From positions 12,928 to 76,927 of the forward strand of contig DFDW01000036.1 of NCBI GenBank assembly GCA_002369315.1: 64,000 nucleotides of DNA, read 5' to 3'. A program made the translations under genes and the position numbers. A model generated the notes under the pieces. The model was given only the letters and a program-made list of their open reading frames with translations. It was not told where the DNA came from and made no database searches. Numbering within the stretch: position 1 is the stretch's first letter; each line of letters opens with the position of its first letter. This document shows, one piece after another, positions 1 to 64,000 of the stretch. This stretch comes from Ruminococcaceae bacterium UBA3818 (lineage in GTDB: Bacteria > Bacillota > Clostridia > Oscillospirales > Ruminococcaceae).

Positions 1-284
1 CGTTTGTTCACGCATACGATCAAAATTTTTTATTCTGTCCGGACAATGAACCATCGGAAGCTGAGATAAGCTTTGCATTTGACTGTATTAGTAATCCGGA
101 ACGATGTAAAAAAATGAAAACTTGACAAAACTTGACTTTCCACATGAGCGGGAAAGGGTATGAAAATCTTTTCGGCGTGTCCAGCCAAAACCGGGCGCAG
201 ACAATAGCACGGATATTTTTCCTGAAATAGCAATTTTTAGCACGTAAAAAAGCAAAAAAGACATTGCTTTTGGCGGTGATTTGT

Positions 285-336
285 GGCGCACATTTGGCGC
301 ACACGTGGCGCACATTTGGCGCACACGTGGCGCACA
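285..336. repeat. Five phased copies of GGCGCACA at exact 11-bp spacing (22-bp unit GGCGCACATTTGGCGCACACGT x2 plus a partial copy)
   Basis: Read directly: copies start at 285, 296, 307, 318 and 329. The overlapping minus-strand ORFs 20..382 and 88..357 are only translations of this repeat. Confidence 0.9.
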
Positions 337-453
337 AAACCATGAAATGTGCACCAAAACTATAAAAAGCTACAAAAAGCATATACCTAAAAAATGGCTT
401 ATTTATGCGATTTATGGCAATTTGCGAGAAGATAAAAAAGGGGAAAATTTCAT

Positions 454-498
<45 letters not shown>

Positions 499-501
499 GA
501 C

Positions 502-537
502 AAAAGCACCTGGTTTCGAAAGAAATCGGGTGCTTTT
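502..537 (+). terminator. Rho-independent terminator after the tRNA fragment
   Basis: AAAGCACC...GGGTGCTTTT hairpin followed by a T-rich tail. Confidence 0.6.
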
Positions 538-892
538 CTTATTTCTGCGCGCAAATGGCGGTAGATGAAGACTGCCTGCGAATCGGAAGAATTCGGTTTT
601 AGACCGGTTTAGACGGATCTGTTTCGGGGGCAAGCCGGCGTCGCGGGTAAAAAGTGAACAGAAAACACCGCCCGGAACCCCGTCGACGCGACGGCGGCGA
701 CGACGGGGCGGGGGGTAAAATGCGGGAAGCTTCCCATGAGTGGGAGAGTGACGGGAAGGCGCGGGAGAGTGTGCGGGAAAGCTCCTGCAGCAGAATGGTA
801 AGGACATCAGGGCCAAACCCATGGCCGCAGCGCGAAATTCCCGGATTCCCGCTGATTTTGAGCATGAGGTCTGAATCTCACGCAAAGCTGGT

Positions 893-1183
893 CCTGTTCT
901 TCTGGATCTTGATTTGCCGGATTTTGACGGGATGGAGGTTATCAAAAAAGTCCGTGAATGGTCTGAGGTGCCGATCATCGTTGTCTCCGCCCGGGATCAG
1001 GACAATGAGAAAGCGTCGGCATTGGACAGCGGTGCGGACGACTATCTGACAAAGCCCTTCTCTGCCACGGAACTGATGGCCCGAATTCGGGTGGCGCTCC
1101 GGCGGAAAATCGAGAAGTCGCCGGCAAAGCCACGCTACATTTTAACAGAAATCGGCGTCGGCTACCGGCTGGCAGACGAATAA
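893..1183 (+). pseudogene. KdpE-like (OmpR-family) response regulator remnant: N-terminus lost, most of the wHTH domain deleted
   Basis: PVLLDLDLPDFDGMEVIKKVREWSEVPIIVVSARDQDNEKASALDSGADDYLTKPFSATELMARIRVALRR is the distal half of a receiver domain. It is joined directly to the last ~20 aa of a winged helix (PRYILTEIGVGYRLADE). There is no ATG or RBS, and the upstream receiver residues are out of frame. Confidence 0.7.
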
Positions 1184-1194
1184 CCAAATACGGA

Positions 1195-1228
1195 AACGCC
1201 CTGGAAGCTCATTCCAGGGCGTTTTCGT
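1195..1228. terminator. Bidirectional terminator between the KdpE remnant and corA
   Basis: AACGCCCTGG / CCAGGGCGTT 10-bp stem flanked by an A-run and a T-run. Confidence 0.75.
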
Positions 1229-2143
1229 TTACCAGTACCGTTTTTTCTTGAAGTAGTAAATGCAGCCGCCAACGATCAATGCACTCAACGCAATTACCGC
1301 CGGATACCCATAGGTCCAATGCAGTTCCGGCATATTGGCAAAGTTCATTCCATACCATCCTGCAATCAAAGACAGTGGCATGAAAATTGTGGTTACGATT
1401 GTCAAAAGCTTCATAATCCGGTTTTGCCCCAAATCTACCTGCGCCTGGTATTCACTGCTGACCTGGCTTGCGTATTCCCGCAGCATCTGGGTTTCTTCCT
1501 GTAAGCGGTTCAGTCTGCGAAGAATGTACTGCAGCCTGCCGGAACTGCCTTCATCCAGCAGATCGGTGGTGTTTTCCTGCAGGGTTGCCACCATATCATT
1601 CATCTGAGCGTAGTACCGGTTATGTTGATTCAGCTCCTTCCTGAGCAGGCTCATCTGCCTGATAAACCTGTCCGTCCGGTTATCCAGTACCATTTGCTCC
1701 AGTCCGGAAATGCGCTCTTCCATGTTCTGAATATGGGAGAGGTCATCCATGATCAGGGCCAGATAGAAATCCATCAGCACATCATCCGCCCCATCCGCAT
1801 GATGTGGGCGCATGCTCTTGACCCGTTCCATACATTCGCCAGCTTCTCCGTCCGGATCAATGAAAAGAAGATCACTGTTCCACCATGTGAAAACAACCCT
1901 CTTTTCATGCTGATGTGGTCTTGCCGGAATATGGATCTCACCGATGATCCGATTCTGCTCAACCATCAACCGGCAGCTCTTGATTTTTTCTGCACGGAGC
2001 ATGGAATCCGGCGGAAGCAGCATAGGCGGCAGCTCATTTGCTTCTATTTCTTCTGGCTTCAGAATGACTACGATGTTCTCCCAACCCTCTGCATCTTCCG
2101 GTTGTATGAGCTTCAGCGTCTCAGCTATATGATAGTACATCAT
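1229..2143 (-). CDS. corA: CorA-family magnesium/cobalt transporter
   Basis: C-terminal YGMNF(A)NMPE (GMN) motif and two TM helices. Start moved to MMYYHIAE, behind a GAGGAGG RBS. Confidence 0.9.
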   Translation of the reverse strand: MMYYHIAETLKLIQPEDAEGWENIVVILKPEEIEANELPPMLLPPDSMLRAEKIKSCRLMVEQNRIIGEIHIPARPHQHEKRVVFTWWNSDLLFIDPDGEAGECMERVKSMRPHHADGADDVLMDFYLALIMDDLSHIQNMEERISGLEQMVLDNRTDRFIRQMSLLRKELNQHNRYYAQMNDMVATLQENTTDLLDEGSSGRLQYILRRLNRLQEETQMLREYASQVSSEYQAQVDLGQNRIMKLLTIVTTIFMPLSLIAGWYGMNFANMPELHWTYGYPAVIALSALIVGGCIYYFKKKRYW

Positions 2144-2407
2144 GTGATCCTCCTCGTATCTCAAGTCCACCGCAAAACATACCAGCGCAAGGCCCGTCAA
2201 CAGGCTACATGGTTGGATGATACGGTTTCACGGGCTTCTGCTTTCCTGCCAGTTTATAATAATCTCCCTCAATGATATCGTCAACACAAACTGATGCCAA
2301 TATTGGTGCGGAGACTTTCTATGAATTCAACACAAAAGTCAACGCCGCAAATCATGCACTACGCTTTCAAAACATGGTGCATTGTATCCACAAGCGGTAG
2401 ATATGCC

Positions 2408-2453
2408 AGAAGAAGAAGCCGATGGGATCGCGATTCCATCGGCTTCTTCTTTT
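2408..2453 (+). terminator. Orphan terminator-like hairpin with no gene upstream
   Basis: AGAAGAAGCCGATGG...CCATCGGCTTCTTCT stem followed by TTTT. No credible plus-strand CDS precedes it. Confidence 0.4.
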
Positions 2454-2578
2454 GTCTGAAACTGGGATCGACCCAGATTTTGACCCAAACCACGAAACGT
2501 CGGAAAGGTCAGGAGAGGCTTAGAAAGCATTGGATAGCAAATTCCTCATTACATCGGCGGCTTGGCGTTGTGCTGCGG

Positions 2579-2895
2579 TTATACCGCAAAATGAGGGGCC
2601 GGAAATATCCGGCCCCTCATTATAAAGCATGCCAAAACAGGTGAGCACAGGGCAAAATCGTCCATCCGATGATGAAAGATTTGTCGCAGACACCATGACT
2701 GAGCGCAGCCACAGCGTAATACTCGATCAGCATCCCCAGCGAAGGTAAGGGCATTTGCCGCGGCTCTCCTGGGCATTCACTGCAAATGGAGATCAAGGCG
2801 CCCAAAAGGATCCGCACTGCCATCCGTGAGAAGATCTCCCCCAGGTCTTGTGTATATGTCCAATAATTGGGATAGTATTCCCATACACAGGCCAA
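2579..2895 (-). pseudogene. Truncated and frameshifted paralog of the 5997..6482 membrane protein
   Basis: LGEIFSRMAVRILLGALISI...YYAVAALSHGVCDKSFIIGWT aligns with LGEVFSQMAVWILMGTLISI...YYFVAALSHGVYSMVFIIGWT. Similarity continues in another frame (FALCSPVLACF, ORF 2579..2776) and then ends. Confidence 0.6.
2591..2620 (-). terminator. Terminator hairpin
   Basis: ATGAGGGGCCGG aaatat CCGGCCCCTCAT perfect 12-bp stem. Confidence 0.55.
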
Positions 2896-2982
2896 TGATG
2901 AACATGGCGAGCAGATTCAACAGTATCTTTCTCACATTTCTTTCTACATGACATGAGCTGCCATGATATTACAGTATCATGA

Positions 2983-3698
2983 TCAGATCGCATTCCAATA
3001 AACGAAGAAAATCAGGATACAGCCCCAGGCGTTCCCCGTTTCCTTGCGGACAATCAGCATCCCATAAATCAGAATGAAGGTTGCCACCATTTCAAGTACT
3101 GCATCCGGCGTTACGCCAACAGCCCCGTGTATGAGAATGCACATCACAGCGCATACCAAAGCGCCCCAGTCAAAGAATCGGTATTTGCTTGGAGAGAGCA
3201 TACTGATTTTGTCCCGGATGACCACATAGTTGAAGCCCTCAAAAAAGCCCCAAAACAAGGCTGTGATCAGATACCCGATAACATTTGGCAGGGAATGGGC
3301 TTGCAAGAACCTCCGCCGTGGTATGAACCCCTGAAAGGGGCACCAGCCGGAAACAGACCCCCGCACCAGGTAGTAAGTCAGTTCCGGCACGCAGCACAAA
3401 TACTCAGCAATAGTGAAGGAATCAGATTTTTGGTGTTCAGGCCAAATTCCCGAAACCGCTGTTTTCGGATCAGGCACACAATGGAAATCCCCAGACCGGA
3501 TACCGCAAACTGGCCGCACAGTCCAATCGCCAGGACACGAAGAACAATGGGAATGCTGCGGTTGCCTGCAAAGTCGTTCATTCCGTTTTGCATGGCAAAA
3601 ACGACGATCCCAAGGGCAAGAAAACTGACAATTCCGATGATCCACAGATCGGTGATCAGCTTTTTCCTTTCCTCCGTATTGATTCTTGCTGCTGTCAT
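2983..3698 (-). pseudogene. Multi-pass membrane protein gene split by a frameshift (or an assembly indel)
   Basis: The N-terminal part is in ORF 3378..3698 (MTAARINTEERKKLITDLWIIGIVSFLALGIVV...). The hydrophobic C-terminal part is in ORF 2983..3645 (...LITALFWGFFEGFNYVVIRDK...ILIYGMLIVRKETGNAWGCILIFFVYWNAI). The frame switches near 3380-3400. Confidence 0.5.
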
Positions 3699-4045
3699 TT
3701 CGAATCCTCCTGTTCCTTTTTAGTTATGTGATCGATCCGCTCATTGGTAAACCGTCCTTTTATGAGATGAATTCCTAATACGGCGTTAAATACGACCGCT
3801 GAAAAAGTACTAAATCTTTCAAACAGACCGAATACCGTTTTGGGCAGCAAAGATGTACCGATCGGACCGGTTATCATCGCCGCAAGACAGACAACTGCCC
3901 ATACACACAGCGATCTAATCTGCTCTTTTTTCGCTCTGGCTGCAATCAGCACCAAGGACGCCAATGAAAACACCACCATCGCCGTATAGGACAGCAGGCT
4001 AATGACCCCGAAAACCCCAAGTATTCTGACTCGTTTTTTCATCAT
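3695..4045 (-). CDS. Small integral membrane protein, function unknown
   Basis: 116-aa hydrophobic ORF. Its stop overlaps the next start as ATGA (3695-3698), implying translational coupling. Confidence 0.55.
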   Translation of the reverse strand: MMKKRVRILGVFGVISLLSYTAMVVFSLASLVLIAARAKKEQIRSLCVWAVVCLAAMITGPIGTSLLPKTVFGLFERFSTFSAVVFNAVLGIHLIKGRFTNERIDHITKKEQEDSK

Positions 4046-4083
4046 ATTTCATCGCTCCTCAATCAATCTGGGATTCAGAAATG

Positions 4084-4512
4084 TCATATTCTCTCACCAT
4101 CGTACTGCATAGGGGTAAACCGCAATCCATCGACGGTTTGTTCTCTGTCGGTTTGGGTAAATCCTAGGTGCCGGTAGACCTCCTCCGCATAGGGGGAAGA
4201 ATTGACCGTGAACACCTGGCGGGCATAATCCTGCCGCATGGCCTCGAACAGCCGTCTTCCAATGCCCCGGCGGTGATAGGTCGCATCGACGAAAAACCCT
4301 CCGATATGTTGGGGTGCTCCCATACAGAGTGTTCCAACAAGTTTGTCGCCATCAAAAGAGCCATAAAAGGTCAGCTTGCGAATTCGCTCTTGATCTTCCA
4401 GACTTGTCCGGAAATGGTCAATGCCCTCCTGCGAGTACTCCGGCGCTTCAAACTCCAGATTGGAGGGATATCCGCCCAGCATGGCAGGCTGGAAACGGTT
4501 GAGCTGCTCCAC
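4084..4512 (-). CDS. GNAT-family N-acetyltransferase
   Basis: Acetyl-CoA binding motif HRRGIGRRLFEAM. GTG start, exact start uncertain. Confidence 0.75.
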   Translation of the reverse strand: MEQLNRFQPAMLGGYPSNLEFEAPEYSQEGIDHFRTSLEDQERIRKLTFYGSFDGDKLVGTLCMGAPQHIGGFFVDATYHRRGIGRRLFEAMRQDYARQVFTVNSSPYAEEVYRHLGFTQTDREQTVDGLRFTPMQYDGERI

Positions 4513-4545
4513 GATCTTCTCGGTGGGCCACAGAGCGCTGGAAAG

Positions 4546-5046
4546 TCAAAATTGGCGTTTTTTCCATGGCATCATCAAAAGCTTGGAGCGGATTGTACTG
4601 TTCCCCAGATAAAAGCCGCTGTCCGCATACACGCCCATGGATTTTCCGCCTTTCCGAATAAAGGCGCTCATGTCCTTTTTCCGGGCATAGGAGCGGCTGG
4701 CGCTGACAGCAGCCATCACATTGTTTACGGTTTTGTCGCAGAGCATTACCAGAGGATTGCCTGTGGAGCCGGAGGTGGTCACCACCATGTATTTGCCCTG
4801 CCACTTACGGCCGATGTTGTCCTTATCATGCATAAAGTCGTTCATCTGCTGTAGGGTAACGGTACCGTCCGTTACCCAGTCATCCCAGTGATCCATCAGC
4901 TGCCTCTTATTGGTTGCGGGCAGATCGGACAGGGTAAACTGCTCCGGAACATCAGCATACAGTTTGGCATAGTAGGGGCTGTTCTGCCTCGAATAGCTTA
5001 CCAGTTCCCGGAGCCTCTGGTTATGTATCTCAGTTCTGCGCTCCAA
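4546..5046 (-). pseudogene. N-terminal ~165-aa fragment of a PaaK / F390-synthetase-like adenylate-forming enzyme
   Basis: SPYYAKLY and VVTTSGSTGNPL motifs match the phenylacetate-CoA ligase family (full length ~430 aa). The ORF stops 34 nt before the GNAT gene, and only a TTG start is available. Confidence 0.6.
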
Positions 5047-5320
5047 AGATGCTTTTTGCTACTCTCTGCAAAGCAGCATCGCTTTCATCAGGCCAATGGA
5101 TTTCATAGAGTTTTCCTCCCTTTTTGCTGGTTCAAAGTGAAAGAACGGACCTGTCAAAGTCAGAGCTTTGGGCTGATGATCGGCTTTCCGTCTGCATCCA
5201 GCAGTGGCGTCATCCGCCGCTGCAGCGTTCTGTACATACAGGGAATTCACACCGGTTTCCTTATTGACATAAATGATTCTCTTTTCAAGACCGGCGGAAT
5301 AAATCTCTTTGTATATCCTT

Positions 5321-5713
5321 TCAAAACGATTCAAGTTGAATATGGATGGTTCCTTTTGCACGACGAGCTTCCACAACAACCGTGTAGATACCGCTTTCCC
5401 GGATATTCAACGTAAAATCCGTGGTTTCCTTCCCGTTCCCACGGTAAACGGCTGTCCCGTCCGGCGCTTTGATCTCCATGTACAGTTCGCCTTTCTCGGC
5501 TTCAAACTGGATTTGAAGAACATCCCCCTCGCGCAGCTCTAGCGTGTGCAGATCGGTTCCGTTCATCTTCTCAATGTCCAGGAGATACTCGACCGGATTT
5601 TTGACACGGCTGCCCGTAAAGCCCGCCTGATTGCAGCAGAACAGAAATATGGCAGCCCCTGTAAGAATCAGCAGGAGAAGCACGATAAAAACAGACTTAT
5701 TCCTTTTCGTCAT
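5321..5713 (-). CDS. Hypothetical membrane-anchored protein
   Basis: MTKRNKSVFIVLLLLILTGAAIFLF signal-anchor followed by a beta-rich domain. An AGAGGGA RBS precedes the ATG at 5713. Confidence 0.6.
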   Translation of the reverse strand: MTKRNKSVFIVLLLLILTGAAIFLFCCNQAGFTGSRVKNPVEYLLDIEKMNGTDLHTLELREGDVLQIQFEAEKGELYMEIKAPDGTAVYRGNGKETTDFTLNIRESGIYTVVVEARRAKGTIHIQLESF

Positions 5714-5982
5714 TGTTCGGTCCCTCTTTTTTGATGCAGGTTCCAATGGCCAGGCCGATCAGCATACCCAAGGAGATACCGATACCGGTATTATTCCCCA
5801 GGGCGGTGCCGATGGCTGTTCCAAAGCACATACCCAGGCACATTCCCGTGGTTCCATAATCGTCAGGCTGTTCTTCTTTCTTTCTTTTCCTTTCCCGCAT
5901 TTTTTGCGATAAACACTGCCAGCAGCAAACCAACCGCGATCCACGGCAGTGCTGCCCGAAGAAAATCGAATACATTTTCCAT
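5697..5982 (-). pseudogene. Small Gly-zipper membrane protein interrupted by a frameshift in an A/G-rich tract (or two small ORFs)
   Basis: ATG at 5982 with a GGAG RBS gives MENVFDFLRAALPWIAVGLLLAVFIAKNAGKEKKERRTA*. The Gly-zipper part (GMCLGMCFGTAIGTALGNNTGIGISLGMLIGLAIG) lies in another frame. The switch falls within aaaaaatgcgggaaaggaaaagaaagaaagaagaa (~5863-5900). Confidence 0.5.
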
Positions 5983-5996
5983 AAGATCATCTCCTT

Positions 5997-6482
5997 TTAC
6001 CTGTTCACTTTTTTGAAGAACAAGAAGTAGATCAAAGCGCCGTCAATAATAAAATCATATATTCGCAGCCTGTCAAACAACAGGATGGAGGATAGGATCG
6101 AAACAGCCACGATCCCCACACTCACAATTCTGGCGAATATTCCGCATCCTTTTGCCAGCCACGCAAAGTAAGCCATGACAGGCGAGCACAGCGCGAACAC
6201 TGTCCACCCGATGATAAATACCATCGAATATACCCCGTGGCTCAAGGCGGCTACGAAATAATATGTCAGCAGCATTCCAAGGCAAAATACCAAAACATTT
6301 GCCATCGCGAGCTTCGCCGTCCTGCTGTAAATGGAGATCAGAGTGCCCATCAGGATCCAGACCGCCATCTGGGAAAAGACTTCTCCCAAATTTGTTGTGA
6401 AAATATCCAACAGTCTCGCAGCAGTTCCGATGGCAAGCCCGGAACACAGCATGGAAAATGGATTCATGATACTTCTCTTCAT
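5997..6482 (-). CDS. Uncharacterised multi-pass membrane protein (intact copy of a family present three times in this window)
   Basis: MKRSIMNPFSMLCSGLAIG... behind a GGAGGA RBS, with ~5 TM segments. Paralogs at 2579..2895 and 52034..52690. Confidence 0.7.
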   Translation of the reverse strand: MKRSIMNPFSMLCSGLAIGTAARLLDIFTTNLGEVFSQMAVWILMGTLISIYSRTAKLAMANVLVFCLGMLLTYYFVAALSHGVYSMVFIIGWTVFALCSPVMAYFAWLAKGCGIFARIVSVGIVAVSILSSILLFDRLRIYDFIIDGALIYFLFFKKVNR

Positions 6483-6486
6483 CCGC

Positions 6487-6720
6487 TCATCCTCCATGAG
6501 ATTCGTCCGGGTCATGGTCGTTTCCCAAATTCCGGCGTTTGTGGTCATCTCTGTCCTCCGCGACACGGAAATTGTGTGCCGCGAAGAACATACAGGCAGC
6601 TGCGGCAAACAGGATGCCGCCATAGGCAATCCTCGCACAGACTGCCATGAGAATACCCGAGATACTCATCCATGCTCCGGCACAGATGAGCATACGGGAA
6701 GTAAAATGTTTATCCTTCAT
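6487..6720 (-). CDS. Small membrane protein
   Basis: 77-aa ORF with two hydrophobic helices and a GGAGGA RBS. Overlaps the upstream gene by 11 nt. Confidence 0.55.
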   Translation of the reverse strand: MKDKHFTSRMLICAGAWMSISGILMAVCARIAYGGILFAAAACMFFAAHNFRVAEDRDDHKRRNLGNDHDPDESHGG

Positions 6721-7420
6721 CGTCTTTGTCCTCCATGATTCTGCCGTCTGCCGTGATGGTCAGAAACATTTTTTCTACCTGGGCATCAAAAGAGAACGCC
6801 CCGGATGCCACAATGCGTCCATCCGCGTCTTTGGCGGCAATGCGAAAGGGCACCGGGGTACCCGCATCCTTGGAAACCATCATGATATCGTTATCCATAA
6901 AGATGTATTCTCCACTCTCTATTGCGGTGAGATCAGCATTGTTCATTCCTCTGTTGAAGCCGTCATAGGACATGGAGACGGAAACTACATCGTTGCGTTC
7001 CAGCTTTACATAGACACCGTACTGCTCCGACTGGGGGAGGAAGCCAGTCGGAGCGCGCCAAAGGGAGGCTTCGTTCATTCTGGTTTTTAAGATCACCTCA
7101 TTGATCTTGCCCTTGATCGGGATGGTGATATCAAAGTCGCCTGTCTCAAAGAATCCAAACACGGCGCTGAACCGAAAGCCCACATAGAATTTTCCGTCCT
7201 GTTCTTTGGAATAATAGCCACAGAAGCCCTCCGGGATGGAACCGGGATAGAATCCGGTAATATGTACTGCCGTCTCGCTGACTTCCACCGAGGTGATCCC
7301 CGCACCCTGGCAGGCGCGAAAGCCGCCCAGCTTCCATCCGTAGCGCCCGGCAAGGAAAACCGCCGTCAAAACCACCGCAATGGTCAGCAGCACAGTCGGT
7401 GTTTTTTTCAATACTTTCAT
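6710..7420 (-). CDS. Hypothetical membrane-anchored or secreted protein
   Basis: MKVLKKTPTVLLTIAVVLTAVFLAG signal-anchor with an AGGAGGGAG RBS. First gene of a co-directional run of membrane-protein genes. Confidence 0.65.
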   Translation of the reverse strand: MKVLKKTPTVLLTIAVVLTAVFLAGRYGWKLGGFRACQGAGITSVEVSETAVHITGFYPGSIPEGFCGYYSKEQDGKFYVGFRFSAVFGFFETGDFDITIPIKGKINEVILKTRMNEASLWRAPTGFLPQSEQYGVYVKLERNDVVSVSMSYDGFNRGMNNADLTAIESGEYIFMDNDIMMVSKDAGTPVPFRIAAKDADGRIVASGAFSFDAQVEKMFLTITADGRIMEDKDDEG

Positions 7421-8217
7421 TTTCTCCCTCCTGATATGCAGCCGGTGTACAGGCTCGTAACCTTAGGATCCAGCTTGCTGACAATTCAGCCTTTTACCAT
7501 CGTCCTGTCGTTCAGGGCAGGACCTGATGCCCCAATTTTTTATATAAGGAATGTGCGCCGCAGGTGATCAACATGCCGCCAAGCCTTTCGAACTTTGGCA
7601 GTTGCCTGAGCGTGGTGACCGCGCGGCAGCTCTCACCGCAGCTCTCACCGCAGGGGAATTTCCAATCACAATCCCTTTTCTTCGATTTCCTGTGGAGGCA
7701 CGTGAGACGGTCTTTCCCGCACTTCGGACATACCGATTTTTCACCATGCAACAGTTTTTTATCAGCGCGACCACCGTATCTCTGCCGCCTGAATACATGC
7801 GCTTCTCCTTTTCTTAGTGCGCGGCTCACCTTGCTTTTCGCTCCCGCCGCTCTGCCTTACGCTGTTCTTTCTGCGCCAGCTTTTCACAGCGGGTAGGCGG
7901 TTTGCGGTCAGAAGCGTGGTGATGTTCCCGGCAGGCTGCGCAGTTGCCATGTCTGGGACATTAGCAGAAAGATCCTGCATTACTATTATAGCTGCCTATC
8001 GTTCGGTAGTCAATGGAAAAGATGTGGAAAAATGCTGATATCTCAGAAACAAAGCATATTTTCTATGCGTTTTTTGCTTTAACTGTCATGGCAGAGAGCA
8101 GGGCGTTTATTCCTTCAGTCCACCTTTGAAAATGAATGGATAAGGCTGCTCTGTTTTTCGGTTTCAGGATACATCATTGATTTTTGAATAGATTATAAGC
8201 TGTAGGCTATCAGCGGT

Positions 8218-8520
8218 TTGGAGGCGTATCTGCATACCAATGATATTCCCCAAAAACTTGCCATGCGGATCCTGAAAACCGCCAATGAATTCTATGGCGG
8301 CAGTTGGGCAGGTATCCTGTTACGGCGGGAGGTTTCTCTGATATCTGTGCATCGGTTGATTGAATCCACGTCAAATGGTATCAGATCAATCCGGAACCGC
8401 ATATCATTGCAGATCTGTGGCAATTCGATACGCATTGGGAAAGAACCCAGAAAGCAGGTATACTGTCTCCTACAAAATGGAATTTAACTCCGCCAAAATA
8501 TTCTGATCATTTTTGAGACG
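8218..8520 (+). pseudogene. Possible frameshifted N-terminal fragment of a sensor protein
   Basis: IPQKLAMRILKTANEFYGGSWAGILL, then after a frame change IHVKWYQINPEPHIIADLWQF. This resembles the N-terminal sensor region of the decayed kinase at 14585. Only ~100 aa remain and nothing follows. Confidence 0.3.
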
Positions 8521-8645
8521 ATAAAAAATAGCGTTAAGCCCGGCTGCACGGAACTTAACACTATTTGGGGTCATAGAAAAGGGAGGTTTATCGTACACCA
8601 GTTTTTCTATCATAAAGGCAAAGAGGGAAAAACGAGGTGTTAAAT

Positions 8646-9272
8646 ATGTTTTACTACAGCACAATCAGCCGAAAGAAGATCATTCATCATATGAGTTGTC
8701 CGGCAGCGGACCGCATCCGTGACGAAAACATCGAATGCTTTGAAACCCTGCAGGAAGCGTACGGGGAAGGGTACCGGCTTTGCCGTCACTGCAGCCTGCT
8801 TGCCCGTCAATACCGAAAAGGCGAATCGGATTCCTGTACATATTCACAGGAAAAAGGCATTGCGTTCTTTTATACGGACCGGGCTCTTGTTGTGACGACA
8901 TCTTTCAGCAAGTGGAAAATCGTACCCTCGGAAGACGGCCTGCGGCTTCAGCTTTACCATCAGAACACCCACCGGTCAGCTCATGACTGGGAAAGCCTTA
9001 TTCCGGGCTATCATCTGCAAAATGCAAAAAGAGATACCATTCAGGGATATCTGGAGTATATTGCTGAGCATGACGATTACCGGCTCAGAAATCCTGTGCA
9101 GACAAATCCGAAAACAAAGAAAAAGGATAGTACTCCTCCGAAAAAAGGAACCCGGCGCTACAAAAAACAGCAGCGCCGGGAAGAAATCCGGACAAAGAAA
9201 TACTCGATCCGCCGCACCCTTGATCTGATCGATGGCCTGCATTGCCAGAAAACAGGGTTACGGCCCGCGTAA
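8646..9272 (+). CDS. Hypothetical protein with an N-terminal Ada-like zinc-binding motif and a basic C-terminal tail
   Basis: HHMSCPAADRIRDENIECFETLQEAYGEGYRLCRHC fits the pattern H-x-x-C...N...F...EA...GY..C..C. The C-terminus is K/R-rich. ATG at 8646 lies behind GAGG. Confidence 0.6.
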   Translation: MFYYSTISRKKIIHHMSCPAADRIRDENIECFETLQEAYGEGYRLCRHCSLLARQYRKGESDSCTYSQEKGIAFFYTDRALVVTTSFSKWKIVPSEDGLRLQLYHQNTHRSAHDWESLIPGYHLQNAKRDTIQGYLEYIAEHDDYRLRNPVQTNPKTKKKDSTPPKKGTRRYKKQQRREEIRTKKYSIRRTLDLIDGLHCQKTGLRPA

Positions 9273-9457
9273 CGTTCAGACAGCTTTACTGGGCATCTGT
9301 TGCCGTGCCATGAGCGGTCAAATAGCAGAAAAGGGGATCATCCGTCCCATTTTGTTTGATATTTGTTTTTCGCGAAAACACAATGACATCGTCTTGGCAG
9401 CCGACGGTCAGCGGCTCCCTCGCATGGGGAGACCTTTTCCCTTTGCGCAGCGGTTTC

Positions 9458-10255
9458 TCAGAACGATCCGCTGCGCCCGATGCCGCCTGCTCCCCTCTCG
9501 CTGTGGGAACCGCCGGAACTGCCGGGATTTTTTTCAATTTTGCGGCGGGTTTTCGTCGTGTGCGTATATTGGTCTATCTGTTGGGTCAGATGCAGCCCGC
9601 CGTCAGCGACATATTCGCTGGCTCCCGCCTTCTGGTGGACCGTTTTCATCATGCTTTTGAGTATGAGGCAAATGACCAGCGCGATCCCGCAGGATACCGC
9701 GACTGCGATTGCGATGAGTCCCAGGGGATTGTCCCGTACCGGCTCGCCCTCTTCGGCGCAGGTCAAAAATTGATCACACGCCTTCAGATACCCGGAAAAA
9801 CCGTCAAGCCAGTTATCGTTTCCCAAGTCGCTAAGGAAAACTTCTTCCAGCTGCTCCAGGCCATCGTCATTGAATGCATATTCCGCTTTTTCCCCATAGA
9901 CAAACAGTGCGTACTTACGGTTGTTCATGCTGAGCAGCAGCATAATGCCATCCCGTCCGCTGCCCATGCCGAAGCCGGCGCCCGACCGATGATAAATCTG
10001 GGTGGTCACGTCATAGACGCTCCCATCACCGTAATTTCTGTAATCATCCACCGTGACGATATAGATGCCGCATCCGTGTTGTTCCGAGATATTGGCCGCC
10101 CGGTTCTCCAAAGATGCCCACTGGTCGAAACTGAGAAGACCGTAGGTATCCACCACATAACGCATTTCCACGCTGCCTTCGGCCGCGAAAGCACAAATGC
10201 ACAAAGAAAGCGCCAAAATCAGGATGAGGGAAAGAGCAATCAGATTTTTTTTCAT
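9458..10255 (-). CDS. TPM-domain protein (YgcG-like), secreted domain plus C-terminal TM segment
   Basis: Signal peptide MKKNLIALSLILILALSLCICAFA. TPM-like core VVDTYGLLS...ISEQHGCGIYIVTVDDY...GIMLLLSMNNRKYALFVYG. TM helix and Gly-rich tail. Confidence 0.75.
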   Translation of the reverse strand: MKKNLIALSLILILALSLCICAFAAEGSVEMRYVVDTYGLLSFDQWASLENRAANISEQHGCGIYIVTVDDYRNYGDGSVYDVTTQIYHRSGAGFGMGSGRDGIMLLLSMNNRKYALFVYGEKAEYAFNDDGLEQLEEVFLSDLGNDNWLDGFSGYLKACDQFLTCAEEGEPVRDNPLGLIAIAVAVSCGIALVICLILKSMMKTVHQKAGASEYVADGGLHLTQQIDQYTHTTKTRRKIEKNPGSSGGSHSERGAGGIGRSGSF

Positions 10256-10267
10256 GTTCGCCCCTCC

Positions 10268-11389
10268 TTACCCCAAAAATGTCAGCGCCAGTACCGTGCT
10301 CAGCACCGAGAGAGGCGCCGCGATCGCAGCAAAAGTCGCCCAGAATTTACCCCAGCTCATGGGAAGGTCGCCTACCAATTTGCCGGTCTGGCCGTTCATA
10401 GCAAAAAGAAAATCCTTGCCCTGCCATTTTGTATTGAGCATCCAGACAGGCATCAGAGCGTAGTGGACTTTTCCACGATTCAATTCTGTCCGCTCCCCCA
10501 GCGTCAGGCAGCTCTCATAGCCGATGACCGTATTGCGCAAAGCAAAGCGCAGGGTGCTCTCACAGCGGGTATCTGCCCGTCCCCGGCTCTGCTCAGCGGT
10601 CACATCAAATTTATCCGCCAGAAAACCGGGCAGATACGCCGTGGAAAAGGGCTTCAGTTCGCTGTAGTCATATGGCTCGATAGAGTCCATGTGGTCGTCC
10701 GGCATTTTGCTGGAGGCGTCGACAGGAACCTTTTCAAAAGAGAGCCATCCAGCCCGCAGGACGGAAAAGTGATCTGTTTCGGTGACCTCATAATCCCCGG
10801 TGCGATAGATACGGGATCGGGTGGTTTCATACCTCGCTTCTCCCTGCGCCTGCCCATCAAACAGCCAGAAGGGGACATAGACGCCTTGGATCTGCTGTAC
10901 ATGATTCTCGCTGACAAAGTACTTGGGCAGGAAAAACTTTCCCTTGTAATGCCGTTTCAGCGCCGCGACCGCGTCCTCTTTACTGAGCTTGAAAGGAATC
11001 ACGAAATCCGGCTTTAAAGCGCCGGAAAGCTGCCCCGGCACAATAGTGGGATTGCCGCAGTAGGGGCAGGAGGTGGCGGCGGTGGAGACGTCGCAGATCA
11101 GTTGCGCGCCGCAGGAAGGGCAGGTGTAAGACTTCATCTTCTCCGCGTCCGCGCCCCAATCGCTGTTCAGACCGGAAAAGTCCCAGTCTGATCCGGCCTG
11201 CTCCTCTTTCGCTTCTGCCTCCCGCTGCGCCTGGACAGCCTGTTCTTCTTTTGAGGCGTACAGCGCCTCAATTTCCGCGACATCATAGGATGAGCCGCAG
11301 TAATCGCACTCCAGCTTTCCGGTGCTGCCCACAAAATGCAGCGGTCCCGTACAGGAAGGGCATTGATAATTTGTCACTTGTGAAGGCAT
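10268..11389 (-). CDS. Double zinc-ribbon protein with C-terminal TM helix (YdjG-like)
   Basis: YQCPSCTGPLHF...LECDYCGS and YTCPSCGAQL...SCPYCGNP ribbons. Start set to MPSQVTNYQC behind GGAGG. 12-nt gap to the TPM gene. Confidence 0.7.
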   Translation of the reverse strand: MPSQVTNYQCPSCTGPLHFVGSTGKLECDYCGSSYDVAEIEALYASKEEQAVQAQREAEAKEEQAGSDWDFSGLNSDWGADAEKMKSYTCPSCGAQLICDVSTAATSCPYCGNPTIVPGQLSGALKPDFVIPFKLSKEDAVAALKRHYKGKFFLPKYFVSENHVQQIQGVYVPFWLFDGQAQGEARYETTRSRIYRTGDYEVTETDHFSVLRAGWLSFEKVPVDASSKMPDDHMDSIEPYDYSELKPFSTAYLPGFLADKFDVTAEQSRGRADTRCESTLRFALRNTVIGYESCLTLGERTELNRGKVHYALMPVWMLNTKWQGKDFLFAMNGQTGKLVGDLPMSWGKFWATFAAIAAPLSVLSTVLALTFLG

Positions 11390-11641
11390 TTTCCAAATCC
11401 TCCGTTCCATTGACCTGATCCCGGCCGCCGCGGCAGTCCGGGATAGCAGTCCGCGGTTCTTGCACAAAGCAATCGTCCGGGGGAAACCCATCTGCTAAGA
11501 GGCGGCGCCGTCAGCGCCGCCCATACAGGAAATACATTTGTCACGTTTTGCCTGATACCCATTGCTCCAACAATCCCGCTTTTGAAAAAACAGCTGCGGC
11601 TGCGGAAGAGAAAGGGCCGACCGTCATCTTCATTCGCCGCA

Positions 11642-12970
11642 TTATCTCCGAATATCGCCGCTGTCAAAGGGGTCCCCGCATTCCGGGCAAAACTTGGGAG
11701 GATGGGCCGGATCGGCAGGCTCCCAGCCGCATTTGTCACACTTGTACTGGGGTACCCCAGCGGGTTTGGGCTTGCCGCACTCGGTGCAGAACTTGCCTTT
11801 GTTCACCTTGCCGCAGGAACAGGTCCAGCCGCTGATGCCGGCGGGTTTGGGCTTGCCGCATTCCGGGCAGAAATTCCCGGAAGCCGCGGCGCCGCAGGAA
11901 CATTTCCAGCCGCTTGCGCCGTTACCGCCGGCAAGCTGCTGAGAAGGAGCCTGCTGCTGGCCCATGGCGTACATATTCTGCGCGGCGCCGAATCCGCCGC
12001 CTGTCATGCCGCCTGCCATACCCATGCCCATAAAGCCGGTCATGGCTCCGGCGGTATTACCCGCTGCGGTTTGCATGGCGGATGCGGTGGCATCGGTCAT
12101 GCGGCCGGCCATCATATTGGCGCTGGAGCCAAAGGTGGCGGCGTCTTCAATCTCCTGAATCTTCTTCATGTCTTCTTCGCTCAGGGTGATGGGGTTCAGA
12201 GAGATGGACGCAATGGAAATACCTCTGGCCCCCCATTTATCCTGCAGCTCGGCGTTCATGGCCGTTTTGAGCTCTTTCGCTTTTGCTGGAATCTGAGCGG
12301 GGCGGAGCTCCTGCTCGGCCAGGGCGCCTACGGCGGGCTGCAGCGCATCCATAAAGTCCGCTTTCAGCTGTCCGTCGATGAGATCCCGGGTACACTCTTC
12401 TTCCACGTTCCCGCAAAGGCGGGTATAGAACAGAAGCGGGTCGGAAATAATATAGGAGTATACACCGTTAAAGCGCAGATTCACCGTTCTGTGCATATTG
12501 ATCGCCTTATTGACCACCTCAAAGAGAATGGGGGTAGGGGTTCCAAACTTATTGTTCAGGATTTCCTTGATGTTAATATAGTATATTCTCTGGTCCTTGG
12601 GCGGTTCGCCGCCGAAGGTAAACCGTTTGCCGATATTGGCGAACACATCCTGAATACTCTTGCCCAGGTCGCCGTAGAAGACGGACGGCTCAGTGGACAT
12701 ATCGTATACATACTCGCCGGGCTCGGCACACAAATCCACGATCTTGCCCTGGTCCACAATCAGCATACATTGACCGTCCGCAACGGCGATCACAGAGCCG
12801 TTGGTAATGATATTTTCTTTGCCCTTGGTATTGCTGCTGCGCCCAGAGACCCGTTTGTGCCCTTTGCGCATCAGCACATCGGCGGGGAGCGCGTCACAAT
12901 AGAAAAATTCTTTCCACTGGTCGGCCAGCACGCCGCCGGCAGAACCTAATGCCGCTTTGATAAGTCCCAT
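11642..12970 (-). CDS. SPFH/Band-7 domain protein (YdjI / virion-core-protein-like) with three C-terminal zinc ribbons
   Basis: MGLIKAALGSAGGVLADQWKEFFYCDALPADVLMRKG...NGSVIAVADGQCMLIVDQGKIVD. G/M-rich linker, then three CxC-x(7-8)-CxxC units (e.g. CSCG...FCPECGKPKP, with a CDKCGW...FCPECG variant). Start set to 12970. Confidence 0.8.
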   Translation of the reverse strand: MGLIKAALGSAGGVLADQWKEFFYCDALPADVLMRKGHKRVSGRSSNTKGKENIITNGSVIAVADGQCMLIVDQGKIVDLCAEPGEYVYDMSTEPSVFYGDLGKSIQDVFANIGKRFTFGGEPPKDQRIYYINIKEILNNKFGTPTPILFEVVNKAINMHRTVNLRFNGVYSYIISDPLLFYTRLCGNVEEECTRDLIDGQLKADFMDALQPAVGALAEQELRPAQIPAKAKELKTAMNAELQDKWGARGISIASISLNPITLSEEDMKKIQEIEDAATFGSSANMMAGRMTDATASAMQTAAGNTAGAMTGFMGMGMAGGMTGGGFGAAQNMYAMGQQQAPSQQLAGGNGASGWKCSCGAAASGNFCPECGKPKPAGISGWTCSCGKVNKGKFCTECGKPKPAGVPQYKCDKCGWEPADPAHPPKFCPECGDPFDSGDIRR

Positions 12971-13375
12971 AATCCTTCCTCTTTTCCATGATATTTTTAT
13001 TTGGCTTTGGCTTTCCGCTTTTATGGCGGCCGGAAATGCTTTGTCAACGCTTTGGAAGAAAGGAGCGCCGCTCAAACCTACTTTTTGTAGGTTTGAGCTG
13101 TTTGGCCTACCGATCTTCCGGCATCCGCGGTATGCAGCGGATGGGTTTTCACCGTATCTACATCATACAATATTCCGGCTCCGCAAACAAGCAAATCCCG
13201 CATAAAAACAGTTCGTTTTTTAAAGAAAGCAAGGGCTTTTTCAGAAAAAATCTTGTGTTTTCCCAGAGAAAATACGGAAGATTTCCTATCAAGGGCCTTT
13301 GTTCCGAAAAAGCGCCGCAAAAGCGGCGGGAGAGTCATCCCGCAGGCTTTCGCGGCGCTTTTTGTTTTTTAAAAA

Positions 13376-14585
13376 TCAGTAAAACCATTTGTTTAGTGTT
13401 TTCGCCAATTCATTCCAGTCGAGCGGCTTGGCAATATGTCCGTTCATTCCTACTGTCTTGGCCGCCTGCACATCTTCCGCAAAAGCGTTTGCCGTCATTG
13501 CGACAATGGGGACCTTCTTGCAGTAGTTCCGATTTGCTGACCGAATCGCTCTCGTAGCGTCGTAGCCGTTCATCTTTGGCATCTGGATGTCCATGAAGAT
13601 AATATCATAGTACCCATCCGCGCAGCGAAGCATTTTATCAACCGCCTCGGTACCGTCTACGGCGCGCTCCACCTCAAGGCCGGTCATCTTCAGAATTTCC
13701 GCAGCGGTCTCCGCGTTGAGCTCGTTGTCCTCCACAAGCAGCGCACGGTGCCCAGTCAGGCACATTTTTTCCAGGCTCAGCAGGAGCGCTTCCTGTGGTT
13801 TAAACTCTTCCCCGGCGACAAGGGAGTGAAAGGTTTTCGCGAGCCTGGAGCGGAACAGCGGCTTACTGATAAACGCATTCGCGCCGGCGGCCCTGGCTTC
13901 CTGCTCAATATCCGACCAGTCATAAGCGGAGATGATAATAATGGGAACGTCTTCGCCAACTTCTCTGCGAATAGCCTTTGTGGTAGCGAAGTATAGATTT
14001 CACTCATGGCCTGAATAATCTTCATATAACCCAAAAACGCTTTTTCGGTTGTGACAAGTTCCTGCTCCATTGTGCGTTTTTTCGGAATCTCACTGCGGCA
14101 AACAGAGGCCACGACAGACAGAGATAAGCGGTCCGCGGTGTTTTTGCGGGGATGGTAAATACCTAAGAAACCGATCATAGCACCGTTGCCTGTAATAGCG
14201 GATGCCATCAGGCTGCCGGTGCTTCCGGATACAAGCTGCCGGCAGACCGGTTGAGCCGTGTGATTTGCTGTATCCGGCGAAGAGATGAAAATTTCCCCTT
14301 CTTTCTCCAAAGCGTCAAAGAAGAGCCCCAATTCTCCGCTGGCGACGTGTTTGGGAATACCGAACGAATCGGATGCTTTTTACGGACCCATTCATATGTT
14401 CGGGTGATCTTGGTATGTGCTTCGTTCCATTCAAAAATGCAGGCGCAATCCGCGTCGTAATAGCGGCCGACATCAGCAAGAATATGGCAGACCGTCTTTC
14501 GATCTTTTGGATTGTCCAGATAATTGCGAAGAAATTGTTTGATAAATTGTTCCTGCCCGGATCTATTTTGTTTCAGCCCGCTCAT
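13376..14585 (-). pseudogene. Decayed hybrid sensor histidine kinase: N-terminal sensor region, kinase core deleted, partial receiver 1, intact receiver 2
   Basis: Three frames are needed. (1) Sensor N-terminus (ORF 14208..14585). (2) Continuation ...GELGLFFDALEKEGEIFISS...IIQAMSEIY (ORF 13777..14331). (3) From ~13990, ATTKAIRREVGEDVPIIIISAYDWSDIEQEARAAGANAFISKPLF, then a full REC (LLVEDNELN...FMDIQMPKMNGY...IVAMTANAF...HIAKP). No HisKA or HATPase motifs are present anywhere. Confidence 0.7.
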
Positions 14586-14786
14586 ACGCCACCTCGGATA
14601 CGTTGATTTGGGAAAAGCGGGAAAAAATACAGACCATTCGTTCCTTTATACAATATTTTTTATCGTATACCATATTTTCTTTTCCTCCGCAATTAGCAAA
14701 CTGGCGCTGAAAGAGCTTCTCAAAAACTTGTGGATTCAGGATTTCTTTTGTAAATTCCCAATGGCAGACAGCGTTTTAGGGGCATG

Positions 14787-14836
14787 CGGTACGAAGAAAA
14801 ATACGGTACGGTACCGAAATAAAACCTTGCGGTACC
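14787..14836. promoter_or_regulatory. Four CGGTAC(C) motifs: candidate operator upstream of the MATE gene
   Basis: CGGTAC at 14787, CGGTACGGTACC at 14804-14815, and CGGTACC at 14830-14836. The last overlaps the -35 hexamer. Confidence 0.4.
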
Positions 14837-14855
14837 TAACTATTTGTGGTAAAAT
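14827..14855 (+). promoter_or_regulatory. Candidate sigma-A promoter for the MATE transporter
   Basis: TTGCGG, 17 bp spacer, TAAAAT (with TG two bases upstream), ~30 nt before the RBS. Confidence 0.45.
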
Positions 14856-14886
14856 ATGCATGATATTATCAGAAAGAGGGTCATAT

Positions 14887-16293
14887 ATGAAAGCAGGAGT
14901 TTTAAAAATCTCACCTGACTCAATGCTTCGCGATTCGCCGCTGAAGAGCATTATCCTGTTCGGGCTCCCAATTATTTTCGGAAGTATGTTCCAGCAGCTT
15001 TACAGTATGGTGGACAGCATCGTAGTAGGGAATTTTGAAGGAGCAGGAGCGCTTGCGGCTGTTGGTTCATCGGCCACGGTGTGCAATTTTCTGGTGATGG
15101 TGTGCGCGGGTTTTGCGAATGGGGCCAGCATTGTGGTGTCGCAGCTTTTCGGCGCCGACGAACACGACAAGATTAAAGCAACCATCTCCACTACACTTAT
15201 TTTCTCGGTAATTTTTTCGGTGATAATGGCACTGGTTTTTGCGCCGCTTGCACCGGGGGTAGCGCGCCTGGTCAATGTGCCGGAGGATATTATGGACGCA
15301 TCTGTCACCTACATGCGCATTTACTGTGTGGGGCTGATTTTTTTGATGCTGTATAATTTTTTCACAGCTGTCCTGCGTTCTCTGGGCGACTCGGTGACAC
15401 CGCTGATTTTCCTTGTAATCTCCAGCCTGCTTAACATCGTGGGGGATTTGTTTTTCGTTGTCGGGCTCGGTCTGGGCGTTGCGGGCGTGGCCTGGGCAAC
15501 CGTCATCGCGCAGGGGGTATCTGTGCTGCTATGCATCATCCATATCAGGGGAAAAAACCGGTATTTTCACTTTGAAAAAGGAGAATTTGTGTTTTCAAAA
15601 CAGCTCTTTCGGTATGTTATGCGCATGGGGATTCCCTCCGCGGTTCAAAACGGCGTGACCAATATGGGCTTTATTTTTGTGCAGGGGCTCGTCAACAGCT
15701 TTAGTACGATGAATATAGCGGCATACACCGCCGCGATGAAGCTTGAGAGTCTCGCGATGGTGCCTTTCGGCGGCATTTCACAGGCTTTTGCGGTTTTCGC
15801 CGGGCAGAATATCGGGGCCGGAGAGGTCGAACGGACCAAAGACGGGCTGCGCAAGAGCTTGATATTCGTGCTTATTCTGGCGCTGAGCTGCTCCGCGATT
15901 ATTTTTATCGTAGGTCCCTGGCTTATTGAGATATTTGTGGGAAAATCTGAAACCGAAGTGATTTTGCGGGGCACCGCGTATTTGAGAACATTTTGTCCGC
16001 TTCTGACGGTTCACGCCATCATGTCCTTGTTTGGTTCGTTCCTGCGGGGCGCCGGAGACAGCATTATGACCATGTTCATTTTCCTGACGGACCTGGGCAT
16101 GCGGGTGCTTGCAGCATATGCCATCAGTCTGTGGATGGGCGTTGGATTTATGGGTTGTGCCTATGCGGTTCCCATTGGATGGTTCTGCGCAGCGGTTTTG
16201 GCAGTAGGAAGATACTGCAGCGGGAAATGGAAAGACAAGGCGGTTGTTTCAAAGTCAAAGCCGGCTGTTGAGGAAAGCGCCGCAGAAGTCTGA
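14887..16293 (+). CDS. MATE-family efflux transporter
   Basis: LFGLPIIFGSMFQQLYSMVDSIVVGNF... and twelve hydrophobic segments. Start at MKAGVLK behind AGAGGG. Confidence 0.85.
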   Translation: MKAGVLKISPDSMLRDSPLKSIILFGLPIIFGSMFQQLYSMVDSIVVGNFEGAGALAAVGSSATVCNFLVMVCAGFANGASIVVSQLFGADEHDKIKATISTTLIFSVIFSVIMALVFAPLAPGVARLVNVPEDIMDASVTYMRIYCVGLIFLMLYNFFTAVLRSLGDSVTPLIFLVISSLLNIVGDLFFVVGLGLGVAGVAWATVIAQGVSVLLCIIHIRGKNRYFHFEKGEFVFSKQLFRYVMRMGIPSAVQNGVTNMGFIFVQGLVNSFSTMNIAAYTAAMKLESLAMVPFGGISQAFAVFAGQNIGAGEVERTKDGLRKSLIFVLILALSCSAIIFIVGPWLIEIFVGKSETEVILRGTAYLRTFCPLLTVHAIMSLFGSFLRGAGDSIMTMFIFLTDLGMRVLAAYAISLWMGVGFMGCAYAVPIGWFCAAVLAVGRYCSGKWKDKAVVSKSKPAVEESAAEV

Positions 16294-16351
16294 TTTTACC
16301 GGGAAGCTGCCCGACGATGGCTCCACAGCCAAAGAAAATTTGATTCTTACG

Positions 16352-16395
16352 AAAAAAGCCGATGTTTCTGATTTGAGCAGAAACATCGGCTTTTT
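16352..16395. terminator. Bidirectional terminator between convergent genes
   Basis: AAAAAGCCGATGTTTCTG...CAGAAACATCGGCTTTTT. Confidence 0.8.
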
Positions 16396-16410
16396 ATCTG
16401 AGGAGCCTGC

Positions 16411-17577
16411 TTATCGGGCGGCGACCGCCTTTTTGATCCGATCCAGGGCGGTCTGCAGATTTTGGCGGGTCAAAGCAAAATTCATACGGATAAATTGGCC
16501 GTAGGCATTGCCGAATTCCGCTCCGTCGTTGACACTGACGCCTGCCTTTTCCAGCAGAAATTCCGCCGGATTTTCCAGGCCCAGTTCACTGCAGTCGATC
16601 CACAGAAGAAAGCTTCCCTCCGGAACAGTGGCCCTCATGCCGGGGACCTCATTTTGCAGAAAGGAAACCGCCAGATCCCGGTTTTCTTTTAGATAATCGG
16701 TCAGGTCGGACAGCCATTGATCCGCCGAGCCGTCCATTACCTTTACGGCCGCCGCCATACTGAAAGGATTGGTGGCATAGCCGAAAGAATAGGGGATTAC
16801 TTCGTCATTCCAGGCGGCGCGAAGCACCGGGTCAGCAACCGCCACAATGGCGTGCGGCAGGCTCATGAGATTAAAACCTTTGCTCATGCTCATGACCTGG
16901 ACGGACAAACGCCGCGCGGCAGGGGAGACTGCGAGGACGGGAATGTGTTTTTTGCCGGGATAGATAATCAGCCCGTGCACCTCGTCGGAAATGATTTTGA
17001 CATCATATTGTTCACATAACGCGACCAGCCGATCCAGTTCTTTTTGGGAAAAGACCCGCCCGGTTGGGTTGTGCGGATTTACCAAAAGGAAAACACTGGG
17101 CTTTTCGTCCCGCAGTTTTTGCTCAAAATCCGCAAAATCCAAAGCATACACACCATCTTGGCGGATCATAGGATTTTCCACCAACCGGCATCCGGCGCTT
17201 TCGACCGCGCGGGGAAGGGGGCCGAAAAAGGGGCTTTGCATGATGACGGCGTCCCCCGGCCTGGTCAGGGCCGACAGGGCGATTCGAATCGCGCCGATGG
17301 TGCTGGGCACGTTGGACAGCCACTCTTTCTCTGCCAGCAGGCCGTATTTCCGCCGGTACCAGTCTGTCACAATCTGAAAGTAGGAATCCGGTTTTTTGCG
17401 GTAATTATAAGCATTTTCCTGCGCGATGGCAAGGCAGGCTTCTTTGACGCATTCCGGGCAGCAATAATCCAGGTCAGCAGTGCCCATGCCGATAACGTCA
17501 TCCCTGCCTGCCGGCTGCTCCCAGCGGTAGGAGCCGTTTTTCCGGTGGTCCGGGGCGTTATCAAAGAATGGATTCAT
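16411..17577 (-). CDS. MalY/PatB-family PLP-dependent C-S lyase (cystathionine beta-lyase type aminotransferase)
   Basis: MNPFFDNAPDHRKNGSYRWEQP...GTADLDY...LVNPHNPTGRVF...SMSKGFN (PLP lysine). Confidence 0.8.
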   Translation of the reverse strand: MNPFFDNAPDHRKNGSYRWEQPAGRDDVIGMGTADLDYCCPECVKEACLAIAQENAYNYRKKPDSYFQIVTDWYRRKYGLLAEKEWLSNVPSTIGAIRIALSALTRPGDAVIMQSPFFGPLPRAVESAGCRLVENPMIRQDGVYALDFADFEQKLRDEKPSVFLLVNPHNPTGRVFSQKELDRLVALCEQYDVKIISDEVHGLIIYPGKKHIPVLAVSPAARRLSVQVMSMSKGFNLMSLPHAIVAVADPVLRAAWNDEVIPYSFGYATNPFSMAAAVKVMDGSADQWLSDLTDYLKENRDLAVSFLQNEVPGMRATVPEGSFLLWIDCSELGLENPAEFLLEKAGVSVNDGAEFGNAYGQFIRMNFALTRQNLQTALDRIKKAVAAR

Positions 17578-17692
17578 CTTGTTTCCTTTCCGGCGCTCTG
17601 CCGTGAAATGTTTTGGGAAGCGCCTTTCTTTTTTCGCTGTCCAACGTACCATAAAATCCCTGCCGGCGCAAGAAAAGCAAAGGCGGTCCAGG

Positions 17693-17721
17693 TTGTCAAG
17701 ACGCGGATTTTTCGTTATAAT
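17693..17721 (+). promoter_or_regulatory. Candidate sigma-A promoter for luxS
   Basis: TTGTCA, 17 bp spacer, TATAAT, ~30 nt upstream of the luxS start. Confidence 0.55.
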
Positions 17722-17753
17722 AAAGACATTATTCTGAAAAAGGAAGTGCCTGT

Positions 17754-18233
17754 GTGGAAAAGATTGCGAGCTTTACCATCAACCATCTGGACCTGCTGCC
17801 GGGGATCTATGTGTCCCGCAAGGACAAAGCGGGGGAAGCGGTGTTGACCACCTTTGACCTGCGGATGACCAAACCCAACCGGGAACCGGTGATGAACACG
17901 GCGGAACTGCACACCATCGAGCATTTGGGCGCGACTTATCTGCGCAATCATCCGGATTGGGCGGACCGTATCATTTATTTTGGCCCCATGGGCTGCAGGA
18001 CGGGCAATTATCTGATTTTGAACGGAGACTACACCTCCCGGGATGTTTTGCCGCTGGTCACCGGCATGTTTGAGTTTATCCGCGATTTTGAAGGGGAAAT
18101 CCCCGGCGCCGCGGCGAAAGACTGTGGAAACTATCTGGACCAGAATCTCGGTATGGCAAAATGGCAGGCCCAAAAATATCTGGATACCTGCCTGTACTGT
18201 ATTCGGGAAGAAAATCTTGTTTATCCCAAGTAA
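17754..18233 (+). CDS. luxS: S-ribosylhomocysteine lyase
   Basis: FDLRMTKPN...HTIEHLGATYLRN...GCRTGNYLIL (HxxEH metal site plus conserved Cys). GTG start. Confidence 0.9.
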   Translation: MEKIASFTINHLDLLPGIYVSRKDKAGEAVLTTFDLRMTKPNREPVMNTAELHTIEHLGATYLRNHPDWADRIIYFGPMGCRTGNYLILNGDYTSRDVLPLVTGMFEFIRDFEGEIPGAAAKDCGNYLDQNLGMAKWQAQKYLDTCLYCIREENLVYPK

Positions 18234-18242
18234 ATCGGCATG

Positions 18243-18272
18243 AAAAAAGCCCGGCAGCAGCCGGGCTTTTTT
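18243..18272. terminator. Bidirectional terminator between luxS and msrA
   Basis: AAAAAAGCCCGGC agcag CCGGGCTTTTTT. Confidence 0.8.
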
Positions 18273-18795
18273 AATCCTGATAGCGGGACGGATCGACCGT
18301 TTTGACCCAGCGGATCAACTCCAACGGCACATGGCAGTAGCCGCCGGGATTTTTGTCCAGATATTTTTGATGGTATTCTTCCGCTTTCCAGAAGCTTTGC
18401 AAAGGGCAGGCCTCCACCGCCAACGGCTGACCGATTTTTTCTTCCAGCTCCAGCAGGGATTGCGCTATGATTGGTTGATCCGCAGGATCCGTATGATAAA
18501 CGCCGGTCCGGTACTGATGGCCTACGTCTTCCCCTTGCTGATCCACCGAGGTGGGATCGATGATTTTATAAAACAGTTTGAGCAAAACAGGCAGAGAAAG
18601 AACCTGTGGATCATACAGAACGCGGACGGTCTCGGCGTGACCGGTGTTTTCATACCGGACCTGCTGATAAGTCGGCGCATCCACATCGCCGTTGGCAAAA
18701 CCGACATCGGTTTGCAGTACACCTTTGATTTGGCTTATGTATTTCTCAACGCCCCAGTAGCACCCGCCGGCCAGATAGATTTCTTTCGTATCCAT
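18271..18795 (-). CDS. msrA: Peptide-methionine (S)-S-oxide reductase
   Basis: MDTKEIYLAGGCYWGVEKY (GCFWG-type active site). AAGGAGG RBS. Confidence 0.9.
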   Translation of the reverse strand: MDTKEIYLAGGCYWGVEKYISQIKGVLQTDVGFANGDVDAPTYQQVRYENTGHAETVRVLYDPQVLSLPVLLKLFYKIIDPTSVDQQGEDVGHQYRTGVYHTDPADQPIIAQSLLELEEKIGQPLAVEACPLQSFWKAEEYHQKYLDKNPGGYCHVPLELIRWVKTVDPSRYQD

Positions 18796-19099
18796 ACGTC
18801 CTCCTTGCAACGGCCCCGCTTGTTGCCGGACCGGAATCTGTGCTTATTATACCTGTGCGTGCCGTGATCTTGCAAGCGATTTTCGAAAAACCGCTGCCCG
18901 GAAAAAGATGCTGCTGTTTTCATGTGGACGTTTCAGATTGCTCCGAGGCCGGGAAAATATAACCCGATCAAAAGACGGATGCAGGGCAGAAGAATGGAAT
19001 CATATGCCAATCAAAATGCATTTTCTTTCCAGCATACGGATACGGGCCCCAAAATCTCTGCTTTTTCCTCTTTTTATGCGGGTATTTTCCCTATTTTTC

Positions 19100-19128
19100 T
19101 TGCTTTTTTAACAAATTCACGGTATAAA
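19100..19128 (+). promoter_or_regulatory. Candidate sigma-A promoter for the NRPS operon
   Basis: TTGCTT, 17 bp spacer, TATAAA, ~105 nt upstream of the proposed start. Confidence 0.35.
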
Positions 19129-19235
19129 TAAAGGTGGAACTTTATGTGTTTTGCGGAAATAACGGGAATGAACTTTTGAAACAGTGTTTCATCCGAAATA
19201 GGATGAGCATCTGTTTCAGGAGGGTGGAGGATATT

Positions 19236-22200
19236 GTGGCAGAGTGGATGCGTGAGGAAGAGATGTCTTTCCCTTTGTCCCAGAGCCAGAAAAACATCTG
19301 GGATTTGGAGAGAGCGTATTCCGGTACATCGATCAATCACATTACGACATCGGTACGAATTCAAGGGCAGTTTCGGCTGGATCTTCTGCAGGAAAGCATC
19401 CGGCTTCTCTTGGCGTCTGATTTATCGCTTCGTACCCGTATCCGCATGCAGGAAGGACAGCCGGTGCAATTGATTGCGCCGCTGGAGGAAGAACCTATCC
19501 CTGTATTCGACTTTTCCTTGTCGGGACAAGAAGGAGTAACAAGCTGGGCGCAGGCGCTGTCTAAGGAAGCCATGCCTGTTCTGGACGGAGCTTTGTGCCA
19601 TTTTTGGCTTTTTAAGATCGGAGAAAACGACGGCGGCGTATTGATAAAGCTGCACCATCTGATTTCTGATGGCTGGTCCCAGGTCCTTTTGTGCAACAAG
19701 CTGCAAAGGATTTATCTGGAGCTGCTGGCGGGGAATGAGCCGCAGCTGCAGCCTGCGCCGGAATACCGGCTGCATGTCGACGAGGAGCAGCAATATCTGC
19801 AAAGCGACGCCCGGCAAAAGGACGAGGCCTACTGGTCCGGCATACTGGGGCCCAATTGCGAGCCTGCCGCGCTTCGGCAGGTCCACAGCGCGGCGGTCAG
19901 CCCGGTGGGGGAACGCAAAAGATGCCTGTTGCCCAAAAACGTCAGCTATGCGATGATGCGATTTTGCGAACAGCAGAGGATCGCGCCTTTCGCTGTGTTT
20001 TACATGGCGCTTGCCATTTATTTGAAAAAAGCGGTCCGGTTGGAGAATCCGGTGATCGGCGTTCCGGTGTTCAACCGCTCCACCTTTACCGCAAAGCAAA
20101 CTACGGGGATGTTTGTCAGCACCCTTCCTTTCTGGTGCCCCTTGGATGAAACAAAGGGATTTTCCCAGTTCAGCGAGACGTTTACGGAGCATTGGTATGA
20201 TCTGCTGCGGCATCAGCGGCTGCCGTTTGAACAGATCCAGCGGCTGGCGGGCGAGAGAGGAATGGGAGCGGACCGCCTGTTTCAAATCGCGCTGTCTTAT
20301 CAGGATAGCCGGATTTTTACCCAGAAAAGCGATGAGGCCGCTTTTTCCGGCTGCTGGTATTACAGCGGATTTCAGGCAGAGCAGCTGTGCATTCACCTGA
20401 GCAATATGGATGGTGGCCGCCAGTTTTTGGTGGAGTATGACTATCTGACACAGATCTTTTCCGAACAGGAAATTGAGGTGCTGCACCAGTGCCTGACCCG
20501 GATTTTGGATGAGGCATTAAACAATCCCCAGAAGCCTTTGGCGGAATTGGGCATCCTGCCCCGTTCTTTGCAGGATCAGGTGCTGTACGCCTTTAACCAG
20601 ACGGAAAAGCCGCTGCCTGATTTTGACCTTTACGAAAAATTTGCCGCGCAGGTGCAGGCGCATCCGTTACGGTCGGCGGTGATTTTTGACGGACAGCGGA
20701 TCGATTATCAGAACCTGGAAAGCCAGGCCGCCCGTGTTGCCGCGGCACTGGAACATGTGTTGGGAGCACAGCCAAAAGAAGAACCGTTGATTGCCGTGCT
20801 TTTGCCCCGCACGCCGCATCTGTACGAGGCGATGATAGGGGCCATGCGCGCAGGTATGCCGTATTTGCTTCTCGCCTGCGATCTGCCTTCCGGGCGAATC
20901 CGTGAGATTTTATCCCAAAGCGGCGCACAAGCGCTTCTGAGTACGCCGCAGGTGCTGAAGACCCTGGGGTTGGAACCGGTACAGATTCCTTGTATCGATA
21001 TGGAAAATCTGCCGGAAGAAAAAGCGCCGGCGCGCCCTGCGCCGCCGGATTCTCTGGTCTATGTGGTTTATACATCCGGCAGCACAGGTACGCCCAAAGG
21101 GGTTGAAATCAGCCGCCGGAGCCTTTTGAATTTGTCCCAGGCCATGCACCCGGTGTATGCATCCGGCGCGATACTTTCGGTGTGTAGCGTGGGCTTTGAC
21201 GCATTTGTGCTGGAAAGCGCTGCCGCCATGCTGGATGGGCGGACGGTAGTGCTGCCGCAGGAGGAAGAACAGGAATCGCCTCAAAAACTGGCGGAATTGA
21301 TCCGCTCCTTTGGCGTGGGATTTTTGTCGTTGACACCGTCCCGGTTGTCGGCTTTTTTGCGGCAGCCGGATTTTGCTCGGGCAGTGCGTGGGCTGCGCAG
21401 CATTGTCTGCGGCGGCGAAGCGTTCCCGGCAAAACTGCTGCACCGCCTGCAGCAGTTGACCGACGCGCAGATTTATAACCAATACGGTCCTTCGGAAACG
21501 ACGGTGGCAGTCAGCATCAAGCGGTTAAACGAGGCAAAAACCATCACAGTAGGAAAACCGATGGATAACTGTCGGCTGTATGTGTTGGATCAGTGGATGC
21601 AGCCGCTTCCGGTGGGCGTATACGGAGATTTGTATGTGGGTGGTATGTGCGTGGGCCGCGGATACCGCGGCGCGCCGCAGCTGACCGAGCAGAGCTTTTT
21701 CCCCAGCCCCTTTGAAGCGGGCGAGCGGATTTATCGGACCGGTGACCTGGCCTGTTGGACGCAGGACGGCGAACTGCTTTTGGCGGGCCGGATTGACCGT
21801 CAGGTGAAGCTGCGCGGTTTGCGGATCGAACCGCAGGAAGTGGCGGCTCGCCTCGCCGCATATCCGGGGGTAAAAGCGGCGGCCGCAAAAATGCTTGAGC
21901 AAAACGGACAGGGGATCCTGGCCGCCTATTATACATCGGACAAACAGCTGCCGCAAAACGAATTGATGCGGTACATGGGCGAATACCTGCCGCGGTATAT
22001 GGTCCCTTCTTATATCATCCGATTGGAGGAACTTCCTTATACTGCCAGCGGAAAGGTGGATGAAAACCGTCTGCCTGCGCCCCAAATGGAAGAAGAAGGC
22101 TCCTTGCCCAGAACCCAGCGGGAGCAGGAACTGCTGGATATCCTCCGGCGGGCGCTGTCCCAGCCTTCGCTGGGGGCGGACAGCGACTATTTCCTGCATG

Positions 22201-25200
22201 GAGGCAACTCGCTGAACGCCATGGAGGTCATTGGAGAGATCGCCAAAAAAACAGGAAAAAGCATGCGGATCTCGGATTTGTATGTCTGTCGGACGGCGCG
22301 AAGAATTGCTGCTTTCCTGGATGGAGAGCAAGAAGAAACAACAGCGCAGGTATGGATGGAAAAAGCGCCGCCGTGCGACAGCTATCCTGTTTCGCCGGTG
22401 CAGCAGAGCATTTATGTGCAGTCCTGCCGCGAAGAAATCGGCTATGCGTACCACATGCCCGGCGCGTTTGCCTTTTCTGCGCATCCTGATATTCTTCGCC
22501 TGCAGCAAGCGTTCCAGGAGCTGGTTGACCGGGAAGAAATCCTGCGGACATCTTTCCACATGGAAGAGGGCGGGCTGCGCTGCCGTGTCGCCGGGCGGGT
22601 TGCGTTTGACCTGCCTTTGTTGGAAGCCGCTTCGCTGGAGGAAGCGGCCGGCCGTTTCCTGCGCCCGTTTGACCTTGGAAAGGCGCCTCTTTTGCGGGCG
22701 GCGCTTTGGACGGACGAATCGAACCGCTGGTATCTGCTGGTCGACAGCCATCATATCATCGGCGACGGGCTGAGTACGCCGTTGATATTGGAACGGCTGA
22801 ATCTTCTGTATCAGGGGAAAGACCCTCAGATCCCGCAAATGCACTATATCGATTGGACCTATCATCATGCCGGGGAGAAAACATCTCTGCCGGAAGACCG
22901 CCGGTATTGGGGAGAACTGTTATCGCCTTTGCCGGAAGGTCTGGAACTTCCTACCGACTGTCCGCGCCCGCCGGTCTTTGATTTCAAAGGCGGACAGGTG
23001 AAATTTGTGCTGCCTGCACCGTTTAGCGAGGAGTGCGAAAATTTCTGCCGGCAAAAGGGCATTACCCCTTTCATGTTGTTTGTGGCAGCTTACGGCGTAC
23101 TGCTGTCTGCTGTCAGCGGTAAGCAGGATCTGCTGATCGGAACGCCGGTTTCGGGACGTTTGCATCCGCAGCTTCAAAAAATCTGCGGGCCGTTTTTGAA
23201 TACATTGCCGCTGCGGCTGACATTGTCGGAACAGATGCCTTTGCATGCTTTTTGGGAGCAGGTTCGCCGGCAAACGGCGGATTTGCTGGACCATCAGGCC
23301 ATGCCGCTGGAAGAACTGGTGTCGATGCTGGAACTTCCGCGCAGCCTGGCGCAGAACACGCTGTATCAGGCGATGTTTTCCCTGCGCCCTTTGCGGTCCG
23401 ACCGCTTCACCTGGGACGGGCAGGCGCTTTCTTATCACCCGATTCCCACCGGCAGCGCCAAGCTGGATCTGAGCTTGGAAGCCGCCCGGGAAGAGGACGG
23501 ATACCACTTTGTTTTCGAATATGCGTCGAGCCTGTTTGCGCCGCAGACCATTGATTTGTACGCCAGAAGCTATGAAACCATTCTGCGCGCAATGGTGCAG
23601 GGCGCTGCCGAAACGGTGGACGCGCTGCCGAAGCTTTCAGCCCGGGATCGGATGACCTATTGGGAGGAACCCAATCTTTTATCCTCTCCGTATTTGAACC
23701 TGCCGGTACACCGGATGATTGAAAACCGCGCGTTGCTCACCCCGGACGCGATTGCTTATACTTGCCGGGAGCAGTCTGTCACCTATCGTCAGCTGATGGA
23801 GCGGGCCAGGCGGATCGCTGCCTTGCTGACCCGGGCCGGCGCTGCCAAGGGAGACCGGATTGGACTCTGCTGCCGCCGGGAAGAGGGCATTTTCGAAGGT
23901 CTGCTGGGCATTTTGCTTGCGGGCTGCGCGTATGTACCTTTTTTGGAATCGTATCCGGTAAAACGGATTTCTTATATGATGCAGACCGCCGGAGCGAAGA
24001 TCGTTTTGTGCGGGGAATCGGCATGGGACAAACTGTCGGCGGGAAATCTGCCCTGCCGCTGCGTCCGGATGAATTTTAGCGAAGACGCGCCATATCTGCC
24101 CTGCGAAACCGGCGGGGAAGATCTGATGTATGTGCTGTACACCTCCGGCTCCACCGGTCAGCCAAAAGGCGTGATGTTGCGCCATCGGGCACTGTCGAAT
24201 TTGTATGGCAGCATGAAAGAATGGATGGCCGGGCTGGATGGGCCTATCCTCTGCACCACCAACGTGGTGTTTGACACGTTTATCACCGAGAGCCTGCTGC
24301 CGCTGGCCATGGGAATCCCCGTAGTGCTGGCGGATGACGAGCAGATGCTTTTGCCCTGGGAAATTGCGGAGCTGATGAAGCAGTATGCTGTGCGGATGAT
24401 GCAGTTTACCCCCTCCCGTTTGCGGCTTTGCCTGGGCAGCGACGCGTTCTGCGCCGCCGCGCCCGGCTTGGACCGGATCATCCTGGTGGGCGAAACGGTA
24501 AGCGAAGGGCTGTTCCGGGATTTTCGTACCGTCAGCCAAGCGAAAGTACTGAACATGTATGGGCCGACTGAGGCAGCGGTTTATGTAACCGCCGCAGAAT
24601 TGCAGGACGGTGTTCCGGTCCACATTGGCAAACCGCTGCGCAACTGCCGCGTTTATGTGCTGGATGAAAACCGCAGACCGGTCCTGCCCAGCGCACACGG
24701 CGAGCTGTATCTGGCGGGCGACTGCCTGGCAGACGGCTACATCGGCCGGGAGGATCTGACCGCCCAGGCGTTTTTGCCGGACCCGTTTTTCCCCGGAGAA
24801 AAAATGTATCAAAGCGGCGATATCGGCCGCTTGCGCTCAGACGGCAATTTTGATTTTCTGGGGCGTCGGGACGCGCAGGTCAAGATCAACGGCCAACGGG
24901 TAGAGCTGGATGAGATCAGCGAAGCAATTTTGAAGGTCGAACCCATATCCGAAGCGGCGGTACTGCCCTTGAAAAAAGCGGACGGCTCCTCCGAATTACT
25001 GGCCTTTTTCACCTGTGACGGCGAAAACCCGCCCAGCAGCGCGCAGATCAGAGAACGGCTGCAAGAACAGCTGCCCGGCTATATGGTCCCGGCTTCTTAT
25101 CATCGCCTGCCGCAAATGCCCTACACGGCCAGCGGCAAGCTGGATTTGCCGCGGTTGCGGCAGTTGGCGCAGCCGTCCGAACAGGTGGGTTTGGCCGGAG

Positions 25201-26732
25201 AAGAACAAGAACAGAGCCCGCTGAAACCGGCGGGGGAACAGAAAATACAAAAATCGGCGAGCTTGCCGCAGGGCAAACCGGTCGATGCACAGCGAGAACA
25301 GGCACATTCCGGCGAATCCCTCCAGGCGGATGCGCCAAAAGAAAGCCCTGCCGCTGAAAAACCAAGCCAGAACCCGACCGGCGAAAGGGAGCTGCTTCAG
25401 ATTTGGCAGCAGGTGCTGGGCTGCGGTGATCTGCAGCCGGACCGTTCTTTCTTTGAGCAGGGCGGCAGTTCCCTGGCCGCGCTCAATGTGCTCAGCCGCT
25501 ATTTCAACAAAGGATATGCCCTGACGCTGACGCAGTTTTATGCACATCCGACTGCACGGGAGCAGGCCGCATTGTTAAGCGGAGCAGATCAAGCGGGACA
25601 TCATACACCGCTGTCCGTTCGGAAAGAGACGGCCCCGTCCGGCAAAAAGGCCGAATGGCCGCTGGAGGCGGTACTGCTGACCGGCGCGACGGGATTTTTG
25701 GGCACGCATTTGCTGGCGGCGCTGCTGCGGGCCGGCGCGTCCAGGGTGATTTGCCTGATGCGGGACGGCAGCGGCGCGCGGCTGCTGCAGACTCTGTGCG
25801 ATTATTTTGGCTATGGATGGATACAGGAAAATACCTCAAAAATAGAAATCGTCCGCGGGGATGTGACGCTTCCGGGCCTTGGCATGGCGCCGGAAGATTA
25901 TGAATCTCTGGCGGCAGACGTGCGGGATGTGTACCACAGCGCGGCGGATGTGCGCCATTATGCGGCGGATGAAAAGACGTCGCTGGCGGTTAATTTAGGC
26001 GGTACAGAGCAGATGATAGCCTTCGCGAAAAAGGCCAAAGCCCGCCTGCACCACATCTCTACCGCCAGTGTAAGCGGAGAGTACTTGCCGGATTTGCCGG
26101 AATCCTCCGTACAGTTCGATGAGGATGATTTGGATATCGGGCAGAACTGGCAGGATAACGTATATGTAAAGTCCAAATTCCTGGCAGAGCAGCAGATTCA
26201 GCAGGCTGTCCGCAGCGGCCTGGATGCCCGGGTCTACCGGGTAGGCCGGCTGGTGGGGCGTGCCAGCGACGGAATGTTCCAGAAAAATCCGGAGAAAAAT
26301 GCGTTTTTCCTGCTTTTGCAAAGCGTGGCGGCTTTGGGCGCATTGCCGGTTTCCATGGCGGCAGCGCCGGTGGATCTGACGCCGGTGGATGTCTGCGCCG
26401 GGGAAATCGTCGCCCTGCGGGACAGCGGCGGCACGGTCTGGCATTTGCTGGGGCGAACCTATCCGCTGGAAGAAGCGGCCCGGGCGATTTGTCCGCATCT
26501 GACTGTTGTGCCGGATGAAGCATTTCCCGGTATTTTGGCAAAAGGGTTGGAAGAAAAAGGTCCGGCAGCGCTGTCGGCCCTTGTGGACTTGTGGAATCGT
26601 GTCTGTGCAGGACCCGCGATTCGTATTCGGGTAAGCGACGTAAAAACCCGGCGGCAGTTAGCCGCGCTGGGGGTTTCACGGATACAGGCAGAGCCTTCGG
26701 TTTTGCTTCGCGCATTTTGGCAGGATCGGTAA
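19236..26732 (+). CDS. Bimodular non-ribosomal peptide synthetase with terminal thioester reductase (C-A-T-C-A-T-R)
   Basis: Motifs in order. C1: HHLISDGWS. A1: YTSGSTGTPKG, YRTGD, GRIDRQVKLRG, PYTASGKVD. T1: LHGGNSLNAME. C2: HHIIGDGLS. A2: YTSGSTGQPKG, YQSGD, GRRDAQVKINGQR, PYTASGKLD. T2: FFEQGGSSLAAL. R: LLTGATGFLGTHL. Start is uncertain: GTG 19236 behind GGAGG, with in-frame ATGs at 19248 and 19263. Confidence 0.92.
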   Translation: MAEWMREEEMSFPLSQSQKNIWDLERAYSGTSINHITTSVRIQGQFRLDLLQESIRLLLASDLSLRTRIRMQEGQPVQLIAPLEEEPIPVFDFSLSGQEGVTSWAQALSKEAMPVLDGALCHFWLFKIGENDGGVLIKLHHLISDGWSQVLLCNKLQRIYLELLAGNEPQLQPAPEYRLHVDEEQQYLQSDARQKDEAYWSGILGPNCEPAALRQVHSAAVSPVGERKRCLLPKNVSYAMMRFCEQQRIAPFAVFYMALAIYLKKAVRLENPVIGVPVFNRSTFTAKQTTGMFVSTLPFWCPLDETKGFSQFSETFTEHWYDLLRHQRLPFEQIQRLAGERGMGADRLFQIALSYQDSRIFTQKSDEAAFSGCWYYSGFQAEQLCIHLSNMDGGRQFLVEYDYLTQIFSEQEIEVLHQCLTRILDEALNNPQKPLAELGILPRSLQDQVLYAFNQTEKPLPDFDLYEKFAAQVQAHPLRSAVIFDGQRIDYQNLESQAARVAAALEHVLGAQPKEEPLIAVLLPRTPHLYEAMIGAMRAGMPYLLLACDLPSGRIREILSQSGAQALLSTPQVLKTLGLEPVQIPCIDMENLPEEKAPARPAPPDSLVYVVYTSGSTGTPKGVEISRRSLLNLSQAMHPVYASGAILSVCSVGFDAFVLESAAAMLDGRTVVLPQEEEQESPQKLAELIRSFGVGFLSLTPSRLSAFLRQPDFARAVRGLRSIVCGGEAFPAKLLHRLQQLTDAQIYNQYGPSETTVAVSIKRLNEAKTITVGKPMDNCRLYVLDQWMQPLPVGVYGDLYVGGMCVGRGYRGAPQLTEQSFFPSPFEAGERIYRTGDLACWTQDGELLLAGRIDRQVKLRGLRIEPQEVAARLAAYPGVKAAAAKMLEQNGQGILAAYYTSDKQLPQNELMRYMGEYLPRYMVPSYIIRLEELPYTASGKVDENRLPAPQMEEEGSLPRTQREQELLDILRRALSQPSLGADSDYFLHGGNSLNAMEVIGEIAKKTGKSMRISDLYVCRTARRIAAFLDGEQEETTAQVWMEKAPPCDSYPVSPVQQSIYVQSCREEIGYAYHMPGAFAFSAHPDILRLQQAFQELVDREEILRTSFHMEEGGLRCRVAGRVAFDLPLLEAASLEEAAGRFLRPFDLGKAPLLRAALWTDESNRWYLLVDSHHIIGDGLSTPLILERLNLLYQGKDPQIPQMHYIDWTYHHAGEKTSLPEDRRYWGELLSPLPEGLELPTDCPRPPVFDFKGGQVKFVLPAPFSEECENFCRQKGITPFMLFVAAYGVLLSAVSGKQDLLIGTPVSGRLHPQLQKICGPFLNTLPLRLTLSEQMPLHAFWEQVRRQTADLLDHQAMPLEELVSMLELPRSLAQNTLYQAMFSLRPLRSDRFTWDGQALSYHPIPTGSAKLDLSLEAAREEDGYHFVFEYASSLFAPQTIDLYARSYETILRAMVQGAAETVDALPKLSARDRMTYWEEPNLLSSPYLNLPVHRMIENRALLTPDAIAYTCREQSVTYRQLMERARRIAALLTRAGAAKGDRIGLCCRREEGIFEGLLGILLAGCAYVPFLESYPVKRISYMMQTAGAKIVLCGESAWDKLSAGNLPCRCVRMNFSEDAPYLPCETGGEDLMYVLYTSGSTGQPKGVMLRHRALSNLYGSMKEWMAGLDGPILCTTNVVFDTFITESLLPLAMGIPVVLADDEQMLLPWEIAELMKQYAVRMMQFTPSRLRLCLGSDAFCAAAPGLDRIILVGETVSEGLFRDFRTVSQAKVLNMYGPTEAAVYVTAAELQDGVPVHIGKPLRNCRVYVLDENRRPVLPSAHGELYLAGDCLADGYIGREDLTAQAFLPDPFFPGEKMYQSGDIGRLRSDGNFDFLGRRDAQVKINGQRVELDEISEAILKVEPISEAAVLPLKKADGSSELLAFFTCDGENPPSSAQIRERLQEQLPGYMVPASYHRLPQMPYTASGKLDLPRLRQLAQPSEQVGLAGEEQEQSPLKPAGEQKIQKSASLPQGKPVDAQREQAHSGESLQADAPKESPAAEKPSQNPTGERELLQIWQQVLGCGDLQPDRSFFEQGGSSLAALNVLSRYFNKGYALTLTQFYAHPTAREQAALLSGADQAGHHTPLSVRKETAPSGKKAEWPLEAVLLTGATGFLGTHLLAALLRAGASRVICLMRDGSGARLLQTLCDYFGYGWIQENTSKIEIVRGDVTLPGLGMAPEDYESLAADVRDVYHSAADVRHYAADEKTSLAVNLGGTEQMIAFAKKAKARLHHISTASVSGEYLPDLPESSVQFDEDDLDIGQNWQDNVYVKSKFLAEQQIQQAVRSGLDARVYRVGRLVGRASDGMFQKNPEKNAFFLLLQSVAALGALPVSMAAAPVDLTPVDVCAGEIVALRDSGGTVWHLLGRTYPLEEAARAICPHLTVVPDEAFPGILAKGLEEKGPAALSALVDLWNRVCAGPAIRIRVSDVKTRRQLAALGVSRIQAEPSVLLRAFWQDR

Positions 26733-26746
26733 AGGGGGAAAAAAGA

Positions 26747-28630
26747 ATGATTTCCGATTGGGTGGCAACGGTATTTACTGTTATTCTGGTGGCGATAGCG
26801 CTTTTCATTATCTGGAGTCTGAAGATGCGCTATCTTCCGCTGATCCACAAATTATATTTGGGAATCGCGATCTCATTTGGCATTTGGCTGGCGGCACTTT
26901 TGTGTATGAAATACACCGATCCGGCCAACATGAAAATGCTTTGGATATGGGACTCTTTTACCTATATCGGCGTCGCGTTTTCTCCGGCGTTCACCCTTTG
27001 CATCGCTTTGGTATTCACCAAAGGCTGGGAGCGGATGCGCCCTTTGGGATGGGCCACCTTTATCGTGCCGGTGCTGACGAATATCATTGTTTGGACCAAC
27101 CCGATTCATCATCTGCAGTACCGGGTGTTTTCGGTAGTCAAAAGCGAGATCGTGTTCGGCCCTTATATTTATCTTTCCGGCATCTATACCTATTTTTGCC
27201 TGATTGCCGGCATGATCCTGATGATCAGCTTTGCAATCAAAAATGACAGCCGTTTGTATTTAAAGCAATGCGTTCTTTTCTCCCTTGGCGGTCTCGTCCC
27301 CCTGGTAGTCAGCTCGCTTGCGACTTTCGGACCGGCCAGCATTCCAATCACGGCCACGCCCTTGAGCTTCGTGGCAACGGTTGCCTGCAACGGAATCGCC
27401 ATTTACCAGCTGCACCTGCTGGACATCAAGCCAATCGCGACGCAGCATATTCTGGACTGGATTACCGATTGCTATCTGGTGCTCAGTGACGAAGGGCTGG
27501 TCATTACATACAATAAGCCTTTTGAGGAGATTTTTGCCTCCCGTTTTGGCATTTCGGAAAATCATTACCTGTCCGAAAGCGTGCAGGAAGAGGATGTGGA
27601 GAAAAAAAAGGCGGTCTACAATCTGCTGACCGCCATCGAGTCCTGCCGGCAAAGCGAATCCGCCGTCTCCTATGAACAGGCGGTAGGCGTTTATGAAGGG
27701 GACATGTATAAAAAGAATTACTACATTACCGATGTAACGCCGTTAAACATTCACGAAAAGCTTTCCGGCTTCGTGGTCATTTACAAAGACATCACACAGC
27801 TGAAAAAGAGCATGCAGCAGCTGCAGGACAGCCAGACGAGGATGATGGAACAAGAGCGTATGGCTTTTTTGGGACAGATGATGGGCGGCGTGGCGCACAA
27901 CCTGAAAACGCCGATCATGAGCATATCCGGGTGTATTTCCGCCGTGGAAGATCTGGTGGAGGAATGTGCCAGCAGCTTGGGCGACGAAGAGGTAACGGCG
28001 GACGATTACCGGGAGATTTACGCAGAGATGGGCGAATGGTTCCAGCGAATCCGTGAGGCGACCGCTTATATGTCGGACATCATTACAGCGATCAAAGGGC
28101 AGGCTACAACGGCAAATCTTTCTGAGTCGACCGCCTTTACGATTGACGAACTGGTCGGCCGTTCACGGCTTCTGATGCGCCATGAACTGCAAAGCGGCAA
28201 CTGCACGCTGGAGGTGGAAGGCGAAGAGAAAAGCCGGGACATTGTTTTGCACGGGGATATCAACAATCTGGTCCAGGTGCTGAACAACCTGCTGTCCAAC
28301 GCGATCTATGCGCAGAAGCAGTCCGGCGGCGGCGTGATTACAATCGGCATTAAGCAGGATGGAGATTTCCTGAAAATTTATGTCAAAGACACCGGGCCGG
28401 GTGTTAAGCCGCAGGTGAAAAGGCGTTTGTTCAAAGAAATGATCACCAGCAAAGGAACGATGGGTACCGGGCTGGGACTGTATATTTCCAACACCGTGGT
28501 CCGCGGAAAATTCGGCGGAAGCATGTGGGCGGAAGACAATCCGGGCGGCGGCGCGATTTTTGGCATGTCAATTCCCTTATCCGCTGTTTCGGAAGCGCAA
28601 TTCAATGAGAAAGGAGGGAGCAGACAATGA
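26747..28630 (+). CDS. Sensor histidine kinase with N-terminal 7TM sensor module
   Basis: About seven hydrophobic helices. H-box FLGQMMGGVAHNLKTPIMSISG. ATPase motifs NLLSNAIYA, DTGPGV, GTGLGLYIS. ATG lies 14 nt after the NRPS stop. Confidence 0.85.
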   Translation: MISDWVATVFTVILVAIALFIIWSLKMRYLPLIHKLYLGIAISFGIWLAALLCMKYTDPANMKMLWIWDSFTYIGVAFSPAFTLCIALVFTKGWERMRPLGWATFIVPVLTNIIVWTNPIHHLQYRVFSVVKSEIVFGPYIYLSGIYTYFCLIAGMILMISFAIKNDSRLYLKQCVLFSLGGLVPLVVSSLATFGPASIPITATPLSFVATVACNGIAIYQLHLLDIKPIATQHILDWITDCYLVLSDEGLVITYNKPFEEIFASRFGISENHYLSESVQEEDVEKKKAVYNLLTAIESCRQSESAVSYEQAVGVYEGDMYKKNYYITDVTPLNIHEKLSGFVVIYKDITQLKKSMQQLQDSQTRMMEQERMAFLGQMMGGVAHNLKTPIMSISGCISAVEDLVEECASSLGDEEVTADDYREIYAEMGEWFQRIREATAYMSDIITAIKGQATTANLSESTAFTIDELVGRSRLLMRHELQSGNCTLEVEGEEKSRDIVLHGDINNLVQVLNNLLSNAIYAQKQSGGGVITIGIKQDGDFLKIYVKDTGPGVKPQVKRRLFKEMITSKGTMGTGLGLYISNTVVRGKFGGSMWAEDNPGGGAIFGMSIPLSAVSEAQFNEKGGSRQ

Positions 28631-30126
28631 GAAAACACCAAAAAGTAGTGGATATTACCAACAGCTATTCGATTTTGGCTTTGGATGACGATCCTACCAT
28701 GACTTTAACGCTGCAAACCTATTTTCAGCGTTCCGGCTATCACGTAGACGTAGAAAACGATCCCTACAAAGCCATTGAGCGGGTGCGAAACGGCCATTAT
28801 GACATTCTGCTCCTGGACTTTTTGATGACACCGATCTGCGGCGACCAGGTCGTGGAACAGATCCGCAGCTTTAATCAGGATTTGTTTATCATTCTGCTTA
28901 CCGGCCATAAAAGCTTGGCGCCGCCGATCAAAACCATCCGCGATCTGGAAATTCAGGGATATTATGAGAAAAGCGACCGGTTCGACCAATTGGAGCTTCT
29001 GGTGGAGTCCTGCATCAAATCGATCAAGCAGATGCGCACCATCCAAAACTATCAGAAAGGCCTGACGAAAATCACAGAGGACATGCCGCGGATTTACGGC
29101 CTGCGGGAGCGGAAAGAAATTGCGGATAAGCTGCTGCAGACGGCAAAAGATTTGATGGATGGCCAAAGCGTTTATTTGGCGCTTCGGCGGGAAAGCCTTT
29201 TGGACAAATCGGCAGTGGAACCGGACGAACCTTACTTTCTCCGCTCGATGGGAGAGGCGCCTTCTTTGGAAGAGGTAATACAGCTTTCAGAGCGGGTACT
29301 ACGGCAGGAAGCGGTTCAGGAAGATGGGGACTGGGTCGTCGCGCCGATTGTCAATGAAAAAGAGATCGTCGGCTCTCTGGGCGTTCGAATCGAAGGTGCT
29401 CCCCAGTATTACCAGCGCCAATTGTTGGGCATTTTCGCAAGGCAGGCCTCGTCCGCTATCTGGAACGGGATGCTGCAGCGGCTTTTGATTGAGAAAAATG
29501 AAGAACTGGTTAAAGCCAACAACATTCTGCGGGAGAACTACACCCAGATCATCAGCGCCATGCGCCTGCTGGTGGATACAAAAGACATTTATACCCGCGG
29601 CCATTCCGACCGGGTGGCCTATTATGCGGTACGCATTGCCCGTGAAATGGGGAAAGATCAAGCTTTCTGCGAACAGCTGCATGTGGCGGGATTATTCCAT
29701 GACATCGGAAAAATCGGTGTGCCGGACAACATTCTGCTGAAGGATGGGAGACTGACCGAAGAGGAATACGCCAAAATCAAAGAGCACCCGGCCGCCGGCG
29801 CGAAGATCCTTTCTTCGCTGACCCGGTTTCAGCCGATCGTACCCATTATTCGCGCCCATCATGAAAGGATAGACGGAAAAGGTTATCCCGATGGACTCCG
29901 CGGAGCACAGATCCCGCTGGAGGCGAGGATCATCGCGGTAGCGGATTCTTACGACGCAATGACTTCCAACCGGCGTTACCGGTCCAGCCTGGGCGAGGAA
30001 AAAGCCGTCAAAGAGTTGATTGCCGGCAAGGGCAGCCAGTTCGACGGAGAGCTTGTGGATTGGTTCTTGCGGGTTTTGCAGGATAAAGAGACATTGAAAA
30101 AAGATTTGGCTGGTCTGGAAGACTAG
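28627..30126 (+). CDS. Response regulator with receiver, GAF-like linker and HD-GYP (c-di-GMP phosphodiesterase type) output domain
   Basis: REC: LALDDD...ILLLDFLM...LTGHK. HD-GYP: HSDRVAYYA...HDIGKIGVP...EHPAAG...HHERIDGKGYPDGL. Its start overlaps the kinase stop (ATGA). Confidence 0.85.
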   Translation: MRKHQKVVDITNSYSILALDDDPTMTLTLQTYFQRSGYHVDVENDPYKAIERVRNGHYDILLLDFLMTPICGDQVVEQIRSFNQDLFIILLTGHKSLAPPIKTIRDLEIQGYYEKSDRFDQLELLVESCIKSIKQMRTIQNYQKGLTKITEDMPRIYGLRERKEIADKLLQTAKDLMDGQSVYLALRRESLLDKSAVEPDEPYFLRSMGEAPSLEEVIQLSERVLRQEAVQEDGDWVVAPIVNEKEIVGSLGVRIEGAPQYYQRQLLGIFARQASSAIWNGMLQRLLIEKNEELVKANNILRENYTQIISAMRLLVDTKDIYTRGHSDRVAYYAVRIAREMGKDQAFCEQLHVAGLFHDIGKIGVPDNILLKDGRLTEEEYAKIKEHPAAGAKILSSLTRFQPIVPIIRAHHERIDGKGYPDGLRGAQIPLEARIIAVADSYDAMTSNRRYRSSLGEEKAVKELIAGKGSQFDGELVDWFLRVLQDKETLKKDLAGLED

Positions 30127-30184
30127 ATACGGGCTGCTTTTAGCGGACAAAGACCGGAGTTCTTGAAATACAGGAGGAGCAAAT

Positions 30185-31843
30185 ATGAAAAGAGTCCCGT
30201 TGAACAAGGCTGATTATTACGAAACGTTCCCTTCCTATCTGGATGGGATTTCCCGCAAATTCGGGGAGAAACCGGCCATTACTTATTTTACCAGAGCGAA
30301 AGAGCCGGTTACCGCCAGTTATGCGCAGGTGACGCAGCAGGCGCTTTGCGCGGCTCATGCGCTGAAGGCGCGGGGATATGCCGGAAAGCATCTGGCTATT
30401 GTGGCAGAGAACTGCTATGATTGGCTGGTGGCATATTTGGCGATTGCCAGCGCCGGCGCGGCGGCAGTCTGTATCGATGTGGAACAGTCGGATGAGAATA
30501 TTCGCCAAATGATTTCGCAGGCAGACGCCGTGGGTGTGTTTGCTTCCGATACCTATCTGCCGATCTGCCGGCAAACGGAGGAAGAAGCCGCTGCGTGGGA
30601 TTTGTTTTTGCTGGGCGAATCTTCCAAGGAACAGGTGAGCATTCAGGATTTATGCCGTGAGGGGCAGCCTCTGATGGAGCAGAAAGAGAATCGGATTGAC
30701 GGTTTGGCCTGTGACCCTGCGGCAACGGCATCCATTGTTTATACATCGGGTACCACAAGCCTATCCAAACCGGTTATGCTCAGCCATCGGGCGATTTTGT
30801 ATAACGCAGGCGACGCGATTCGGGATGTAGACGCCGGTCCGCGGGTGTTTTCGTCTTTGCCTTTTTACCATTCTTACGGGATGACCGGCGCGGTATTGGA
30901 TACGCTGGTGCGCGGTGCGGAACTTTGCATTAACGGGGATTTAAAAACCATGATGCGGGACTTGTATCTGTCCCAGCCGGACTCTATGATCACCGTTCCG
31001 CTGGTCGTGGAAATGTTGTATAAACAGTTGTGGCTCAGCGCGGAAAAAGAGGGAAAGGCCAAGCAATTGCGAAGCCTTTTAAAGATGTGCAGAATTTTGA
31101 AAAAACTGCATTTGCCGTGGGAAAATAAAACGTTGTCCGATATCCGGCAAAAGATGGTGGGCAGCCTGCATGTCATTGTCAGCGGCGGCGCCCATCTGGA
31201 GAAAAAAATCTGTGAGGATTTTGAGTTATTTGGCATCCAGATCCTGCAAGGATATGGGATCACCGAATGTGCGCCGATGGTATCTACCAACGGCAACAAA
31301 TACTGTAAAATGGGCTCGGTAGGCCTGGTGCTGGATCACTATCAGGTTAAAATCGTAGAAGACGAGATCTGGGTAAAGGGAACGTCTTTGATGAATGGGT
31401 ATTATAAACAGCCCCAGCAGACAAAAGAGGTCATGACCGAAGACGGATGGTTTAAAACCGGAGACTTGGGGTATCTGGACAAGGATGGATTTTTGTATAT
31501 CACCGGGCGGAAAAAGAATCTGATCGTCTTTAAAAACGGGAAGAAGGTTTCGCCGGAAAAGCTGGAAGAACAGCTTCTGAAAATCCCGATGGTGAAAGAG
31601 GTCATGGTGTATGGCGCGGCCAATGGCTCTTCCGCCGATACGGTAGTGGTGGCCGCCAGCATCTATCCGGATCCGGAATTGTCCAAAGGTATGTCTTCCT
31701 ACGAAATTTTAGAGCATCTGCAATCGAAAATCGACCAATTGAATGCAACGCTTCCTTTGTTCCAGCAGATTCAGATGATTACGATTCGGGACCAGGAATT
31801 TACAAAAACAGCGTCGAAAAAAATTAAGCGGCATACGGTTTGA
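30185..31843 (+). CDS. AMP-dependent acyl ligase (fatty acyl-AMP / acyl-CoA ligase family)
   Basis: IVYTSGTTSLSKPVMLSH, QGYGITE, WFKTGDLGYLDKDGFLYITGRKKNLI, C-terminal KIKR. Confidence 0.85.
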   Translation: MKRVPLNKADYYETFPSYLDGISRKFGEKPAITYFTRAKEPVTASYAQVTQQALCAAHALKARGYAGKHLAIVAENCYDWLVAYLAIASAGAAAVCIDVEQSDENIRQMISQADAVGVFASDTYLPICRQTEEEAAAWDLFLLGESSKEQVSIQDLCREGQPLMEQKENRIDGLACDPAATASIVYTSGTTSLSKPVMLSHRAILYNAGDAIRDVDAGPRVFSSLPFYHSYGMTGAVLDTLVRGAELCINGDLKTMMRDLYLSQPDSMITVPLVVEMLYKQLWLSAEKEGKAKQLRSLLKMCRILKKLHLPWENKTLSDIRQKMVGSLHVIVSGGAHLEKKICEDFELFGIQILQGYGITECAPMVSTNGNKYCKMGSVGLVLDHYQVKIVEDEIWVKGTSLMNGYYKQPQQTKEVMTEDGWFKTGDLGYLDKDGFLYITGRKKNLIVFKNGKKVSPEKLEEQLLKIPMVKEVMVYGAANGSSADTVVVAASIYPDPELSKGMSSYEILEHLQSKIDQLNATLPLFQQIQMITIRDQEFTKTASKKIKRHTV

Positions 31844-31984
31844 GTTGGGAGTTCCGCTGCAACAGTGATAGAAAGTGTGCCGGGTGTTGCGGACAGGGAC
31901 TTGCATATTTTGGAAATTTATAGTATAATTTGCGATATGGAATAATCAGGAAATTTGTTGTCGCAAAAGGAGTAAAAAAGCAGT

Positions 31985-32212
31985 ATGTTGGAAATTATCC
32001 AGAAAATCATTTTTGAGGTTACCGGAAAAAGCGAAGTTACGATCGATACCGATTTTGTGCGTGACTTGGAGCTGAACTCTTTTGACGTGATGAATATCGT
32101 GTGTGCTTTTGAAGAATATTTCCAGACGACCATCCCAACCCGCGATGTGTGGAAGCTGCATCAGGTTCGGGATGTCATTGAATACGCGAGAGAACGCGGC
32201 TTGGAGGAATAG
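31985..32212 (+). CDS. Free-standing acyl carrier protein
   Basis: 75-aa acidic protein with a DLELNSFDVMNIV phosphopantetheine-attachment serine context. Confidence 0.8.
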   Translation: MLEIIQKIIFEVTGKSEVTIDTDFVRDLELNSFDVMNIVCAFEEYFQTTIPTRDVWKLHQVRDVIEYARERGLEE

Positions 32213-32216
32213 CCGG

Positions 32217-32765
32217 GTGGCGGAGGTTACGATTTACTGGTACGGCCCGAAACGCCCTTCCTCCCGTCAGTGTTTGGTTCGATGCGCCGCTTTGTTCAGC
32301 GGGGAATCGCCGGAAGGGGCGGAAGCATCCTGGCCAGTGGAGCGGGAGGAACGGGGAAAACCCTTTTTTCCCAACCATCCGCAGGTACACTGTTCGGTTA
32401 CTCACAGCGGCGATTATTGGCTCGGCGCCTTTTGTACCCAGCAGGTGGGAATCGACCTGCAGATCCACAAGCCGGGGCGCCTGGCGGCGTTGTCGCATCG
32501 CTTTTTCCATCCGGAAGAAGACCGCTATCTGCAAAGGGCCGGTTTTGCGGATTTTTACCGGGTCTGGGCGGCGAAAGAGAGTTTTGTCAAGTTTTCTGGA
32601 GAGGGAATCGGCGGGAACTTCGGGCGATTTTCCGTTGCAGGGCAGCAGGGGCTTTTGCCGGAGGTAGATGGGCTGCAGCTCCGATTTGTTCCGTTCCGCT
32701 GCGATTATACGCTGTGCGTGTGCGCGCGGGAAATTTCTTCGGTTTTGCTTTTGCCGGGAAAATGA
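32217..32765 (+). CDS. Sfp-type 4'-phosphopantetheinyl transferase
   Basis: VTHSGDYWLGAF...VGIDLQ and WAAKESFVKFSGEGI motifs. GTG start 4 nt after the ACP stop, behind GGAGGA. Confidence 0.8.
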   Translation: MAEVTIYWYGPKRPSSRQCLVRCAALFSGESPEGAEASWPVEREERGKPFFPNHPQVHCSVTHSGDYWLGAFCTQQVGIDLQIHKPGRLAALSHRFFHPEEDRYLQRAGFADFYRVWAAKESFVKFSGEGIGGNFGRFSVAGQQGLLPEVDGLQLRFVPFRCDYTLCVCAREISSVLLLPGK

Positions 32766-32843
32766 TTCACAATCACAATATCGTTTAACCGCTTACAACG
32801 TGTGAGCGGAATAACAGATTAAGATGTGAGAATAAAAAATGAG

Positions 32844-32875
32844 AAAACCCCGCGTGAATATTCACGCGGGGTTTT
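32844..32875. terminator. Bidirectional terminator closing the NRPS operon
   Basis: AAAACCCCGCGTGAA ta TTCACGCGGGGTTTT. This is the first strong hairpin after 19.1 kb. Confidence 0.85.
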
Positions 32876-32900
32876 CTGACAATGAATCGGGAATAGGATA

Positions 32901-33428
32901 TTATTTCTTTGGTTCAATGATGATCATTTCATCATCTTCGCCCAAAAAGTTGAGCGGTTCTTCGCCGGTGATTGGATTTACCGCAACAGCATATTCTTTC
33001 ATTTCTTCGACGGACATAACATAATAAGCATACTGCTTTGCAGCCGTGTCATAAACACCGAGCAAAATGGATTGACCATCTTGAAAAGCGGATGTGATCG
33101 CCTGTGTCTCTTTATTTTTTATAATGGGTAAATCCATTTGCGTCAGCGTATTGTCCGCGGGATGAAACAAAAAGGACTCTGCTCTTCCACTGTAAATAAA
33201 AATATCGTCAGTTGGCAGATGCTCTGTGAAATTAGCCGGGAAAAGGGCATCTCCATTGCCTTTCGCGACAAGCTGCAGGGAATCTTCCGATAGCTTATAG
33301 ATGTTTAATTCCACCCAATCTGTAATCAAAAGATAATCACCGATTACGTGGATCTGTCCGATTTTAAAGTCATTCATATCTTCTTGCATCTCAGACATAT
33401 CAACACAGCCGATTGACGTGCCATCCAA
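32901..33428 (-). CDS. Hypothetical protein; 5' end unclear
   Basis: 175-aa ORF downstream of the LytTR regulator. The only good RBS (AAGGAGGAG at ~33460) feeds a TTG in a different frame that stops after 16 codons, so there is either a frameshift or an internal ATG start. Confidence 0.4.
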   Translation of the reverse strand: MDGTSIGCVDMSEMQEDMNDFKIGQIHVIGDYLLITDWVELNIYKLSEDSLQLVAKGNGDALFPANFTEHLPTDDIFIYSGRAESFLFHPADNTLTQMDLPIIKNKETQAITSAFQDGQSILLGVYDTAAKQYAYYVMSVEEMKEYAVAVNPITGEEPLNFLGEDDEMIIIEPKK

Positions 33429-33514
33429 ATGATAGGTTCTTAGTTCCCAATGCTCCTCCTTTATGAATTTTTGTCAAAATCACTAAGACTGATGAATGAC
33501 GAAAACAGACGCCG

Positions 33515-34213
33515 CTATTGTGCTTGCGTGATCGCTTGCTTGAGCCCGTCGTAAGCGCCGCGGGCAAGCGGAATCTGCTGCCCGTTATCCAACAGTACAG
33601 CAGTCCGGGACAACTGCCCGATATGCTCCAACGATACGATATAAGACCGATGGCACCGGTAAAAACCTCCGTCCAACAGCTCTTCCAGATCCGACATCCG
33701 CATCCTCATTGATTCCTCTCCGTGGGACAAATGCAGACGAACGTTGTGGGAACAAGCTTCCGCATATAAAATATCCGCCGTTGGAATCCGAACCGGCCGG
33801 CCGTTCAGCGGCAGAAGCACAGCCTTGGGTGTTCGATGCAAATTCAAGGCAGCCCGGTCCAATAACTGGAACAACTTGATATCCTGAATCGGCCGGATCA
33901 GGTAGTACAATGCGCCCACGCCGTCCCCCGCATCGGTGGGACCGGGCCGGTCAGCGCACAGGATAATTTGCACCTGGCGGTTATTTTCCCGAATTTTTCG
34001 GACTAGTTCTATATTATTTGTTCGGGCCAAGCGGATATCCAGCAGAAGGATATCTCCAAAAGGATGTTCCGCGCAGGAAGAGAGAAAGTTTTCTACGTTG
34101 GGATAGGATAGAACCTGAACCGAGAGCGCGCGCTGATCCGCCCATAGCTGTATCAATTTTGCCAAAAGGGTCGTTTGGGCCGGTTCTTTCGCACAAATGA
34201 TAACGGACAGCAT
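33515..34213 (-). CDS. LytTR-family response regulator with no kinase gene adjacent
   Basis: REC (ILLLDIRL...) plus LytTR domain (ILYAEACSHNVRLHL...FYRCHRSYIVSLEHI). ATG at 34213 behind AAAGGAGG. Confidence 0.8.
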   Translation of the reverse strand: MLSVIICAKEPAQTTLLAKLIQLWADQRALSVQVLSYPNVENFLSSCAEHPFGDILLLDIRLARTNNIELVRKIRENNRQVQIILCADRPGPTDAGDGVGALYYLIRPIQDIKLFQLLDRAALNLHRTPKAVLLPLNGRPVRIPTADILYAEACSHNVRLHLSHGEESMRMRMSDLEELLDGGFYRCHRSYIVSLEHIGQLSRTAVLLDNGQQIPLARGAYDGLKQAITQAQ

Positions 34214-34534
34214 GCGCAACCTCCTTTACTTTTTCCATTTTTTGTATTATAGCATAGGATTTTGAAAAATATGTGAAGAAAACCAAACAGATTGGTATCG
34301 AAATAGAAAATTTATTAAAATTTAAATTTTGCGAAGAAATGTTTGAAAAATAATTTGTCGAATATGATTCTATTATATATAAATTTACAGATATTGTATA
34401 TCCATAGAATAAATAAAGATATTATGGGAAATTTATAGACTATTTTTTGAATCTGTGTAATAAGCGGTGGAAAGAGTATGATGGTTTTTGTGTGTCGCTT
34501 TTATGATTACCAATGGGGGGATAGGATGCTTTCC

Positions 34535-35341
34535 CTAACCTTCTATCCGGATTTGCAGTTCGGTAACGAATTCTTCCTCTTTCCCGGTGTAGCGGTTGTC
34601 GATGTGATACAGTTCCAGCAGATCTCCCGCCGCACACAGCTTTTGGGCGTTGATTTCACAAAGCAGCCGCTGCGCATACGATGGTGCGGCGCGATAGCTT
34701 CCGGTGTAAACCAGGCAGGCATATTTCCCGCCGGGAAGCAGAAGATCGTATTCTTTCGCGTTTGGCTCCAACAGGAAAAAAACCGAATGGTAATGCCCAA
34801 ACCGGCCGGCGCGCACCTCATCCAGACGCATCCCGGCACCGATTGCCTGCCCGCCCAGATCCCGGATGGTATCCGCATGGCGGTTGTGCAGCTTTTTGAT
34901 GGCAAAATCCACCTCTTCGTCCCGGGAGATGTCCGTGTTGAACAGCAGACAGGGCCGGTCGGCGATGGAGCGGATGGTTATTTGCCCACCAGGCAGGGCG
35001 GCATATTGTTTCAGATGTTTTTGCCGTTCGGAAATGGCCCTGTCGATCTGGCGCAGCTGCCGGAGCCTTTGCCGGATCAGCTGCTGCTCCTCCGAGAGAA
35101 GGGATTGGGTATTCTTGATATTCAAATCGTCCAGATAAGCGCTGATCCGATCGGTGGAAAACCCCAGCTGCCGCAGATCCCGGATGATCGTCAGCCGGTA
35201 AATATCCTGCAGGCTGTAAAGCCGGTAACCGTTTTCACCGCGGCGAGGCCGTATCAGACCAAGCCGTTCGTAATAGCGGAGCGTATCGGTGCCGACGCCG
35301 TACAGCTGTGCCAACTCCTTGATCCTGTATTCGTTTTTCAT
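34535..35341 (-). CDS. MerR-family transcriptional regulator with GyrI-like effector-binding domain
   Basis: MKNEYRIKELAQLYGVGTDTLRYYERLGLIRPRRGENGYRLYSLQDIYRLTIIRDLRQLGF, a coiled coil, and a ~150-aa C-terminal domain. Confidence 0.85.
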   Translation of the reverse strand: MKNEYRIKELAQLYGVGTDTLRYYERLGLIRPRRGENGYRLYSLQDIYRLTIIRDLRQLGFSTDRISAYLDDLNIKNTQSLLSEEQQLIRQRLRQLRQIDRAISERQKHLKQYAALPGGQITIRSIADRPCLLFNTDISRDEEVDFAIKKLHNRHADTIRDLGGQAIGAGMRLDEVRAGRFGHYHSVFFLLEPNAKEYDLLLPGGKYACLVYTGSYRAAPSYAQRLLCEINAQKLCAAGDLLELYHIDNRYTGKEEEFVTELQIRIEG

Positions 35342-35409
35342 TGCATCCTCCATATTGAAAAATCTTTCCGGCGCATAAAAACGGTAAAAGTACCGGTCCA
35401 CAAAGGCTC

Positions 35410-35440
35410 TTGACATTCGTATTATACCAACCTTTATACT
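35410..35440 (+). promoter_or_regulatory. MerR-type promoter with 19-bp spacer driving the divergent YitT-like gene
   Basis: TTGACA, 19 bp spacer (ttcgtattataccaacctt, containing GTAT-t-ATAC), TATACT. Confidence 0.55.
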
Positions 35441-35504
35441 AAATGTCATGGGGCAAGCCCCCGATTTTATTTTGCACAAGGCAGGACAAGGAGCATTTCA
35501 AAAA

Positions 35505-36191
35505 ATGAGTTTTCGCAATCGAATAAAACACTGGGCTGAACAAATGCAGACCTGGCTTCCGCCCAAGCGACTGGCATTGTTTTTATTGGGAACAGCGGTC
35601 CTTTCGTTCGGCATGTACAACATCCACCGGAGGGTGGGCATCACCGAAGGAGGGGTTCTGGGCATGGTGCTTTTGCTGGATCATCAGCTTTCGCTCCCTC
35701 CCTGGCTGATGACGCCCGTTTTGGATATCACCTGCTACCTGTTGGGACTGCGTTTTTTGGGCTGGGATTTTATCAAGCTCTCGGCGGTCTCCTCCTTGGG
35801 AATGTCCGCCTTTTTCCGGCTTTGGGAGCAGTTCCCGCCGGTTTTGCCGGATCTTTCGGCTCATCCGCTGGCGGCGGCTTTACTGGGCGGCGCTTTTGTA
35901 GGGGTCGGCGTGGGGCTGGTGGTCCGCCAGGGTGGCTCCAGCGGCGGCGACGACGCGCTGGCGCTGGTGATCTCCAAATTGAGCCGGTGCCGGTTATCAA
36001 GGGCTTATTTGGTGACCGACCTGTCGGTGCTGTTGCTTTCCCTGAGCTATATCCCGTTCCGGCGCATCGTTTACTCGCTGGTGACAGTAACGGTTTCTTC
36101 TTTGCTGATTGACTGGATTCAAGATCTGGGCAGCAAAAAGGAGCAGGAGGCGGCGGCCGGCGATGCCGGTGGAAAACCGTTTGCCTTTTAA
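35505..36191 (+). CDS. YitT/YczE-like integral membrane protein
   Basis: LLGTAVLSFGMYNIHRRVGITEGGVLGMVLLL...GGSSGGDDALALVISK, typical of the family. Confidence 0.7.
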   Translation: MSFRNRIKHWAEQMQTWLPPKRLALFLLGTAVLSFGMYNIHRRVGITEGGVLGMVLLLDHQLSLPPWLMTPVLDITCYLLGLRFLGWDFIKLSAVSSLGMSAFFRLWEQFPPVLPDLSAHPLAAALLGGAFVGVGVGLVVRQGGSSGGDDALALVISKLSRCRLSRAYLVTDLSVLLLSLSYIPFRRIVYSLVTVTVSSLLIDWIQDLGSKKEQEAAAGDAGGKPFAF

Positions 36192-36331
36192 GCTGAAAAA
36201 GCGAAGAGAGATCGAAAAAGAAACGGTTTTAATAAAAGGAAAATTTTTTTATAAAAGGGCGCAGAGAAAAAACGGATTGATCTTGTAGAAATTTGCAGTT
36301 GGCAAAGATTTGATCGAAATTTTCTTCTCTT

Positions 36332-36362
36332 TTCGACATCCAGACAGGAAAGAAATGTCGAA
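36332..36362. promoter_or_regulatory. Two perfect Spo0A boxes (TGTCGAA) in inverted orientation upstream of spo0A
   Basis: TTCGACA at 36332-36338 and TGTCGAA at 36356-36362, ~180 nt before the spo0A ATG. Confidence 0.6.
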
Positions 36363-36537
36363 ATGGTGCAAAAGAGTTCGGAAATAGCCAAAATGCGGCA
36401 TCAAAGCGGAAAAAATAGCGCACAAACTTCTGCGAGAAAGTTCATGCAGTCCATTCATTGCCAGATGAGGGAAAAACATGATAGTATTTTGGTAGACAAA
36501 ATGTTGCGGGAAAAACGCTTTTGGAGGAATCATCGAC

Positions 36538-37323
36538 ATGGAAGCAACTACAAGAAAGGTCATAATTGCAGATGAAAGCCGGGAATTTGCCGTTCCTTGT
36601 GCCAGATTGCTGAAAAGCTTTGGCGTAGAAGCAGTATTGGTGCCGAAAGACGGAGAAGCACTGTATGAGGCGATCGTCGCGCAAAAGCCACAAGCCGTTT
36701 TGTGCGACGTGTTTATGCCGCACAGCGATGCCATCGGCGTGATGAAAAGAGTGCGGGAAGAGGAAAATCTGCCGCAGCCTCAGTTTATGGTCCTGTCCGG
36801 CTTTGACAATGTTCTGCTTCAGAACGAGGTCATGCAGTCCGGGGCACGGTACTATTTTCTGAAGCCTTTTGATCCGGAAGTACTGGCGGAACGGATTGTT
36901 CAGCTGATGGGCAGCGATGAGCAGCGGGGTGGAAAGAATGTGAAGACAGTATCTTTTGGAACTGGCGGGCAGGATATGGAGCTGATGGTAACAGAGATGA
37001 TCCACCAAATCGGTGTGCCAGCCCATATCAAAGGTTATCATTATTTGCGGGAAGCCATTTTACTGTCGGTGGAAGACCCGGAGGTAATGAATGCGGTGAC
37101 AAAGGTGCTGTATCCGACAGTGGCCAAAAAATTCGCGACAACGCCCTCCCGCGTAGAGCGGGCCATCCGCCATGCCATTGAGGTAGCGTGGGATCGGGGC
37201 GATGTGGATACACTGAACGCTTATTTTGGGTATACGATTCACAATTCCCGCGGCAAACCCACCAATTCGGAATTCATCGCCATGCTCAGCGACAAACTCC
37301 GATTGACGATCAAGGTGTCGTAA
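36538..37323 (+). CDS. spo0A: Sporulation master regulator Spo0A
   Basis: Receiver domain plus the Spo0A-specific C-terminus: [20 protein letters not shown]...[34 protein letters not shown]...[11 protein letters not shown]. Confidence 0.95.
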
Positions 37324-37524
37324 AAAGCGCTGAAGCACCGTCCGCTTTCCTTTTCCCGACATCAGAACCATAACGGTTTCAGTCGGAATAGTCCCCCACA
37401 GGCGCGCGGCGCTTGTAAAGCAGAAAATCCCCGCATGGCTCTATTGCCCATACGGGGATTTTTACCGCTTTAGATTGCATCGGACAGGTGGATTTGATAC
37501 AATCAAAAAAAAGGGGGAACAACA

Positions 37525-38520
37525 ATGCCGAAATCCACCAATCAGAAAAGAAAAATCCTATACCTGATGCAGATTTTGCTGGAACAGACAGATGAGGATC
37601 ACTTCCTCAGCCTTTCGCAGCTGACTGCGCTTTTGGCGCAGCGGGGGATCGAAGCGGAACGGAAAAGCCTGTACGACGATCTGGAGCAGCTGCGCCAATT
37701 TGGCATAGATGTAGAGTTTGTAAAAGGAAAAGAGGGCGGCTATCATGTGCCGAACCGGACTTTTCAGCTGGCGGAGCTGAAGCTGCTGGTCGACAGTGTG
37801 CAGGCTTCTAAATTTATCACCAGCAAAAAATCGATGGAATTAATTAAAAAACTGGAAAGCCTCACCAGTACCCACCAAGCTAGACAGCTGCAGCGGCAGG
37901 TATTCGTTGCCGGCCGGATCAAGGCGATGAATGAGAGTGTATATTATAACGTGGACCAAATCCATGCGGCCATTGGACAAAACCGGCAAATAGGGTTTCG
38001 CTATTTTGAATATACAGTGGAGAAAAAACGGCGTTTCCGGCATGACGGGGCCCAATACCGGATCAGTCCTTTCTCGTTGGCGTGGGATGATGAAAACTAT
38101 TATATGCTGGGTTTTGATACACAAGCCGGTATTTTAAAGCATTACCGGGTGGATAAAATGACCGAGATACAGATTCTGGATCTTCCCCGGGAAGGAAACG
38201 AACAGTTTCAAAGGCTGGATCTCGCCGTTTATTCCCGAAAGGTATTTTCCATGTTTGGCGGAGAGGAAGAGATGGTTCGCCTCCGCTTTGAGAATCAGCT
38301 GATCGGAGTGGTGATGGACCGGTTCGGAAAAGATGTTTCGGTATTCCCCAAGCCGGACGGATTTTTTGAAATTTACACCAAGGTAGCTTTGAGCCCGCAG
38401 TTTTACGGATGGGTCTTTGCGCTGGGCGAAGGGGCTCGTATCCTTTCTCCGGAAAAGGCGGTGCGGGGTATGAAAGAGCAGCTTTGCAACGTCTGCAAAT
38501 ATTATACTGAAGAAGAGTAA
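37525..38520 (+). CDS. WYL-domain transcriptional regulator (wHTH-WYL-WCX)
   Basis: N-terminal HTH (KRKILYLMQILLEQTDEDHFLSLSQL) and a WYL core (RISPFSLAWDDENYYMLGFD...KHYRVDKM). Confidence 0.8.
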   Translation: MPKSTNQKRKILYLMQILLEQTDEDHFLSLSQLTALLAQRGIEAERKSLYDDLEQLRQFGIDVEFVKGKEGGYHVPNRTFQLAELKLLVDSVQASKFITSKKSMELIKKLESLTSTHQARQLQRQVFVAGRIKAMNESVYYNVDQIHAAIGQNRQIGFRYFEYTVEKKRRFRHDGAQYRISPFSLAWDDENYYMLGFDTQAGILKHYRVDKMTEIQILDLPREGNEQFQRLDLAVYSRKVFSMFGGEEEMVRLRFENQLIGVVMDRFGKDVSVFPKPDGFFEIYTKVALSPQFYGWVFALGEGARILSPEKAVRGMKEQLCNVCKYYTEEE

Positions 38521-38546
38521 AAACTTTTGACAGGGAAAAGAAAGAG

Positions 38547-38581
38547 AAAAGCGCTCCGGCAGATGGCCGGAGCGCTTTTTT
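38547..38581 (+). terminator. Terminator of the WYL gene
   Basis: GCGCTCCGGC agatg GCCGGAGCGC followed by TTTTTT. Confidence 0.8.
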
Positions 38582-38609
38582 AAAAAAAGAGGGGCAATTG
38601 CCCCTCTTT
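38582..38609 (-). terminator. Terminator of the nucleobase permease gene
   Basis: AGAGGGGC aatt GCCCCTCT with a T-run on the minus strand. Confidence 0.75.
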
Positions 38610-38627
38610 GAAAAGTGTCGGTTCCTT

Positions 38628-40049
38628 TTATACCACCAGGAAGAATTTTACCAGGAACAGAGCGGAGATGATGTAGGTAACGATCGAAACTTCTTTCGCT
38701 TTGCCGGTGAAAACTTTGATGACGGTGTAGGAGATCAGGCCCAGACCAATGCCGTGTCCGATCGAGCTGGAAATCGGCATGGAAATCAGCATCAAAGCGA
38801 CAGGAACGATTTCGGTCAGGTCATCGAAGTGAACGTTTTTCAATCCGCTGAGCATCAGAATGCCAACATAAATCAGTGCCGCAGAAGTGGCAGCAGCAGG
38901 GATGATGGCGGCGATAGGAGCGATAAACATGCAAGCCAGGAAGAGGATACCGGTGGTCAGCGCGGTCAAACCGGTGCGGCCGCCAGCCTCAACGCCGGAA
39001 GCGGATTCTACGAAAGTGGTAACGGTGGAGGTACCGGTAGCGGCGCCAGCAATAGTACCAACGGCGTCAGCGATCAGAGCCTCTTTCATCTTGGGCATTT
39101 TGCCGTCTTTGTCCATCATTCCGGCACGGGAAGCGGTTCCTACAAAGGTGCCGATGGTGTCAAACATATCGATCATGCAGAAAGTAACGACCAGAGTGAT
39201 GATGGTGAACCAACCAATCGAGAAGAACGATTTGAAATCGAACTTGAACAGGGTGGTTGCTACCATGTCGCCGAAAGGCGGAATAAAGGAAGCGGTTGCC
39301 AGGGAAGCAAAAGGATTGACCCCCAGGAAGATCGCTTCGCCTGCCCAGTAGATGATGCAGGAAATCAGCATGCCCAGCAGAACAGCGCCTTTTACGCCCA
39401 ATTTTGCCAGAATGCAGATCGCGAACAGGCCAACAAAGATGGTGACAACGGTCAATACCATCTGAGGATAGGAATCGCCCATGCTGCCTTTGATGACCGA
39501 GGGAGTCAGCGCGCCAAAGAAGTCGCGCATTACATAGAACGGGCCGCCGTCCGCACTGTAAATGCCGACGTTGGAACCCAAGCCGATGTTCATCAGCATC
39601 AGGCCAATACCGGGAGCAATACCCATCCGGACGCCCAGAGGAATCGAATCAACGATTTTTTCCCGAATGCTGAGCAGGGAAAGAATCAGGAATACGACGC
39701 CCTCAATCAGGATGATGCACAGAGCTGCCTGGAAAGACTGCAGGTAGCTGAATCCCGTCAGGCCGGCAATATTGGCGACAACGATTGCGAAAAAGCTGTT
39801 AAGCCCCATGCCAGGAGCCAGGGCAAAAGGTTTGTTGGCCAGAAAAGCCATGACAAACATCGCGATGGCCGAGGCGATACAGGTGGCCAGGAACACGCCG
39901 TTCCACAGCTGGCTGCCTACGTCAAAGCCGGTGAGCAGATTGGGGTTCAGGGCGATGATATAAGCCATCGTCATGAACGTGGTCAAGCCGGCCAGGATTT
40001 CGGTCTTTACGTTTGTACCGTTTTCCTTCAGCTTAAAAATTTTCTCCAT
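38628..40049 (-). CDS. NCS2-family nucleobase permease (AzgA/PbuG-like adenine/guanine/hypoxanthine type)
   Basis: MEKIFKLKENGTNVKTEILAGLTTFMTMAYIIALNP... and ~13 TM segments. Confidence 0.85.
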   Translation of the reverse strand: MEKIFKLKENGTNVKTEILAGLTTFMTMAYIIALNPNLLTGFDVGSQLWNGVFLATCIASAIAMFVMAFLANKPFALAPGMGLNSFFAIVVANIAGLTGFSYLQSFQAALCIILIEGVVFLILSLLSIREKIVDSIPLGVRMGIAPGIGLMLMNIGLGSNVGIYSADGGPFYVMRDFFGALTPSVIKGSMGDSYPQMVLTVVTIFVGLFAICILAKLGVKGAVLLGMLISCIIYWAGEAIFLGVNPFASLATASFIPPFGDMVATTLFKFDFKSFFSIGWFTIITLVVTFCMIDMFDTIGTFVGTASRAGMMDKDGKMPKMKEALIADAVGTIAGAATGTSTVTTFVESASGVEAGGRTGLTALTTGILFLACMFIAPIAAIIPAAATSAALIYVGILMLSGLKNVHFDDLTEIVPVALMLISMPISSSIGHGIGLGLISYTVIKVFTGKAKEVSIVTYIISALFLVKFFLVV

Positions 40050-40327
40050 TGTTTTTCTCCTTCTCAAAAATTCCTAGTGGAATGACACCCACTAATCCAT
40101 ATTGTACTAAAAACTGACAAAATTTTATATAGCGATTTTATACAAACTTCATACTTCTTTCTGCACAAGAGGACGGAAAAAAGAGCGCAGGCATGCAGAA
40201 TTTTGAGAAAAAACAACCAACGGTTCTGCAAAAACAAAACCGTTGGCTGTAACTGTGAGAAAGCAAAGCAGAAATTACGCATTTGGGCTGTTCGGCAGGT
40301 CAGGCATACGCAGGCCCAAAGCCTCAT

Positions 40328-40567
40328 CTACCGGGATCGAGAAGACAATACCATGCTCGCCGCTTTTCCCAGGATCCGGCTAAAGATTGACTGCATGACG
40401 GCTTTTTTGATCGACAGCGGCACAATGGTAAAGACGACTTCTTTTTCCGGCTGGATGGTGATATGAAAAAAACGGCTGTCGTCCTCGGCGCCCTTGTCGC
40501 TGCGTACCGATGTAAGGCCAAGACCCAGCGCCATGATAAAAGGAACCGTAACCGGGCCGGTGGTCAC
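40328..40567 (-). pseudogene. Fusion remnant: DUF1538-type membrane protein fragment joined to the tail of a P-II-like protein
   Basis: TTGPVTVPFIMALGLGLTSVRSDKGAEDDS resembles a DUF1538 signature stretch. It is followed by ...VVFTIVP...KAVMQSI...GKAASMVLS. Only 79 aa, with no plausible N-terminus. Confidence 0.35.
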
Positions 40568-40577
40568 GCCGCCGGAA

Positions 40578-40877
40578 TCAAACGTCGTAATCCACGACCT
40601 GGCGGCCGCAGACGTTGTCTTTCATATCCTCCTTTACCGCCAGATGCAGCGGATGGTTTTGATAAGCCTCCATCGCTTCCCGGCAGGTAAATTCGGTATA
40701 AAGGATCATGTGGTATTCACTGTCCGGCGCGAGATTGAGCCCGGTTTCCGCCTTTAACAGGCCATCGACCTGTCCGACCATGGCATGGAACCGACCGTTT
40801 AATTCCTTGACCATTGCCGCTCGCTCGTCCGGGGAAATCGCAGAAGAAAATTTCCATAAAACCAGATGTTTGAACAT
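40578..40877 (-). CDS. Dabb-family (stress-responsive alpha/beta barrel) protein
   Basis: MFKHLVLWKF...HMILYTEFTCREAMEAYQNHPLHLAVK, 99 aa. Confidence 0.75.
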   Translation of the reverse strand: MFKHLVLWKFSSAISPDERAAMVKELNGRFHAMVGQVDGLLKAETGLNLAPDSEYHMILYTEFTCREAMEAYQNHPLHLAVKEDMKDNVCGRQVVDYDV

Positions 40878-41047
40878 CAGGGTCACTCCTTTTGAAAAAT
40901 CGATCGAAAACAGAGGATCTGTTTTCAAGAGTATAGCATAATTGACAGCGGAAAAAAAGAAGCGTATCATGAAAAAAATTGCTTTCATTCCGGCACCCTG
41001 CCGGAAATGTTCAGATTGCAAAAGATGCGGAAAGCGAGGCGGGATTC

Positions 41048-42319
41048 TTGGAAAAGATTTTATTGGGTTACGGGCCGTCCCAGGTGAAAGTGGCTTTTGA
41101 CGGCGCAAAATCGGTAACCTATCTAGAACCGGCGGCGGAGCCTGCCATTGAAGATGTGAAAACGGCGTTTTACGATGCGGCGGTACTTCATCCAACCGGC
41201 GGGGAACCGTTGGACCGGCTGGTGTCGGCAGAAGATTTGGTGACCATCGTAATCAGCGATATTACCCGGTTCTGGTCCCGCCAGGATCTGGTGTGCCGGG
41301 AACTGGTGGCCTTTTTGCGCGAAAACTGCGGTGTGCCCTATGAAAATATGGCTGTTCTGGTGGCGCTGGGCACCCATCGGGGACAGAGCGAAGCGGAATT
41401 GCGGCAGATTGCATCGGAGGAGGTTTACCAGAAGGTGCAGGTCGTCTGCCATGACTGCGAGGGCAAGCTTTCCTATCTGGGGGAAACCAGCTTTGGAACA
41501 CCCGTGTGGGTCAATCCGCTGGCGGTGGGACGTAAGGTAATCACCATCGGAGCCACAGTGCATCATTTGATGTCCGGGTACGGCGGCGGGCGAAAGAGCA
41601 TTCTGCCCGGTATCAGCGGCAAGCAGACCATTCTTCACAACCACATGATGTGCCTGGATCCCGAGCGTCCGTGTTCTTCCGACCGGATCGGCATGGGAAA
41701 GCTGGAGGATAATCCGGTCCATCTGGACATGACCGAGGCTGCATCTATGGTTGGCCCGGTATTTGGAATTAATATCGTTATGAATAAAGACGGCCGCCAG
41801 TGCCGTTTGGTCTGCGGACAGTGGCAGCAGGCCTGGGAGGAAAGCTGCCGGCTGGTGCAGCAGATCTCCGGCGTTCCCATCCGGGAAAAGGCGGATATCG
41901 TCATTGCAAGCTGCGGCGGGTACCCAAAGGACATCAACCTCTATCAAGGAATCAAGACGCTTTTGAATATGGGCCAGGCGGTCAAACCCGGCGGCACCAT
42001 GATTTTTATCGCCCAGTGTCCCGACGGCGGAGGCGCGCCGGATTTCTTTGATTGGAGCCGTTCGCTGAAAACAAATTCGCTGGACGCGGATTTGCGGGCG
42101 GGATTTACCATCGCGGGATATATTTTCTACGCGGGCTGCGAGGTGATCCAAAACGGCCGGGTGATGATGCTGACCGAATTGTCCCCCGAGACGCTGCAGG
42201 ATATGGGGATCGAGGGGTATACCGATATGAAGAGCCTTCTGGCAGCGGTGGACTTCTCCGGAAAAGATGTGATCGTCATGCCTCACGGCGGCAGTACAGT
42301 GCCTTATGTAAGCCGATGA
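41048..42319 (+). CDS. LarA-like nickel-pincer-dependent racemase/epimerase (DUF2088 family)
   Basis: VTIVISDITRFW, LVALGTHRGQS, GGGRKSILPGISG. TTG start chosen because MEKILLGYGPSQVKVAFD parallels the usual LarA N-terminus. The ORF is open from 40979. Confidence 0.75.
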   Translation: MEKILLGYGPSQVKVAFDGAKSVTYLEPAAEPAIEDVKTAFYDAAVLHPTGGEPLDRLVSAEDLVTIVISDITRFWSRQDLVCRELVAFLRENCGVPYENMAVLVALGTHRGQSEAELRQIASEEVYQKVQVVCHDCEGKLSYLGETSFGTPVWVNPLAVGRKVITIGATVHHLMSGYGGGRKSILPGISGKQTILHNHMMCLDPERPCSSDRIGMGKLEDNPVHLDMTEAASMVGPVFGINIVMNKDGRQCRLVCGQWQQAWEESCRLVQQISGVPIREKADIVIASCGGYPKDINLYQGIKTLLNMGQAVKPGGTMIFIAQCPDGGGAPDFFDWSRSLKTNSLDADLRAGFTIAGYIFYAGCEVIQNGRVMMLTELSPETLQDMGIEGYTDMKSLLAAVDFSGKDVIVMPHGGSTVPYVSR

Positions 42320-42454
42320 GAACAAAAGAAAATGGGCTGCCTGAAAAGTGGGCTGTCTGCCTCCGGCTGAATCAGCGATAAAAAATTTAAAAAAACACTT
42401 GACAAAGGAATCGGTTTGTGGTTTTATATTGTCAAACCAAAAAACCGCAAACCG

Positions 42455-42718
42455 CAGAAGTGGAGATAAAACGGTTTACGCGCTTTCAGAGAGTCGGGGC
42501 AGGTGCGAGCCCGGCAGAGATGCGGAACTGACAAATGGACCACGGAGGGCGCGGGGAAAAGGACGAAAGTCCCCAGTATTCCGCGACGCAGCGCCAGCGT
42601 TACAGGGCGGGGAGTGTGTCGGCACTCCGCAGAGGTGGGCATGTTTTATATGCCAATCAAGGTGGTACCGCAGATGATTACAACATCTGTCCTTGTTTTT
42701 CAAGGACAGATGTTTTTT
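42455..42718 (+). promoter_or_regulatory. T-box riboswitch leader with intrinsic terminator
   Basis: AG bulge AGAGAG (42488), distal loop GGTGCGAG (42502), F-box-like AGCGTTA (42595), T-box AATCAAGGTGGTACCGCAG (42655-42673), terminator ACATCTGTCCTTG...CAAGGACAGATGTTTTTT (42684-42718). A TTGACA -35 lies at 42399. Confidence 0.8.
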
Positions 42719-42794
42719 ATTGCAAAAAGCACTGCCTGAGAAACCCTCGGATTCTTCCGACAAAAATATATTTTTTGAAAAGGAGAAACCCACT

Positions 42795-43781
42795 ATGAAA
42801 ACCATTCGAAAAATCGCAGCAATTCTTATCACGCTCTGCATGGCATTGACACTTTTTACCGGCTGCCAGCAGCAGTCCGCGGAGAAAATCGATATCGGCA
42901 TCATCCAGCTGATTGAAAACGGCGCGTTCAACGATATGCGCGAGGGCTTCATCCAGCAGATGAAAGACAAAGGCTATGACGAGAGCAAAGCGAATTTCCA
43001 TTACAAAAACGCCCAGGGCGATTCGACCAACCTTAACACCATCTGCCAGGAAATGGTAGATAAAGGCATGGATCTGGTAGTGACCATCGCCACTCCCGCT
43101 TCCCAGGCAATGGTAAATCTGGAAAGCGATATCCCCGTATTTTTCATCTCGGTTTCCAACCCGGTAGGAGCACGGATTATCAGCGATATGGAAAAACCGG
43201 ATAAAAACGCCACCGGTACCTCCAACGCCATCCCGGTCAACGAGATTTTCGACCTGGCGGATCAGCTGACCCCCGGCTGCAAAACCTATGGCTTTTTGTA
43301 TAACACCGGCGAGATCAACGCCGTGACGACCGTTGAAAACTGTAAAGCATATCTGGATTCCATCGGCCTTTCTTATGAAGAAGCGGTTGTAACCAACTCC
43401 TCCGAAGTACAGCAGGCTGCCCAAAGCCTGGTAGGCAAAGTAGACGCGTTCTTTATTCCCAATGATTCGGTCATCCAGAGCGCCATGAACCTGGTGGCGG
43501 AAGTTGCCCGTGAGGCCAAGATCCCCGCTTACTGCAGCTCTACCACGACCGTTGAGTCCGGCGGATTCGCCACTGTCGCCATCAGCGACACCGAAATCGG
43601 CGCAATCACCGCGGACATGGCGATTGAATACCTCGGCGGCAAAGCCATTGAGGAGATCCCGGCGGTTGTCGTGCCGGCTACCGATATCGTTGTCAATAAG
43701 ACTACGGCAGAAGCGATCGGCGCAAACATCCCGGAAGATATCTCTTCCACCGCGACTCTGGTAGAAGACGCGGCAAAATAA
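42795..43781 (+). CDS. ABC transporter substrate-binding lipoprotein (ABC_sub_bind / COG2984 type)
   Basis: Lipobox LFTGCQQ. IGIIQLIENGAFNDMREGF...DLVVTIATPASQA...NATGTSN...DAFFIPNDS. Confidence 0.8.
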   Translation: MKTIRKIAAILITLCMALTLFTGCQQQSAEKIDIGIIQLIENGAFNDMREGFIQQMKDKGYDESKANFHYKNAQGDSTNLNTICQEMVDKGMDLVVTIATPASQAMVNLESDIPVFFISVSNPVGARIISDMEKPDKNATGTSNAIPVNEIFDLADQLTPGCKTYGFLYNTGEINAVTTVENCKAYLDSIGLSYEEAVVTNSSEVQQAAQSLVGKVDAFFIPNDSVIQSAMNLVAEVAREAKIPAYCSSTTTVESGGFATVAISDTEIGAITADMAIEYLGGKAIEEIPAVVVPATDIVVNKTTAEAIGANIPEDISSTATLVEDAAK

Positions 43782-43839
43782 TTCCGGCAGGAACAACCGC
43801 CTGGCTCGCCAAAGGGCCGGATGAAAAGGAGATTGCATT

Positions 43840-44754
43840 ATGACATTGGTAGTCGGCTCTTTGCAGCTGGGCTTCATTTACGGATTGTTGGCAGTGGGCG
43901 TGTATATCGCCTTCCGCATTCTGGATATTCCCGACCTGTCGGCGGAGGGAACATTCACCTTCGGGTTGGCGGTTTCAGCGGCGCTGACCGCCAAAGGTCA
44001 TCCGCTGATGGGCGTGCTCTTCGGCCTCTTGGCCGGATGTCTGGGCGGCGCGGTTACCGGCCTGCTGCAGACCAAGCTGCGAATCCACCCCATTTTGGCA
44101 GGTATCCTGACCATGAGCGGCCTGTATTCCGTGAACCTGGCGGTTATGGGCTCCAGTTCCAACATTTCACTGGTGGGGCTGGACACCTTGTTTCGAATGG
44201 CCTTTGACCTGTTTCCCGAAGTGGATAAGGAACTCATCAAGCTGGTTTTGTCGGCCCTGTTCTGCGCGGTGCTGGTAGCGGTCCTGGCCATTTTCTTTAA
44301 AACGAACGTAGGCCTTTGCATCCGGGCGACCGGAGACAACGAAGATATGGTGCGGGCCTCCTCTATTAATGTGGATGCGACCAAGATTCTTGCGCTGGCG
44401 ATCGGCAACGGCTGCATCGGCTTGTCTGGTGCGCTGCTGGCCCAGTATCAGGGCTTTGCGGATATCAGCTCCGGTATCGGTATCGTGGCGGTGGGCCTGG
44501 CTTCGGTCATCATCGGTGAGCGGATTTTTGGCCAGCGCGGTGTGACCTGGGGCCTGGTCGTTACGGTAGCGGGTTCGGTGGTTTATCGTCTGATCATCGC
44601 CCTGGCGCTGAAGAGCAACCTCTTCCCGGCTTACTTCTTGAAAATTGTCTCGGCGGTCATTGTGGCGGCGGCCTTGTCCGTACCGGCGGTAAAAGAGGTG
44701 CTGGTCCGCAGGAAAATCAAAAAGGAGGGGCTTCGCAATGCTGTACATCCGTGA
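43840..44754 (+). CDS. ABC transporter permease (COG4120 type)
   Basis: GFIYGLLAVGVYIAFRILDIPDLSAEGTFTFG... and multiple TM segments. Confidence 0.8.
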   Translation: MTLVVGSLQLGFIYGLLAVGVYIAFRILDIPDLSAEGTFTFGLAVSAALTAKGHPLMGVLFGLLAGCLGGAVTGLLQTKLRIHPILAGILTMSGLYSVNLAVMGSSSNISLVGLDTLFRMAFDLFPEVDKELIKLVLSALFCAVLVAVLAIFFKTNVGLCIRATGDNEDMVRASSINVDATKILALAIGNGCIGLSGALLAQYQGFADISSGIGIVAVGLASVIIGERIFGQRGVTWGLVVTVAGSVVYRLIIALALKSNLFPAYFLKIVSAVIVAAALSVPAVKEVLVRRKIKKEGLRNAVHP

Positions 44755-45532
44755 CCTGACCAAAATTTTCGCTCCGGGTACTCCCAATGAACACACGGCG
44801 CTGGATCATTTGGACCTCACGCTGGAACCGGGCGAATTCGTCACCGTTATTGGGTCCAACGGCGCGGGGAAATCCACCTTGTTTTCTGCGATTGGTGGTT
44901 CTTTCTGGCCAGACAGCGGTTCCATCTTTCTGGATGGAAAGAATATTACCTACGATCCCGAGCATAAGCGGGCTTCTCAAATCGGCCGTCTGTTCCAGGA
45001 CCCGATGAAAGGGACGGCCCCGCATATGACCATTGAGGAAAACCTGGCGCTTTCTTATTCGCGCAGCCAGCGCCGCGGCCTGCGCATGGCAGTATGCAAA
45101 AAAGACCGGAACTTTTTCCGGGAATCCCTGGCCGAATTCGGTATGGGGCTGGAAGACCGGATGGACGCCAAGGTGGGGCTTTTGTCCGGCGGACAGCGGC
45201 AGGCGCTGACGCTGCTGATGAGCACCATTGTGCCGCCCAAGCTGCTTTTGCTCGACGAGCATACGGCGGCTTTGGACCCGGCTACCGCGGAAAAAGTCAT
45301 GGACATAACCAACAACATTGTGCGGAAAAACCGGCTGACGACCTTGATGATTACCCACAACATCCAATCCGCGCTGACCTGCGGCAGCCGCACGATCATG
45401 ATGGACAGCGGAAAAATCATTCTGGACCTTTCCGGGCAGGAACGGGAACAGATGACCGTCACCGGGCTGATGGAGCTGTACTCTGCCAAGCAGCACAAAA
45501 CACTGGATAACGACCGGATGCTTCTGCTCTGA
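44738..45532 (+). CDS. ABC transporter ATP-binding protein (COG1101 type)
   Basis: Walker A GSNGAGKST, signature LSGGQRQ, Walker B LLLLDEHTAALD. Confidence 0.9.
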   Translation: MLYIRDLTKIFAPGTPNEHTALDHLDLTLEPGEFVTVIGSNGAGKSTLFSAIGGSFWPDSGSIFLDGKNITYDPEHKRASQIGRLFQDPMKGTAPHMTIEENLALSYSRSQRRGLRMAVCKKDRNFFRESLAEFGMGLEDRMDAKVGLLSGGQRQALTLLMSTIVPPKLLLLDEHTAALDPATAEKVMDITNNIVRKNRLTTLMITHNIQSALTCGSRTIMMDSGKIILDLSGQEREQMTVTGLMELYSAKQHKTLDNDRMLLL

Positions 45533-45708
45533 AAAGAAAGCGGCCGGCTGTATCATCCAAACGGCATTGCTGCCTGCCGTTTGTTGCGCTCCAACACAAA
45601 AGATGCTGAATATGCTGGACACCGTCTCCACAGGGAGACGGCGTCTGTTGCTTTTTGCAAAGATTGTCTTATAATAATAGGTATCATTGAAAAGAAAGGG
45701 GTTCGCCT

Positions 45709-46647
45709 GTGTATTCCTTCTATGAATATCTGACCTTTTTTGTCATCTATTCCTTTTTGGGGTGGTGTGCGGAGGTGATTTTCAATACCATCAATACAGG
45801 ACATTTTGTCAACCGGGGATTTCTGAGCGGCCCGGTCTGCCCGATTTATGGCTTTGGCATGGTTATTGTGGTGTTTTGCCTTACGCCGCTGCAGGATAAC
45901 TGGTTGCTTTTGTTTTTCGGTTCGATGGTGCTGACCAGCGTGCTGGAGTTGATTACAGGATATGTGTTGAAAAAAGCGTTTCACACCAGTTGGTGGGATT
46001 ATTCAGACCAACCATTTAACATCGGCGGGTATATCTGTCTGCGCTTTTCCATCCTGTGGGGGCTGGGCTGCGTCATGGTAATGGATCTGATCCATCCGGC
46101 GATCACCCGGTTTGTCCGCTGGATTCCTGTGCCGGCCGGGGAGATCATTGTGGGGATATGCCTGTTCTTTTTTGCCTGTGATTTTTATGTGACAGTGGCG
46201 GGTATCCTCCAATTCAACCGCCGGCTCAAACGGTTGGAAGAGGTCAGCAATCTGATGCACGAGCTCTCGGAGGATATTGGCAGCGGCCTGGCGGAGGGTG
46301 CCCTGAAGTTGGCCGAAACGGGGGAGAAACTGAGGGAATCTTCCTCTCAATGGAAAGCGGAAGCAGAGCAGAAACGGGAGATGCTTCGCGATACGATAGA
46401 AGCCAAACAGGAACAGATGCACTTGTCGGCGGAACAGAGAAAGCAATCGATGTTGGAGTCGCTGGAAGAGAAGAAGGCGCGCTTGGCACAGTTGTCGCAG
46501 GAATATGAGCGAACCCTGCAGGAAAAAATGCCGGTCCGGTTGCTGAAAGCGTTCCCCAACGCGCGTTCAGAGCGGTATAATGCGGCGATGGAAAAAATCC
46601 GTGAGAAAATCTCTGCCAAAAAGAAAAAAACAGATCAGGAGAAATAA
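45709..46647 (+). CDS. CmpB-like putative membrane protein (PF06541-type) with a long C-terminal coiled-coil extension
   Basis: FFVIYSFLGWCAEVIFNT...GPVCPIYGFG...WWDYSDQPFNIGGYICL, then ~140 aa rich in E/K/Q. Confidence 0.65.
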   Translation: MYSFYEYLTFFVIYSFLGWCAEVIFNTINTGHFVNRGFLSGPVCPIYGFGMVIVVFCLTPLQDNWLLLFFGSMVLTSVLELITGYVLKKAFHTSWWDYSDQPFNIGGYICLRFSILWGLGCVMVMDLIHPAITRFVRWIPVPAGEIIVGICLFFFACDFYVTVAGILQFNRRLKRLEEVSNLMHELSEDIGSGLAEGALKLAETGEKLRESSSQWKAEAEQKREMLRDTIEAKQEQMHLSAEQRKQSMLESLEEKKARLAQLSQEYERTLQEKMPVRLLKAFPNARSERYNAAMEKIREKISAKKKKTDQEK

Positions 46648-46753
46648 TCTGTTTTTTGGGAAAAGGCAAAGACGGCCCGGAACGATTCGCGAAAGCACAA
46701 AGCACGAAAAAGTTGGTGCCTTTATCACAATCTTTGAAAAATTATTTGACTGT

Positions 46754-46785
46754 AAAAAAAGCCGCGGCATAGCCGCGGCTTTTTT
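46754..46785. terminator. Bidirectional terminator
   Basis: AAAAAAAGCCGCGGC ata GCCGCGGCTTTTTT. Confidence 0.85.
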
Positions 46786-46799
46786 GGTTCGGAAAGGGT

Positions 46800-47336
46800 T
46801 TACTGTTCGCCGGGGATCAACTTTGCTTTTTGCAGGATCACAACGATGACCGGAACCAGGAGCAGCTGCAGGATAATCCCGGGAATCGCCCCCAATACCG
46901 ATCCGGATAAAAAGGCCGACCAGGTAAAGGCGCCGCCTTTGATGCCCAAACAGATCATCATGGCCGCCCCCCAGACAATCCGCCCGCCGATCATGGCAGC
47001 AAGAAGATCCACATAAAGGAACAAAGGCTTTTTCGGCAGCTTTTTGTAGCAGATGCCGGTGATCGCGCCGTAGGCAGCCAGCTCAAACGCCATCGCTACT
47101 GCGGTGGGGAAGATGGGCGGCATTCCCAGCGTCAGGGAGCGCAGCAGCGGTGCGACAAAACCGACAGCCAGGCCGTAAGGCCATCCGCATACAAAGCCGC
47201 AGATCAGCACCGGAAGATGCATTGGCAGAAGCATGCTGCCGATTTCCGGAATCTGCCCGGTCAAAAAGGGCATCAAATAGGCCAGGGCCAAAAACAGCGC
47301 CGACAGCACAAGTTTTTTTGTTGATTGATTTTTCAT
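46800..47336 (-). CDS. ECF-transporter S (substrate-capture) component, substrate unknown
   Basis: MKNQSTKKLVLSALFLALAYLMPFLTGQIPEIGSMLLPMHLPVLICGF..., six TM segments, AGGAGG RBS. No ECF A/T genes are adjacent. Confidence 0.7.
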   Translation of the reverse strand: MKNQSTKKLVLSALFLALAYLMPFLTGQIPEIGSMLLPMHLPVLICGFVCGWPYGLAVGFVAPLLRSLTLGMPPIFPTAVAMAFELAAYGAITGICYKKLPKKPLFLYVDLLAAMIGGRIVWGAAMMICLGIKGGAFTWSAFLSGSVLGAIPGIILQLLLVPVIVVILQKAKLIPGEQ

Positions 47337-47514
47337 GGGTTTACCTCCTGTTGTTTGGATAAAAGTGTCTTAATCAAAGCATACAACTGAAAGCTTGCTC
47401 CAGGTCAAGCTTTTTGGGGCAAGGCAGATGCGATTTTCCAATGGCCGCAATACGCCCCAAAGGTGATACCTTATAAAGAAAGCGGGGAAACTCCAATCAT
47501 TTCCCCGCGGGCCT

Positions 47515-47718
47515 TTAGGCTTTCTGCGCCAGATAATCGTTGATTTTCTGCACCAGTTCGTCTACATTCGCACCGTGTACTTCACAGGCCTCTTCCAGGC
47601 TCTCCATCGCGGAAGCAGGGCAGCCAACACAGTGCATTCCCATCTCAAAAAGGAATTTAGCGGTATTCATATCATTTGCCAGCAGATCGCCGATCAAAGT
47701 GTTTTTTGTTACGGTCAT
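47515..47718 (-). CDS. DUF1858 / hybrid-cluster-protein-associated redox disulfide domain protein
   Basis: TLIGDLLANDMNTAKFLFEMGMHCVGCPASAMESLEEAC, 67 aa. Confidence 0.75.
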   Translation of the reverse strand: MTVTKNTLIGDLLANDMNTAKFLFEMGMHCVGCPASAMESLEEACEVHGANVDELVQKINDYLAQKA

Positions 47719-47964
47719 GGTTTCCTCTCCTTACATTATAATGAAAAAATTATACCCGATTTGCCGCCGTTTGGCAAGTGCGGGATTTTTCCTTGCAAAC
47801 GGGAAAAAGATGTAATAGGATGAGACAAAATTCATGGAAAAGGAGAAATGCTTTTTGTTGACCGCATATGCTTCGGCAATTGTCGCACAGCAGGAGGTTT
47901 GTGTGAACTGATTTTGCAGGGCCTCCGTAAAGTGATTGATAACTTTAGGAGGATATGATTTCAA

Positions 47965-48399
47965 GTGAGTTATTTTCAAAATAAAAAAGAGGAAAAATCC
48001 GGCGAAGAGGGAGAAAGCAGTTTTGTTTGTCAGGTGTGCGGCGCGTTGGTCGTTTCCAAAAATGCCGGCAGCCGTCACCGCAATCACTGCCCGTTTTGCC
48101 TGTCCAGCGTTCATCTCGACCATATTCCCGGGGATCGGGCGGCCTGCTGCGGCGGCGTTATGGATCCGGTCGGAGTTTGGGTTCGTAAAAACGGCGAGTG
48201 GGCCCTGATTCACCGATGCCGCAAATGCGGCGTATTCCATTCCAACCGCATTGCCGCTGACGACAATCCGCTTCGGCTGATGTCCATTGCGGTGAAGCCG
48301 CTGGCCTCTCCGCCTTTTCCGTTGGACCAGCTGGCAAGGCCAATGCCGCCGGAAAAAACGGCTGTTCCAACAGAGAGCGGCCAGGATAAAAAGAAATAG
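47965..48399 (+). CDS. RNHCP-domain zinc-binding protein
   Basis: FVCQVCG...SRHRNHCPFCLSSVHLD...RCRKCG. Confidence 0.75.
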   Translation: MSYFQNKKEEKSGEEGESSFVCQVCGALVVSKNAGSRHRNHCPFCLSSVHLDHIPGDRAACCGGVMDPVGVWVRKNGEWALIHRCRKCGVFHSNRIAADDNPLRLMSIAVKPLASPPFPLDQLARPMPPEKTAVPTESGQDKKK

Positions 48400-48401
48400 A
48401 C

Positions 48402-48435
48402 AAAAGGCCCCGGAGAAAACTCTCCGGGGCCTTTT
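48402..48435 (+). terminator. Terminator
   Basis: AAAAGGCCCCGGAGA aaac TCTCCGGGGCCTTTT. Confidence 0.8.
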
Positions 48436-48702
48436 CTGACCGTATGCATGGGGCAAGATGTTTTTCGGGGACTCTTCCTTTGACAGAGGAAATGCAGTGA
48501 AAAGCAAAATTACGGAAAACTTTCATTCTCCTCTTGATTTTTTCCTTATCTGGGGCTATAATGTGTAAACGGTGCAGGAATTGCGTCTTTGTGAATGACT
48601 TTTATAAAAATCGCAAAAAATCCTGCTTTTTCATCCCAAACTTTTGGGAAGCGGCTAGCAAACCAGGAAAAAGTGTTTTGCGTTGACAGGAGGAAAAGTA
48701 TC

Positions 48703-50073
48703 ATGCGTGTTGAGACCGACCTGATTGGAACCAAGGAAATTGAAAAAGACGCTTATTATGGCCTGCAGACATTGCGTGCCTATGAGAACTTCAACATCAC
48801 CGGGCGCCGGGCTCACCCGGAGTTTATCCGCTCCCTGGCTGCGGTGAAAAAGGCTGCGGCCATCACCAATTGTCAGACCGGCGAGCTGTCTGAAGAGAGA
48901 AAAGACGCTATTGTGCAGGCCTGCGATGAAATCCTGGCAGGGAAAATGCACGACGCCTTTATCACAGATTCCATTCAGGGCGGCGCAGGTACTTCTTTTA
49001 ATATGAATGCAAACGAGGTCATTGCCAACCGGGCGATTGAAATCCTGGGAGGGGAAAAAGGCGATTATTCGATCGTGCACCCCAATGACCATGTCAATAT
49101 GTCCCAGTCTACCAACGACGTCATCCCTACTGCGGGAAAAATCACTGCCATCAAGCTTTTGCAGGGGGCGAACTTCCAACTGGCCCGTTTGATCGGCGCG
49201 CTGCGGAAAAAAGAAAAAGAATTTGACCATATTTTGAAAATGGGACGTACCCAGATGCAGGATGCGGTCCCGATCCGTCTGGGCCAGGAGTTCGGCGCTT
49301 ACCGCGCCGTTGTCGAACGGGATCTGGGCCGCATGACCCATATCACCGATGAGCTGATGTACGTCAACATGGGCGGTACTGCCATTGGCACCTGCATCAA
49401 CGCGGACGAAAGCTATGTCAGTGCCATTGTGTCCAATTTGTCCGCCGTTACCGGACTGGATCTGCGCCAGGCCAAAAACCTGATCGACTCCACCCAGAAT
49501 CTGGACTGTTTTGTCACCGCCTCGGCCACCATGAAAACCTGCGCGGTCAACCTGTCTAAGATTTCCAACGACCTTCGAATGATGTCCTCCGGCCCCCGCA
49601 CCGGTTTCCATGAAATCAACCTGCCGCCCAAGCAGAATGGTTCTTCCATCATGCCCGGCAAGGTCAACCCGGTCATCCCCGAGGTAATGAGCCAAGTGGC
49701 GTTCAACATCATCGGCAATGATATGACCATTACCATGGCGGCGGAAGCGGGACAGTTGGAACTCAATGCGTTTGAACCGGTCATTTTCTACAAATTGTTT
49801 GAGTCGATCACTACGCTTACTGGCGGCGTCCAGACCTTTACCGACAACTGTATCTGCGATATTACCGCCAACGAGGAACACTGCAAGGAACTGGTGGATC
49901 ACAGCGTTGGTATCATCACCGCTATCTGCCCGCGGGTAGGTTATTCGGTGGCGGCGGATATTGCCAAAACCGCTATTCGCACCGGCGCTTCGGTCAAGGA
50001 TGTGTTGATCAGCCGTAATCTGTTAACGGAAGAAGAGATCAACAAGCTGCTGGATCCTTATGCGATGACCTGA
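48703..50073 (+). CDS. aspA: Aspartate ammonia-lyase
   Basis: MRVETDLIGTKEIEKDAYYG..., QSTNDVIPTAG, GSSIMPGKVNPVIPE (fumarate-lyase signature). Confidence 0.85.
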   Translation: MRVETDLIGTKEIEKDAYYGLQTLRAYENFNITGRRAHPEFIRSLAAVKKAAAITNCQTGELSEERKDAIVQACDEILAGKMHDAFITDSIQGGAGTSFNMNANEVIANRAIEILGGEKGDYSIVHPNDHVNMSQSTNDVIPTAGKITAIKLLQGANFQLARLIGALRKKEKEFDHILKMGRTQMQDAVPIRLGQEFGAYRAVVERDLGRMTHITDELMYVNMGGTAIGTCINADESYVSAIVSNLSAVTGLDLRQAKNLIDSTQNLDCFVTASATMKTCAVNLSKISNDLRMMSSGPRTGFHEINLPPKQNGSSIMPGKVNPVIPEVMSQVAFNIIGNDMTITMAAEAGQLELNAFEPVIFYKLFESITTLTGGVQTFTDNCICDITANEEHCKELVDHSVGIITAICPRVGYSVAADIAKTAIRTGASVKDVLISRNLLTEEEINKLLDPYAMT

Positions 50074-50091
50074 TTGGAAACATTGCGAATG

Positions 50092-50123
50092 AAAAAACAC
50101 CGGAGAGATCTCCGGTGTTTTTT
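50092..50123. terminator. Bidirectional terminator
   Basis: AAAAAACACCGGAGA gatc TCCGGTGTTTTTT. Confidence 0.85.
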
Positions 50124-50131
50124 GTTGCGGT

Positions 50132-50629
50132 TTATCGGTCGAATCGATAAGAAAAAACACATATTTCGTAATTTTCTTCAGGAAATATACCTATTGTATC
50201 AAATCCTGACGAAGAATAAATCTTTCGCAGCGCCGTATTCCCTGCCCAACAATCCAGGTACAGATTTTTTTGGGCGTTCCGGGCCAAATCGCAGGCAAAG
50301 CGGAGAAGTTCTCTGCCAAGTCCTTTGCCTTGCCATTCGGGAAGCAATGCCAAGCGATACAAGTACCATTGCTCGTCAGGGCCGCTGCCGCCGGGCAGCC
50401 AGGGCGCCAATGGCAAAGGGTGTAGGGAAAAGGTGCCGACGAGTACAGATTTTTCTTTCGCGCTCCAGACCCAACCCTTCTGGATTTCCGCTTTTATTTG
50501 GGCAGGGTCCCAGGGATATTCCCACTGCATGATTCCTTTTTGATGCAGCTGCGCAGTCGCTTCATTCAGTAGCGTGGTAATAGAATCGACATCTGGCAAA
50601 CCGGCTTTTTGAATCGAAAGTGCCATCAT
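50132..50629 (-). CDS. GNAT-family N-acetyltransferase
   Basis: YRLALLPEWQGKGLGRELLRFA. Start at MMALSIQK. Confidence 0.75.
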   Translation of the reverse strand: MMALSIQKAGLPDVDSITTLLNEATAQLHQKGIMQWEYPWDPAQIKAEIQKGWVWSAKEKSVLVGTFSLHPLPLAPWLPGGSGPDEQWYLYRLALLPEWQGKGLGRELLRFACDLARNAQKNLYLDCWAGNTALRKIYSSSGFDTIGIFPEENYEICVFSYRFDR

Positions 50630-50840
50630 TTTTCTCCTTTCGCGGAAAAGGTTGATACGGAACAATTTTATGATACCATATTGGGAGAAACTGTGGTATA
50701 ATAACTTCACATTGCGGCGAAGAAATACGGATTGTACTGTTAGAATCCCGAAAAGATTCAGCAGATGCCGGGGATAGACCAGAGCATCGGGCAATCGCCG
50801 GCGGCATGTACCGGCAATTCGCCTGCCCAGGAGGAAACAG

Positions 50841-51302
50841 ATGGAGATTCGTGCCTATCAACCGGAGGATCTGGAAGAGGTCTACCGCCTTTTTTACGAT
50901 ACCGTACATTCTGTCAACCGTGCCGATTATGCGCCGGCCCAATTGGATGCCTGGGCGCCTGTGGAGATGGATCGTTCCCGCTGGGCCGATTCTCTTCTTT
51001 CTCACACGACCTGGGTTGCCTGCGAAAGCGGCTGTATTATCGGTTTTGGCGATTTGGCGGAAGGCGGTTATCTGGATCGGTTGTATGTTCATAAAGATTT
51101 TGTTCGCAGAGGCGTCGCCTCCGCTTTGCTGAAGCGGCTGGAGGCGTCGGCGGCCTGCCAGGGCTGCGGCCGCGTTTATGCAGAGGCTTCCATCACCGCC
51201 CGTCCGTTTTTTGAGCATTGGGGCTACCGTGTGGTGAAGCGGCAGGAAAAACCGCTGCGCGGTCAGGTGTTTCTTAATTTTGTCATGGAAAAAATGCTAT
51301 AA
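50841..51302 (+). CDS. GNAT-family N-acetyltransferase
   Basis: LDRLYVHKDFVRRGVASALLKRLE. AGGAGG RBS. Confidence 0.8.
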   Translation: MEIRAYQPEDLEEVYRLFYDTVHSVNRADYAPAQLDAWAPVEMDRSRWADSLLSHTTWVACESGCIIGFGDLAEGGYLDRLYVHKDFVRRGVASALLKRLEASAACQGCGRVYAEASITARPFFEHWGYRVVKRQEKPLRGQVFLNFVMEKML

Positions 51303-51328
51303 AGATGATTAACAAAGGAGGAAATCCC

Positions 51329-51847
51329 ATGAAAAATCCAATTGTGACCATTGAAATGGAAAACGGAAATAAAATGAAAGTGGAGTTATATCCGGAAATT
51401 GCGCCGAATACCGTAAAAAACTTTGTGTCTTTGGTGCGCAAGGGCTTTTATGATGGAGTGATTTTCCATCGCGTCATCCCCGGTTTCATGATCCAGGGGG
51501 GAGATCCCCAGGGCGTAGGCGTGGGAGGCCCCGGCTACAGCATCAAAGGGGAATTCTCGGCCAACGGCTTCCACAATCCGCTGAAGCACACCAAAGGCGT
51601 GATTTCGATGGCGCGCTCTTCCCGTCCGGACAGTGCCGGCAGCCAGTTCTTCATCATGGTAGATGATGCGCCTCATCTGGATGGAAGCTATGCGGCGTTC
51701 GGAAAGGTAATCGAGGGAATCGAAGAGGCAGACCGTATTGTGTCGGTCAGACGGAATCTGTCGGACAAACCGTTGGAGGATCAGCGAATGGCGAAAGTGA
51801 CGGTTGAAACGTTCGGCGAAGAGATCGGAGAACCGGAGACCCTATAA
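51329..51847 (+). CDS. ppiB: Cyclophilin-type peptidyl-prolyl cis-trans isomerase
   Basis: YDGVIFHRVIPGFMIQGGDPQG...GVISMARS...DSAGSQFFI. Confidence 0.9.
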   Translation: MKNPIVTIEMENGNKMKVELYPEIAPNTVKNFVSLVRKGFYDGVIFHRVIPGFMIQGGDPQGVGVGGPGYSIKGEFSANGFHNPLKHTKGVISMARSSRPDSAGSQFFIMVDDAPHLDGSYAAFGKVIEGIEEADRIVSVRRNLSDKPLEDQRMAKVTVETFGEEIGEPETL

Positions 51848-51885
51848 AAGCCGCAGGCGCGGCCTCTTATTTTCAACAGATCAAC

Positions 51886-51928
51886 AAAAAAGCCTGCTCT
51901 TAAGGGACGGTGTTCTTAAGACAGTTAA
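51886..51928. repeat. Left arm of a 43-bp imperfect inverted repeat
   Basis: The reverse complement ttaactgtcttaagaacaccgtcccttaagagcaggctttttt matches 52905-52947 at 35 of 43 positions, including the first 12 nt exactly. Confidence 0.8.
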
Positions 51929-52033
51929 CAGCCACAGTAGTTTGCACTGCTGTGGCTGTTCTTACGCTTTATCCTGTTATGTGATAATATGGAACCAAAC
52001 GGACCTGCAAATCTTGAATTTGTGAGGATAATT

Positions 52034-52690
52034 ATGATAAAGTTTTTGAATGATATAAGGAATGCAGAAAATCTTATATCCAATAATAGAAAAATTATAA
52101 ATACCATAGCTCTATTGTTCCTTGGAATAGCGTTGGGGACGTTTTCAAAACTTTTGGATTTTCGTCAAACTGAACTTCCAAGTGTGCTTATGGCGATAGA
52201 TGGAGCATTAGATGTTCATAATTTCCTTGGACGTTTTGCAATTTGGGTATTGATTGCACTGTGTATTTCTATTTATAGTAATTCTGCAATAAGAGCAAGC
52301 ATTAATGTTTTTGTATTCTTTGTTGGTATGGTTGCAAGTTACTATTTGTATTCAAACTATATTGCAGGATTTTTTCCAAGAAGTTATGCGATGATTTGGT
52401 TTGGATTTACAGCTGTTTCTCCATTATTGGCTTTTGTCTGCTGGTATGCAAAGGGGAAAAGCAAACTGGCATTTATACTGTCGGCACTGATTTTGGCAGT
52501 ATTGTTCAATATGTGCTTTGTATATGGATGCTGGTATTTTAATGTAAGGTCTGTTATGGAAGTGATAGTCTTTATTATTGGACTTATTGTTTTGAGGAGA
52601 GACACATTGAGGAGTTCTGCGCTAATGGGAACAATAAGTATAGTTCTTGCATTTCTGTTTAATATTGTTATTCCATTCCATTGGGGATAG
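52034..52690 (+). CDS. Multi-pass membrane protein, divergent paralog of 5997..6482, in visibly AT-rich DNA
   Basis: FAIWVLIALCISIYSNSAIRASINVFVFFVGMVASYYLYS...IWFGFTAVSPLLAFVCWYAKGKS parallels MAVWILMGTLISIYSRTAKLAMANVLVFCLGMLLTYYFVA...IIGWTVFALCSPVMAYFAWLAKGCG. GAGG RBS. Confidence 0.7.
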   Translation: MIKFLNDIRNAENLISNNRKIINTIALLFLGIALGTFSKLLDFRQTELPSVLMAIDGALDVHNFLGRFAIWVLIALCISIYSNSAIRASINVFVFFVGMVASYYLYSNYIAGFFPRSYAMIWFGFTAVSPLLAFVCWYAKGKSKLAFILSALILAVLFNMCFVYGCWYFNVRSVMEVIVFIIGLIVLRRDTLRSSALMGTISIVLAFLFNIVIPFHWG

Positions 52691-52722
52691 ACAACTTCCA
52701 GTTTGTCGAACAGATACTAAGG

Positions 52723-52899
52723 GCGCACTTCTATACGGGGCAAGCCCCGTATGTGCGCTCTGCGAGGCCGAACAACCCGGACACCTTGAATGTCCGGGCT
52801 GTTTTGCGTCACTGCGTTCCGAACAAGGGGCTGAACCCCTTGCGCCGCTTGGCGGCTTTCCTCTCAAGGTAAAAGGCGTGACCAGAGCCACGCCTTTTT
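52723..52899 (+). other. GC-rich cluster of five hairpins plus two ~26-nt direct repeats (possible structured RNA or palindromic-unit array)
   Basis: Hairpins at 52723-52758, 52776-52798, 52824-52842, 52844-52856 and 52872-52899 (the last followed by TTTTT). Direct repeats TGCGCTC-TGCGAGGCCGAACAA (52753) and TGCGTCACTGCGTTCCGAACAA (52804). Confidence 0.6.
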
Positions 52900-52904
52900 C
52901 GTAC

Positions 52905-52947
52905 TTAACTGTCTTACCAGCACCGCCCTAAAAGAGCGGGCTTTTTT
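52905..52947. repeat. Right arm of the 43-bp imperfect inverted repeat
   Basis: ttaactgtcttaccagcaccgccctaaaagagcgggctttttt. See the left arm at 51886-51928. Confidence 0.8.
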
Positions 52948-52995
52948 CTTTGGTCGAATCTATGTTTTGCTTGATATGCCGCAGACAAAGGAAAT

Positions 52996-53592
52996 CTAAT
53001 TGGATTCCTCAATGATTTCTTCCGCTTTTACATGGTCGGAGGAACCGGCAGTAATAATCTCGACAAATGTGTTTTTGTCGTGCAGGTAATAGTGTTTCAG
53101 ATGCGCGTTGGAATCCTGCGGGATGGTGCTGATCGCATAGCCTTTGTACTTCCCGATGTTCCAAACTTGCGGCAGGGAAGTTTCGCTCATTTCATCCTGC
53201 ATTTTATCGAACAGGCCGAAAGCGAAATTTTCCAGGCTGTATTCGTTTCGGTCTTCCTTGACGGAAATACGGCAGGTCTCCAATGTTTTTCCGTTCAGCA
53301 AAAAGATTTCTTCCGTTGTATAAGCTTCCGGCTGAGAACACAGCAGGTTTCCTTCTTCATCCACATAATCACGAAGCAGCTCCACATCCTGAGCAATGGC
53401 CTCAGCTTCTTCATCTGTTATTACAAACCAGGGAGCAGGGAAGGAAAAGGAAAGATTCATCGACGGAATGGAAACAGTATCCCCCTCCACCTTAACGCAA
53501 TAATCGGCGGAAGAACCGGTGCATCCCGCCAATAAGGGGATCAGCACGGCGACAGCCAGCAGCAGGGAAATGAAACGATTGGTTTTTATCAT
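52996..53592 (-). CDS. Hypothetical lipoprotein
   Basis: MIKTNRFISLLLAVAVLIPLLAGCTGS lipobox. Confidence 0.65.
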   Translation of the reverse strand: MIKTNRFISLLLAVAVLIPLLAGCTGSSADYCVKVEGDTVSIPSMNLSFSFPAPWFVITDEEAEAIAQDVELLRDYVDEEGNLLCSQPEAYTTEEIFLLNGKTLETCRISVKEDRNEYSLENFAFGLFDKMQDEMSETSLPQVWNIGKYKGYAISTIPQDSNAHLKHYYLHDKNTFVEIITAGSSDHVKAEEIIEESN

Positions 53593-53633
53593 ACAGACAA
53601 ATTCCTTTCTGATGTGAAATAGCAAGGGAAGCG

Positions 53634-54434
53634 TCAGTTTTTTGCCGCAGTCAGCAAAGCTTCCCGACGGCCGGGAAAGAAAAATTCCAGCGCGTATTGC
53701 AAGGATTGATCCCAGAAACCCCACTCGTGGGTGCCGGGCCACTCCCGATAGGAAAATTCATACGGCAGCGATTGGATGACGTCCCGAAAACGGGTGTTAT
53801 GCGTATACAGAAAATCTTCTGTTCCGCAGGTGACCATCACTTTTGGCCGCTGCTGCTCGGGAAGCCGGGCAGTTTTTTCCACCAGATAAAACAAATCATC
53901 CTCCGGCTTTATTACAAGATCTTCTCCGAAAATCGCCTTTGCTTCTTCCAGCAGCCCGGGTTCCGTTTGGGCAAGGGTAGCACGCAGCGCTTCCATATCC
54001 AGGCATCCGGAAAATCCGGAGCACCCCGCAAACAGGTCGGGACGGCGCAGGCCTAATTTAATTGCCCCATAGCCGCCCATGGAAAGACCAGCCACGAAGC
54101 GATCTTCCCGCCGGGCGCTCAGATGAAACAGCCGCTGGCAGGCGGCCGGCAGTTCTTCCGTCACATAAGAAAAATAAGAAAGGCCCATGGCCATATCCGT
54201 GTAAAAGCTGCGCTGTACTTCGGGCATTACCAATGCGACACCGTAGGCGTTCGCATACCGCTCCGCTGAGGTCATGCGGGTCCAGACATCCGCGTTTTCC
54301 CCATGCCCGTGCAGCAGGTAGACAACAGGGCATTCCGCTTCCGGCACCGTGGCCCGGTCAAAGGGCAGAACGACCGCAAGGCCGGTATCCATGCCCAGCG
54401 AGTGAGAACGCAGAGAGCCTTTGAAAAAAGCCAT
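53634..54434 (-). CDS. Esterase-family serine hydrolase (esterase D / S-formylglutathione hydrolase-like)
   Basis: VYLLHGHGENADVW and the nucleophile elbow GLSMGGYGA. GGAGG RBS. Confidence 0.8.
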   Translation of the reverse strand: MAFFKGSLRSHSLGMDTGLAVVLPFDRATVPEAECPVVYLLHGHGENADVWTRMTSAERYANAYGVALVMPEVQRSFYTDMAMGLSYFSYVTEELPAACQRLFHLSARREDRFVAGLSMGGYGAIKLGLRRPDLFAGCSGFSGCLDMEALRATLAQTEPGLLEEAKAIFGEDLVIKPEDDLFYLVEKTARLPEQQRPKVMVTCGTEDFLYTHNTRFRDVIQSLPYEFSYREWPGTHEWGFWDQSLQYALEFFFPGRREALLTAAKN

Positions 54435-54518
54435 AAAAAGCCTCCTTTTCAAAAGATGGGCCGGTTTGCTGTCCGGCCAGTAGCCATATTCTAGCACTTT
54501 GCGCGGGAAAAAACAACA

Positions 54519-55307
54519 TCAGAGCCTCAAAAGGCGGCTGATATTTCCGGAAAAGATCGCTTCCTTTTCCGAATCAGAAAGGTCCAGCGCCTCGATCATC
54601 ACCTTTTCTGTCCGCGGGTCGCTCCAGGGACAGTCGCTGGCGAAAAGGATTTTGTCTGCTCCGTGGGCTTTGATGATCCGCTCCAACTGGATGGGGTCGA
54701 TCTGGCCGGCGCAGCAGGCGGTGTCCAACCAGACCGGGGCACCTACCAGCCAGCGCTCCACATCGTCCCACAGGCGCATTCCGCCCATGTGGGCGAGAAT
54801 CAGCTTCAATCCGGGGCAGGCGTCCAGCACCTGGCGGCAGGCGCTGGGCCGGCAATGGATGTGTTTGGGAGAAAGCGGGTCAAAGCCTGCATGGACGACC
54901 ACGCACAAATCAAGATCCCGCGCTTTTTGAAAGATGGGCAAAACGCGGGGCTCATCCATATCGAAATCCTGGTAATCCGGGTGCAGCTTTATACCCTTCA
55001 GGCCCAAAGCCGCGATCCGCTCCAGTTCCGCCTCCCAATCGGGCGCGTCCGGATGAACCGAGCCAAAGGGGATGACCGTGTCGGAAGCGATGGAGGCGCA
55101 AAAATCATTGATGGATTTCTGCTGGGACGGTTTGGTAGCGATATTTAAGAAAACACCTTTATCCACCCCCCACTCCCGCATTTTTTCCAAGGTGGAAGAC
55201 AGCGTTCCGTCGGTCTGGTTGTCGTATCCCGAGACCGCTGCCAATTTTGGGATTACTTTGGGGGCCAACGGGTCGGGGAAAATATGAATATGAGAATCAA
55301 TAAGCAT
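54519..55307 (-). CDS. Amidohydrolase-family (TIM-barrel metal-dependent hydrolase) protein
   Basis: MLIDSHIHIFPD... (HxH), ...VVVHAG..., ...ILFASDCPW. Confidence 0.75.
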   Translation of the reverse strand: MLIDSHIHIFPDPLAPKVIPKLAAVSGYDNQTDGTLSSTLEKMREWGVDKGVFLNIATKPSQQKSINDFCASIASDTVIPFGSVHPDAPDWEAELERIAALGLKGIKLHPDYQDFDMDEPRVLPIFQKARDLDLCVVVHAGFDPLSPKHIHCRPSACRQVLDACPGLKLILAHMGGMRLWDDVERWLVGAPVWLDTACCAGQIDPIQLERIIKAHGADKILFASDCPWSDPRTEKVMIEALDLSDSEKEAIFSGNISRLLRL

Positions 55308-55468
55308 GAAAAACGACCTCTCTGTCTGTGAACGAATAGAATATGCATCTTTATTTACTTTTATTATACTCACACTTTCCTTTATAAGCAAGGGCAGGGC
55401 AGAGGGTCCGCTCCCTTTACAGCGGCACGGTTTTATGATATTTTGAAAGTTAGAAAGAGGGGACGCAT

Positions 55469-56206
55469 ATGACCGAAAATTTTGCACACAGGGGATTCAG
55501 CGCCGCATATCCGGAGAACACCATGCTTGCGTTTCAAAAGGCGCATGAAGCAGGCTGCCACGGGATTGAGATGGATGTGCACCTGAGCGCCGATGGAGAG
55601 CTGGTGGTCATCCACGACGAACGGGTAGACCGCACCACCGACGGCAGCGGTTGGGTCGGCTGTATGCGTTTTGACCAGCTGCGGCGGCTGAACGCTTCCG
55701 GCCAGAGCGAAAAGCAGGCGGGCCGAACCCAGATCCCGGCGCTGCAGGAAGTGCTGGAGTGGTGCAGGCAGACCGGACTGCGGCTGAATCTGGAGCTGAA
55801 GACCAATGTCTGCGAGTATCCGGGAATCGAACAGAAAGTGATCGATATGGTTTTCGGCATGGGCATGCAGGAGAGGATTATTTTATCTTCTTTTAACCAT
55901 TACACCATGCTGCGGTGCAAAAAAATTGCGCCGCAGATACCCTGTGGCGCGTTGGAAGAAAGTTGGATCGTCGATTTGGGCGGGTATGTGAAAAACCTGG
56001 GCCTGGAGTGCGTACATCCGCAGCACTGGTATTTGACCGATGAGAATATGGCCCAGTTAAAAAAGCAGGGCCTTCGCGTCCATACCTGGACCGTGAATGA
56101 ACCGGAGCAGATGCGCCGTCTGATCCGGCTGGGAACCGATATCGTCATCACCAACCATCCGGACCGGATGGCAGAGGAGCTGCGGAACAATCCGGCGGTA
56201 GTGTAG
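55469..56206 (+). CDS. Glycerophosphodiester phosphodiesterase
   Basis: FAHRGFSAAYPENTMLAF...GIEMDVHLSADGELVVIHDERVDRTTDG. Confidence 0.85.
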   Translation: MTENFAHRGFSAAYPENTMLAFQKAHEAGCHGIEMDVHLSADGELVVIHDERVDRTTDGSGWVGCMRFDQLRRLNASGQSEKQAGRTQIPALQEVLEWCRQTGLRLNLELKTNVCEYPGIEQKVIDMVFGMGMQERIILSSFNHYTMLRCKKIAPQIPCGALEESWIVDLGGYVKNLGLECVHPQHWYLTDENMAQLKKQGLRVHTWTVNEPEQMRRLIRLGTDIVITNHPDRMAEELRNNPAVV

Positions 56207-56335
56207 TCCGGGCGGATCAAGATGCAGGAGCAAAAAAACAAAGGCCGGAGAAAAAATCTACAGAATTTTGTTCCCTGTTCGGCTTCAGTTCCGGAAGAAA
56301 ATACCGGATTAACCGGAAAAAAGGGCAGAAAAAAA

Positions 56336-56362
56336 GGCTGATTGATGAGGTCAGCCCTTTTT
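56336..56362 (+). terminator. Terminator, nested in a longer imperfect palindrome (56309-56371)
   Basis: GGCTGA ttgatgagg TCAGCC followed by CTTTTT. Confidence 0.5.
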
Positions 56363-56598
56363 CCCGGTTAAAATTATCTATTAGGAGAAGCAATAAGATG
56401 AGGAACCAAATTTACTCTTGTTGTCCTGATGAGTCTATTATAGCCATACTTGGCGGATTTGTAAACAGTTTTTTGTGCAAAAATACAAAAACCGGGATTA
56501 ACTACGAAAGAACAATCTGATTTTTGGCGTTTTCTCCTAAGTATTTTGTAGGCTATCTTTTATATTTTGCGCTATTTTGCCAAAGGAGAAGAAGTATT

Positions 56599-57315
56599 TT
56601 GGAATATCAACAGGTTTTGCCAGCTGTTTTTGTAAATCGTCCCAACCGATTTGTGGCAATCTGCACGCTGGAAGGAAAGCAGGTTGCTGCGCATGTAAAA
56701 AATACAGGCCGCTGCCGGGAGCTGCTGATCCCGGGCGCACCGGTGCTTTTGCAGTATCATCCGGAACCGGGGAGAAAGACGCAGTATACGCTTACCCATG
56801 TGCAAAAGGGAGAGCGGCTGGTACATATCGATTCCCAGGCGCCGAATCGTCTGGTGGAGGAGGCGCTGCGGCAGGGCAGGCTGACGCTGCCGGGATTGGG
56901 GACGCCGCAGCTGATACGCCCGGAGACTTTTTACGGTGAATCCCGTTTTGATTTTTATATGGAAGCCGGGGAAAAGAAGGCTTTTGCGGAAGTAAAAGGT
57001 GTAACGCTGGAGCAGGACGGATGGGCCAGGTTCCCTGACGCGCCTACCGAGCGGGGCGTAAAGCATTTAAAGCATCTTGCCTGTGCCGCGGCGCAAGGGT
57101 ATTTGTGCTACGCGATTTTTGTCATCCAAATGAGCGGGATCAAAGGCTTTTCGCCGAACTGGAGCACCCATCCCGCTTTTGGCGAGGCTTTGCTGCAGGC
57201 GAAAGACGCAGGGGTGATCCCGCTGGCATTTGAGACGCAAGTGCAGCCGCAGCGGGTCGAATTGGCCGGACCGGTAATGATCGATTATAGGAAAGGAAGA
57301 AAAGAACCATGCTGA
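56599..57315 (+). CDS. sfsA: Sugar fermentation stimulation protein A homolog
   Basis: (M)EYQQVLPAVFVNRPNRFVAICTLEGKQVAAHVKNTGRCRELL... TTG start behind AAGGAG. Confidence 0.8.
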   Translation: MEYQQVLPAVFVNRPNRFVAICTLEGKQVAAHVKNTGRCRELLIPGAPVLLQYHPEPGRKTQYTLTHVQKGERLVHIDSQAPNRLVEEALRQGRLTLPGLGTPQLIRPETFYGESRFDFYMEAGEKKAFAEVKGVTLEQDGWARFPDAPTERGVKHLKHLACAAAQGYLCYAIFVIQMSGIKGFSPNWSTHPAFGEALLQAKDAGVIPLAFETQVQPQRVELAGPVMIDYRKGRKEPC

Positions 57316-58154
57316 CCGATACCAAAAAAATGCTGAACAAAGCCAGGGACGGAGGATATGCCGTGGGCGCGTTCAACGCGGAAAACGCCGAAATGGTTTT
57401 TGCAATCATAGAGGCGGCGCAGAAATGCAAAGCGCCGGTCATCATCCAGACGACCCCATCTACGCTGCGCTATCTTCCGCCGGCGTGTTTTGCGGGTATT
57501 GTCGCCGCGGCGGCAAAAAACGCATCGGTGCCGGTAGCGCTCCATCTGGATCATGGGGACAGCCTGGAACTGGTGAAAGAATGCCTGGACGCGGGATATA
57601 CTTCGGTCATGTTCGACGGTTCCCGCCTGCCTTTCGACGAAAACGCCGACCTTACGGCCCAGGCGGTGCAGATGGCCCGGGCCTGCGGCGCCAGCTGCGA
57701 GGGGGAATTGGGCACTGTCGGCGGAAAAGAGGATTCTCTGGAAACGCAGGCAGGAGCGTATACCGATCCGGAACAGGCGGCTGTTTTTGCCGGCAGATCC
57801 GGCGTAGACAGCCTGGCGGTAGCGGTAGGGACTGCCCATGGCGTTTACCGTACGGCTCCAAAGCTGGATTTGGCCCGCATTCCGCTGATCCAGGCCGCGG
57901 CGAATCTGCCTCTGGTGCTGCACGGCGCCTCCGGCCTTGCGGATTCTGTCGTGCGGGACGCAGTGGCAAAGGGGATGGCCAAGGTCAATTTTGCAACCGA
58001 ATTGCGGCAGGCGTTTACCGAAGCGGTCCGCAAAGCTTTGGCGGATGACCCGCAGATGTTCGACCCCAAAAAATATCTGCTTCCGGGAAGACGGAGCGTG
58101 CAGAAGCTGGTGGAACAAAAGATTCAGGTCTGCGGCGCGGTTGGGCAGGCGTAA
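57309..58154 (+). CDS. Class II ketose-bisphosphate aldolase family protein
   Basis: GGYAVGAFNAENAEMV...APVIIQT...PVALHLDHG...SVMFDGS...LVLHGASG. Confidence 0.85.
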   Translation: MLTDTKKMLNKARDGGYAVGAFNAENAEMVFAIIEAAQKCKAPVIIQTTPSTLRYLPPACFAGIVAAAAKNASVPVALHLDHGDSLELVKECLDAGYTSVMFDGSRLPFDENADLTAQAVQMARACGASCEGELGTVGGKEDSLETQAGAYTDPEQAAVFAGRSGVDSLAVAVGTAHGVYRTAPKLDLARIPLIQAAANLPLVLHGASGLADSVVRDAVAKGMAKVNFATELRQAFTEAVRKALADDPQMFDPKKYLLPGRRSVQKLVEQKIQVCGAVGQA

Positions 58155-58291
58155 CGGTTTGCAAAAGAAAAAACAGCATTTCCAGAAAAGTTGACGTCGG
58201 ATTTTCTTTGTGCTATTTTATTTAAATAATAAAATAGCTGGAGATATAGCCATAAAAAGCAAATGATACCGATTCAGGAGGGAATTTTTGC

Positions 58292-59134
58292 ATGAACATC
58301 AAAATCACGGCAGACAGTACCTGTGATTTGTCGAAAGAACTGGTTGAAGAAAATGAAATCGAACTCCTTCCGCTGTATGTCGTCAAGGAAGGGGTATCCT
58401 ACCGGGACGGGTTGGAGATTGCGCCGCAGGATATTTTTGATTTTGTAGCGCAGGGAAACGAACCGTGCAAAACCGCGGCGGTCAGCGTGGCGGATTATGA
58501 GGATTGTTTTTCCCGCCTTTCTCCCCAGTACGATGCGGTGATTCATATCAATCTCAGCGCGGAGTTTTCCAGCTGCTATCAAAACGCCTGTCTGGCGGCG
58601 CAGCAGTTTTCCAATGTATATCCGGTGGATTCCCGCAACCTTTCCACCGGCAGCGGACATATCGTCATGGAAGCGGTGCGCCTGGCAAAGATGGGGCTGT
58701 CCGCGCCGGATATCGTTCGCCGGCTGCAGGATTTGACCAGCCGGGTGGAAGCGAGTTTTCTGATCGACAGTCTGGAATATCTGCACAAGGGAGGGCGCTG
58801 TTCCTCTTTGGCTGCGCTGGGGGCCAATCTGCTTCACCTGAAACCTTGCATTGAGGTAGTGGACGGGAAAATGAAGGTAGGCAAAAAATACCGCGGAACG
58901 TTTGAAAAATGTCTGCTTGCCTATGTGAAAGAGCGGTTGGACGGGCGGGATGATCTGGTGACCGATCGGATTTTTGTGACCCATACGCCCTGCGATGCCA
59001 AAACTGTGGAAGCGGTGAAAAAAAGTGTGAAGCAATACGGCGGATTTAGCCAAGTCACCGAAACGCAAGCGGGATGCACCATATCCAGCCATTGCGGGCC
59101 GAATACGCTGGGCGTGTTGTTTATTCGAAAGTAA
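58292..59134 (+). CDS. DegV-family fatty-acid-binding protein
   Basis: MNIKITADSTCDLSKELVEENEIELLPLYV...TAAVS...YLHKGGR. Confidence 0.85.
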   Translation: MNIKITADSTCDLSKELVEENEIELLPLYVVKEGVSYRDGLEIAPQDIFDFVAQGNEPCKTAAVSVADYEDCFSRLSPQYDAVIHINLSAEFSSCYQNACLAAQQFSNVYPVDSRNLSTGSGHIVMEAVRLAKMGLSAPDIVRRLQDLTSRVEASFLIDSLEYLHKGGRCSSLAALGANLLHLKPCIEVVDGKMKVGKKYRGTFEKCLLAYVKERLDGRDDLVTDRIFVTHTPCDAKTVEAVKKSVKQYGGFSQVTETQAGCTISSHCGPNTLGVLFIRK

Positions 59135-59146
59135 GGCGTGGAAACC

Positions 59147-59728
59147 ATGGATTTTTTAAAAAGCTTAAAATGGAACGCGGCGGCGATTTCCATCGGATCG
59201 GTGTTTTTGGGGATCGTTTTGGCAGGATGGCCCGCCATGGCCGCCCGAACGGTCTGCTATCTGCTGGCGGTGGTGTTGGCGCTCGGGGCTTTCAGCTATC
59301 TGCTCAGCTATCTCAGTGGGCGCAGGCACGGACTGCCGTCAGGGATGGATCTGGTAATCGGCCTGCTGCTGGTATTGGCGGCGGCTTTTGTAGCGGCCAG
59401 GGCGGACAGCGTCATCGGGCTGATACCGCTGGTGATAGGCGCGGTATTCGCTGTGAACGGGGCGGTAAAACTGCAGCGGTCGCTGGAACTCAAGCAGGTA
59501 GAATACCGCGGATGGGGCATTGTCATGCTTTATGCGGTTTTGACCATTGGCTTTGGCGTTGTGCTGTTATTTAACCCCTTTTCCGCAGCTACGGCCATGA
59601 TCCGGATTTTGGGAATCGGTTTTTTGGTCAGCGGCATTACCGACGTTGTAACAATGTGCAGCGTTTCCTGTCAGGTTCGAAAAAATATGCTGCCCGGCGT
59701 CAGCCGGTCGGACAAAGAGTTTGAATGA
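59147..59728 (+). CDS. HdeD/DUF308-family membrane protein
   Basis: Repeated GxxxG-rich TM helices (ISIGSVFLGIVLAGWP..., LLFNPFSAATAMIRILGIGFLVSGITD). ATG at 59147 preferred over GTG at 59138. Confidence 0.65.
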   Translation: MDFLKSLKWNAAAISIGSVFLGIVLAGWPAMAARTVCYLLAVVLALGAFSYLLSYLSGRRHGLPSGMDLVIGLLLVLAAAFVAARADSVIGLIPLVIGAVFAVNGAVKLQRSLELKQVEYRGWGIVMLYAVLTIGFGVVLLFNPFSAATAMIRILGIGFLVSGITDVVTMCSVSCQVRKNMLPGVSRSDKEFE

Positions 59729-59753
59729 AAGAGCGGAACGTCCGCTCTTTTTT
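59728..59753 (+). terminator. Terminator
   Basis: AAAGAGCGGA acg TCCGCTCTTTTTT. Confidence 0.8.
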
Positions 59754-60144
59754 CTTTGCTCCGGCCCATCCGCTCCGTAACGGATTGGTATCGCTGCGGC
59801 CGGCTTTGTTTGCTCCAAAGGAAAAGCAAAGTGCGGCGTGTTTTTCTTTTTTTCGATTGTGACAAAGTGATAGCATAGAAAGAAAATTTTTCTTTTTTTG
59901 TAGCAAAAAGAGAACATCCGGCGTTCTCCTTTACAAAGAGAGAAAACACAGATTTTAAAGGCGGCAGGAAAATGGAAGAACTGAAAAAATGGGTGATTTC
60001 GGTGCTACTATACTTATTTTAGCTTGCTAAATGTCCGAAAAAGGAAAACAGCACCCCAGTAAAAAAAGAGCCGGAACGGCTCTTTTTTGCATGAGGCGGT
60101 ATTTTTTGCTATGATGAAGAAAATAGAAAAAGGAAGTTGAGCGG

Positions 60145-60384
60145 ATGGAGCGCAAAAAACTGGTCCGGAGCATACTTGGGCAGGTGATGGGAATTGGGAT
60201 TGGCAGTTGGGTTGGAACCGTATCGGGCATTACGCTGTCCAATTGGAAGCGGGGAGAATTATCGGCGGCCGGATTCGGCTGGACCGTATTGGGATGCGGC
60301 ATTGGCAGCCTTTTGGTGTCGGCCGTTTTTTTCGCAGTCAAGCTGGCGGCACAGAAAAGAAAGGACCGGGAGGCCGGTTCATAA
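60145..60384 (+). CDS. Small two-TM membrane protein
   Basis: 79-aa ORF, GxxxG-rich helices, AAAGGAAG RBS. Confidence 0.5.
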   Translation: MERKKLVRSILGQVMGIGIGSWVGTVSGITLSNWKRGELSAAGFGWTVLGCGIGSLLVSAVFFAVKLAAQKRKDREAGS

Positions 60385-60402
60385 AAATCGGGAGGGAAAA
60401 GG

Positions 60403-60975
60403 ATGAGGCATGCTGGAACAGTCAGGCTGGAAACGCCGCGGTTGGTGCTGAGAAGGTTCCGGGAAGATGACGCGGCGCCCGCTTTCCGAAACTGGGAGAG
60501 CGATGAGAAAGTGACGGAATTTTTGCGCTGGTCCCCCTGCAAAACCCCGGAAGAGACTAGAAAAATTCTGCAAGACTGGATGATCAGTTACGCCAAAATG
60601 AATTTTTACCAGTGGGCGATCGTGTGTAAAGATGGGGCGGACGAGCCAATCGGAACCATCAGTGCGGTGGCTATTCACGAGAAAACTGCCGCAGTGGAAA
60701 TCGGCTATTGCATTGGGCGAAGATGGTGGGGGAAAGGGATTGTGACCGAGGCGTTCCGGCGGATTATCCCCTTTTTCTTTGAGCAGGTGGGGGTCAACCG
60801 AATCTGCGCTCAGCACGACCCGAACAACCCGGGCTCCGGGCGGGTCATGGCCAAGAGCGGTCTTCACTATGAGGGGGCTCTGCGGCAGGCGGACTACAAT
60901 AACCGGGGAATTGTGGATGCTGCGGTGTACAGCATTCTGGCGGAAGAATACCGGCCCGAAGATTATGACCGATAA
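60403..60975 (+). CDS. GNAT-family (RimJ/RimL-like) N-acetyltransferase
   Basis: LETPRLVLRRFREDDA...IGYCIGRRWWGKGIVTEA. Confidence 0.8.
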   Translation: MRHAGTVRLETPRLVLRRFREDDAAPAFRNWESDEKVTEFLRWSPCKTPEETRKILQDWMISYAKMNFYQWAIVCKDGADEPIGTISAVAIHEKTAAVEIGYCIGRRWWGKGIVTEAFRRIIPFFFEQVGVNRICAQHDPNNPGSGRVMAKSGLHYEGALRQADYNNRGIVDAAVYSILAEEYRPEDYDR

Positions 60976-61113
60976 GCCAAAACAAAAGAAAAGCGCGGTC
61001 TGCGGCCAAAATCAAAAGGAAATTTGGCGGGCAGGCTGTCGGACGGGATAAAAAACACCCCGGCCAGCACCCAGTGGATGCGGCCGGGGTATGTTTTCGA
61101 CAGATGGCGCAAA

Positions 61114-62211
61114 TCAGACGTTAAAGCGGAACAAAACCACATCGCCGTCCTGGAATACGTATTCCTTGCCTTCGGAGCGGACCAGGCCTTTCTCCTTGGC
61201 GGCAGCCATAGAGCCGCAGGCTTCCAGATCGTCGAAAGCCACAACTTCCGCCCGGATGAAGCCTTTTTCAAAGTCCGAGTGGATTTTGCCCGCCGCCTGA
61301 GGTGCTTTGGTCCCTTTTTTGATGGTCCAGGCGCGAACCTCCTGCTTGCCGGCGGTCAGATAGGAAATCAGGCCCAGCAGCTCGTATCCTTTTTGGATCA
61401 GACGGTCCAGACCGGAGGATTCCAACCCCAGCTCGTCGAGGAAAAGCTGTTTGTCCTCTTTGGACATATCGGCAATATCCTCTTCGATTTTGGCGCAGAT
61501 GGGCAGTACCAGCGAGCCTTCCGCCTCGGCGATCTCGCAGACCTGCCGGTAAAAGGGGTTTTCCTCCAAAGAGCCGAGAAAATCATCCTCGCTCAGGTTG
61601 GCCGCGTAAATGACCGGTTTGGCGGACAGAAGAGAGATGGAGGAGAGAATCTGCTCTTCCTCATCGCTGTTGGTTTGGAACGAGCGGGCGGATTTTCCCT
61701 GCTCCAGATGGGCTTTGAGCCGCTGCAGCAGTTCCACCTCTTCCAGGTATTTTTTATCGGCTTTGGCCGCTTTCTGCGCTTTGTCGATCCGGCGTTCCAA
61801 CACGTCGAGATCGGAGAAGATCAATTCCAGGTTGATGGTCTCAATATCCCGGGCCGGGCCGATTTCGCCGTCTACGTGGATGATTTCGGTGCTTTCGAAA
61901 CAGCGGACCACATGAATGATAGCGTCCACTTCCCGGATATGAGATAGGAATTTGTTCCCGAGCCCCTCGCCTTTGGAGGCGCCTTTGACCAGACCCGCGA
62001 TATCCACAAACTCGATGATGGCAGGGGTGTATTTGTCCGGATCGTACATTTTGGCCAGCACGTCCAGCCGCCGGTCCGGAACCGCCACTACGCCTACGTT
62101 AGGCTCAATGGTGCAGAACGGATAGTTGGCCGACTCGGCGCCGGCATTGGTAATAGCGTTGAAAAGGGTACTTTTACCCACATTGGGCAGACCCACGATA
62201 CCTAATTTCAT
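61114..62211 (-). CDS. ychF: Redox-regulated ribosome-binding ATPase YchF
   Basis: MKLGIVGLPNVGKSTLFNAIT...NYPFCTIEPNVG...C-terminal TGS-like FIRAEV. Confidence 0.92.
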   Translation of the reverse strand: MKLGIVGLPNVGKSTLFNAITNAGAESANYPFCTIEPNVGVVAVPDRRLDVLAKMYDPDKYTPAIIEFVDIAGLVKGASKGEGLGNKFLSHIREVDAIIHVVRCFESTEIIHVDGEIGPARDIETINLELIFSDLDVLERRIDKAQKAAKADKKYLEEVELLQRLKAHLEQGKSARSFQTNSDEEEQILSSISLLSAKPVIYAANLSEDDFLGSLEENPFYRQVCEIAEAEGSLVLPICAKIEEDIADMSKEDKQLFLDELGLESSGLDRLIQKGYELLGLISYLTAGKQEVRAWTIKKGTKAPQAAGKIHSDFEKGFIRAEVVAFDDLEACGSMAAAKEKGLVRSEGKEYVFQDGDVVLFRFNV

Positions 62212-62464
62212 CTTGACATTTCGTCCTTTCAAAACGTTGTATGGGTTCTTTTTTCGGCGGCGTATGCCTTTTTCCCGGAAAACCTCTATACAAACGGGTT
62301 TTTACAAACTATAATTATACATAGAAAAAGCGGCGGCGGCAAGAGCGTTTCAGAATATCTGCAAAAGGTTTATAAATTTGTAACCTTTCGCGCTTTTTTT
62401 CGGGTATAATGGTATTCAGAATGCGGCGTTCGGGCTTTGCCCGGACTGGCAAGGAGGTAACAAT

Positions 62465-63157
62465 ATGGCAATGGGAAAGGTCCTGGTTGCGGACGATGAT
62501 AAAAACATCTGCGAACTTTTGCGGCTTTATCTGGTGAAAGAAGGATTTCAGGTCGTTTTGGCCGGCGACGGGGAGGAAGCCCTTGCCCGTTTTTCGGCGG
62601 AAAATCCGGACATTATCCTCTTGGATGTGATGATGCCCAGGCTGGACGGATGGCAGGTCTGCCGGGAAATCCGTAAAAAATCGGAATGCCCGATTATTAT
62701 GATCACTGCCAAGGGCGAGACTTTCGACAAGGTGCTGGGTCTGGAACTGGGCGCCGACGACTATGTGGTAAAGCCTTTTGAAACCAAGGAGATCGTGGCC
62801 CGGATCAAAGCGGTACTGCGCCGGACCGGAAAGAGCGCCGCAGAAAACGACATCAAGGAAGTCAGCTACGATAAGCTGGTGGTCAACATGACCAAGTATG
62901 AGCTGAAAGTGGACGGAAAAGTGGTGGATACCCCGCCCAAGGAACTGGAACTTCTGTATCATCTGGCCAGCAATCCCAACCGCGTATACACCCGTGACCA
63001 ACTGTTGGACGAGGTGTGGGGGTTTGAGTATTATGGCGATTCCAGAACGGTAGACGTGCATGTAAAGCGCCTTCGCGAAAAGCTGGAGGGTGTTTCGGAC
63101 AAGTGGACCCTTAAAACAGTCTGGGGCGTTGGCTATAAATTTGAAGTAAAAGAGTAA
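62465..63157 (+). CDS. OmpR/PhoB-family response regulator
   Basis: VLVADDDKNICELL...IILLDVMMPRLDGW...ITAKG plus wHTH ...RTVDVHVKRLREKL...TVWGVGYKF. Confidence 0.9.
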   Translation: MAMGKVLVADDDKNICELLRLYLVKEGFQVVLAGDGEEALARFSAENPDIILLDVMMPRLDGWQVCREIRKKSECPIIMITAKGETFDKVLGLELGADDYVVKPFETKEIVARIKAVLRRTGKSAAENDIKEVSYDKLVVNMTKYELKVDGKVVDTPPKELELLYHLASNPNRVYTRDQLLDEVWGFEYYGDSRTVDVHVKRLREKLEGVSDKWTLKTVWGVGYKFEVKE

Positions 63158-63245
63158 TCTTTCACAGAAGGGCTTTTCCGCGGCAACCGGTGCCTTTTGG
63201 GTGCCGGCTGCCGCGGTTTTCTATTTCGGAAGGACGGATTGTTCG

Positions 63246-64000
63246 ATGCAGAAAAATTTATTTACCAAATATTTTACCATCTGTACCGGTATGATTTTGG
63301 CGAGCATCACGGTGCTGGGCGCTTTGCTGATGGGATTTGCGTCTCAATATTTTCGCAGCGACAAGCTGAAGGTGCTGGACCGGTATGTAAGCCAGGCGGC
63401 AGCTTTGACATTAACCGATTATCAAAAGAATAACTATCTGTATTTAGATGAAAAAACGTTAACTTCGGTCTATTCTGTATTGGCCGATGCGATTGAAGCG
63501 ACGATTTTCCTTTCTGATACCGAGGGGAACATTTTAATCTGCACAGACACGGACTTGTTTGTCACGGGGCAGAATACTGTGCCGGAAAGCATCCTGAAAC
63601 AGACGGTGAACGGAAGCTATCAGGAAACAGGACGGTTAGGCGGCGCGTATAAAAGCAAAAACTACACAGTAGCGCAGCCAATCGGGCTGCCTAACGGACC
63701 AATTACAGGATTTGTCTTTATATCCGCTTCCGCCAACAGCCTGAGTGTTTTTTTGGGCCAGCTTCTCAATCTGTTCCTGCTAAGCTCCCTGACGATGGTC
63801 GTCATCGCTTTTATTGTCATCTATTTTGTGACGGCTCGTATGGTAAAGCCGCTGCGGGACATGCTGGTTGCGACCCAGAGCTTTTCCCGGGGGGATTATA
63901 CGGCACGGATACAGGTCAACAGCAGCGACGAGATCGGCCAGCTGGCCAATGAGTTTAACTATATGGCGGAGGCTCTGGCACGCAATGAGGCGATGAACCG
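63246..64000 (+). CDS. Cognate sensor histidine kinase, 5' part only (runs off the window)
   Basis: TM1, extracytoplasmic region, TM2, then HAMP (VKPLRDMLVATQSFSRGDYTARIQVNSSDEIGQLANEFNYMAEAL). No stop before 64000. Confidence 0.8.
   Translation, partial: MQKNLFTKYFTICTGMILASITVLGALLMGFASQYFRSDKLKVLDRYVSQAAALTLTDYQKNNYLYLDEKTLTSVYSVLADAIEATIFLSDTEGNILICTDTDLFVTGQNTVPESILKQTVNGSYQETGRLGGAYKSKNYTVAQPIGLPNGPITGFVFISASANSLSVFLGQLLNLFLLSSLTMVVIAFIVIYFVTARMVKPLRDMLVATQSFSRGDYTARIQVNSSDEIGQLANEFNYMAEALARNEAMN

Follow-up and report, generated by a model that had tools for sequence, protein, structure and literature searches.

Positions 19100-32877 of the window, the whole stretch of 64,000 nucleotides that was analysed, probably hold a single six-gene biosynthetic operon of an Oscillospiraceae bacterium, which belongs to the dipeptide-aldehyde NRPS family and would make an N-acyl dipeptide aldehyde. 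The genes lie on the + strand in the order NRPS, histidine kinase, response regulator, ligase, ACP and PPTase (Table 1). A preliminary description had placed the ligase, ACP and PPTase after the NRPS; they are indeed on the same strand but do not follow it directly, as ~3.4 kb (26747-30126) with the kinase and regulator genes, which had been missed, intervenes. It is supported that the operon adds a member to an already known product family of gut Clostridia (Guo 2017/ruminopeptin). The unexplored aspect is the embedded two-component system, which suggests a synthase-plus-receptor cassette resembling Rpf/DSF.

Table 1. Features of the operon and of the NRPS, with positions in the window
Feature	Position	Strand	Description	Basis
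Putative operon promoter	19100..19128	+	-35 TTGCTT (19100-19105), 17-nt spacer, -10 TATAAA (19123-19128); presumed function	Read from sequence
NRPS	19236..26732	+	2,498 aa; C1-A1-T1-C2-A2-T2-R	Pfam; homologs
C1 condensation domain	19266..20573	+	aa 11-446; starter-like; active site HHLISDG, aa 140-146	Pfam; scores
A1 adenylation domain	20640..22055	+	aa 469-940; Stachelhaus code DALSVGQVAK	Pfam; code extraction
T1 carrier domain	22125..22319	+	aa 964-1028; phosphopantetheine-site Ser992 in GGNS	Pfam; alignment
C2 condensation domain	22377..23639	+	aa 1048-1468; LCL type; active site HHIIGDG, aa 1172-1178	TycC6 match; motif
A2 adenylation domain	23721..25139	+	aa 1496-1968; Stachelhaus code DTTQIVMVYK	Pfam; code extraction
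T2 carrier domain	25389..25577	+	aa 2052-2114; phosphopantetheine-site Ser2079	Pfam; alignment
R domain	25671..26729	+	aa 2146-2498; terminal SDR-type thioester reductase	NAD_binding_4, 165 bits
Sensor histidine kinase	26747..28630	+	627 aa; 7TM aa 10-229, PAS-like middle, DHp, catalytic domain aa 503-612	HisKA_7TM, 118 bits; HATPase_c, 76 bits; weak HisKA
Response regulator	28627..30126	+	499 aa; REC-DUF3369 (GAF-like)-HD-GYP; predicted cyclic-dinucleotide phosphodiesterase	Pfam; PDB
ANL-superfamily adenylate-forming ligase	30185..31843	+	552 aa; predicted acyl-starter activation and ACP loading	AMP-binding, 205 bits; AMP-binding_C_3
Free-standing ACP	31985..32212	+	75 aa; Ser32 in LNSFD	PP-binding, 38.6 bits; AcpP-like NCBIfam matches
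Sfp-type 4'-phosphopantetheinyl transferase	32217..32765	+	182 aa; GTG start	ACPS, 43.6 bits
Terminator hairpin	32842..32877		16-bp stem, T-runs on both strands; end of operon	Similarity to L001 and L007 stops at 32763-32765

The putative promoter is followed by a leader of ~100 nt. The block TTTTCTTGCTTTTT...GGTATAA upstream of the NRPS gene is common to four related loci (L006, L007, L001 and L003), the flanks of which are otherwise unrelated. The intergenic gaps are, in gene order, 14 nt, an overlap, 58 nt, 141 nt and 4 nt; the kinase start lies 14 nt past the NRPS stop codon, and an ATGA overlap joins the kinase stop to the regulator start. Terminator-like sites were absent from all intergenic gaps of the operon, and the only strong hairpin was found at 32842-32877, in agreement with the earlier remark that no terminator occurs until 32844. 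A promoter-like TTGCAT-17-TATAAT was observed at 31901-31929, within the 141-nt gap ahead of the ACP gene, and because of this gap and sequence the ACP and PPTase genes may also be transcribed separately. Co-expression of the six genes is strongly suggested by the synteny, which is invariant in all informative loci among the 79 species, together with the lack of internal terminators.

The synteny was followed in 79 GTDB species loci from Oscillospiraceae, Lachnospiraceae, Christensenellaceae, Anaerovoracaceae and C. leptum. The order NRPS-HK-RR-ligase-ACP is kept in every locus with enough downstream DNA, and the PPTase gene, usually next after that of the ACP, was detected in 57 of 71 loci. 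The flanks vary from locus to locus, and the block conserved with L001 spans exactly 19236-32765. The present source is 96% identical to the Oscillospiraceae MAG LOHA43_bin.028. Its relatives include gut MAGs (human, chicken, goat, sheep and buffalo) and the isolates C. leptum DSM 753, Eisenbergiella tayi and Christensenella, and the same six-gene cassette is found in the HMP-type species Clostridium leptum DSM 753 and Marvinbryantia. Spo0A is also encoded within the window.

The NRPS open reading frame extends over 19134-26732 (2,532 aa stop-to-stop), the likely start being the GTG at 19236, which is preceded by the ribosome-binding site AGGAGGGTGGAGGA. The ~2,500-aa protein with C-A-T-C-A-T and an SDR reductase, as read in the preliminary description, was recovered by Pfam in the order Condensation, AMP-binding, PP-binding, Condensation, AMP-binding, PP-binding and NAD_binding_4, with all catalytic motifs intact. 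The strings quoted there are likewise present: VLLTGATGFLGTHLL at aa 2146-2160, FDAFVLES at aa 654-661 and FDTFITES at aa 1679-1686. A Pro/Glu/Gln-rich linker of ~75 aa lies ahead of T2. At E<1e-50 the protein has 1,788 homologs, of which the top three are 99%, 79% and 71% identical.

By sequence comparison C2 is a clear LCL domain, with 209.5 bits against the LCL domain TycC6 and only 62 and 36 bits against starter C domains. C1, the classification of which had been left as a check, looks like a starter-type domain, since its similarity to a starter C domain is roughly double that to LCL domains. It gave 204 bits (30% identity) with a reference sequence taken to be the surfactin SrfAA starter C domain, and 95 bits with C2 of the same protein. 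The PDB scores alone are ambiguous for C1, as LCL-type chains (94-110 bits) rank above the starter domains RzmA (69) and CDA-C1 (65), and in this comparison the contrast between starter and LCL domains is far larger for C2 than for C1. The HHxxxDG motif of C1 (H140, H141, D145 and G146) is intact and invariant across 15 aligned homologs, and the active-site motif of C2 is invariant in aligned homologs as well. No carrier domain precedes C1 in cis, and C1 is found at the N-terminus in all 120 homologs.

The Stachelhaus codes of both adenylation domains were obtained as had been proposed, and we know of no canonical code to which either DALSVGQVAK or DTTQIVMVYK corresponds. Both pockets are uncharged, which points to neutral or hydrophobic residues; the codes do not show which amino acids exactly are selected. 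The A1 code is almost unchanged across 120 homologs. The A2 code is variable in the family (DMGQIGMVYK, DCVELGMVFK, DSGQLGMVYK and others), and that of this NRPS is unlike the code of most relatives. As A2 picks the aldehyde-bearing P1 residue and its pocket varies, the specificity appears to diversify at P1.

The ligase was earlier named an acyl-AMP ligase. From its matches it is best called an ANL-family ligase, as it is more like acyl-CoA synthetases and luciferases than FAAL-type enzymes. In NCBIfam and the PDB it is matched best by long-chain acyl-CoA ligases, luciferases and 4CL, and the FAAL 3pbk aligns over residues 393-462 only. Because of this FACS/luciferase-like and not FAAL-like character, the ligase might form an acyl-CoA rather than load the ACP. 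The PPTase contains the full set of Sfp-type motifs (GKPFF, SVTHSG, GIDLQ and WAAKESFVK), and homologs of 182-183 aa are present in L001 and L003. In the daptomycin system, too, a distinct adenylating ligase (DptE) and a free ACP (DptF) are encoded beside the NRPS (DptA), and in surfactin biosynthesis the N-terminal starter C domain of SrfAA acylates the first amino acid. The present system differs from these lipoinitiation systems (SrfAA, DptE/DptF) in the type of its ligase and in its predicted product, which is a dipeptide released by reduction and not a macrocyclic lipopeptide.

The R domain possesses the NAD(P)H motif TGATGFLG at 2149-2156 and the catalytic residues T2276, Y2310 and K2314, so that the Thr/Tyr/Lys triad for which a check had been advised is present. 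The TGxTGFxG motif and the triad are invariant or nearly so in the 15 aligned homologs. Among solved structures the best matches were 6vtj (Mru_0351 PCP-R, 129 bits), AusA-R 4f6c (121 bits) and MxaA (95 bits). Mru_0351 (PDB 6vtj/6vtz), which ranks first among solved structures for the T2-R region in a comparison of its PCP-R part, is a gut/rumen NRPS with terminal R (PMC8024701); unlike here, its host, Methanobrevibacter ruminantium, is an archaeon. As two-electron and four-electron reduction are not predictable from the R-domain sequence (PMC8024701) and the match with MxaA is significant, one may consider a four-electron reduction to the N-acyl dipeptide alcohol, as with myxalamid MxaA and lyngbyatoxin LtxA, in place of a reactive aldehyde. 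Nevertheless, this appears highly improbable, since AusA-R, which is aldehyde-forming (PMC8024701), scores more than MxaA and the characterised members of the gut family were reported as aldehyde releasers (PMC8518294, PMC12327764).

For the aldehyde, the following pathway is proposed. The Sfp-type PPTase would prime T1, T2 and the free ACP, and the ANL ligase would adenylate a carboxylic acid and transfer it to the ACP, the most likely substrate being a fatty acid of medium or long chain. The starter-type C1 would then acylate amino acid 1, bound to T1, the LCL-type C2 would couple the acylated amino acid 1 to amino acid 2 on T2, and the SDR-type R domain with NAD(P)H would release the N-acyl dipeptide aldehyde, which would inhibit proteases covalently and reversibly. 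Our inference from the sequence extends to N-acylation itself, the nature of the acyl group, the two amino acids and the oxidation state of the product (aldehyde rather than alcohol).

A dimodular NRPS with a terminal reductase is likewise found in the dipeptide-aldehyde/pyrazinone family of gut Clostridia (Donia 2014; Guo et al., Cell 2017; BGC0001686), with (N-acyl) dipeptide aldehyde as the product predicted here; the present species, an uncultured Oscillospiraceae, is different, and the two are likened by published descriptions. Such gut clusters lead to dipeptide aldehydes and pyrazinones inhibiting cathepsins, including the N-acylated N-octanoyl-Met-Phe-H from BGC0001686 and ruminopeptin (PMC8518294, PMC12327764, PMC12282076), which bears out the link that the preliminary description had made. 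Ruminopeptin (rup) of Ruminococcus bromii (Schneider & Balskus, Tetrahedron 2018), again likened by description, is also an N-acylated dipeptide aldehyde of a gut Clostridia NRPS, namely an N-acyl Leu-Glu aldehyde (PMC12327764, PMC8518294). An acidic P1 residue is unlikely in the present case because the A2 pocket is uncharged.

AusA/AusB of Staphylococcus aureus similarly combine a dimodular NRPS that ends in an aldehyde-forming R domain with a small Sfp-type PPTase dedicated to it. The NCBIfam models of AusA and AusB are the best named matches for module 2 and the PPTase, respectively, though far under the equivalog cut-offs (1043 vs 2500; 42 vs 225). Unlike this operon, the aus system has neither an N-terminal C domain (AusA is organized as A-T-C-A-T-R) nor a ligase, an ACP or a two-component system, and the AusA product cyclises to pyrazinones. 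A comparable outcome here would be the release of a non-acylated dipeptide aldehyde, with C1 idle or skipped without an acyl donor, and its spontaneous cyclisation to a dihydropyrazinone or pyrazinone, cf. aureusimines. Many members of the gut family yielded non-acylated pyrazinones in heterologous hosts. Moreover, the products of the gut family were mostly isolated as pyrazinone by-products (PMC12327764). The AusA/AusB matches and the place of AusA-R among the closest solved R domains point in the same direction. We nevertheless regard this outcome as quite unlikely: C1 is starter-like, with an invariant HHxxxDG and an N-terminal position in all homologs, a dedicated ligase and ACP adjoin in all informative loci, and AusA itself has no N-terminal C domain. 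Taken together, the earlier reading of an N-acyl dipeptide aldehyde is supported, as C1 looks like neither an ordinary LCL nor an inactive domain, the R domain keeps its catalytic residues and the described family members release the same class of product.

In the kinase, His384 of the DHp domain lies in AHNLKTP, and the N, G1 and G2 boxes fall within aa 503-612. The regulator has intact REC residues (D20/D21, D64, T92 and K115) and intact HD-GYP motifs (H358-D359 and HHERIDGKGYP at 411-421), and its PDB matches are 5z7c V-cGAP3 (134 bits), 4mcw PmGH (119 bits) and 4r8z (110 bits). Of 74 related loci that were scored, 71 retain the HD and HHExxDGxGYP motifs, only the exact GYP-pattern match being missing in the other three. 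The REC-DUF3369-HD-GYP architecture is that of the RpfY family, described beside the RpfG family (bioRxiv 10.1101/2021.11.05.467447), and the regulator corresponds to the RpfY type in architecture, in the phospho-acceptor D64 and in HD plus HHExxDGxGYP. Through kinase and regulator, a signal from the membrane or from outside the cell would control the hydrolysis of c-di-GMP (or 3'3'-cGAMP). Direct action on transcription is not expected, as the regulator lacks a DNA-binding domain. We propose that both genes belong integrally to the operon and are co-transcribed with the others. The embedded HK/HD-GYP pair is not discussed in the literature surveyed on the gut dipeptide-aldehyde NRPS family.

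The pair might also be a set of unrelated passengers, i.e., an ordinary environmental two-component system with no tie to the NRPS product. The lack of a DNA-binding output would be consistent with it, as would the fact that neither a c-di-GMP riboswitch nor any other Rfam element was found near the cluster. In addition, a co-variation test of the synthase-plus-receptor idea came out negative, as among 32 independent sister pairs the divergence of the kinase sensor (7TM) was not faster upon A2-code change (rho 0.14, p 0.44); a partial Mantel comparison gave r 0.19, a value confounded by clade structure. We consider passengers unlikely, because in all informative loci among the 79 species, which cover several families and an NRPS identity of 40-96%, the pair lies between the NRPS and its accessory genes, accompanies the cassette into unrelated flanks, mobile insertions in feoB among them, and retains its catalytic motifs. 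Such linkage is hard to keep without a common function.

A layout of synthesis genes, including a fatty-acid ligase, together with a membrane kinase and a REC-HD-GYP protein is shared with the Rpf/DSF system of Xanthomonas (RpfB acyl-CoA ligase, RpfF synthase, RpfC sensor kinase and RpfG REC-HD-GYP). The differences are that an NRPS here takes the place of an enoyl-CoA hydratase as the synthase, that the kinase, with its 7TM-PAS input, is of the non-hybrid kind, and that the regulator has an extra DUF3369 (RpfY type). By this analogy, and tentatively, the cassette may be a self-contained, horizontally mobile synthase-plus-receptor module, in which the 7TM-PAS kinase would sense the N-acyl dipeptide aldehyde or a derivative and activate the HD-GYP regulator to lower c-di-GMP. 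If so, the "protease inhibitor" of gut Clostridia would also, or even mainly, be an autocrine or quorum signal for c-di-GMP-dependent behaviour.

The cluster in the window is, as judged from the limits of its similarity to a relative and from a conserved promoter-like block, a six-gene cassette with its own predicted promoter and terminator. Nucleotide similarity to the related locus L001 spans exactly 19236–32765, with none upstream of 19236, and the block TTGCTT-17-TATAAA (19100–19128) is conserved with L001 and three further related loci (L003, L006 and L007). Only one strong hairpin was found, with a 16-bp stem at 32842–32877, in keeping with the first terminator that the preliminary description had placed at 32844; no terminator-like sites were found in the intergenic gaps of the operon. 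The limits proposed there, 19100–32875, bracket the cassette well. The same description had the NRPS gene followed on the same strand by ligase, ACP and PPTase genes, and the strand and the genes are right, while the ligase is not the next gene: two genes, encoding a histidine kinase and a response regulator, lie between. The PPTase start was put at GTG 32217 because the homologs are 182–183 aa long. The 141-nt gap between ligase and ACP genes (31844–31984), which is just 15–40 nt in most distant relatives, holds TTGCAT-17-TATAAT (31901–31929), which may serve the ACP and PPTase genes as an internal promoter.

Features of the cassette and its upstream neighbours (nucleotide positions in the window; aa, residues of the NRPS, from Pfam runs on two halves of the protein)
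Feature	Position	Strand	Remark
MATE/MurJ-like transporter	14524–16293	+	upstream neighbour
Class I/II aminotransferase	16411–17652	-	upstream neighbour
msrA	18271–18810	-	upstream neighbour
Condensation (C1)	aa 11–446	+	Pfam
AMP-binding + AMP-binding_C (A1)	aa 469–940	+	Pfam
PP-binding (T1)	aa 964–1028	+	Pfam
Condensation (C2)	aa 1048–1468	+	Pfam
AMP-binding + AMP-binding_C (A2)	aa 1496–1968	+	Pfam
PP-binding (T2)	aa 2052–2114	+	Pfam
NAD_binding_4 / Epimerase (R)	aa 2146–2388, continuing to C-terminus	+	Pfam
Histidine kinase	26747–28630	+	ATG start, 14 nt past NRPS stop
Response regulator	28627–30126	+	start overlaps kinase stop (ATGA)
AMP-binding ligase	30185–31843	+	domain search
ACP	31985–32212	+	75 aa, Ser32; domain search, sequence reading
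PPTase	start GTG 32217	+	182 aa, Sfp-type motifs; domain search, sequence reading

The transporter, aminotransferase and msrA genes are probably outside the cassette; the aminotransferase region (16426–18233) adjoins the cluster in L007 too. Four long open reading frames, at 9356–11017 (+), 10268–11491 (-), 11582–12949 (+) and 12988–13557 (+), gave no Pfam match at E≤1e-5. A Spo0A gene at 36538–37323 fits a spore-forming Firmicute.

The same six genes recur as a unit far beyond this genome. At E<1e-50 a database search gave 1,788 homologs of the NRPS, led by proteins with 99%, 79% and 71% identity; those that carry names belong to Oscillospiraceae, Lawsonibacter, Pseudoflavonifractor, Oscillibacter, Ruminococcus and Qiania. 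Among GTDB species, 177 encode a relative, from which 79 loci were retained; the highest-ranking one, from an Oscillospiraceae MAG (JBJEQT010000170.1), has 96% protein identity and is collinear with window 12324–33461. The contig of the 96%-identical MAG carries ~3 kb (L006:1671–4752) missing from the window at ~13989, an indel between near-identical strains. In gene tables of homologs with 71, 58, 50 and 49% NRPS identity, the NRPS gene is followed, in this order, by HisKA_7TM, REC-DUF3369-HD-GYP, AMP-ligase (AMP-binding_C_3), ACP and PPTase genes, and the flanks are entirely different. By tblastn over the 79 species loci, gene order is identical wherever the locus extends far enough. Among 78 extracted loci (the window plus 77 relatives), kinase and regulator were each present in 74, ligase in 72, ACP in 71 and PPTase in 57. 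Wherever kinase, regulator, ligase or ACP is absent from this set, the contig ends there. Some PPTase absences likewise fall at contig ends, and about nine loci with enough downstream DNA gave no PPTase match at the threshold used.

The cassette, together with one or two large serine recombinases, lies inside a split feoB, between its FeoB_N and FeoB_C parts, in at least five related species (L003:8319–26378, L005:4937–25540, L021, L067 and L071), which suggests that it travels on an integrative element targeting feoB. An intact or adjacent feoB was found beside the cassette in four other loci (L012, L024, L026 and L032), and no recombinase adjoins the cassette in the window.

The NRPS open reading frame occupies 19134–26732 on the plus strand (2,532 aa stop to stop). 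The start was placed at GTG 19236 because the ribosome-binding site AGGAGGGTGGAGGA precedes it and the resulting length, 2,498 aa, agrees with homologs. The single protein of ~2,500 aa with C-A-T-C-A-T order and terminal reductase noted in the preliminary description is thereby borne out by the Pfam order, and the sequence strings quoted from it were located in the protein. In an alignment of 15 homologs (45–72% identity), the HHxxxDG motifs of C1 (H140, H141, D145, G146) and C2 (H1172, H1173, D1177, G1178), serines S992 and S2079 of the carrier domains, the core motifs of the A domains and, in the R domain, T2149, G2150, T2152, G2153, F2154, G2156, Y2310 and K2314 are invariant, and T2276 is nearly so; the Thr/Tyr/Lys triad of the R domain (T2276/Y2310/K2314) is accordingly present and conserved. 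Between A2 and T2, a Pro/Glu/Gln/Ser-rich low-complexity linker of ~75 aa (window 25158–25385, residues ~1975–2050) is variable in length and unalignable among homologs. The NRPS gene (20000–26000) has 56–59% G+C against ~48–52% in most other DNA of the window, a lower range that also covers the operon's five downstream genes.

By its scores C2 is an ordinary LCL domain (209.5 bits with TycC6, at most 62 bits with starter domains). C1, to which N-acylation had been assigned in the preliminary description, reaches only 94–110 bits with its best PDB entries, 8xjz being the first, and 69 and 65 bits with the starter domains RzmA and CDA-C1, so that PDB scores alone leave its type ambiguous. With a provisional reference sequence for the surfactin SrfAA starter C domain, C1 reaches 204 bits (30% identity across 435 aa), compared with 92 bits for C2 with the same reference and 95 bits between C1 and C2. 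We therefore regard C1 as starter-like with moderate confidence, a grading set by the provisional SrfAA reference. The ligase is an intact ANL enzyme that most resembles long-chain acyl-CoA synthetases, luciferases and 4CL rather than FAALs; the earlier name of acyl-AMP ligase therefore fits it less closely than was suggested. The best named match of the PPTase is AusB.

The domain order, the intact catalytic residues, the operon-like packing of the genes and their linkage across species were read from the sequence, and a biosynthetic route can be proposed. The PPTase would prime three carrier proteins and the ligase would activate a carboxylic (probably a fatty) acid and load it onto the ACP; C1 would then N-acylate the first residue, C2 would make the dipeptide, and the R domain would release an N-acyl dipeptide aldehyde. 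Should C1 idle, a non-acylated dipeptide aldehyde would be set free and yield a pyrazinone, a decidedly unlikely outcome given that C1, ligase and ACP are all conserved. The R domain is closest to Mru_0351 PCP-R (129 bits) and AusA-R (121 bits), followed by MxaA at 95 bits. Of the NRPS R domains that form aldehydes only AusA-R has a solved structure, the MxaA R domain is alcohol-forming, and R-domain sequence does not yet allow the extent of reduction to be predicted (PMC8024701). Four-electron reduction to an alcohol is thus left room by a sequence that does not fix the extent of reduction; we consider it very improbable.

The aldehyde reading, as first put forward for this operon, agrees with the literature on the family, to which the cluster, set beside the characterised clusters by description only, almost certainly belongs: the dipeptide-aldehyde NRPS of gut Clostridia. 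The product of BGC0001686 is N-octanoyl-Met-Phe-H, ruminopeptin is another reported product, products of the family inhibit cathepsins B, L, C and S, and 47 of its clusters were found in HMP stool samples (PMC8518294, PMC12327764, PMC12282076). AusAB is without C1, ligase, ACP and two-component system, whereas the window cluster has all four; its proposed lipoinitiation logic is that of DptE/DptF/DptA and SrfAA.

Stachelhaus codes were read against GrsA-PheA, the control giving DAWTIAAICK as expected. A1 reads DALSVGQVAK and A2 DTTQIVMVYK. To our knowledge neither is a canonical code, and we therefore conclude only that both pockets are, as read, uncharged. Over 120 homologs the A1 code is almost constant (changes S/A, V/I/L and A/G), and the A2 code is varied, with DMGQIGMVYK, DCVELGMVFK, DSGQLGMVYK and DITQIGLVYK among its forms. 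Since A2 would select P1, the residue bearing the aldehyde, an almost fixed A1 and a variable A2 could help to predict the target proteases of different family members; the acidic pocket residue of DCVE[LM]GMV[FY] may correspond to a basic P1 residue.

The less explored feature is the embedded two-component system. The kinase comprises HisKA_7TM (aa 10–229), a PAS-like middle, an H-box AHNLKTP with His384 and HATPase_c (aa 503–612). The regulator joins REC (D64), DUF3369 and HD-GYP (HDIGK and HHERIDGKGYP), an architecture of the RpfY family (bioRxiv 10.1101/2021.11.05.467447), and among solved structures it matches V-cGAP3, PmGH and PA4781-type phosphodiesterases best. HD and HHExxDGxGYP motifs are retained in 71 of 74 loci scored, the other three wanting only an exact GYP-pattern match. 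As the regulator is without a DNA-binding output, we propose that the pair would turn some signal into hydrolysis of c-di-GMP (or cGAMP). Had a c-di-GMP riboswitch lain upstream, the circuit would feed back on itself; scans against Rfam gave no riboswitch or leader RNA in the window, and no c-di-GMP riboswitch in five related loci, where an unrelated cobalamin riboswitch was the only hit.

Two regulator size classes occur, ~500 aa with DUF3369 (window, L001, L003) and ~350 aa without it (REC-HD-GYP; e.g. L014, L016, L017, L034, L044, L045 and L050), the short class being mostly paired with DCVE[LM]GMV[FY]-type A2 codes. Shortly after the cassette, on the minus strand, comes a gene for a LytTR-type response regulator (33515–34219), and a LytTR regulator with an agr-like HATPase_c_5 kinase lies upstream of the cassette in L004 (2083–4105); their proximity may be coincidence.

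Partial Mantel tests of co-variation gave r=0.19 for HK_7TM and r=0.44 for RR_HDGYP (p=0.001), values confounded by a deep clade split in which the short regulator class tracks the DCVE-type A2 code. With 32 phylogenetically independent nearest pairs, a signal was seen in the A2 domain itself and in no other region, and the Mantel result was dropped as support for the kinase sensing the product; the co-variation tests gave no positive evidence for such sensing. The loss of that signal would suit a two-component system that is a passenger in the operon, which we consider unlikely, since the linkage is invariant over several bacterial families and mobile contexts. This invariance suggests a functional link, within the producer, between the peptide aldehyde and second-messenger signalling. 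The cassette recalls Xanthomonas Rpf/DSF, where signal-synthesis genes including a fatty-acid ligase occur with a sensor kinase and a REC-HD-GYP regulator; that it forms a mobile Rpf-like synthase-plus-receptor unit is an analogy we offer tentatively, as possible but on the doubtful side. No discussion of the embedded system was found in the literature searched, the two primary papers on the family lying outside that search.

The chemistry of dipeptide aldehydes as inhibitors of host cathepsins was established in 2017–2018, and the window cluster is an expected addition to the family. The conserved unit in this clade exceeds the NRPS and its accessory genes: six genes are fixed, with a 7TM kinase and an HD-GYP regulator between NRPS and ligase. 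The linkage yields a testable hypothesis, in which the product would act through the kinase on c-di-GMP, and if the aldehyde is indeed tied to second-messenger signalling, the view of these 'host-directed' metabolites would shift.

Follow-up and report, generated by a model that had tools for sequence, protein, structure and literature searches.

We found that positions 51904-52931 of the window (the whole stretch of DNA that was analyzed, 64,000 nucleotides) form a 1,028-bp mobile element with a single gene, inserted exactly within the loop of a bidirectional terminator. This terminator lies between ppiB (PF00160) on the left and a lipoprotein gene, which encodes a LAGC lipobox, on the right. 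The element is a mobile cassette because an identical gene within a 99%-identical unit is present in at least four genomic contexts and a precise empty site exists in conspecific genomes. The most probable explanation is a non-autonomous integrative, mobilizable cassette, namely, a minimal derivative of the Tn4451-like serine-recombinase IMEs of gut Clostridia. The mobility of the cassette and its terminator-loop target are shown by the comparisons below, whereas the enzymes involved are inferred. There are no data on an excision product, a circle, or recombinase activity, and the support for excision and re-integration is only indirect (empty/occupied polymorphism and multiple sites).

The cassette lies within an inverted repeat that is genuine but composite rather than a single unit. 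When 51886-51928 is reverse-complemented, 35 of its 43 positions agree with 52905-52947, and the inner 12 nt of both arms are identical (TTAACTGTCTTA), as an earlier note on this sequence had claimed. The top-ranked inverted pair in a repeat search was 51883-51928/52905-52950 (46 nt, 80%). Shuffling 51700-53100 (dinucleotide-type, 200 times) gave best 43-nt inverted matches of 25.1 on average and 31 at most, never 35. The view of the 43-bp arms as a unit in the earlier note failed. Each arm consists of a 16-nt half of the host terminator, a 2-nt AA crossover, and a 25-nt element TIR; the element itself accounts for no more of the arms than 51904-51928 and 52905-52929.

On the left, the terminator half (51886-51901; A6 plus GCCTGCTCTT) corresponds to the attB-derived arm of attL; it was delimited by the empty alleles, and homology to the other insertion contexts ends here. 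It is followed by the AA of the left junction (51902-51903) and the left TIR (51904-51928, forward strand; GGGACGGTGTTCT, core TAAGACAGT, and TAA), an attP-derived half-site that starts with the first bases common to all contexts. The core and spacing of this TIR are also present in other cassettes and in recombinase-bearing islands. On the right, the second attP-derived half-site (52905-52929, forward strand; TTA, core ACTGTCTTA, and CCAGCACCGCCCT) ends with the last bases common to all contexts. The AA of the right junction (52930-52931) was assigned from the context comparison and a family survey, and the right terminator half (52932-52947; AAGAGCGGGC plus T6), the attB-derived arm of attR, from the context comparison and the empty alleles. 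AA is present at both junctions in all contexts of the cassette, and the identity between attL and attR is limited to these 2 bp. The ends are ~25-nt imperfect inverted repeats, which are common to a large family. Both attP, formed by joining the ends, and the target attB are quasi-palindromic, with folding energies of -31.1 kcal/mol for the attP joint and -20.9 kcal/mol for the empty attB. The outer hairpins were also considered as a palindromic direct target duplication. This reading was rejected, as the arms match at 14/19 positions as inverted repeats vs 10/18 as direct repeats (hand count), and it is also contradicted by the single terminator at the empty site.

Empty alleles were located through a look-up of PpiB. 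Seven conspecific contigs with flanks 98.9-99.5% identical have the empty site AAAAAAGCCTGCTC-[G/A]AAAAA-GAGCGGGCTTTTTT, and in these alleles the lipoprotein gene is exactly 1,028 bp closer. Two other conspecific contigs are occupied as in the window, and one has a different element in the same loop. The loop rebuilt from the occupied allele is TTAAAA vs GAAAAA or AAAAAA in the known empty alleles (two loop bases differ), and an exact search of JGI metagenome contigs for the predicted empty site with the loop TTAAAA gave no match. Beyond this locus, the identical 218-aa cargo protein was found in at least four genomic contexts. The 1,028-bp unit is 99% identical across these contexts, only between AA-GGGACGG... 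and ...CCGCCCT-AA, and each context has its own terminator, the two halves of which form the flanks. The proposal of a non-autonomous mobile cassette in the earlier note therefore held, based on these contexts and the conspecific empty sites. The outcomes that it had named as refuting, such as arms that occur nowhere else, were not met: the arms were found elsewhere, and empty sites exist. Its suggestion that the arms double as terminators held in part, as a single host terminator that predates the insertion and was split by it accounts for the A/T runs and outer stems. Once the cassette is in place, its inner hairpins are a more plausible source of termination than these split arms.

Inside this frame are, in order, a hairpin, a putative promoter, an RBS, the membrane-protein gene, a predicted oriT, and a terminator. 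No transposase or integrase ORF was found within the cassette, and no large serine recombinase ORF in 51904-52931. What had been described as a hairpin, an AT-rich membrane gene, a GC-rich hairpin cluster, ppiB and lipoprotein flanks, and the lack of a transposase or integrase was confirmed. The inner left hairpin (51927-51960, forward strand; repeat search, dG -24.8) has a 15-bp stem followed by TTCTT. Judged from sequence alone, it is likely a terminator or insulator against read-through from ppiB. Hairpins are found at the equivalent place in the cassettes C17 and C38 and in both C32 cassettes of the same genome, with stems that are compensatory or wholly different. The promoter inferred at 51962-51990 (forward strand) has a weak -35 (TTACGC), a 17-nt spacing, and a TG-extended -10 (TGATAATAT), which would place the transcription start near 51995. 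Both C17 and C38 keep a promoter of this kind at the equivalent position (TTGCAT-17-TAGTAT and similar); a simple consensus promoter scan did not flag it in the window, and it is weak by consensus.

The cargo gene (52034-52690, forward strand; stop codon at 52688-52690) encodes a DUF6518-like membrane protein of 218 aa with roughly six TM segments. Its start lies behind the RBS GAGGA (52024-52028), which is part of a 5′ border motif (52013-52033, forward strand; CTTGAATTTGTGAGGATAATT) that accompanies the cargo ORF into unrelated elements and also precedes unrelated cargo ORFs. A 3′ border motif (52691-52711, forward strand; ACAACTTCCAGTTTGTCGAAC) directly behind the stop codon is likewise kept after unrelated cargo ORFs and after the cargo ORF in other elements. 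The ORF is AT-rich, with a GC content of 0.338 vs 0.517 for the window. The protein matches PF20128 at E 0.004, 15 of 46 homologues also match this family (best E 4.9e-6), and its homologues comprise 2,121 clusters. A PDB profile search gave no credible match, only weak ones (best E 0.33). With an AlphaFold2 model of poor to moderate quality (pLDDT 64.4), a Foldseek search found nothing below E 0.3 and no PDB fold relative. A resident relative of the protein (34% identical) is encoded at 5997-6638 on the reverse strand of the window. Delivery of a resident-family paralog, as suggested earlier, is thus supported only in part, because there is no evidence that this relative had a role in the delivery. 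Near the right end, an inner hairpin at 52871-52898 (AAAAGGCGTG...CACGCCTTTT; repeat search, dG -14.9) may be a bidirectional terminator for the cargo gene and the incoming lipoprotein-gene transcript, a role that is inferred from sequence only. A terminator hairpin is present at the equivalent position in three of the four other cassettes (C17, C32a, and C32b), and the GGCGTGAC stem is also found in C17 and C32a.

The GC-rich hairpin cluster at 52712-52870 (GC 0.585) is predicted to be a MOBQ-type oriT on the reverse strand. Its nic-core AGTGCGCCCTTA, the reverse complement of 52718-52729, agrees at 12/12 positions with the nic consensus reported for Gram-positive MOBQ systems (AgtGCGCcCTta/TAAGTGCGCCCT; PMC3832669, PMC10333310). 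A hairpin (52732-52752) and an outer GCGCAC/GTGCGC stem lie 5′ of the nic-core on the minus strand; this inverted repeat is just 5′ of the putative nic site, predicted within AGTGCG/CCCTTA on that strand, and the hairpin stems covary among copies. Homologous oriT blocks (up to 91% identity) are located 90-170 nt upstream of DUF3847-like and MobA_MobL genes in genomes G002, G017, and G018 and in contig C15 of the cassette's own genome (G000). These blocks lie beside MOBQ relaxase genes at G002 L293 (91% identical), G017 L294, G018 L299, and G000 C15. The cassette itself contains no MOBQ relaxase gene, and Rfam, searched permissively over 51000-54000, returned nothing beyond a chance match (E 0.26), so the GC-rich cluster has no known RNA family there. 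The nic-core behind an inverted repeat resembles the MOBQ oriT of the RSF1010/R1162 type, but the surrounding multi-hairpin region of ~150 nt differs and is specific to the Clostridia elements examined here. The assignment as oriT rests on the nic-core, the hairpins, and the homologous blocks, without nicking or mobilization data.

The cassette belongs to a family that is widespread in gut Clostridia, and no description of this family was found in the literature searched. At least four other cassettes in the source genome (C17, C38, C32a, and C32b) have an equivalent frame with different genes, and the inner 25 nt of the arms recur at many loci. For about 26 two-ended family members, the rebuilt targets fold at a mean of -20.2 kcal/mol vs -6.1 kcal/mol when shuffled. 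In the corresponding 52 strand-wise readings, the dinucleotide is identical on both sides in 42 (AA/TT in 33 and AT in nine), 13 nt outside the core, and it is unpaired between the stem arms in 50. Because the target stems have no common sequence, what the recombinase recognizes may be the structure of the terminator DNA (an extruded hairpin or a single strand) and not its sequence. A scan of genome contigs with the 16-mer ACTGTCTTACCRGCAC was too short a query; nearly all of its 120 matches were chance matches inside genes, and only locus L199 was informative. Some family members carry genes of antibiotic-modifying families, namely, GNAT and the aminoglycoside-2′′-adenylyltransferase family PF10706. 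Decayed relatives include an oriT with a truncated relaxase (C15), a truncated recombinase (C37), and the C38 cassette without a right end.

A bolder reading would propose two nested cassette systems. Below the layer of serine recombinase and terminator loop, the cargo ORFs would be units themselves, bounded by the 5′ motif CTTGAATTTGnnGAGG (with the RBS) and the 3′ mini-hairpin motif AAyTTCCArTTTGTCGAAC. By analogy with integron attC, such units would be swapped among cassettes, IMEs, and ICEs of many Firmicutes through an unknown, possibly site-specific, gene capture. We consider this combined reading unlikely.

A candidate for the recombinase of the single-layer cassette is present in the same genome. 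A 6.8-kb island (G000 C3:27024-33816) has the same end architecture and encodes, 35 nt from one end, an intact DUF4368 large serine recombinase of 608 aa (L151:5448-7271; Resolvase, Recombinase, Zn_ribbon_recom, and DUF4368 domains, with a YCRLS catalytic motif). The stretch ACTGTCTTACCAGCA of the cassette's right TIR, which spans the core and the 6 nt next to it, matches the island end beside this gene at 15/15 positions. Over the arms, the right side of the island matches the cassette well (core plus 9/13) and the left side poorly (4/13), and its crossover is TT. In this island, in L199 (enzyme 90% identical), in the decayed C37, and in G009 C15, the large serine recombinase gene ends in a hairpin, followed by ~25-30 nt, the core, 13 nt, the crossover, and the split terminator. 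For transfer, no intact MOBQ relaxase (only a 77-aa remnant) and no VirB4-like gene were found in G000, so that the cassette may be stranded there.

In the model that we favor, a DUF4368-type large serine recombinase, with the intact 608-aa enzyme of the C3 island as a candidate, would act in trans. It would pair the circular joint attP (...CACCGCCCT-AA-GGGACGGTG..., a GC-rich palindrome; in longer form predicted as ...CAGCACCGCCCT-AA-GGGACGGTGTTC...) with a terminator hairpin as the palindromic attB (proposed target AAAAAAGCCTGCTCAAAAAAGAGCGGGCTTTTTT), and strands would be exchanged at the central AA/TT of the terminator loop. The oriT at 52712-52870 would be nicked by the MOBQ2 relaxase of a co-resident IME, and the single strand would then pass through the conjugation pore of a third element. 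After integration, the cargo gene would be expressed from the cassette's own promoter, and the two inner hairpins would substitute for the terminator split by the insertion. We propose that, with termination restored by the inner hairpins, insertion at this site has almost no effect on the host.

Several alternatives could account for parts of these observations. Under one of them, a MITE-like cassette is moved by a DDE transposase that recognizes the TIRs, makes a 2-bp target-site duplication (AA/TT/AT), and prefers palindromic targets as in IS30. The TIRs, the identical 2 nt on both sides, the absence of an internal enzyme, and the many short copies are consistent with this, and a 2-nt identical flank, which would also be expected from a 2-bp duplication, counts against the serine-recombinase model. 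However, no DDE transposase was found in the 19 two-ended elements surveyed or in larger ones, and no autonomous IS with these TIRs among 80 + 80 loci or in the cassette's own genome. Moreover, a serine-recombinase gene abuts the same end type in four elements, whereas the IS3 genes at L080 are next to ends of another type and are not enclosed by the cassette repeats. This alternative is very unlikely. We give as little credence to the possibility that the cassette has no self-standing movement, such that its copies are in-place deletion remnants (CIME) of a full-length IME, or passengers of larger elements combined with homologous recombination. Decayed relatives do exist (C15, C37, and C38), and helpers are missing from G000. 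Yet a 1,028-bp unit with identical boundaries and 99% identity is found in at least four unrelated terminators, independent deletions are not expected to yield identical products, and the empty/occupied difference within the species is exactly the unit.

It is also highly improbable that tyrosine recombinases move the unit, whether it is viewed as an integron-type (attC) cassette or as a Xer/dif module like the pdif modules of Acinetobacter plasmids. In its favor are the single promoter-bearing gene between inverted sites, the hairpin-rich ends, and the C17 copy that reads GGTGTGCATAA, which we take to be close to the E. coli XerC arm. Against it, tyrosine recombinases need an identical overlap of 6-8 nt, but only 2 nt are common to attL and attR, and the cassette is bounded by two inverted ends instead of carrying a single attC and is solitary in terminators, not arrayed beside attI/intI. 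The Xer/dif reading (28-bp sites with 11-6-11 XerC/XerD organization) was dropped, as the stretch resembling a left arm occurs in one copy and no second (XerD-type) arm is conserved across copies. Finally, there may be no element at all, and the repeat could simply reflect a convergent gene pair whose two terminators resemble each other. Terminator halves do make up the outer 16 nt of each arm, but this explanation is all but excluded by the shuffle test, the empty sites, the context comparison, and the recurrence of the inner 25 nt at many loci.

Among known systems, the closest are the Tn4451/Tn4453 IMEs (TnpX) and the DUF4368/TndX-like clade of large serine recombinases. Recombination by the Tn4451 enzyme TnpX occurs at 2-bp identities, involves no RDF, and shows little target specificity (PMC5704250), and the DUF4368 clade is multi-targeting, with AA/TT cores, A-rich 5′ flanks, and T-rich 3′ flanks (Durrant et al. 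2022, PMC10083194). The cassette shares with them the 2-bp crossover, imperfect inverted half-sites, many targets, the AA/TT core with its A-rich 5′ and T-rich 3′ flanks, and an oriT (predicted here) for mobilization in trans; islands related to it carry a DUF4368 recombinase beside the same end type. A bidirectional terminator fits the A-rich, AA/TT, T-rich pattern of DUF4368 targets. The cassette differs in having neither a recombinase nor a relaxase, in its size of about 1 kb with one gene, and in targeting specifically the loops of terminator hairpins. This target rule is not stated in PMC5704250 or PMC10083194, and the word "terminator" occurs zero times in either. In addition, Tn4451 has a MobV relaxase according to a review (PMC5704250), vs the MOBQ-type oriT predicted in the cassette. 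The MOBQ2 IMEs and IME_Rho_tet of gut Clostridia and Faecalibacterium (PMC12904643, PMC12084326) share its habitat and hosts. They have a serine recombinase, ~21-bp TIRs, a 3′ boundary tens of bases past the recombinase stop, and a relaxase (PF03389) with a DUF3847 partner and often TnpV, and this gene set adjoins homologous oriT and ends in our data. In contrast to the cassette, they are about 10 kb, autonomous for integration, and inserted mainly in MAFF2 ORFs.

The dependence on helpers is shared with CIMEs, which keep att sites after the loss of integration and transfer genes (PMC5704250, PMC12084326), and with iOriT islands, which have only an oriT (bioRxiv 10.64898/2026.01.13.699239), as the cassette retains attL, attR, and a putative oriT. 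With attL/attR and without integration and transfer genes, it has the gene content of a CIME. IMEs have homologues of its leader, oriT, and ends, and no intermediate of the cassette itself was found. However, CIMEs are described as decay products beside a helper at one specific site, whereas the cassette is a compact, insulated, and standardized expression frame, solitary at many sites in many species and with interchangeable cargo. In the Bacillus cereus group, MIC231 likewise consists of a passenger gene between IS-like inverted repeats, without an enzyme and mobilized in trans. MICs originate from DDE insertion sequences and duplicate their target sites. The cassette resembles such MICs and MITEs in this organization but has the ends of serine-recombinase elements and a predicted oriT. 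Similar to integron gene cassettes, it is a single-gene unit with interchangeable cargo and structured recombination sites, but it contains no attC or intI, is not part of an array, and has its own putative promoter and two inverted ends.

If the model is true, gut Clostridia hold a pool of self-insulated "plug-in" genes of about 1 kb, the movement of which needs three helpers (recombinase, relaxase, and conjugation pore). Landing would be possible in almost any intrinsic terminator, with neighboring genes unharmed. This would explain part of the strain-level gene flux in metagenomes, as well as contig breaks and chimeric contigs at these repeats. Since family members include GNAT and PF10706 genes, the route would be relevant to resistance-gene surveillance. 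The terminator-loop rule poses a testable question about the recombinase, namely, recognition of sequence vs structure, and the reported A-rich/AA/T-rich motif of multi-targeting DUF4368 recombinases would simply represent terminator hairpins.

The 43-nt imperfect inverted repeats that the earlier note had recognized around an AT-rich cassette (window positions 51886-51928 and 52905-52947) held, with 35 of 43 positions complementary and the inner 12 nt identical. This was the top-ranked inverted pair in a repeat search (46 nt, 80%), and 200 shuffles of 51700-53100 gave a best 43-nt inverted match of 25.1 on average and 31 at most. The treatment of each arm as a single unit had to be corrected: an arm consists of 16 nt of host terminator, AA, and 25 nt of element. 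The 1,028-bp element itself (51904-52931) lies between a cyclophilin gene (ppiB; PF00160) on the left and genes for a lipobox protein and then an esterase on the right. It contains an inner left hairpin with a 15-bp stem (51927-51960) followed by a T-rich run, an AT-rich cargo ORF of 218 aa (52034-52690; GC 0.338 vs. 0.517 for the window) with the ribosome-binding site (RBS) GAGGA at 52024-52028, a GC-rich hairpin cluster (52712-52870), and an inner right terminator hairpin (52871-52898) with an A-run and a T-run on its two sides. The proposed cargo promoter rests only on positional conservation and a TG-extended -10, and was not picked up by a consensus promoter scan. We infer that the two inner hairpins can stop transcripts from both neighbors and from the cargo gene; they would take over from the split host terminator, giving a host-neutral design.

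The cassette is real and mobile. The identical 218-aa cargo protein is recorded in at least four genomic contexts, between which 99% DNA identity is confined to 51887-52931. When the junctions are aligned, the common unit starts at AA/GGGACGGTGTTCTTAAGACAGTTAAC and ends at CACCGCCCT/AA, and its flanks are the two halves of one terminator, which differs in each context: AAAAAGCTGCCGC[AA]...[AA]TGGCAGCTTTTT, AAACCCCCTGCGCAA[AA]...[AA]TGCGCAGGGGGCTT, and, in the Clostridiales MAG locus L302 (SFFE01000001), AAAAAAATCCCCCGCGCAA[AA]...[AA]TGCGCGGGGGATTTTT. Of ten places that encode the identical PpiB and whose flanks match the window at 98.9-99.5% identity, seven are empty, two are occupied as in the window, and one has another element, with a TnpV gene and the end G[AA]TGGCAGGTGTTCGTAAAACAGT, in the same loop. 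The empty alleles read AAAAAAGCCTGCTC-GAAAAA/AAAAAA-GAGCGGGCTTTTTT (dG -20.9), and in them the lipoprotein gene is exactly 1,028 bp nearer. A plain terminator is also found at this site in G007 and G002, which represent more distantly related species of the genus. The occupied allele rebuilds to the loop TTAAAA, two bases of which are unlike the empty alleles; this is probably a loop polymorphism.

The ppiB loop is occupied by another element in other strains and is therefore a recurrent landing site. In locus L166 and in contig C34 of the related genome G001 (L021), the loop holds a different, larger element with a TnpV gene adjoining its end, and synteny with the lipoprotein gene is gone in G001. 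In two metagenome contigs (L159 and L161), the flank on the left of the cassette and that on its right derive from different terminators. These mixed flanks reflect either an assembly chimera formed through the 1-kb repeat or genuine recombination between copies.

The choice of target follows a rule across the family. Among approximately 26 two-ended members, giving 52 strand-wise readings with the junction defined 13 nt outside the 9-nt core of the ends, the same dinucleotide was present on both sides in 42 (AA 17, TT 16, and AT 9). The rebuilt targets fold at a mean of -20.2 kcal/mol, compared with -6.1 for shuffled sequences, and in 50 of 52 readings the stem arms enclose the dinucleotide as unpaired bases. 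No sequence is common to the target stems.

Without its gene, the cassette frame is found again in the 1.93-Mb genome that contains the window (G000, of which the window is C30:12928-76927). In order, the frame comprises an end, a hairpin, a promoter region, an RBS, a post-stop motif, a GC cluster, a terminator, and a second end. The other cargoes encode a 58-aa TM peptide (C17:39864-40255), a SAP-domain protein (C32:39291-40740), a SAM methyltransferase (C32:78623-79622), and an HD-like protein (C38:~25350-26016; right end degenerate). The terminal core GGTGTyCGTAAAACAGTT / AACTGTTTTACGrACACC is common to all of these cassettes. Searching one-genome-per-species contigs for exact matches to this 18-mer returned at least 117 loci. 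Nearly all are from gut Clostridia, with hosts including Oscillospiraceae, Faecalibacterium prausnitzii ATCC 27768, Lachnospiraceae, Christensenellaceae, Merdimmobilis hominis, and Pseudoflavonifractor, and many are at contig ends, as expected for assembly-breaking repeats. Both ends were found within 8 kb in 19 of 80 loci; these elements are 0.4-4.6 kb long (mostly 0.7-1.9 kb), and 17 of them carry the GC-cluster signature. Their cargo includes GNAT, aminoglycoside-2''-adenylyltransferase family, HAD hydrolase, PNPOx-like, methyltransferase, DUF3021, DUF559, ECF sigma fusion, and S51 peptidase genes. Antibiotic-modifying families are represented at loci L066 and L031 (PF10706 aminoglycoside-2''-adenylyltransferase family; GNAT).

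The enzymology of the cassette is inferred, as is its connection to any particular recombinase. Because attL and attR share an identity of only 2 nt, serine recombinases fit and tyrosine recombinases are disfavored. A 6.8-kb island in G000 (C3:27024-33816, L151) lies in the split terminator AAAAAAAGACTGC...GCAGTCTTTTTTT. Besides McrB/McrC and a NikA-like protein, it encodes an intact 608-aa large serine recombinase with Resolvase, Recombinase, Zn_ribbon_recom, and DUF4368 domains and the YCRLS motif. The recombinase stop codon is 35 nt before the end ACTGTCTTACCAGCA; this end agrees with the window's right arm at 15 of 15 positions, and the left arms match poorly. The order of recombinase stop, hairpin, core, 13 nt, crossover dinucleotide, and split terminator recurs in a Faecousia MAG (L199; enzyme 90% identical, crossover TG on both sides), in a 6.7-kb element of a congener (G009 C15), and in a decayed copy at G000 C37:5500-6784, where the serine-recombinase gene is truncated and the end, in a terminator, is degenerate (ACTTTCTTG core). 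A solitary right-end-like site is present at C38:44008-44025. None of the elements surveyed was found to have a DDE transposase between such ends. The C3 enzyme is a possible, inferred helper for the cassette. TnpX of Tn4451 recombines 2-bp identities without an RDF and with low target specificity (PMC5704250), and the "multi-targeting" DUF4368/TndX clade uses TT/AA cores with A-rich 5' and T-rich 3' flanks (PMC10083194); both papers are silent on terminators. The literature searched describes relatives, namely autonomous IMEs, CIMEs, and iOriT islands; minimal cassettes of this kind and the terminator-loop rule were not found in it.

The GC cluster (52712-52870) is very likely a MOBQ-type oriT, with nicking and mobilization inferred from sequence. 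Its minus strand reads ...GCCCCGTATAGAAGTGCGCCCTTAG, in which AGTGCGCCCTTA agrees at 12 of 12 positions with the Gram-positive MOBQ nic consensus and also matches the core of the general MOBQ consensus. As in RSF1010-type origins, an inverted repeat precedes the nic core, and its stem covaries among copies (GGGGC/GCCCC vs. TCTC/GAGA). In four places, homologous blocks precede DUF3847-like and MobA_MobL genes by 90-170 nt; MOBQ2 IMEs of Faecalibacterium are defined by this gene pair (PMC12084326). Three of the blocks are in genomes G002 (91% identity to the block in the window), G017, and G018, and the fourth is in a decayed mobilizable element in G000 (C15:~198400-199700), where the block is directly upstream of the DUF3847-like gene and MobA_MobL is truncated after ~70 codons. 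Neither an intact MOBQ relaxase nor a VirB4-like gene was detected in G000 (96% completeness); therefore, transfer from this host would need incoming helpers.

The cargo gene encodes a DUF6518-like membrane protein that has roughly six TM helices; its close relatives number in the thousands in gut metagenomes and also occur in ~80 species. PDB sequences, an AF2 model (pLDDT 64.4), and Foldseek gave no basis for assigning a function. A resident relative in the window (5997-6638, minus strand; 34% identity over 147 aa) has normal GC and is clustered with genes for other small membrane or secreted proteins. In most other species, the same ORF (84-94% nucleotide identity) lacks the cassette ends, leader, and oriT but keeps the immediate borders 5' TTGAATTTGTGAGGrTAATT-ATG and 3' TAr-ACAACTTCCAGTTTGTCGAAC. 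In the window, these are the RBS-containing CTTGAATTTGnnGAGG (52013-52033) and the mini-hairpin AACTTCCAGTTTGTCGAAC (52691-52711). At other loci, among them L306, L310, L317, L335, L323, and L308, the same borders surround unrelated ORFs in other cassettes or accompany the ORF into unrelated ICE/IME contexts, and in some cases a copy of the 3' motif comes after every ORF of an array. The ORFs seem to be exchanged precisely at these borders by an agent that remains unexplained. In L302, the leader and ORF are 98-100% identical to those of the window, the oriT 93%, and the right end, with consensus-type arms, only 75%. From this comparison, we conclude that the cassettes are mosaics of exchangeable modules.
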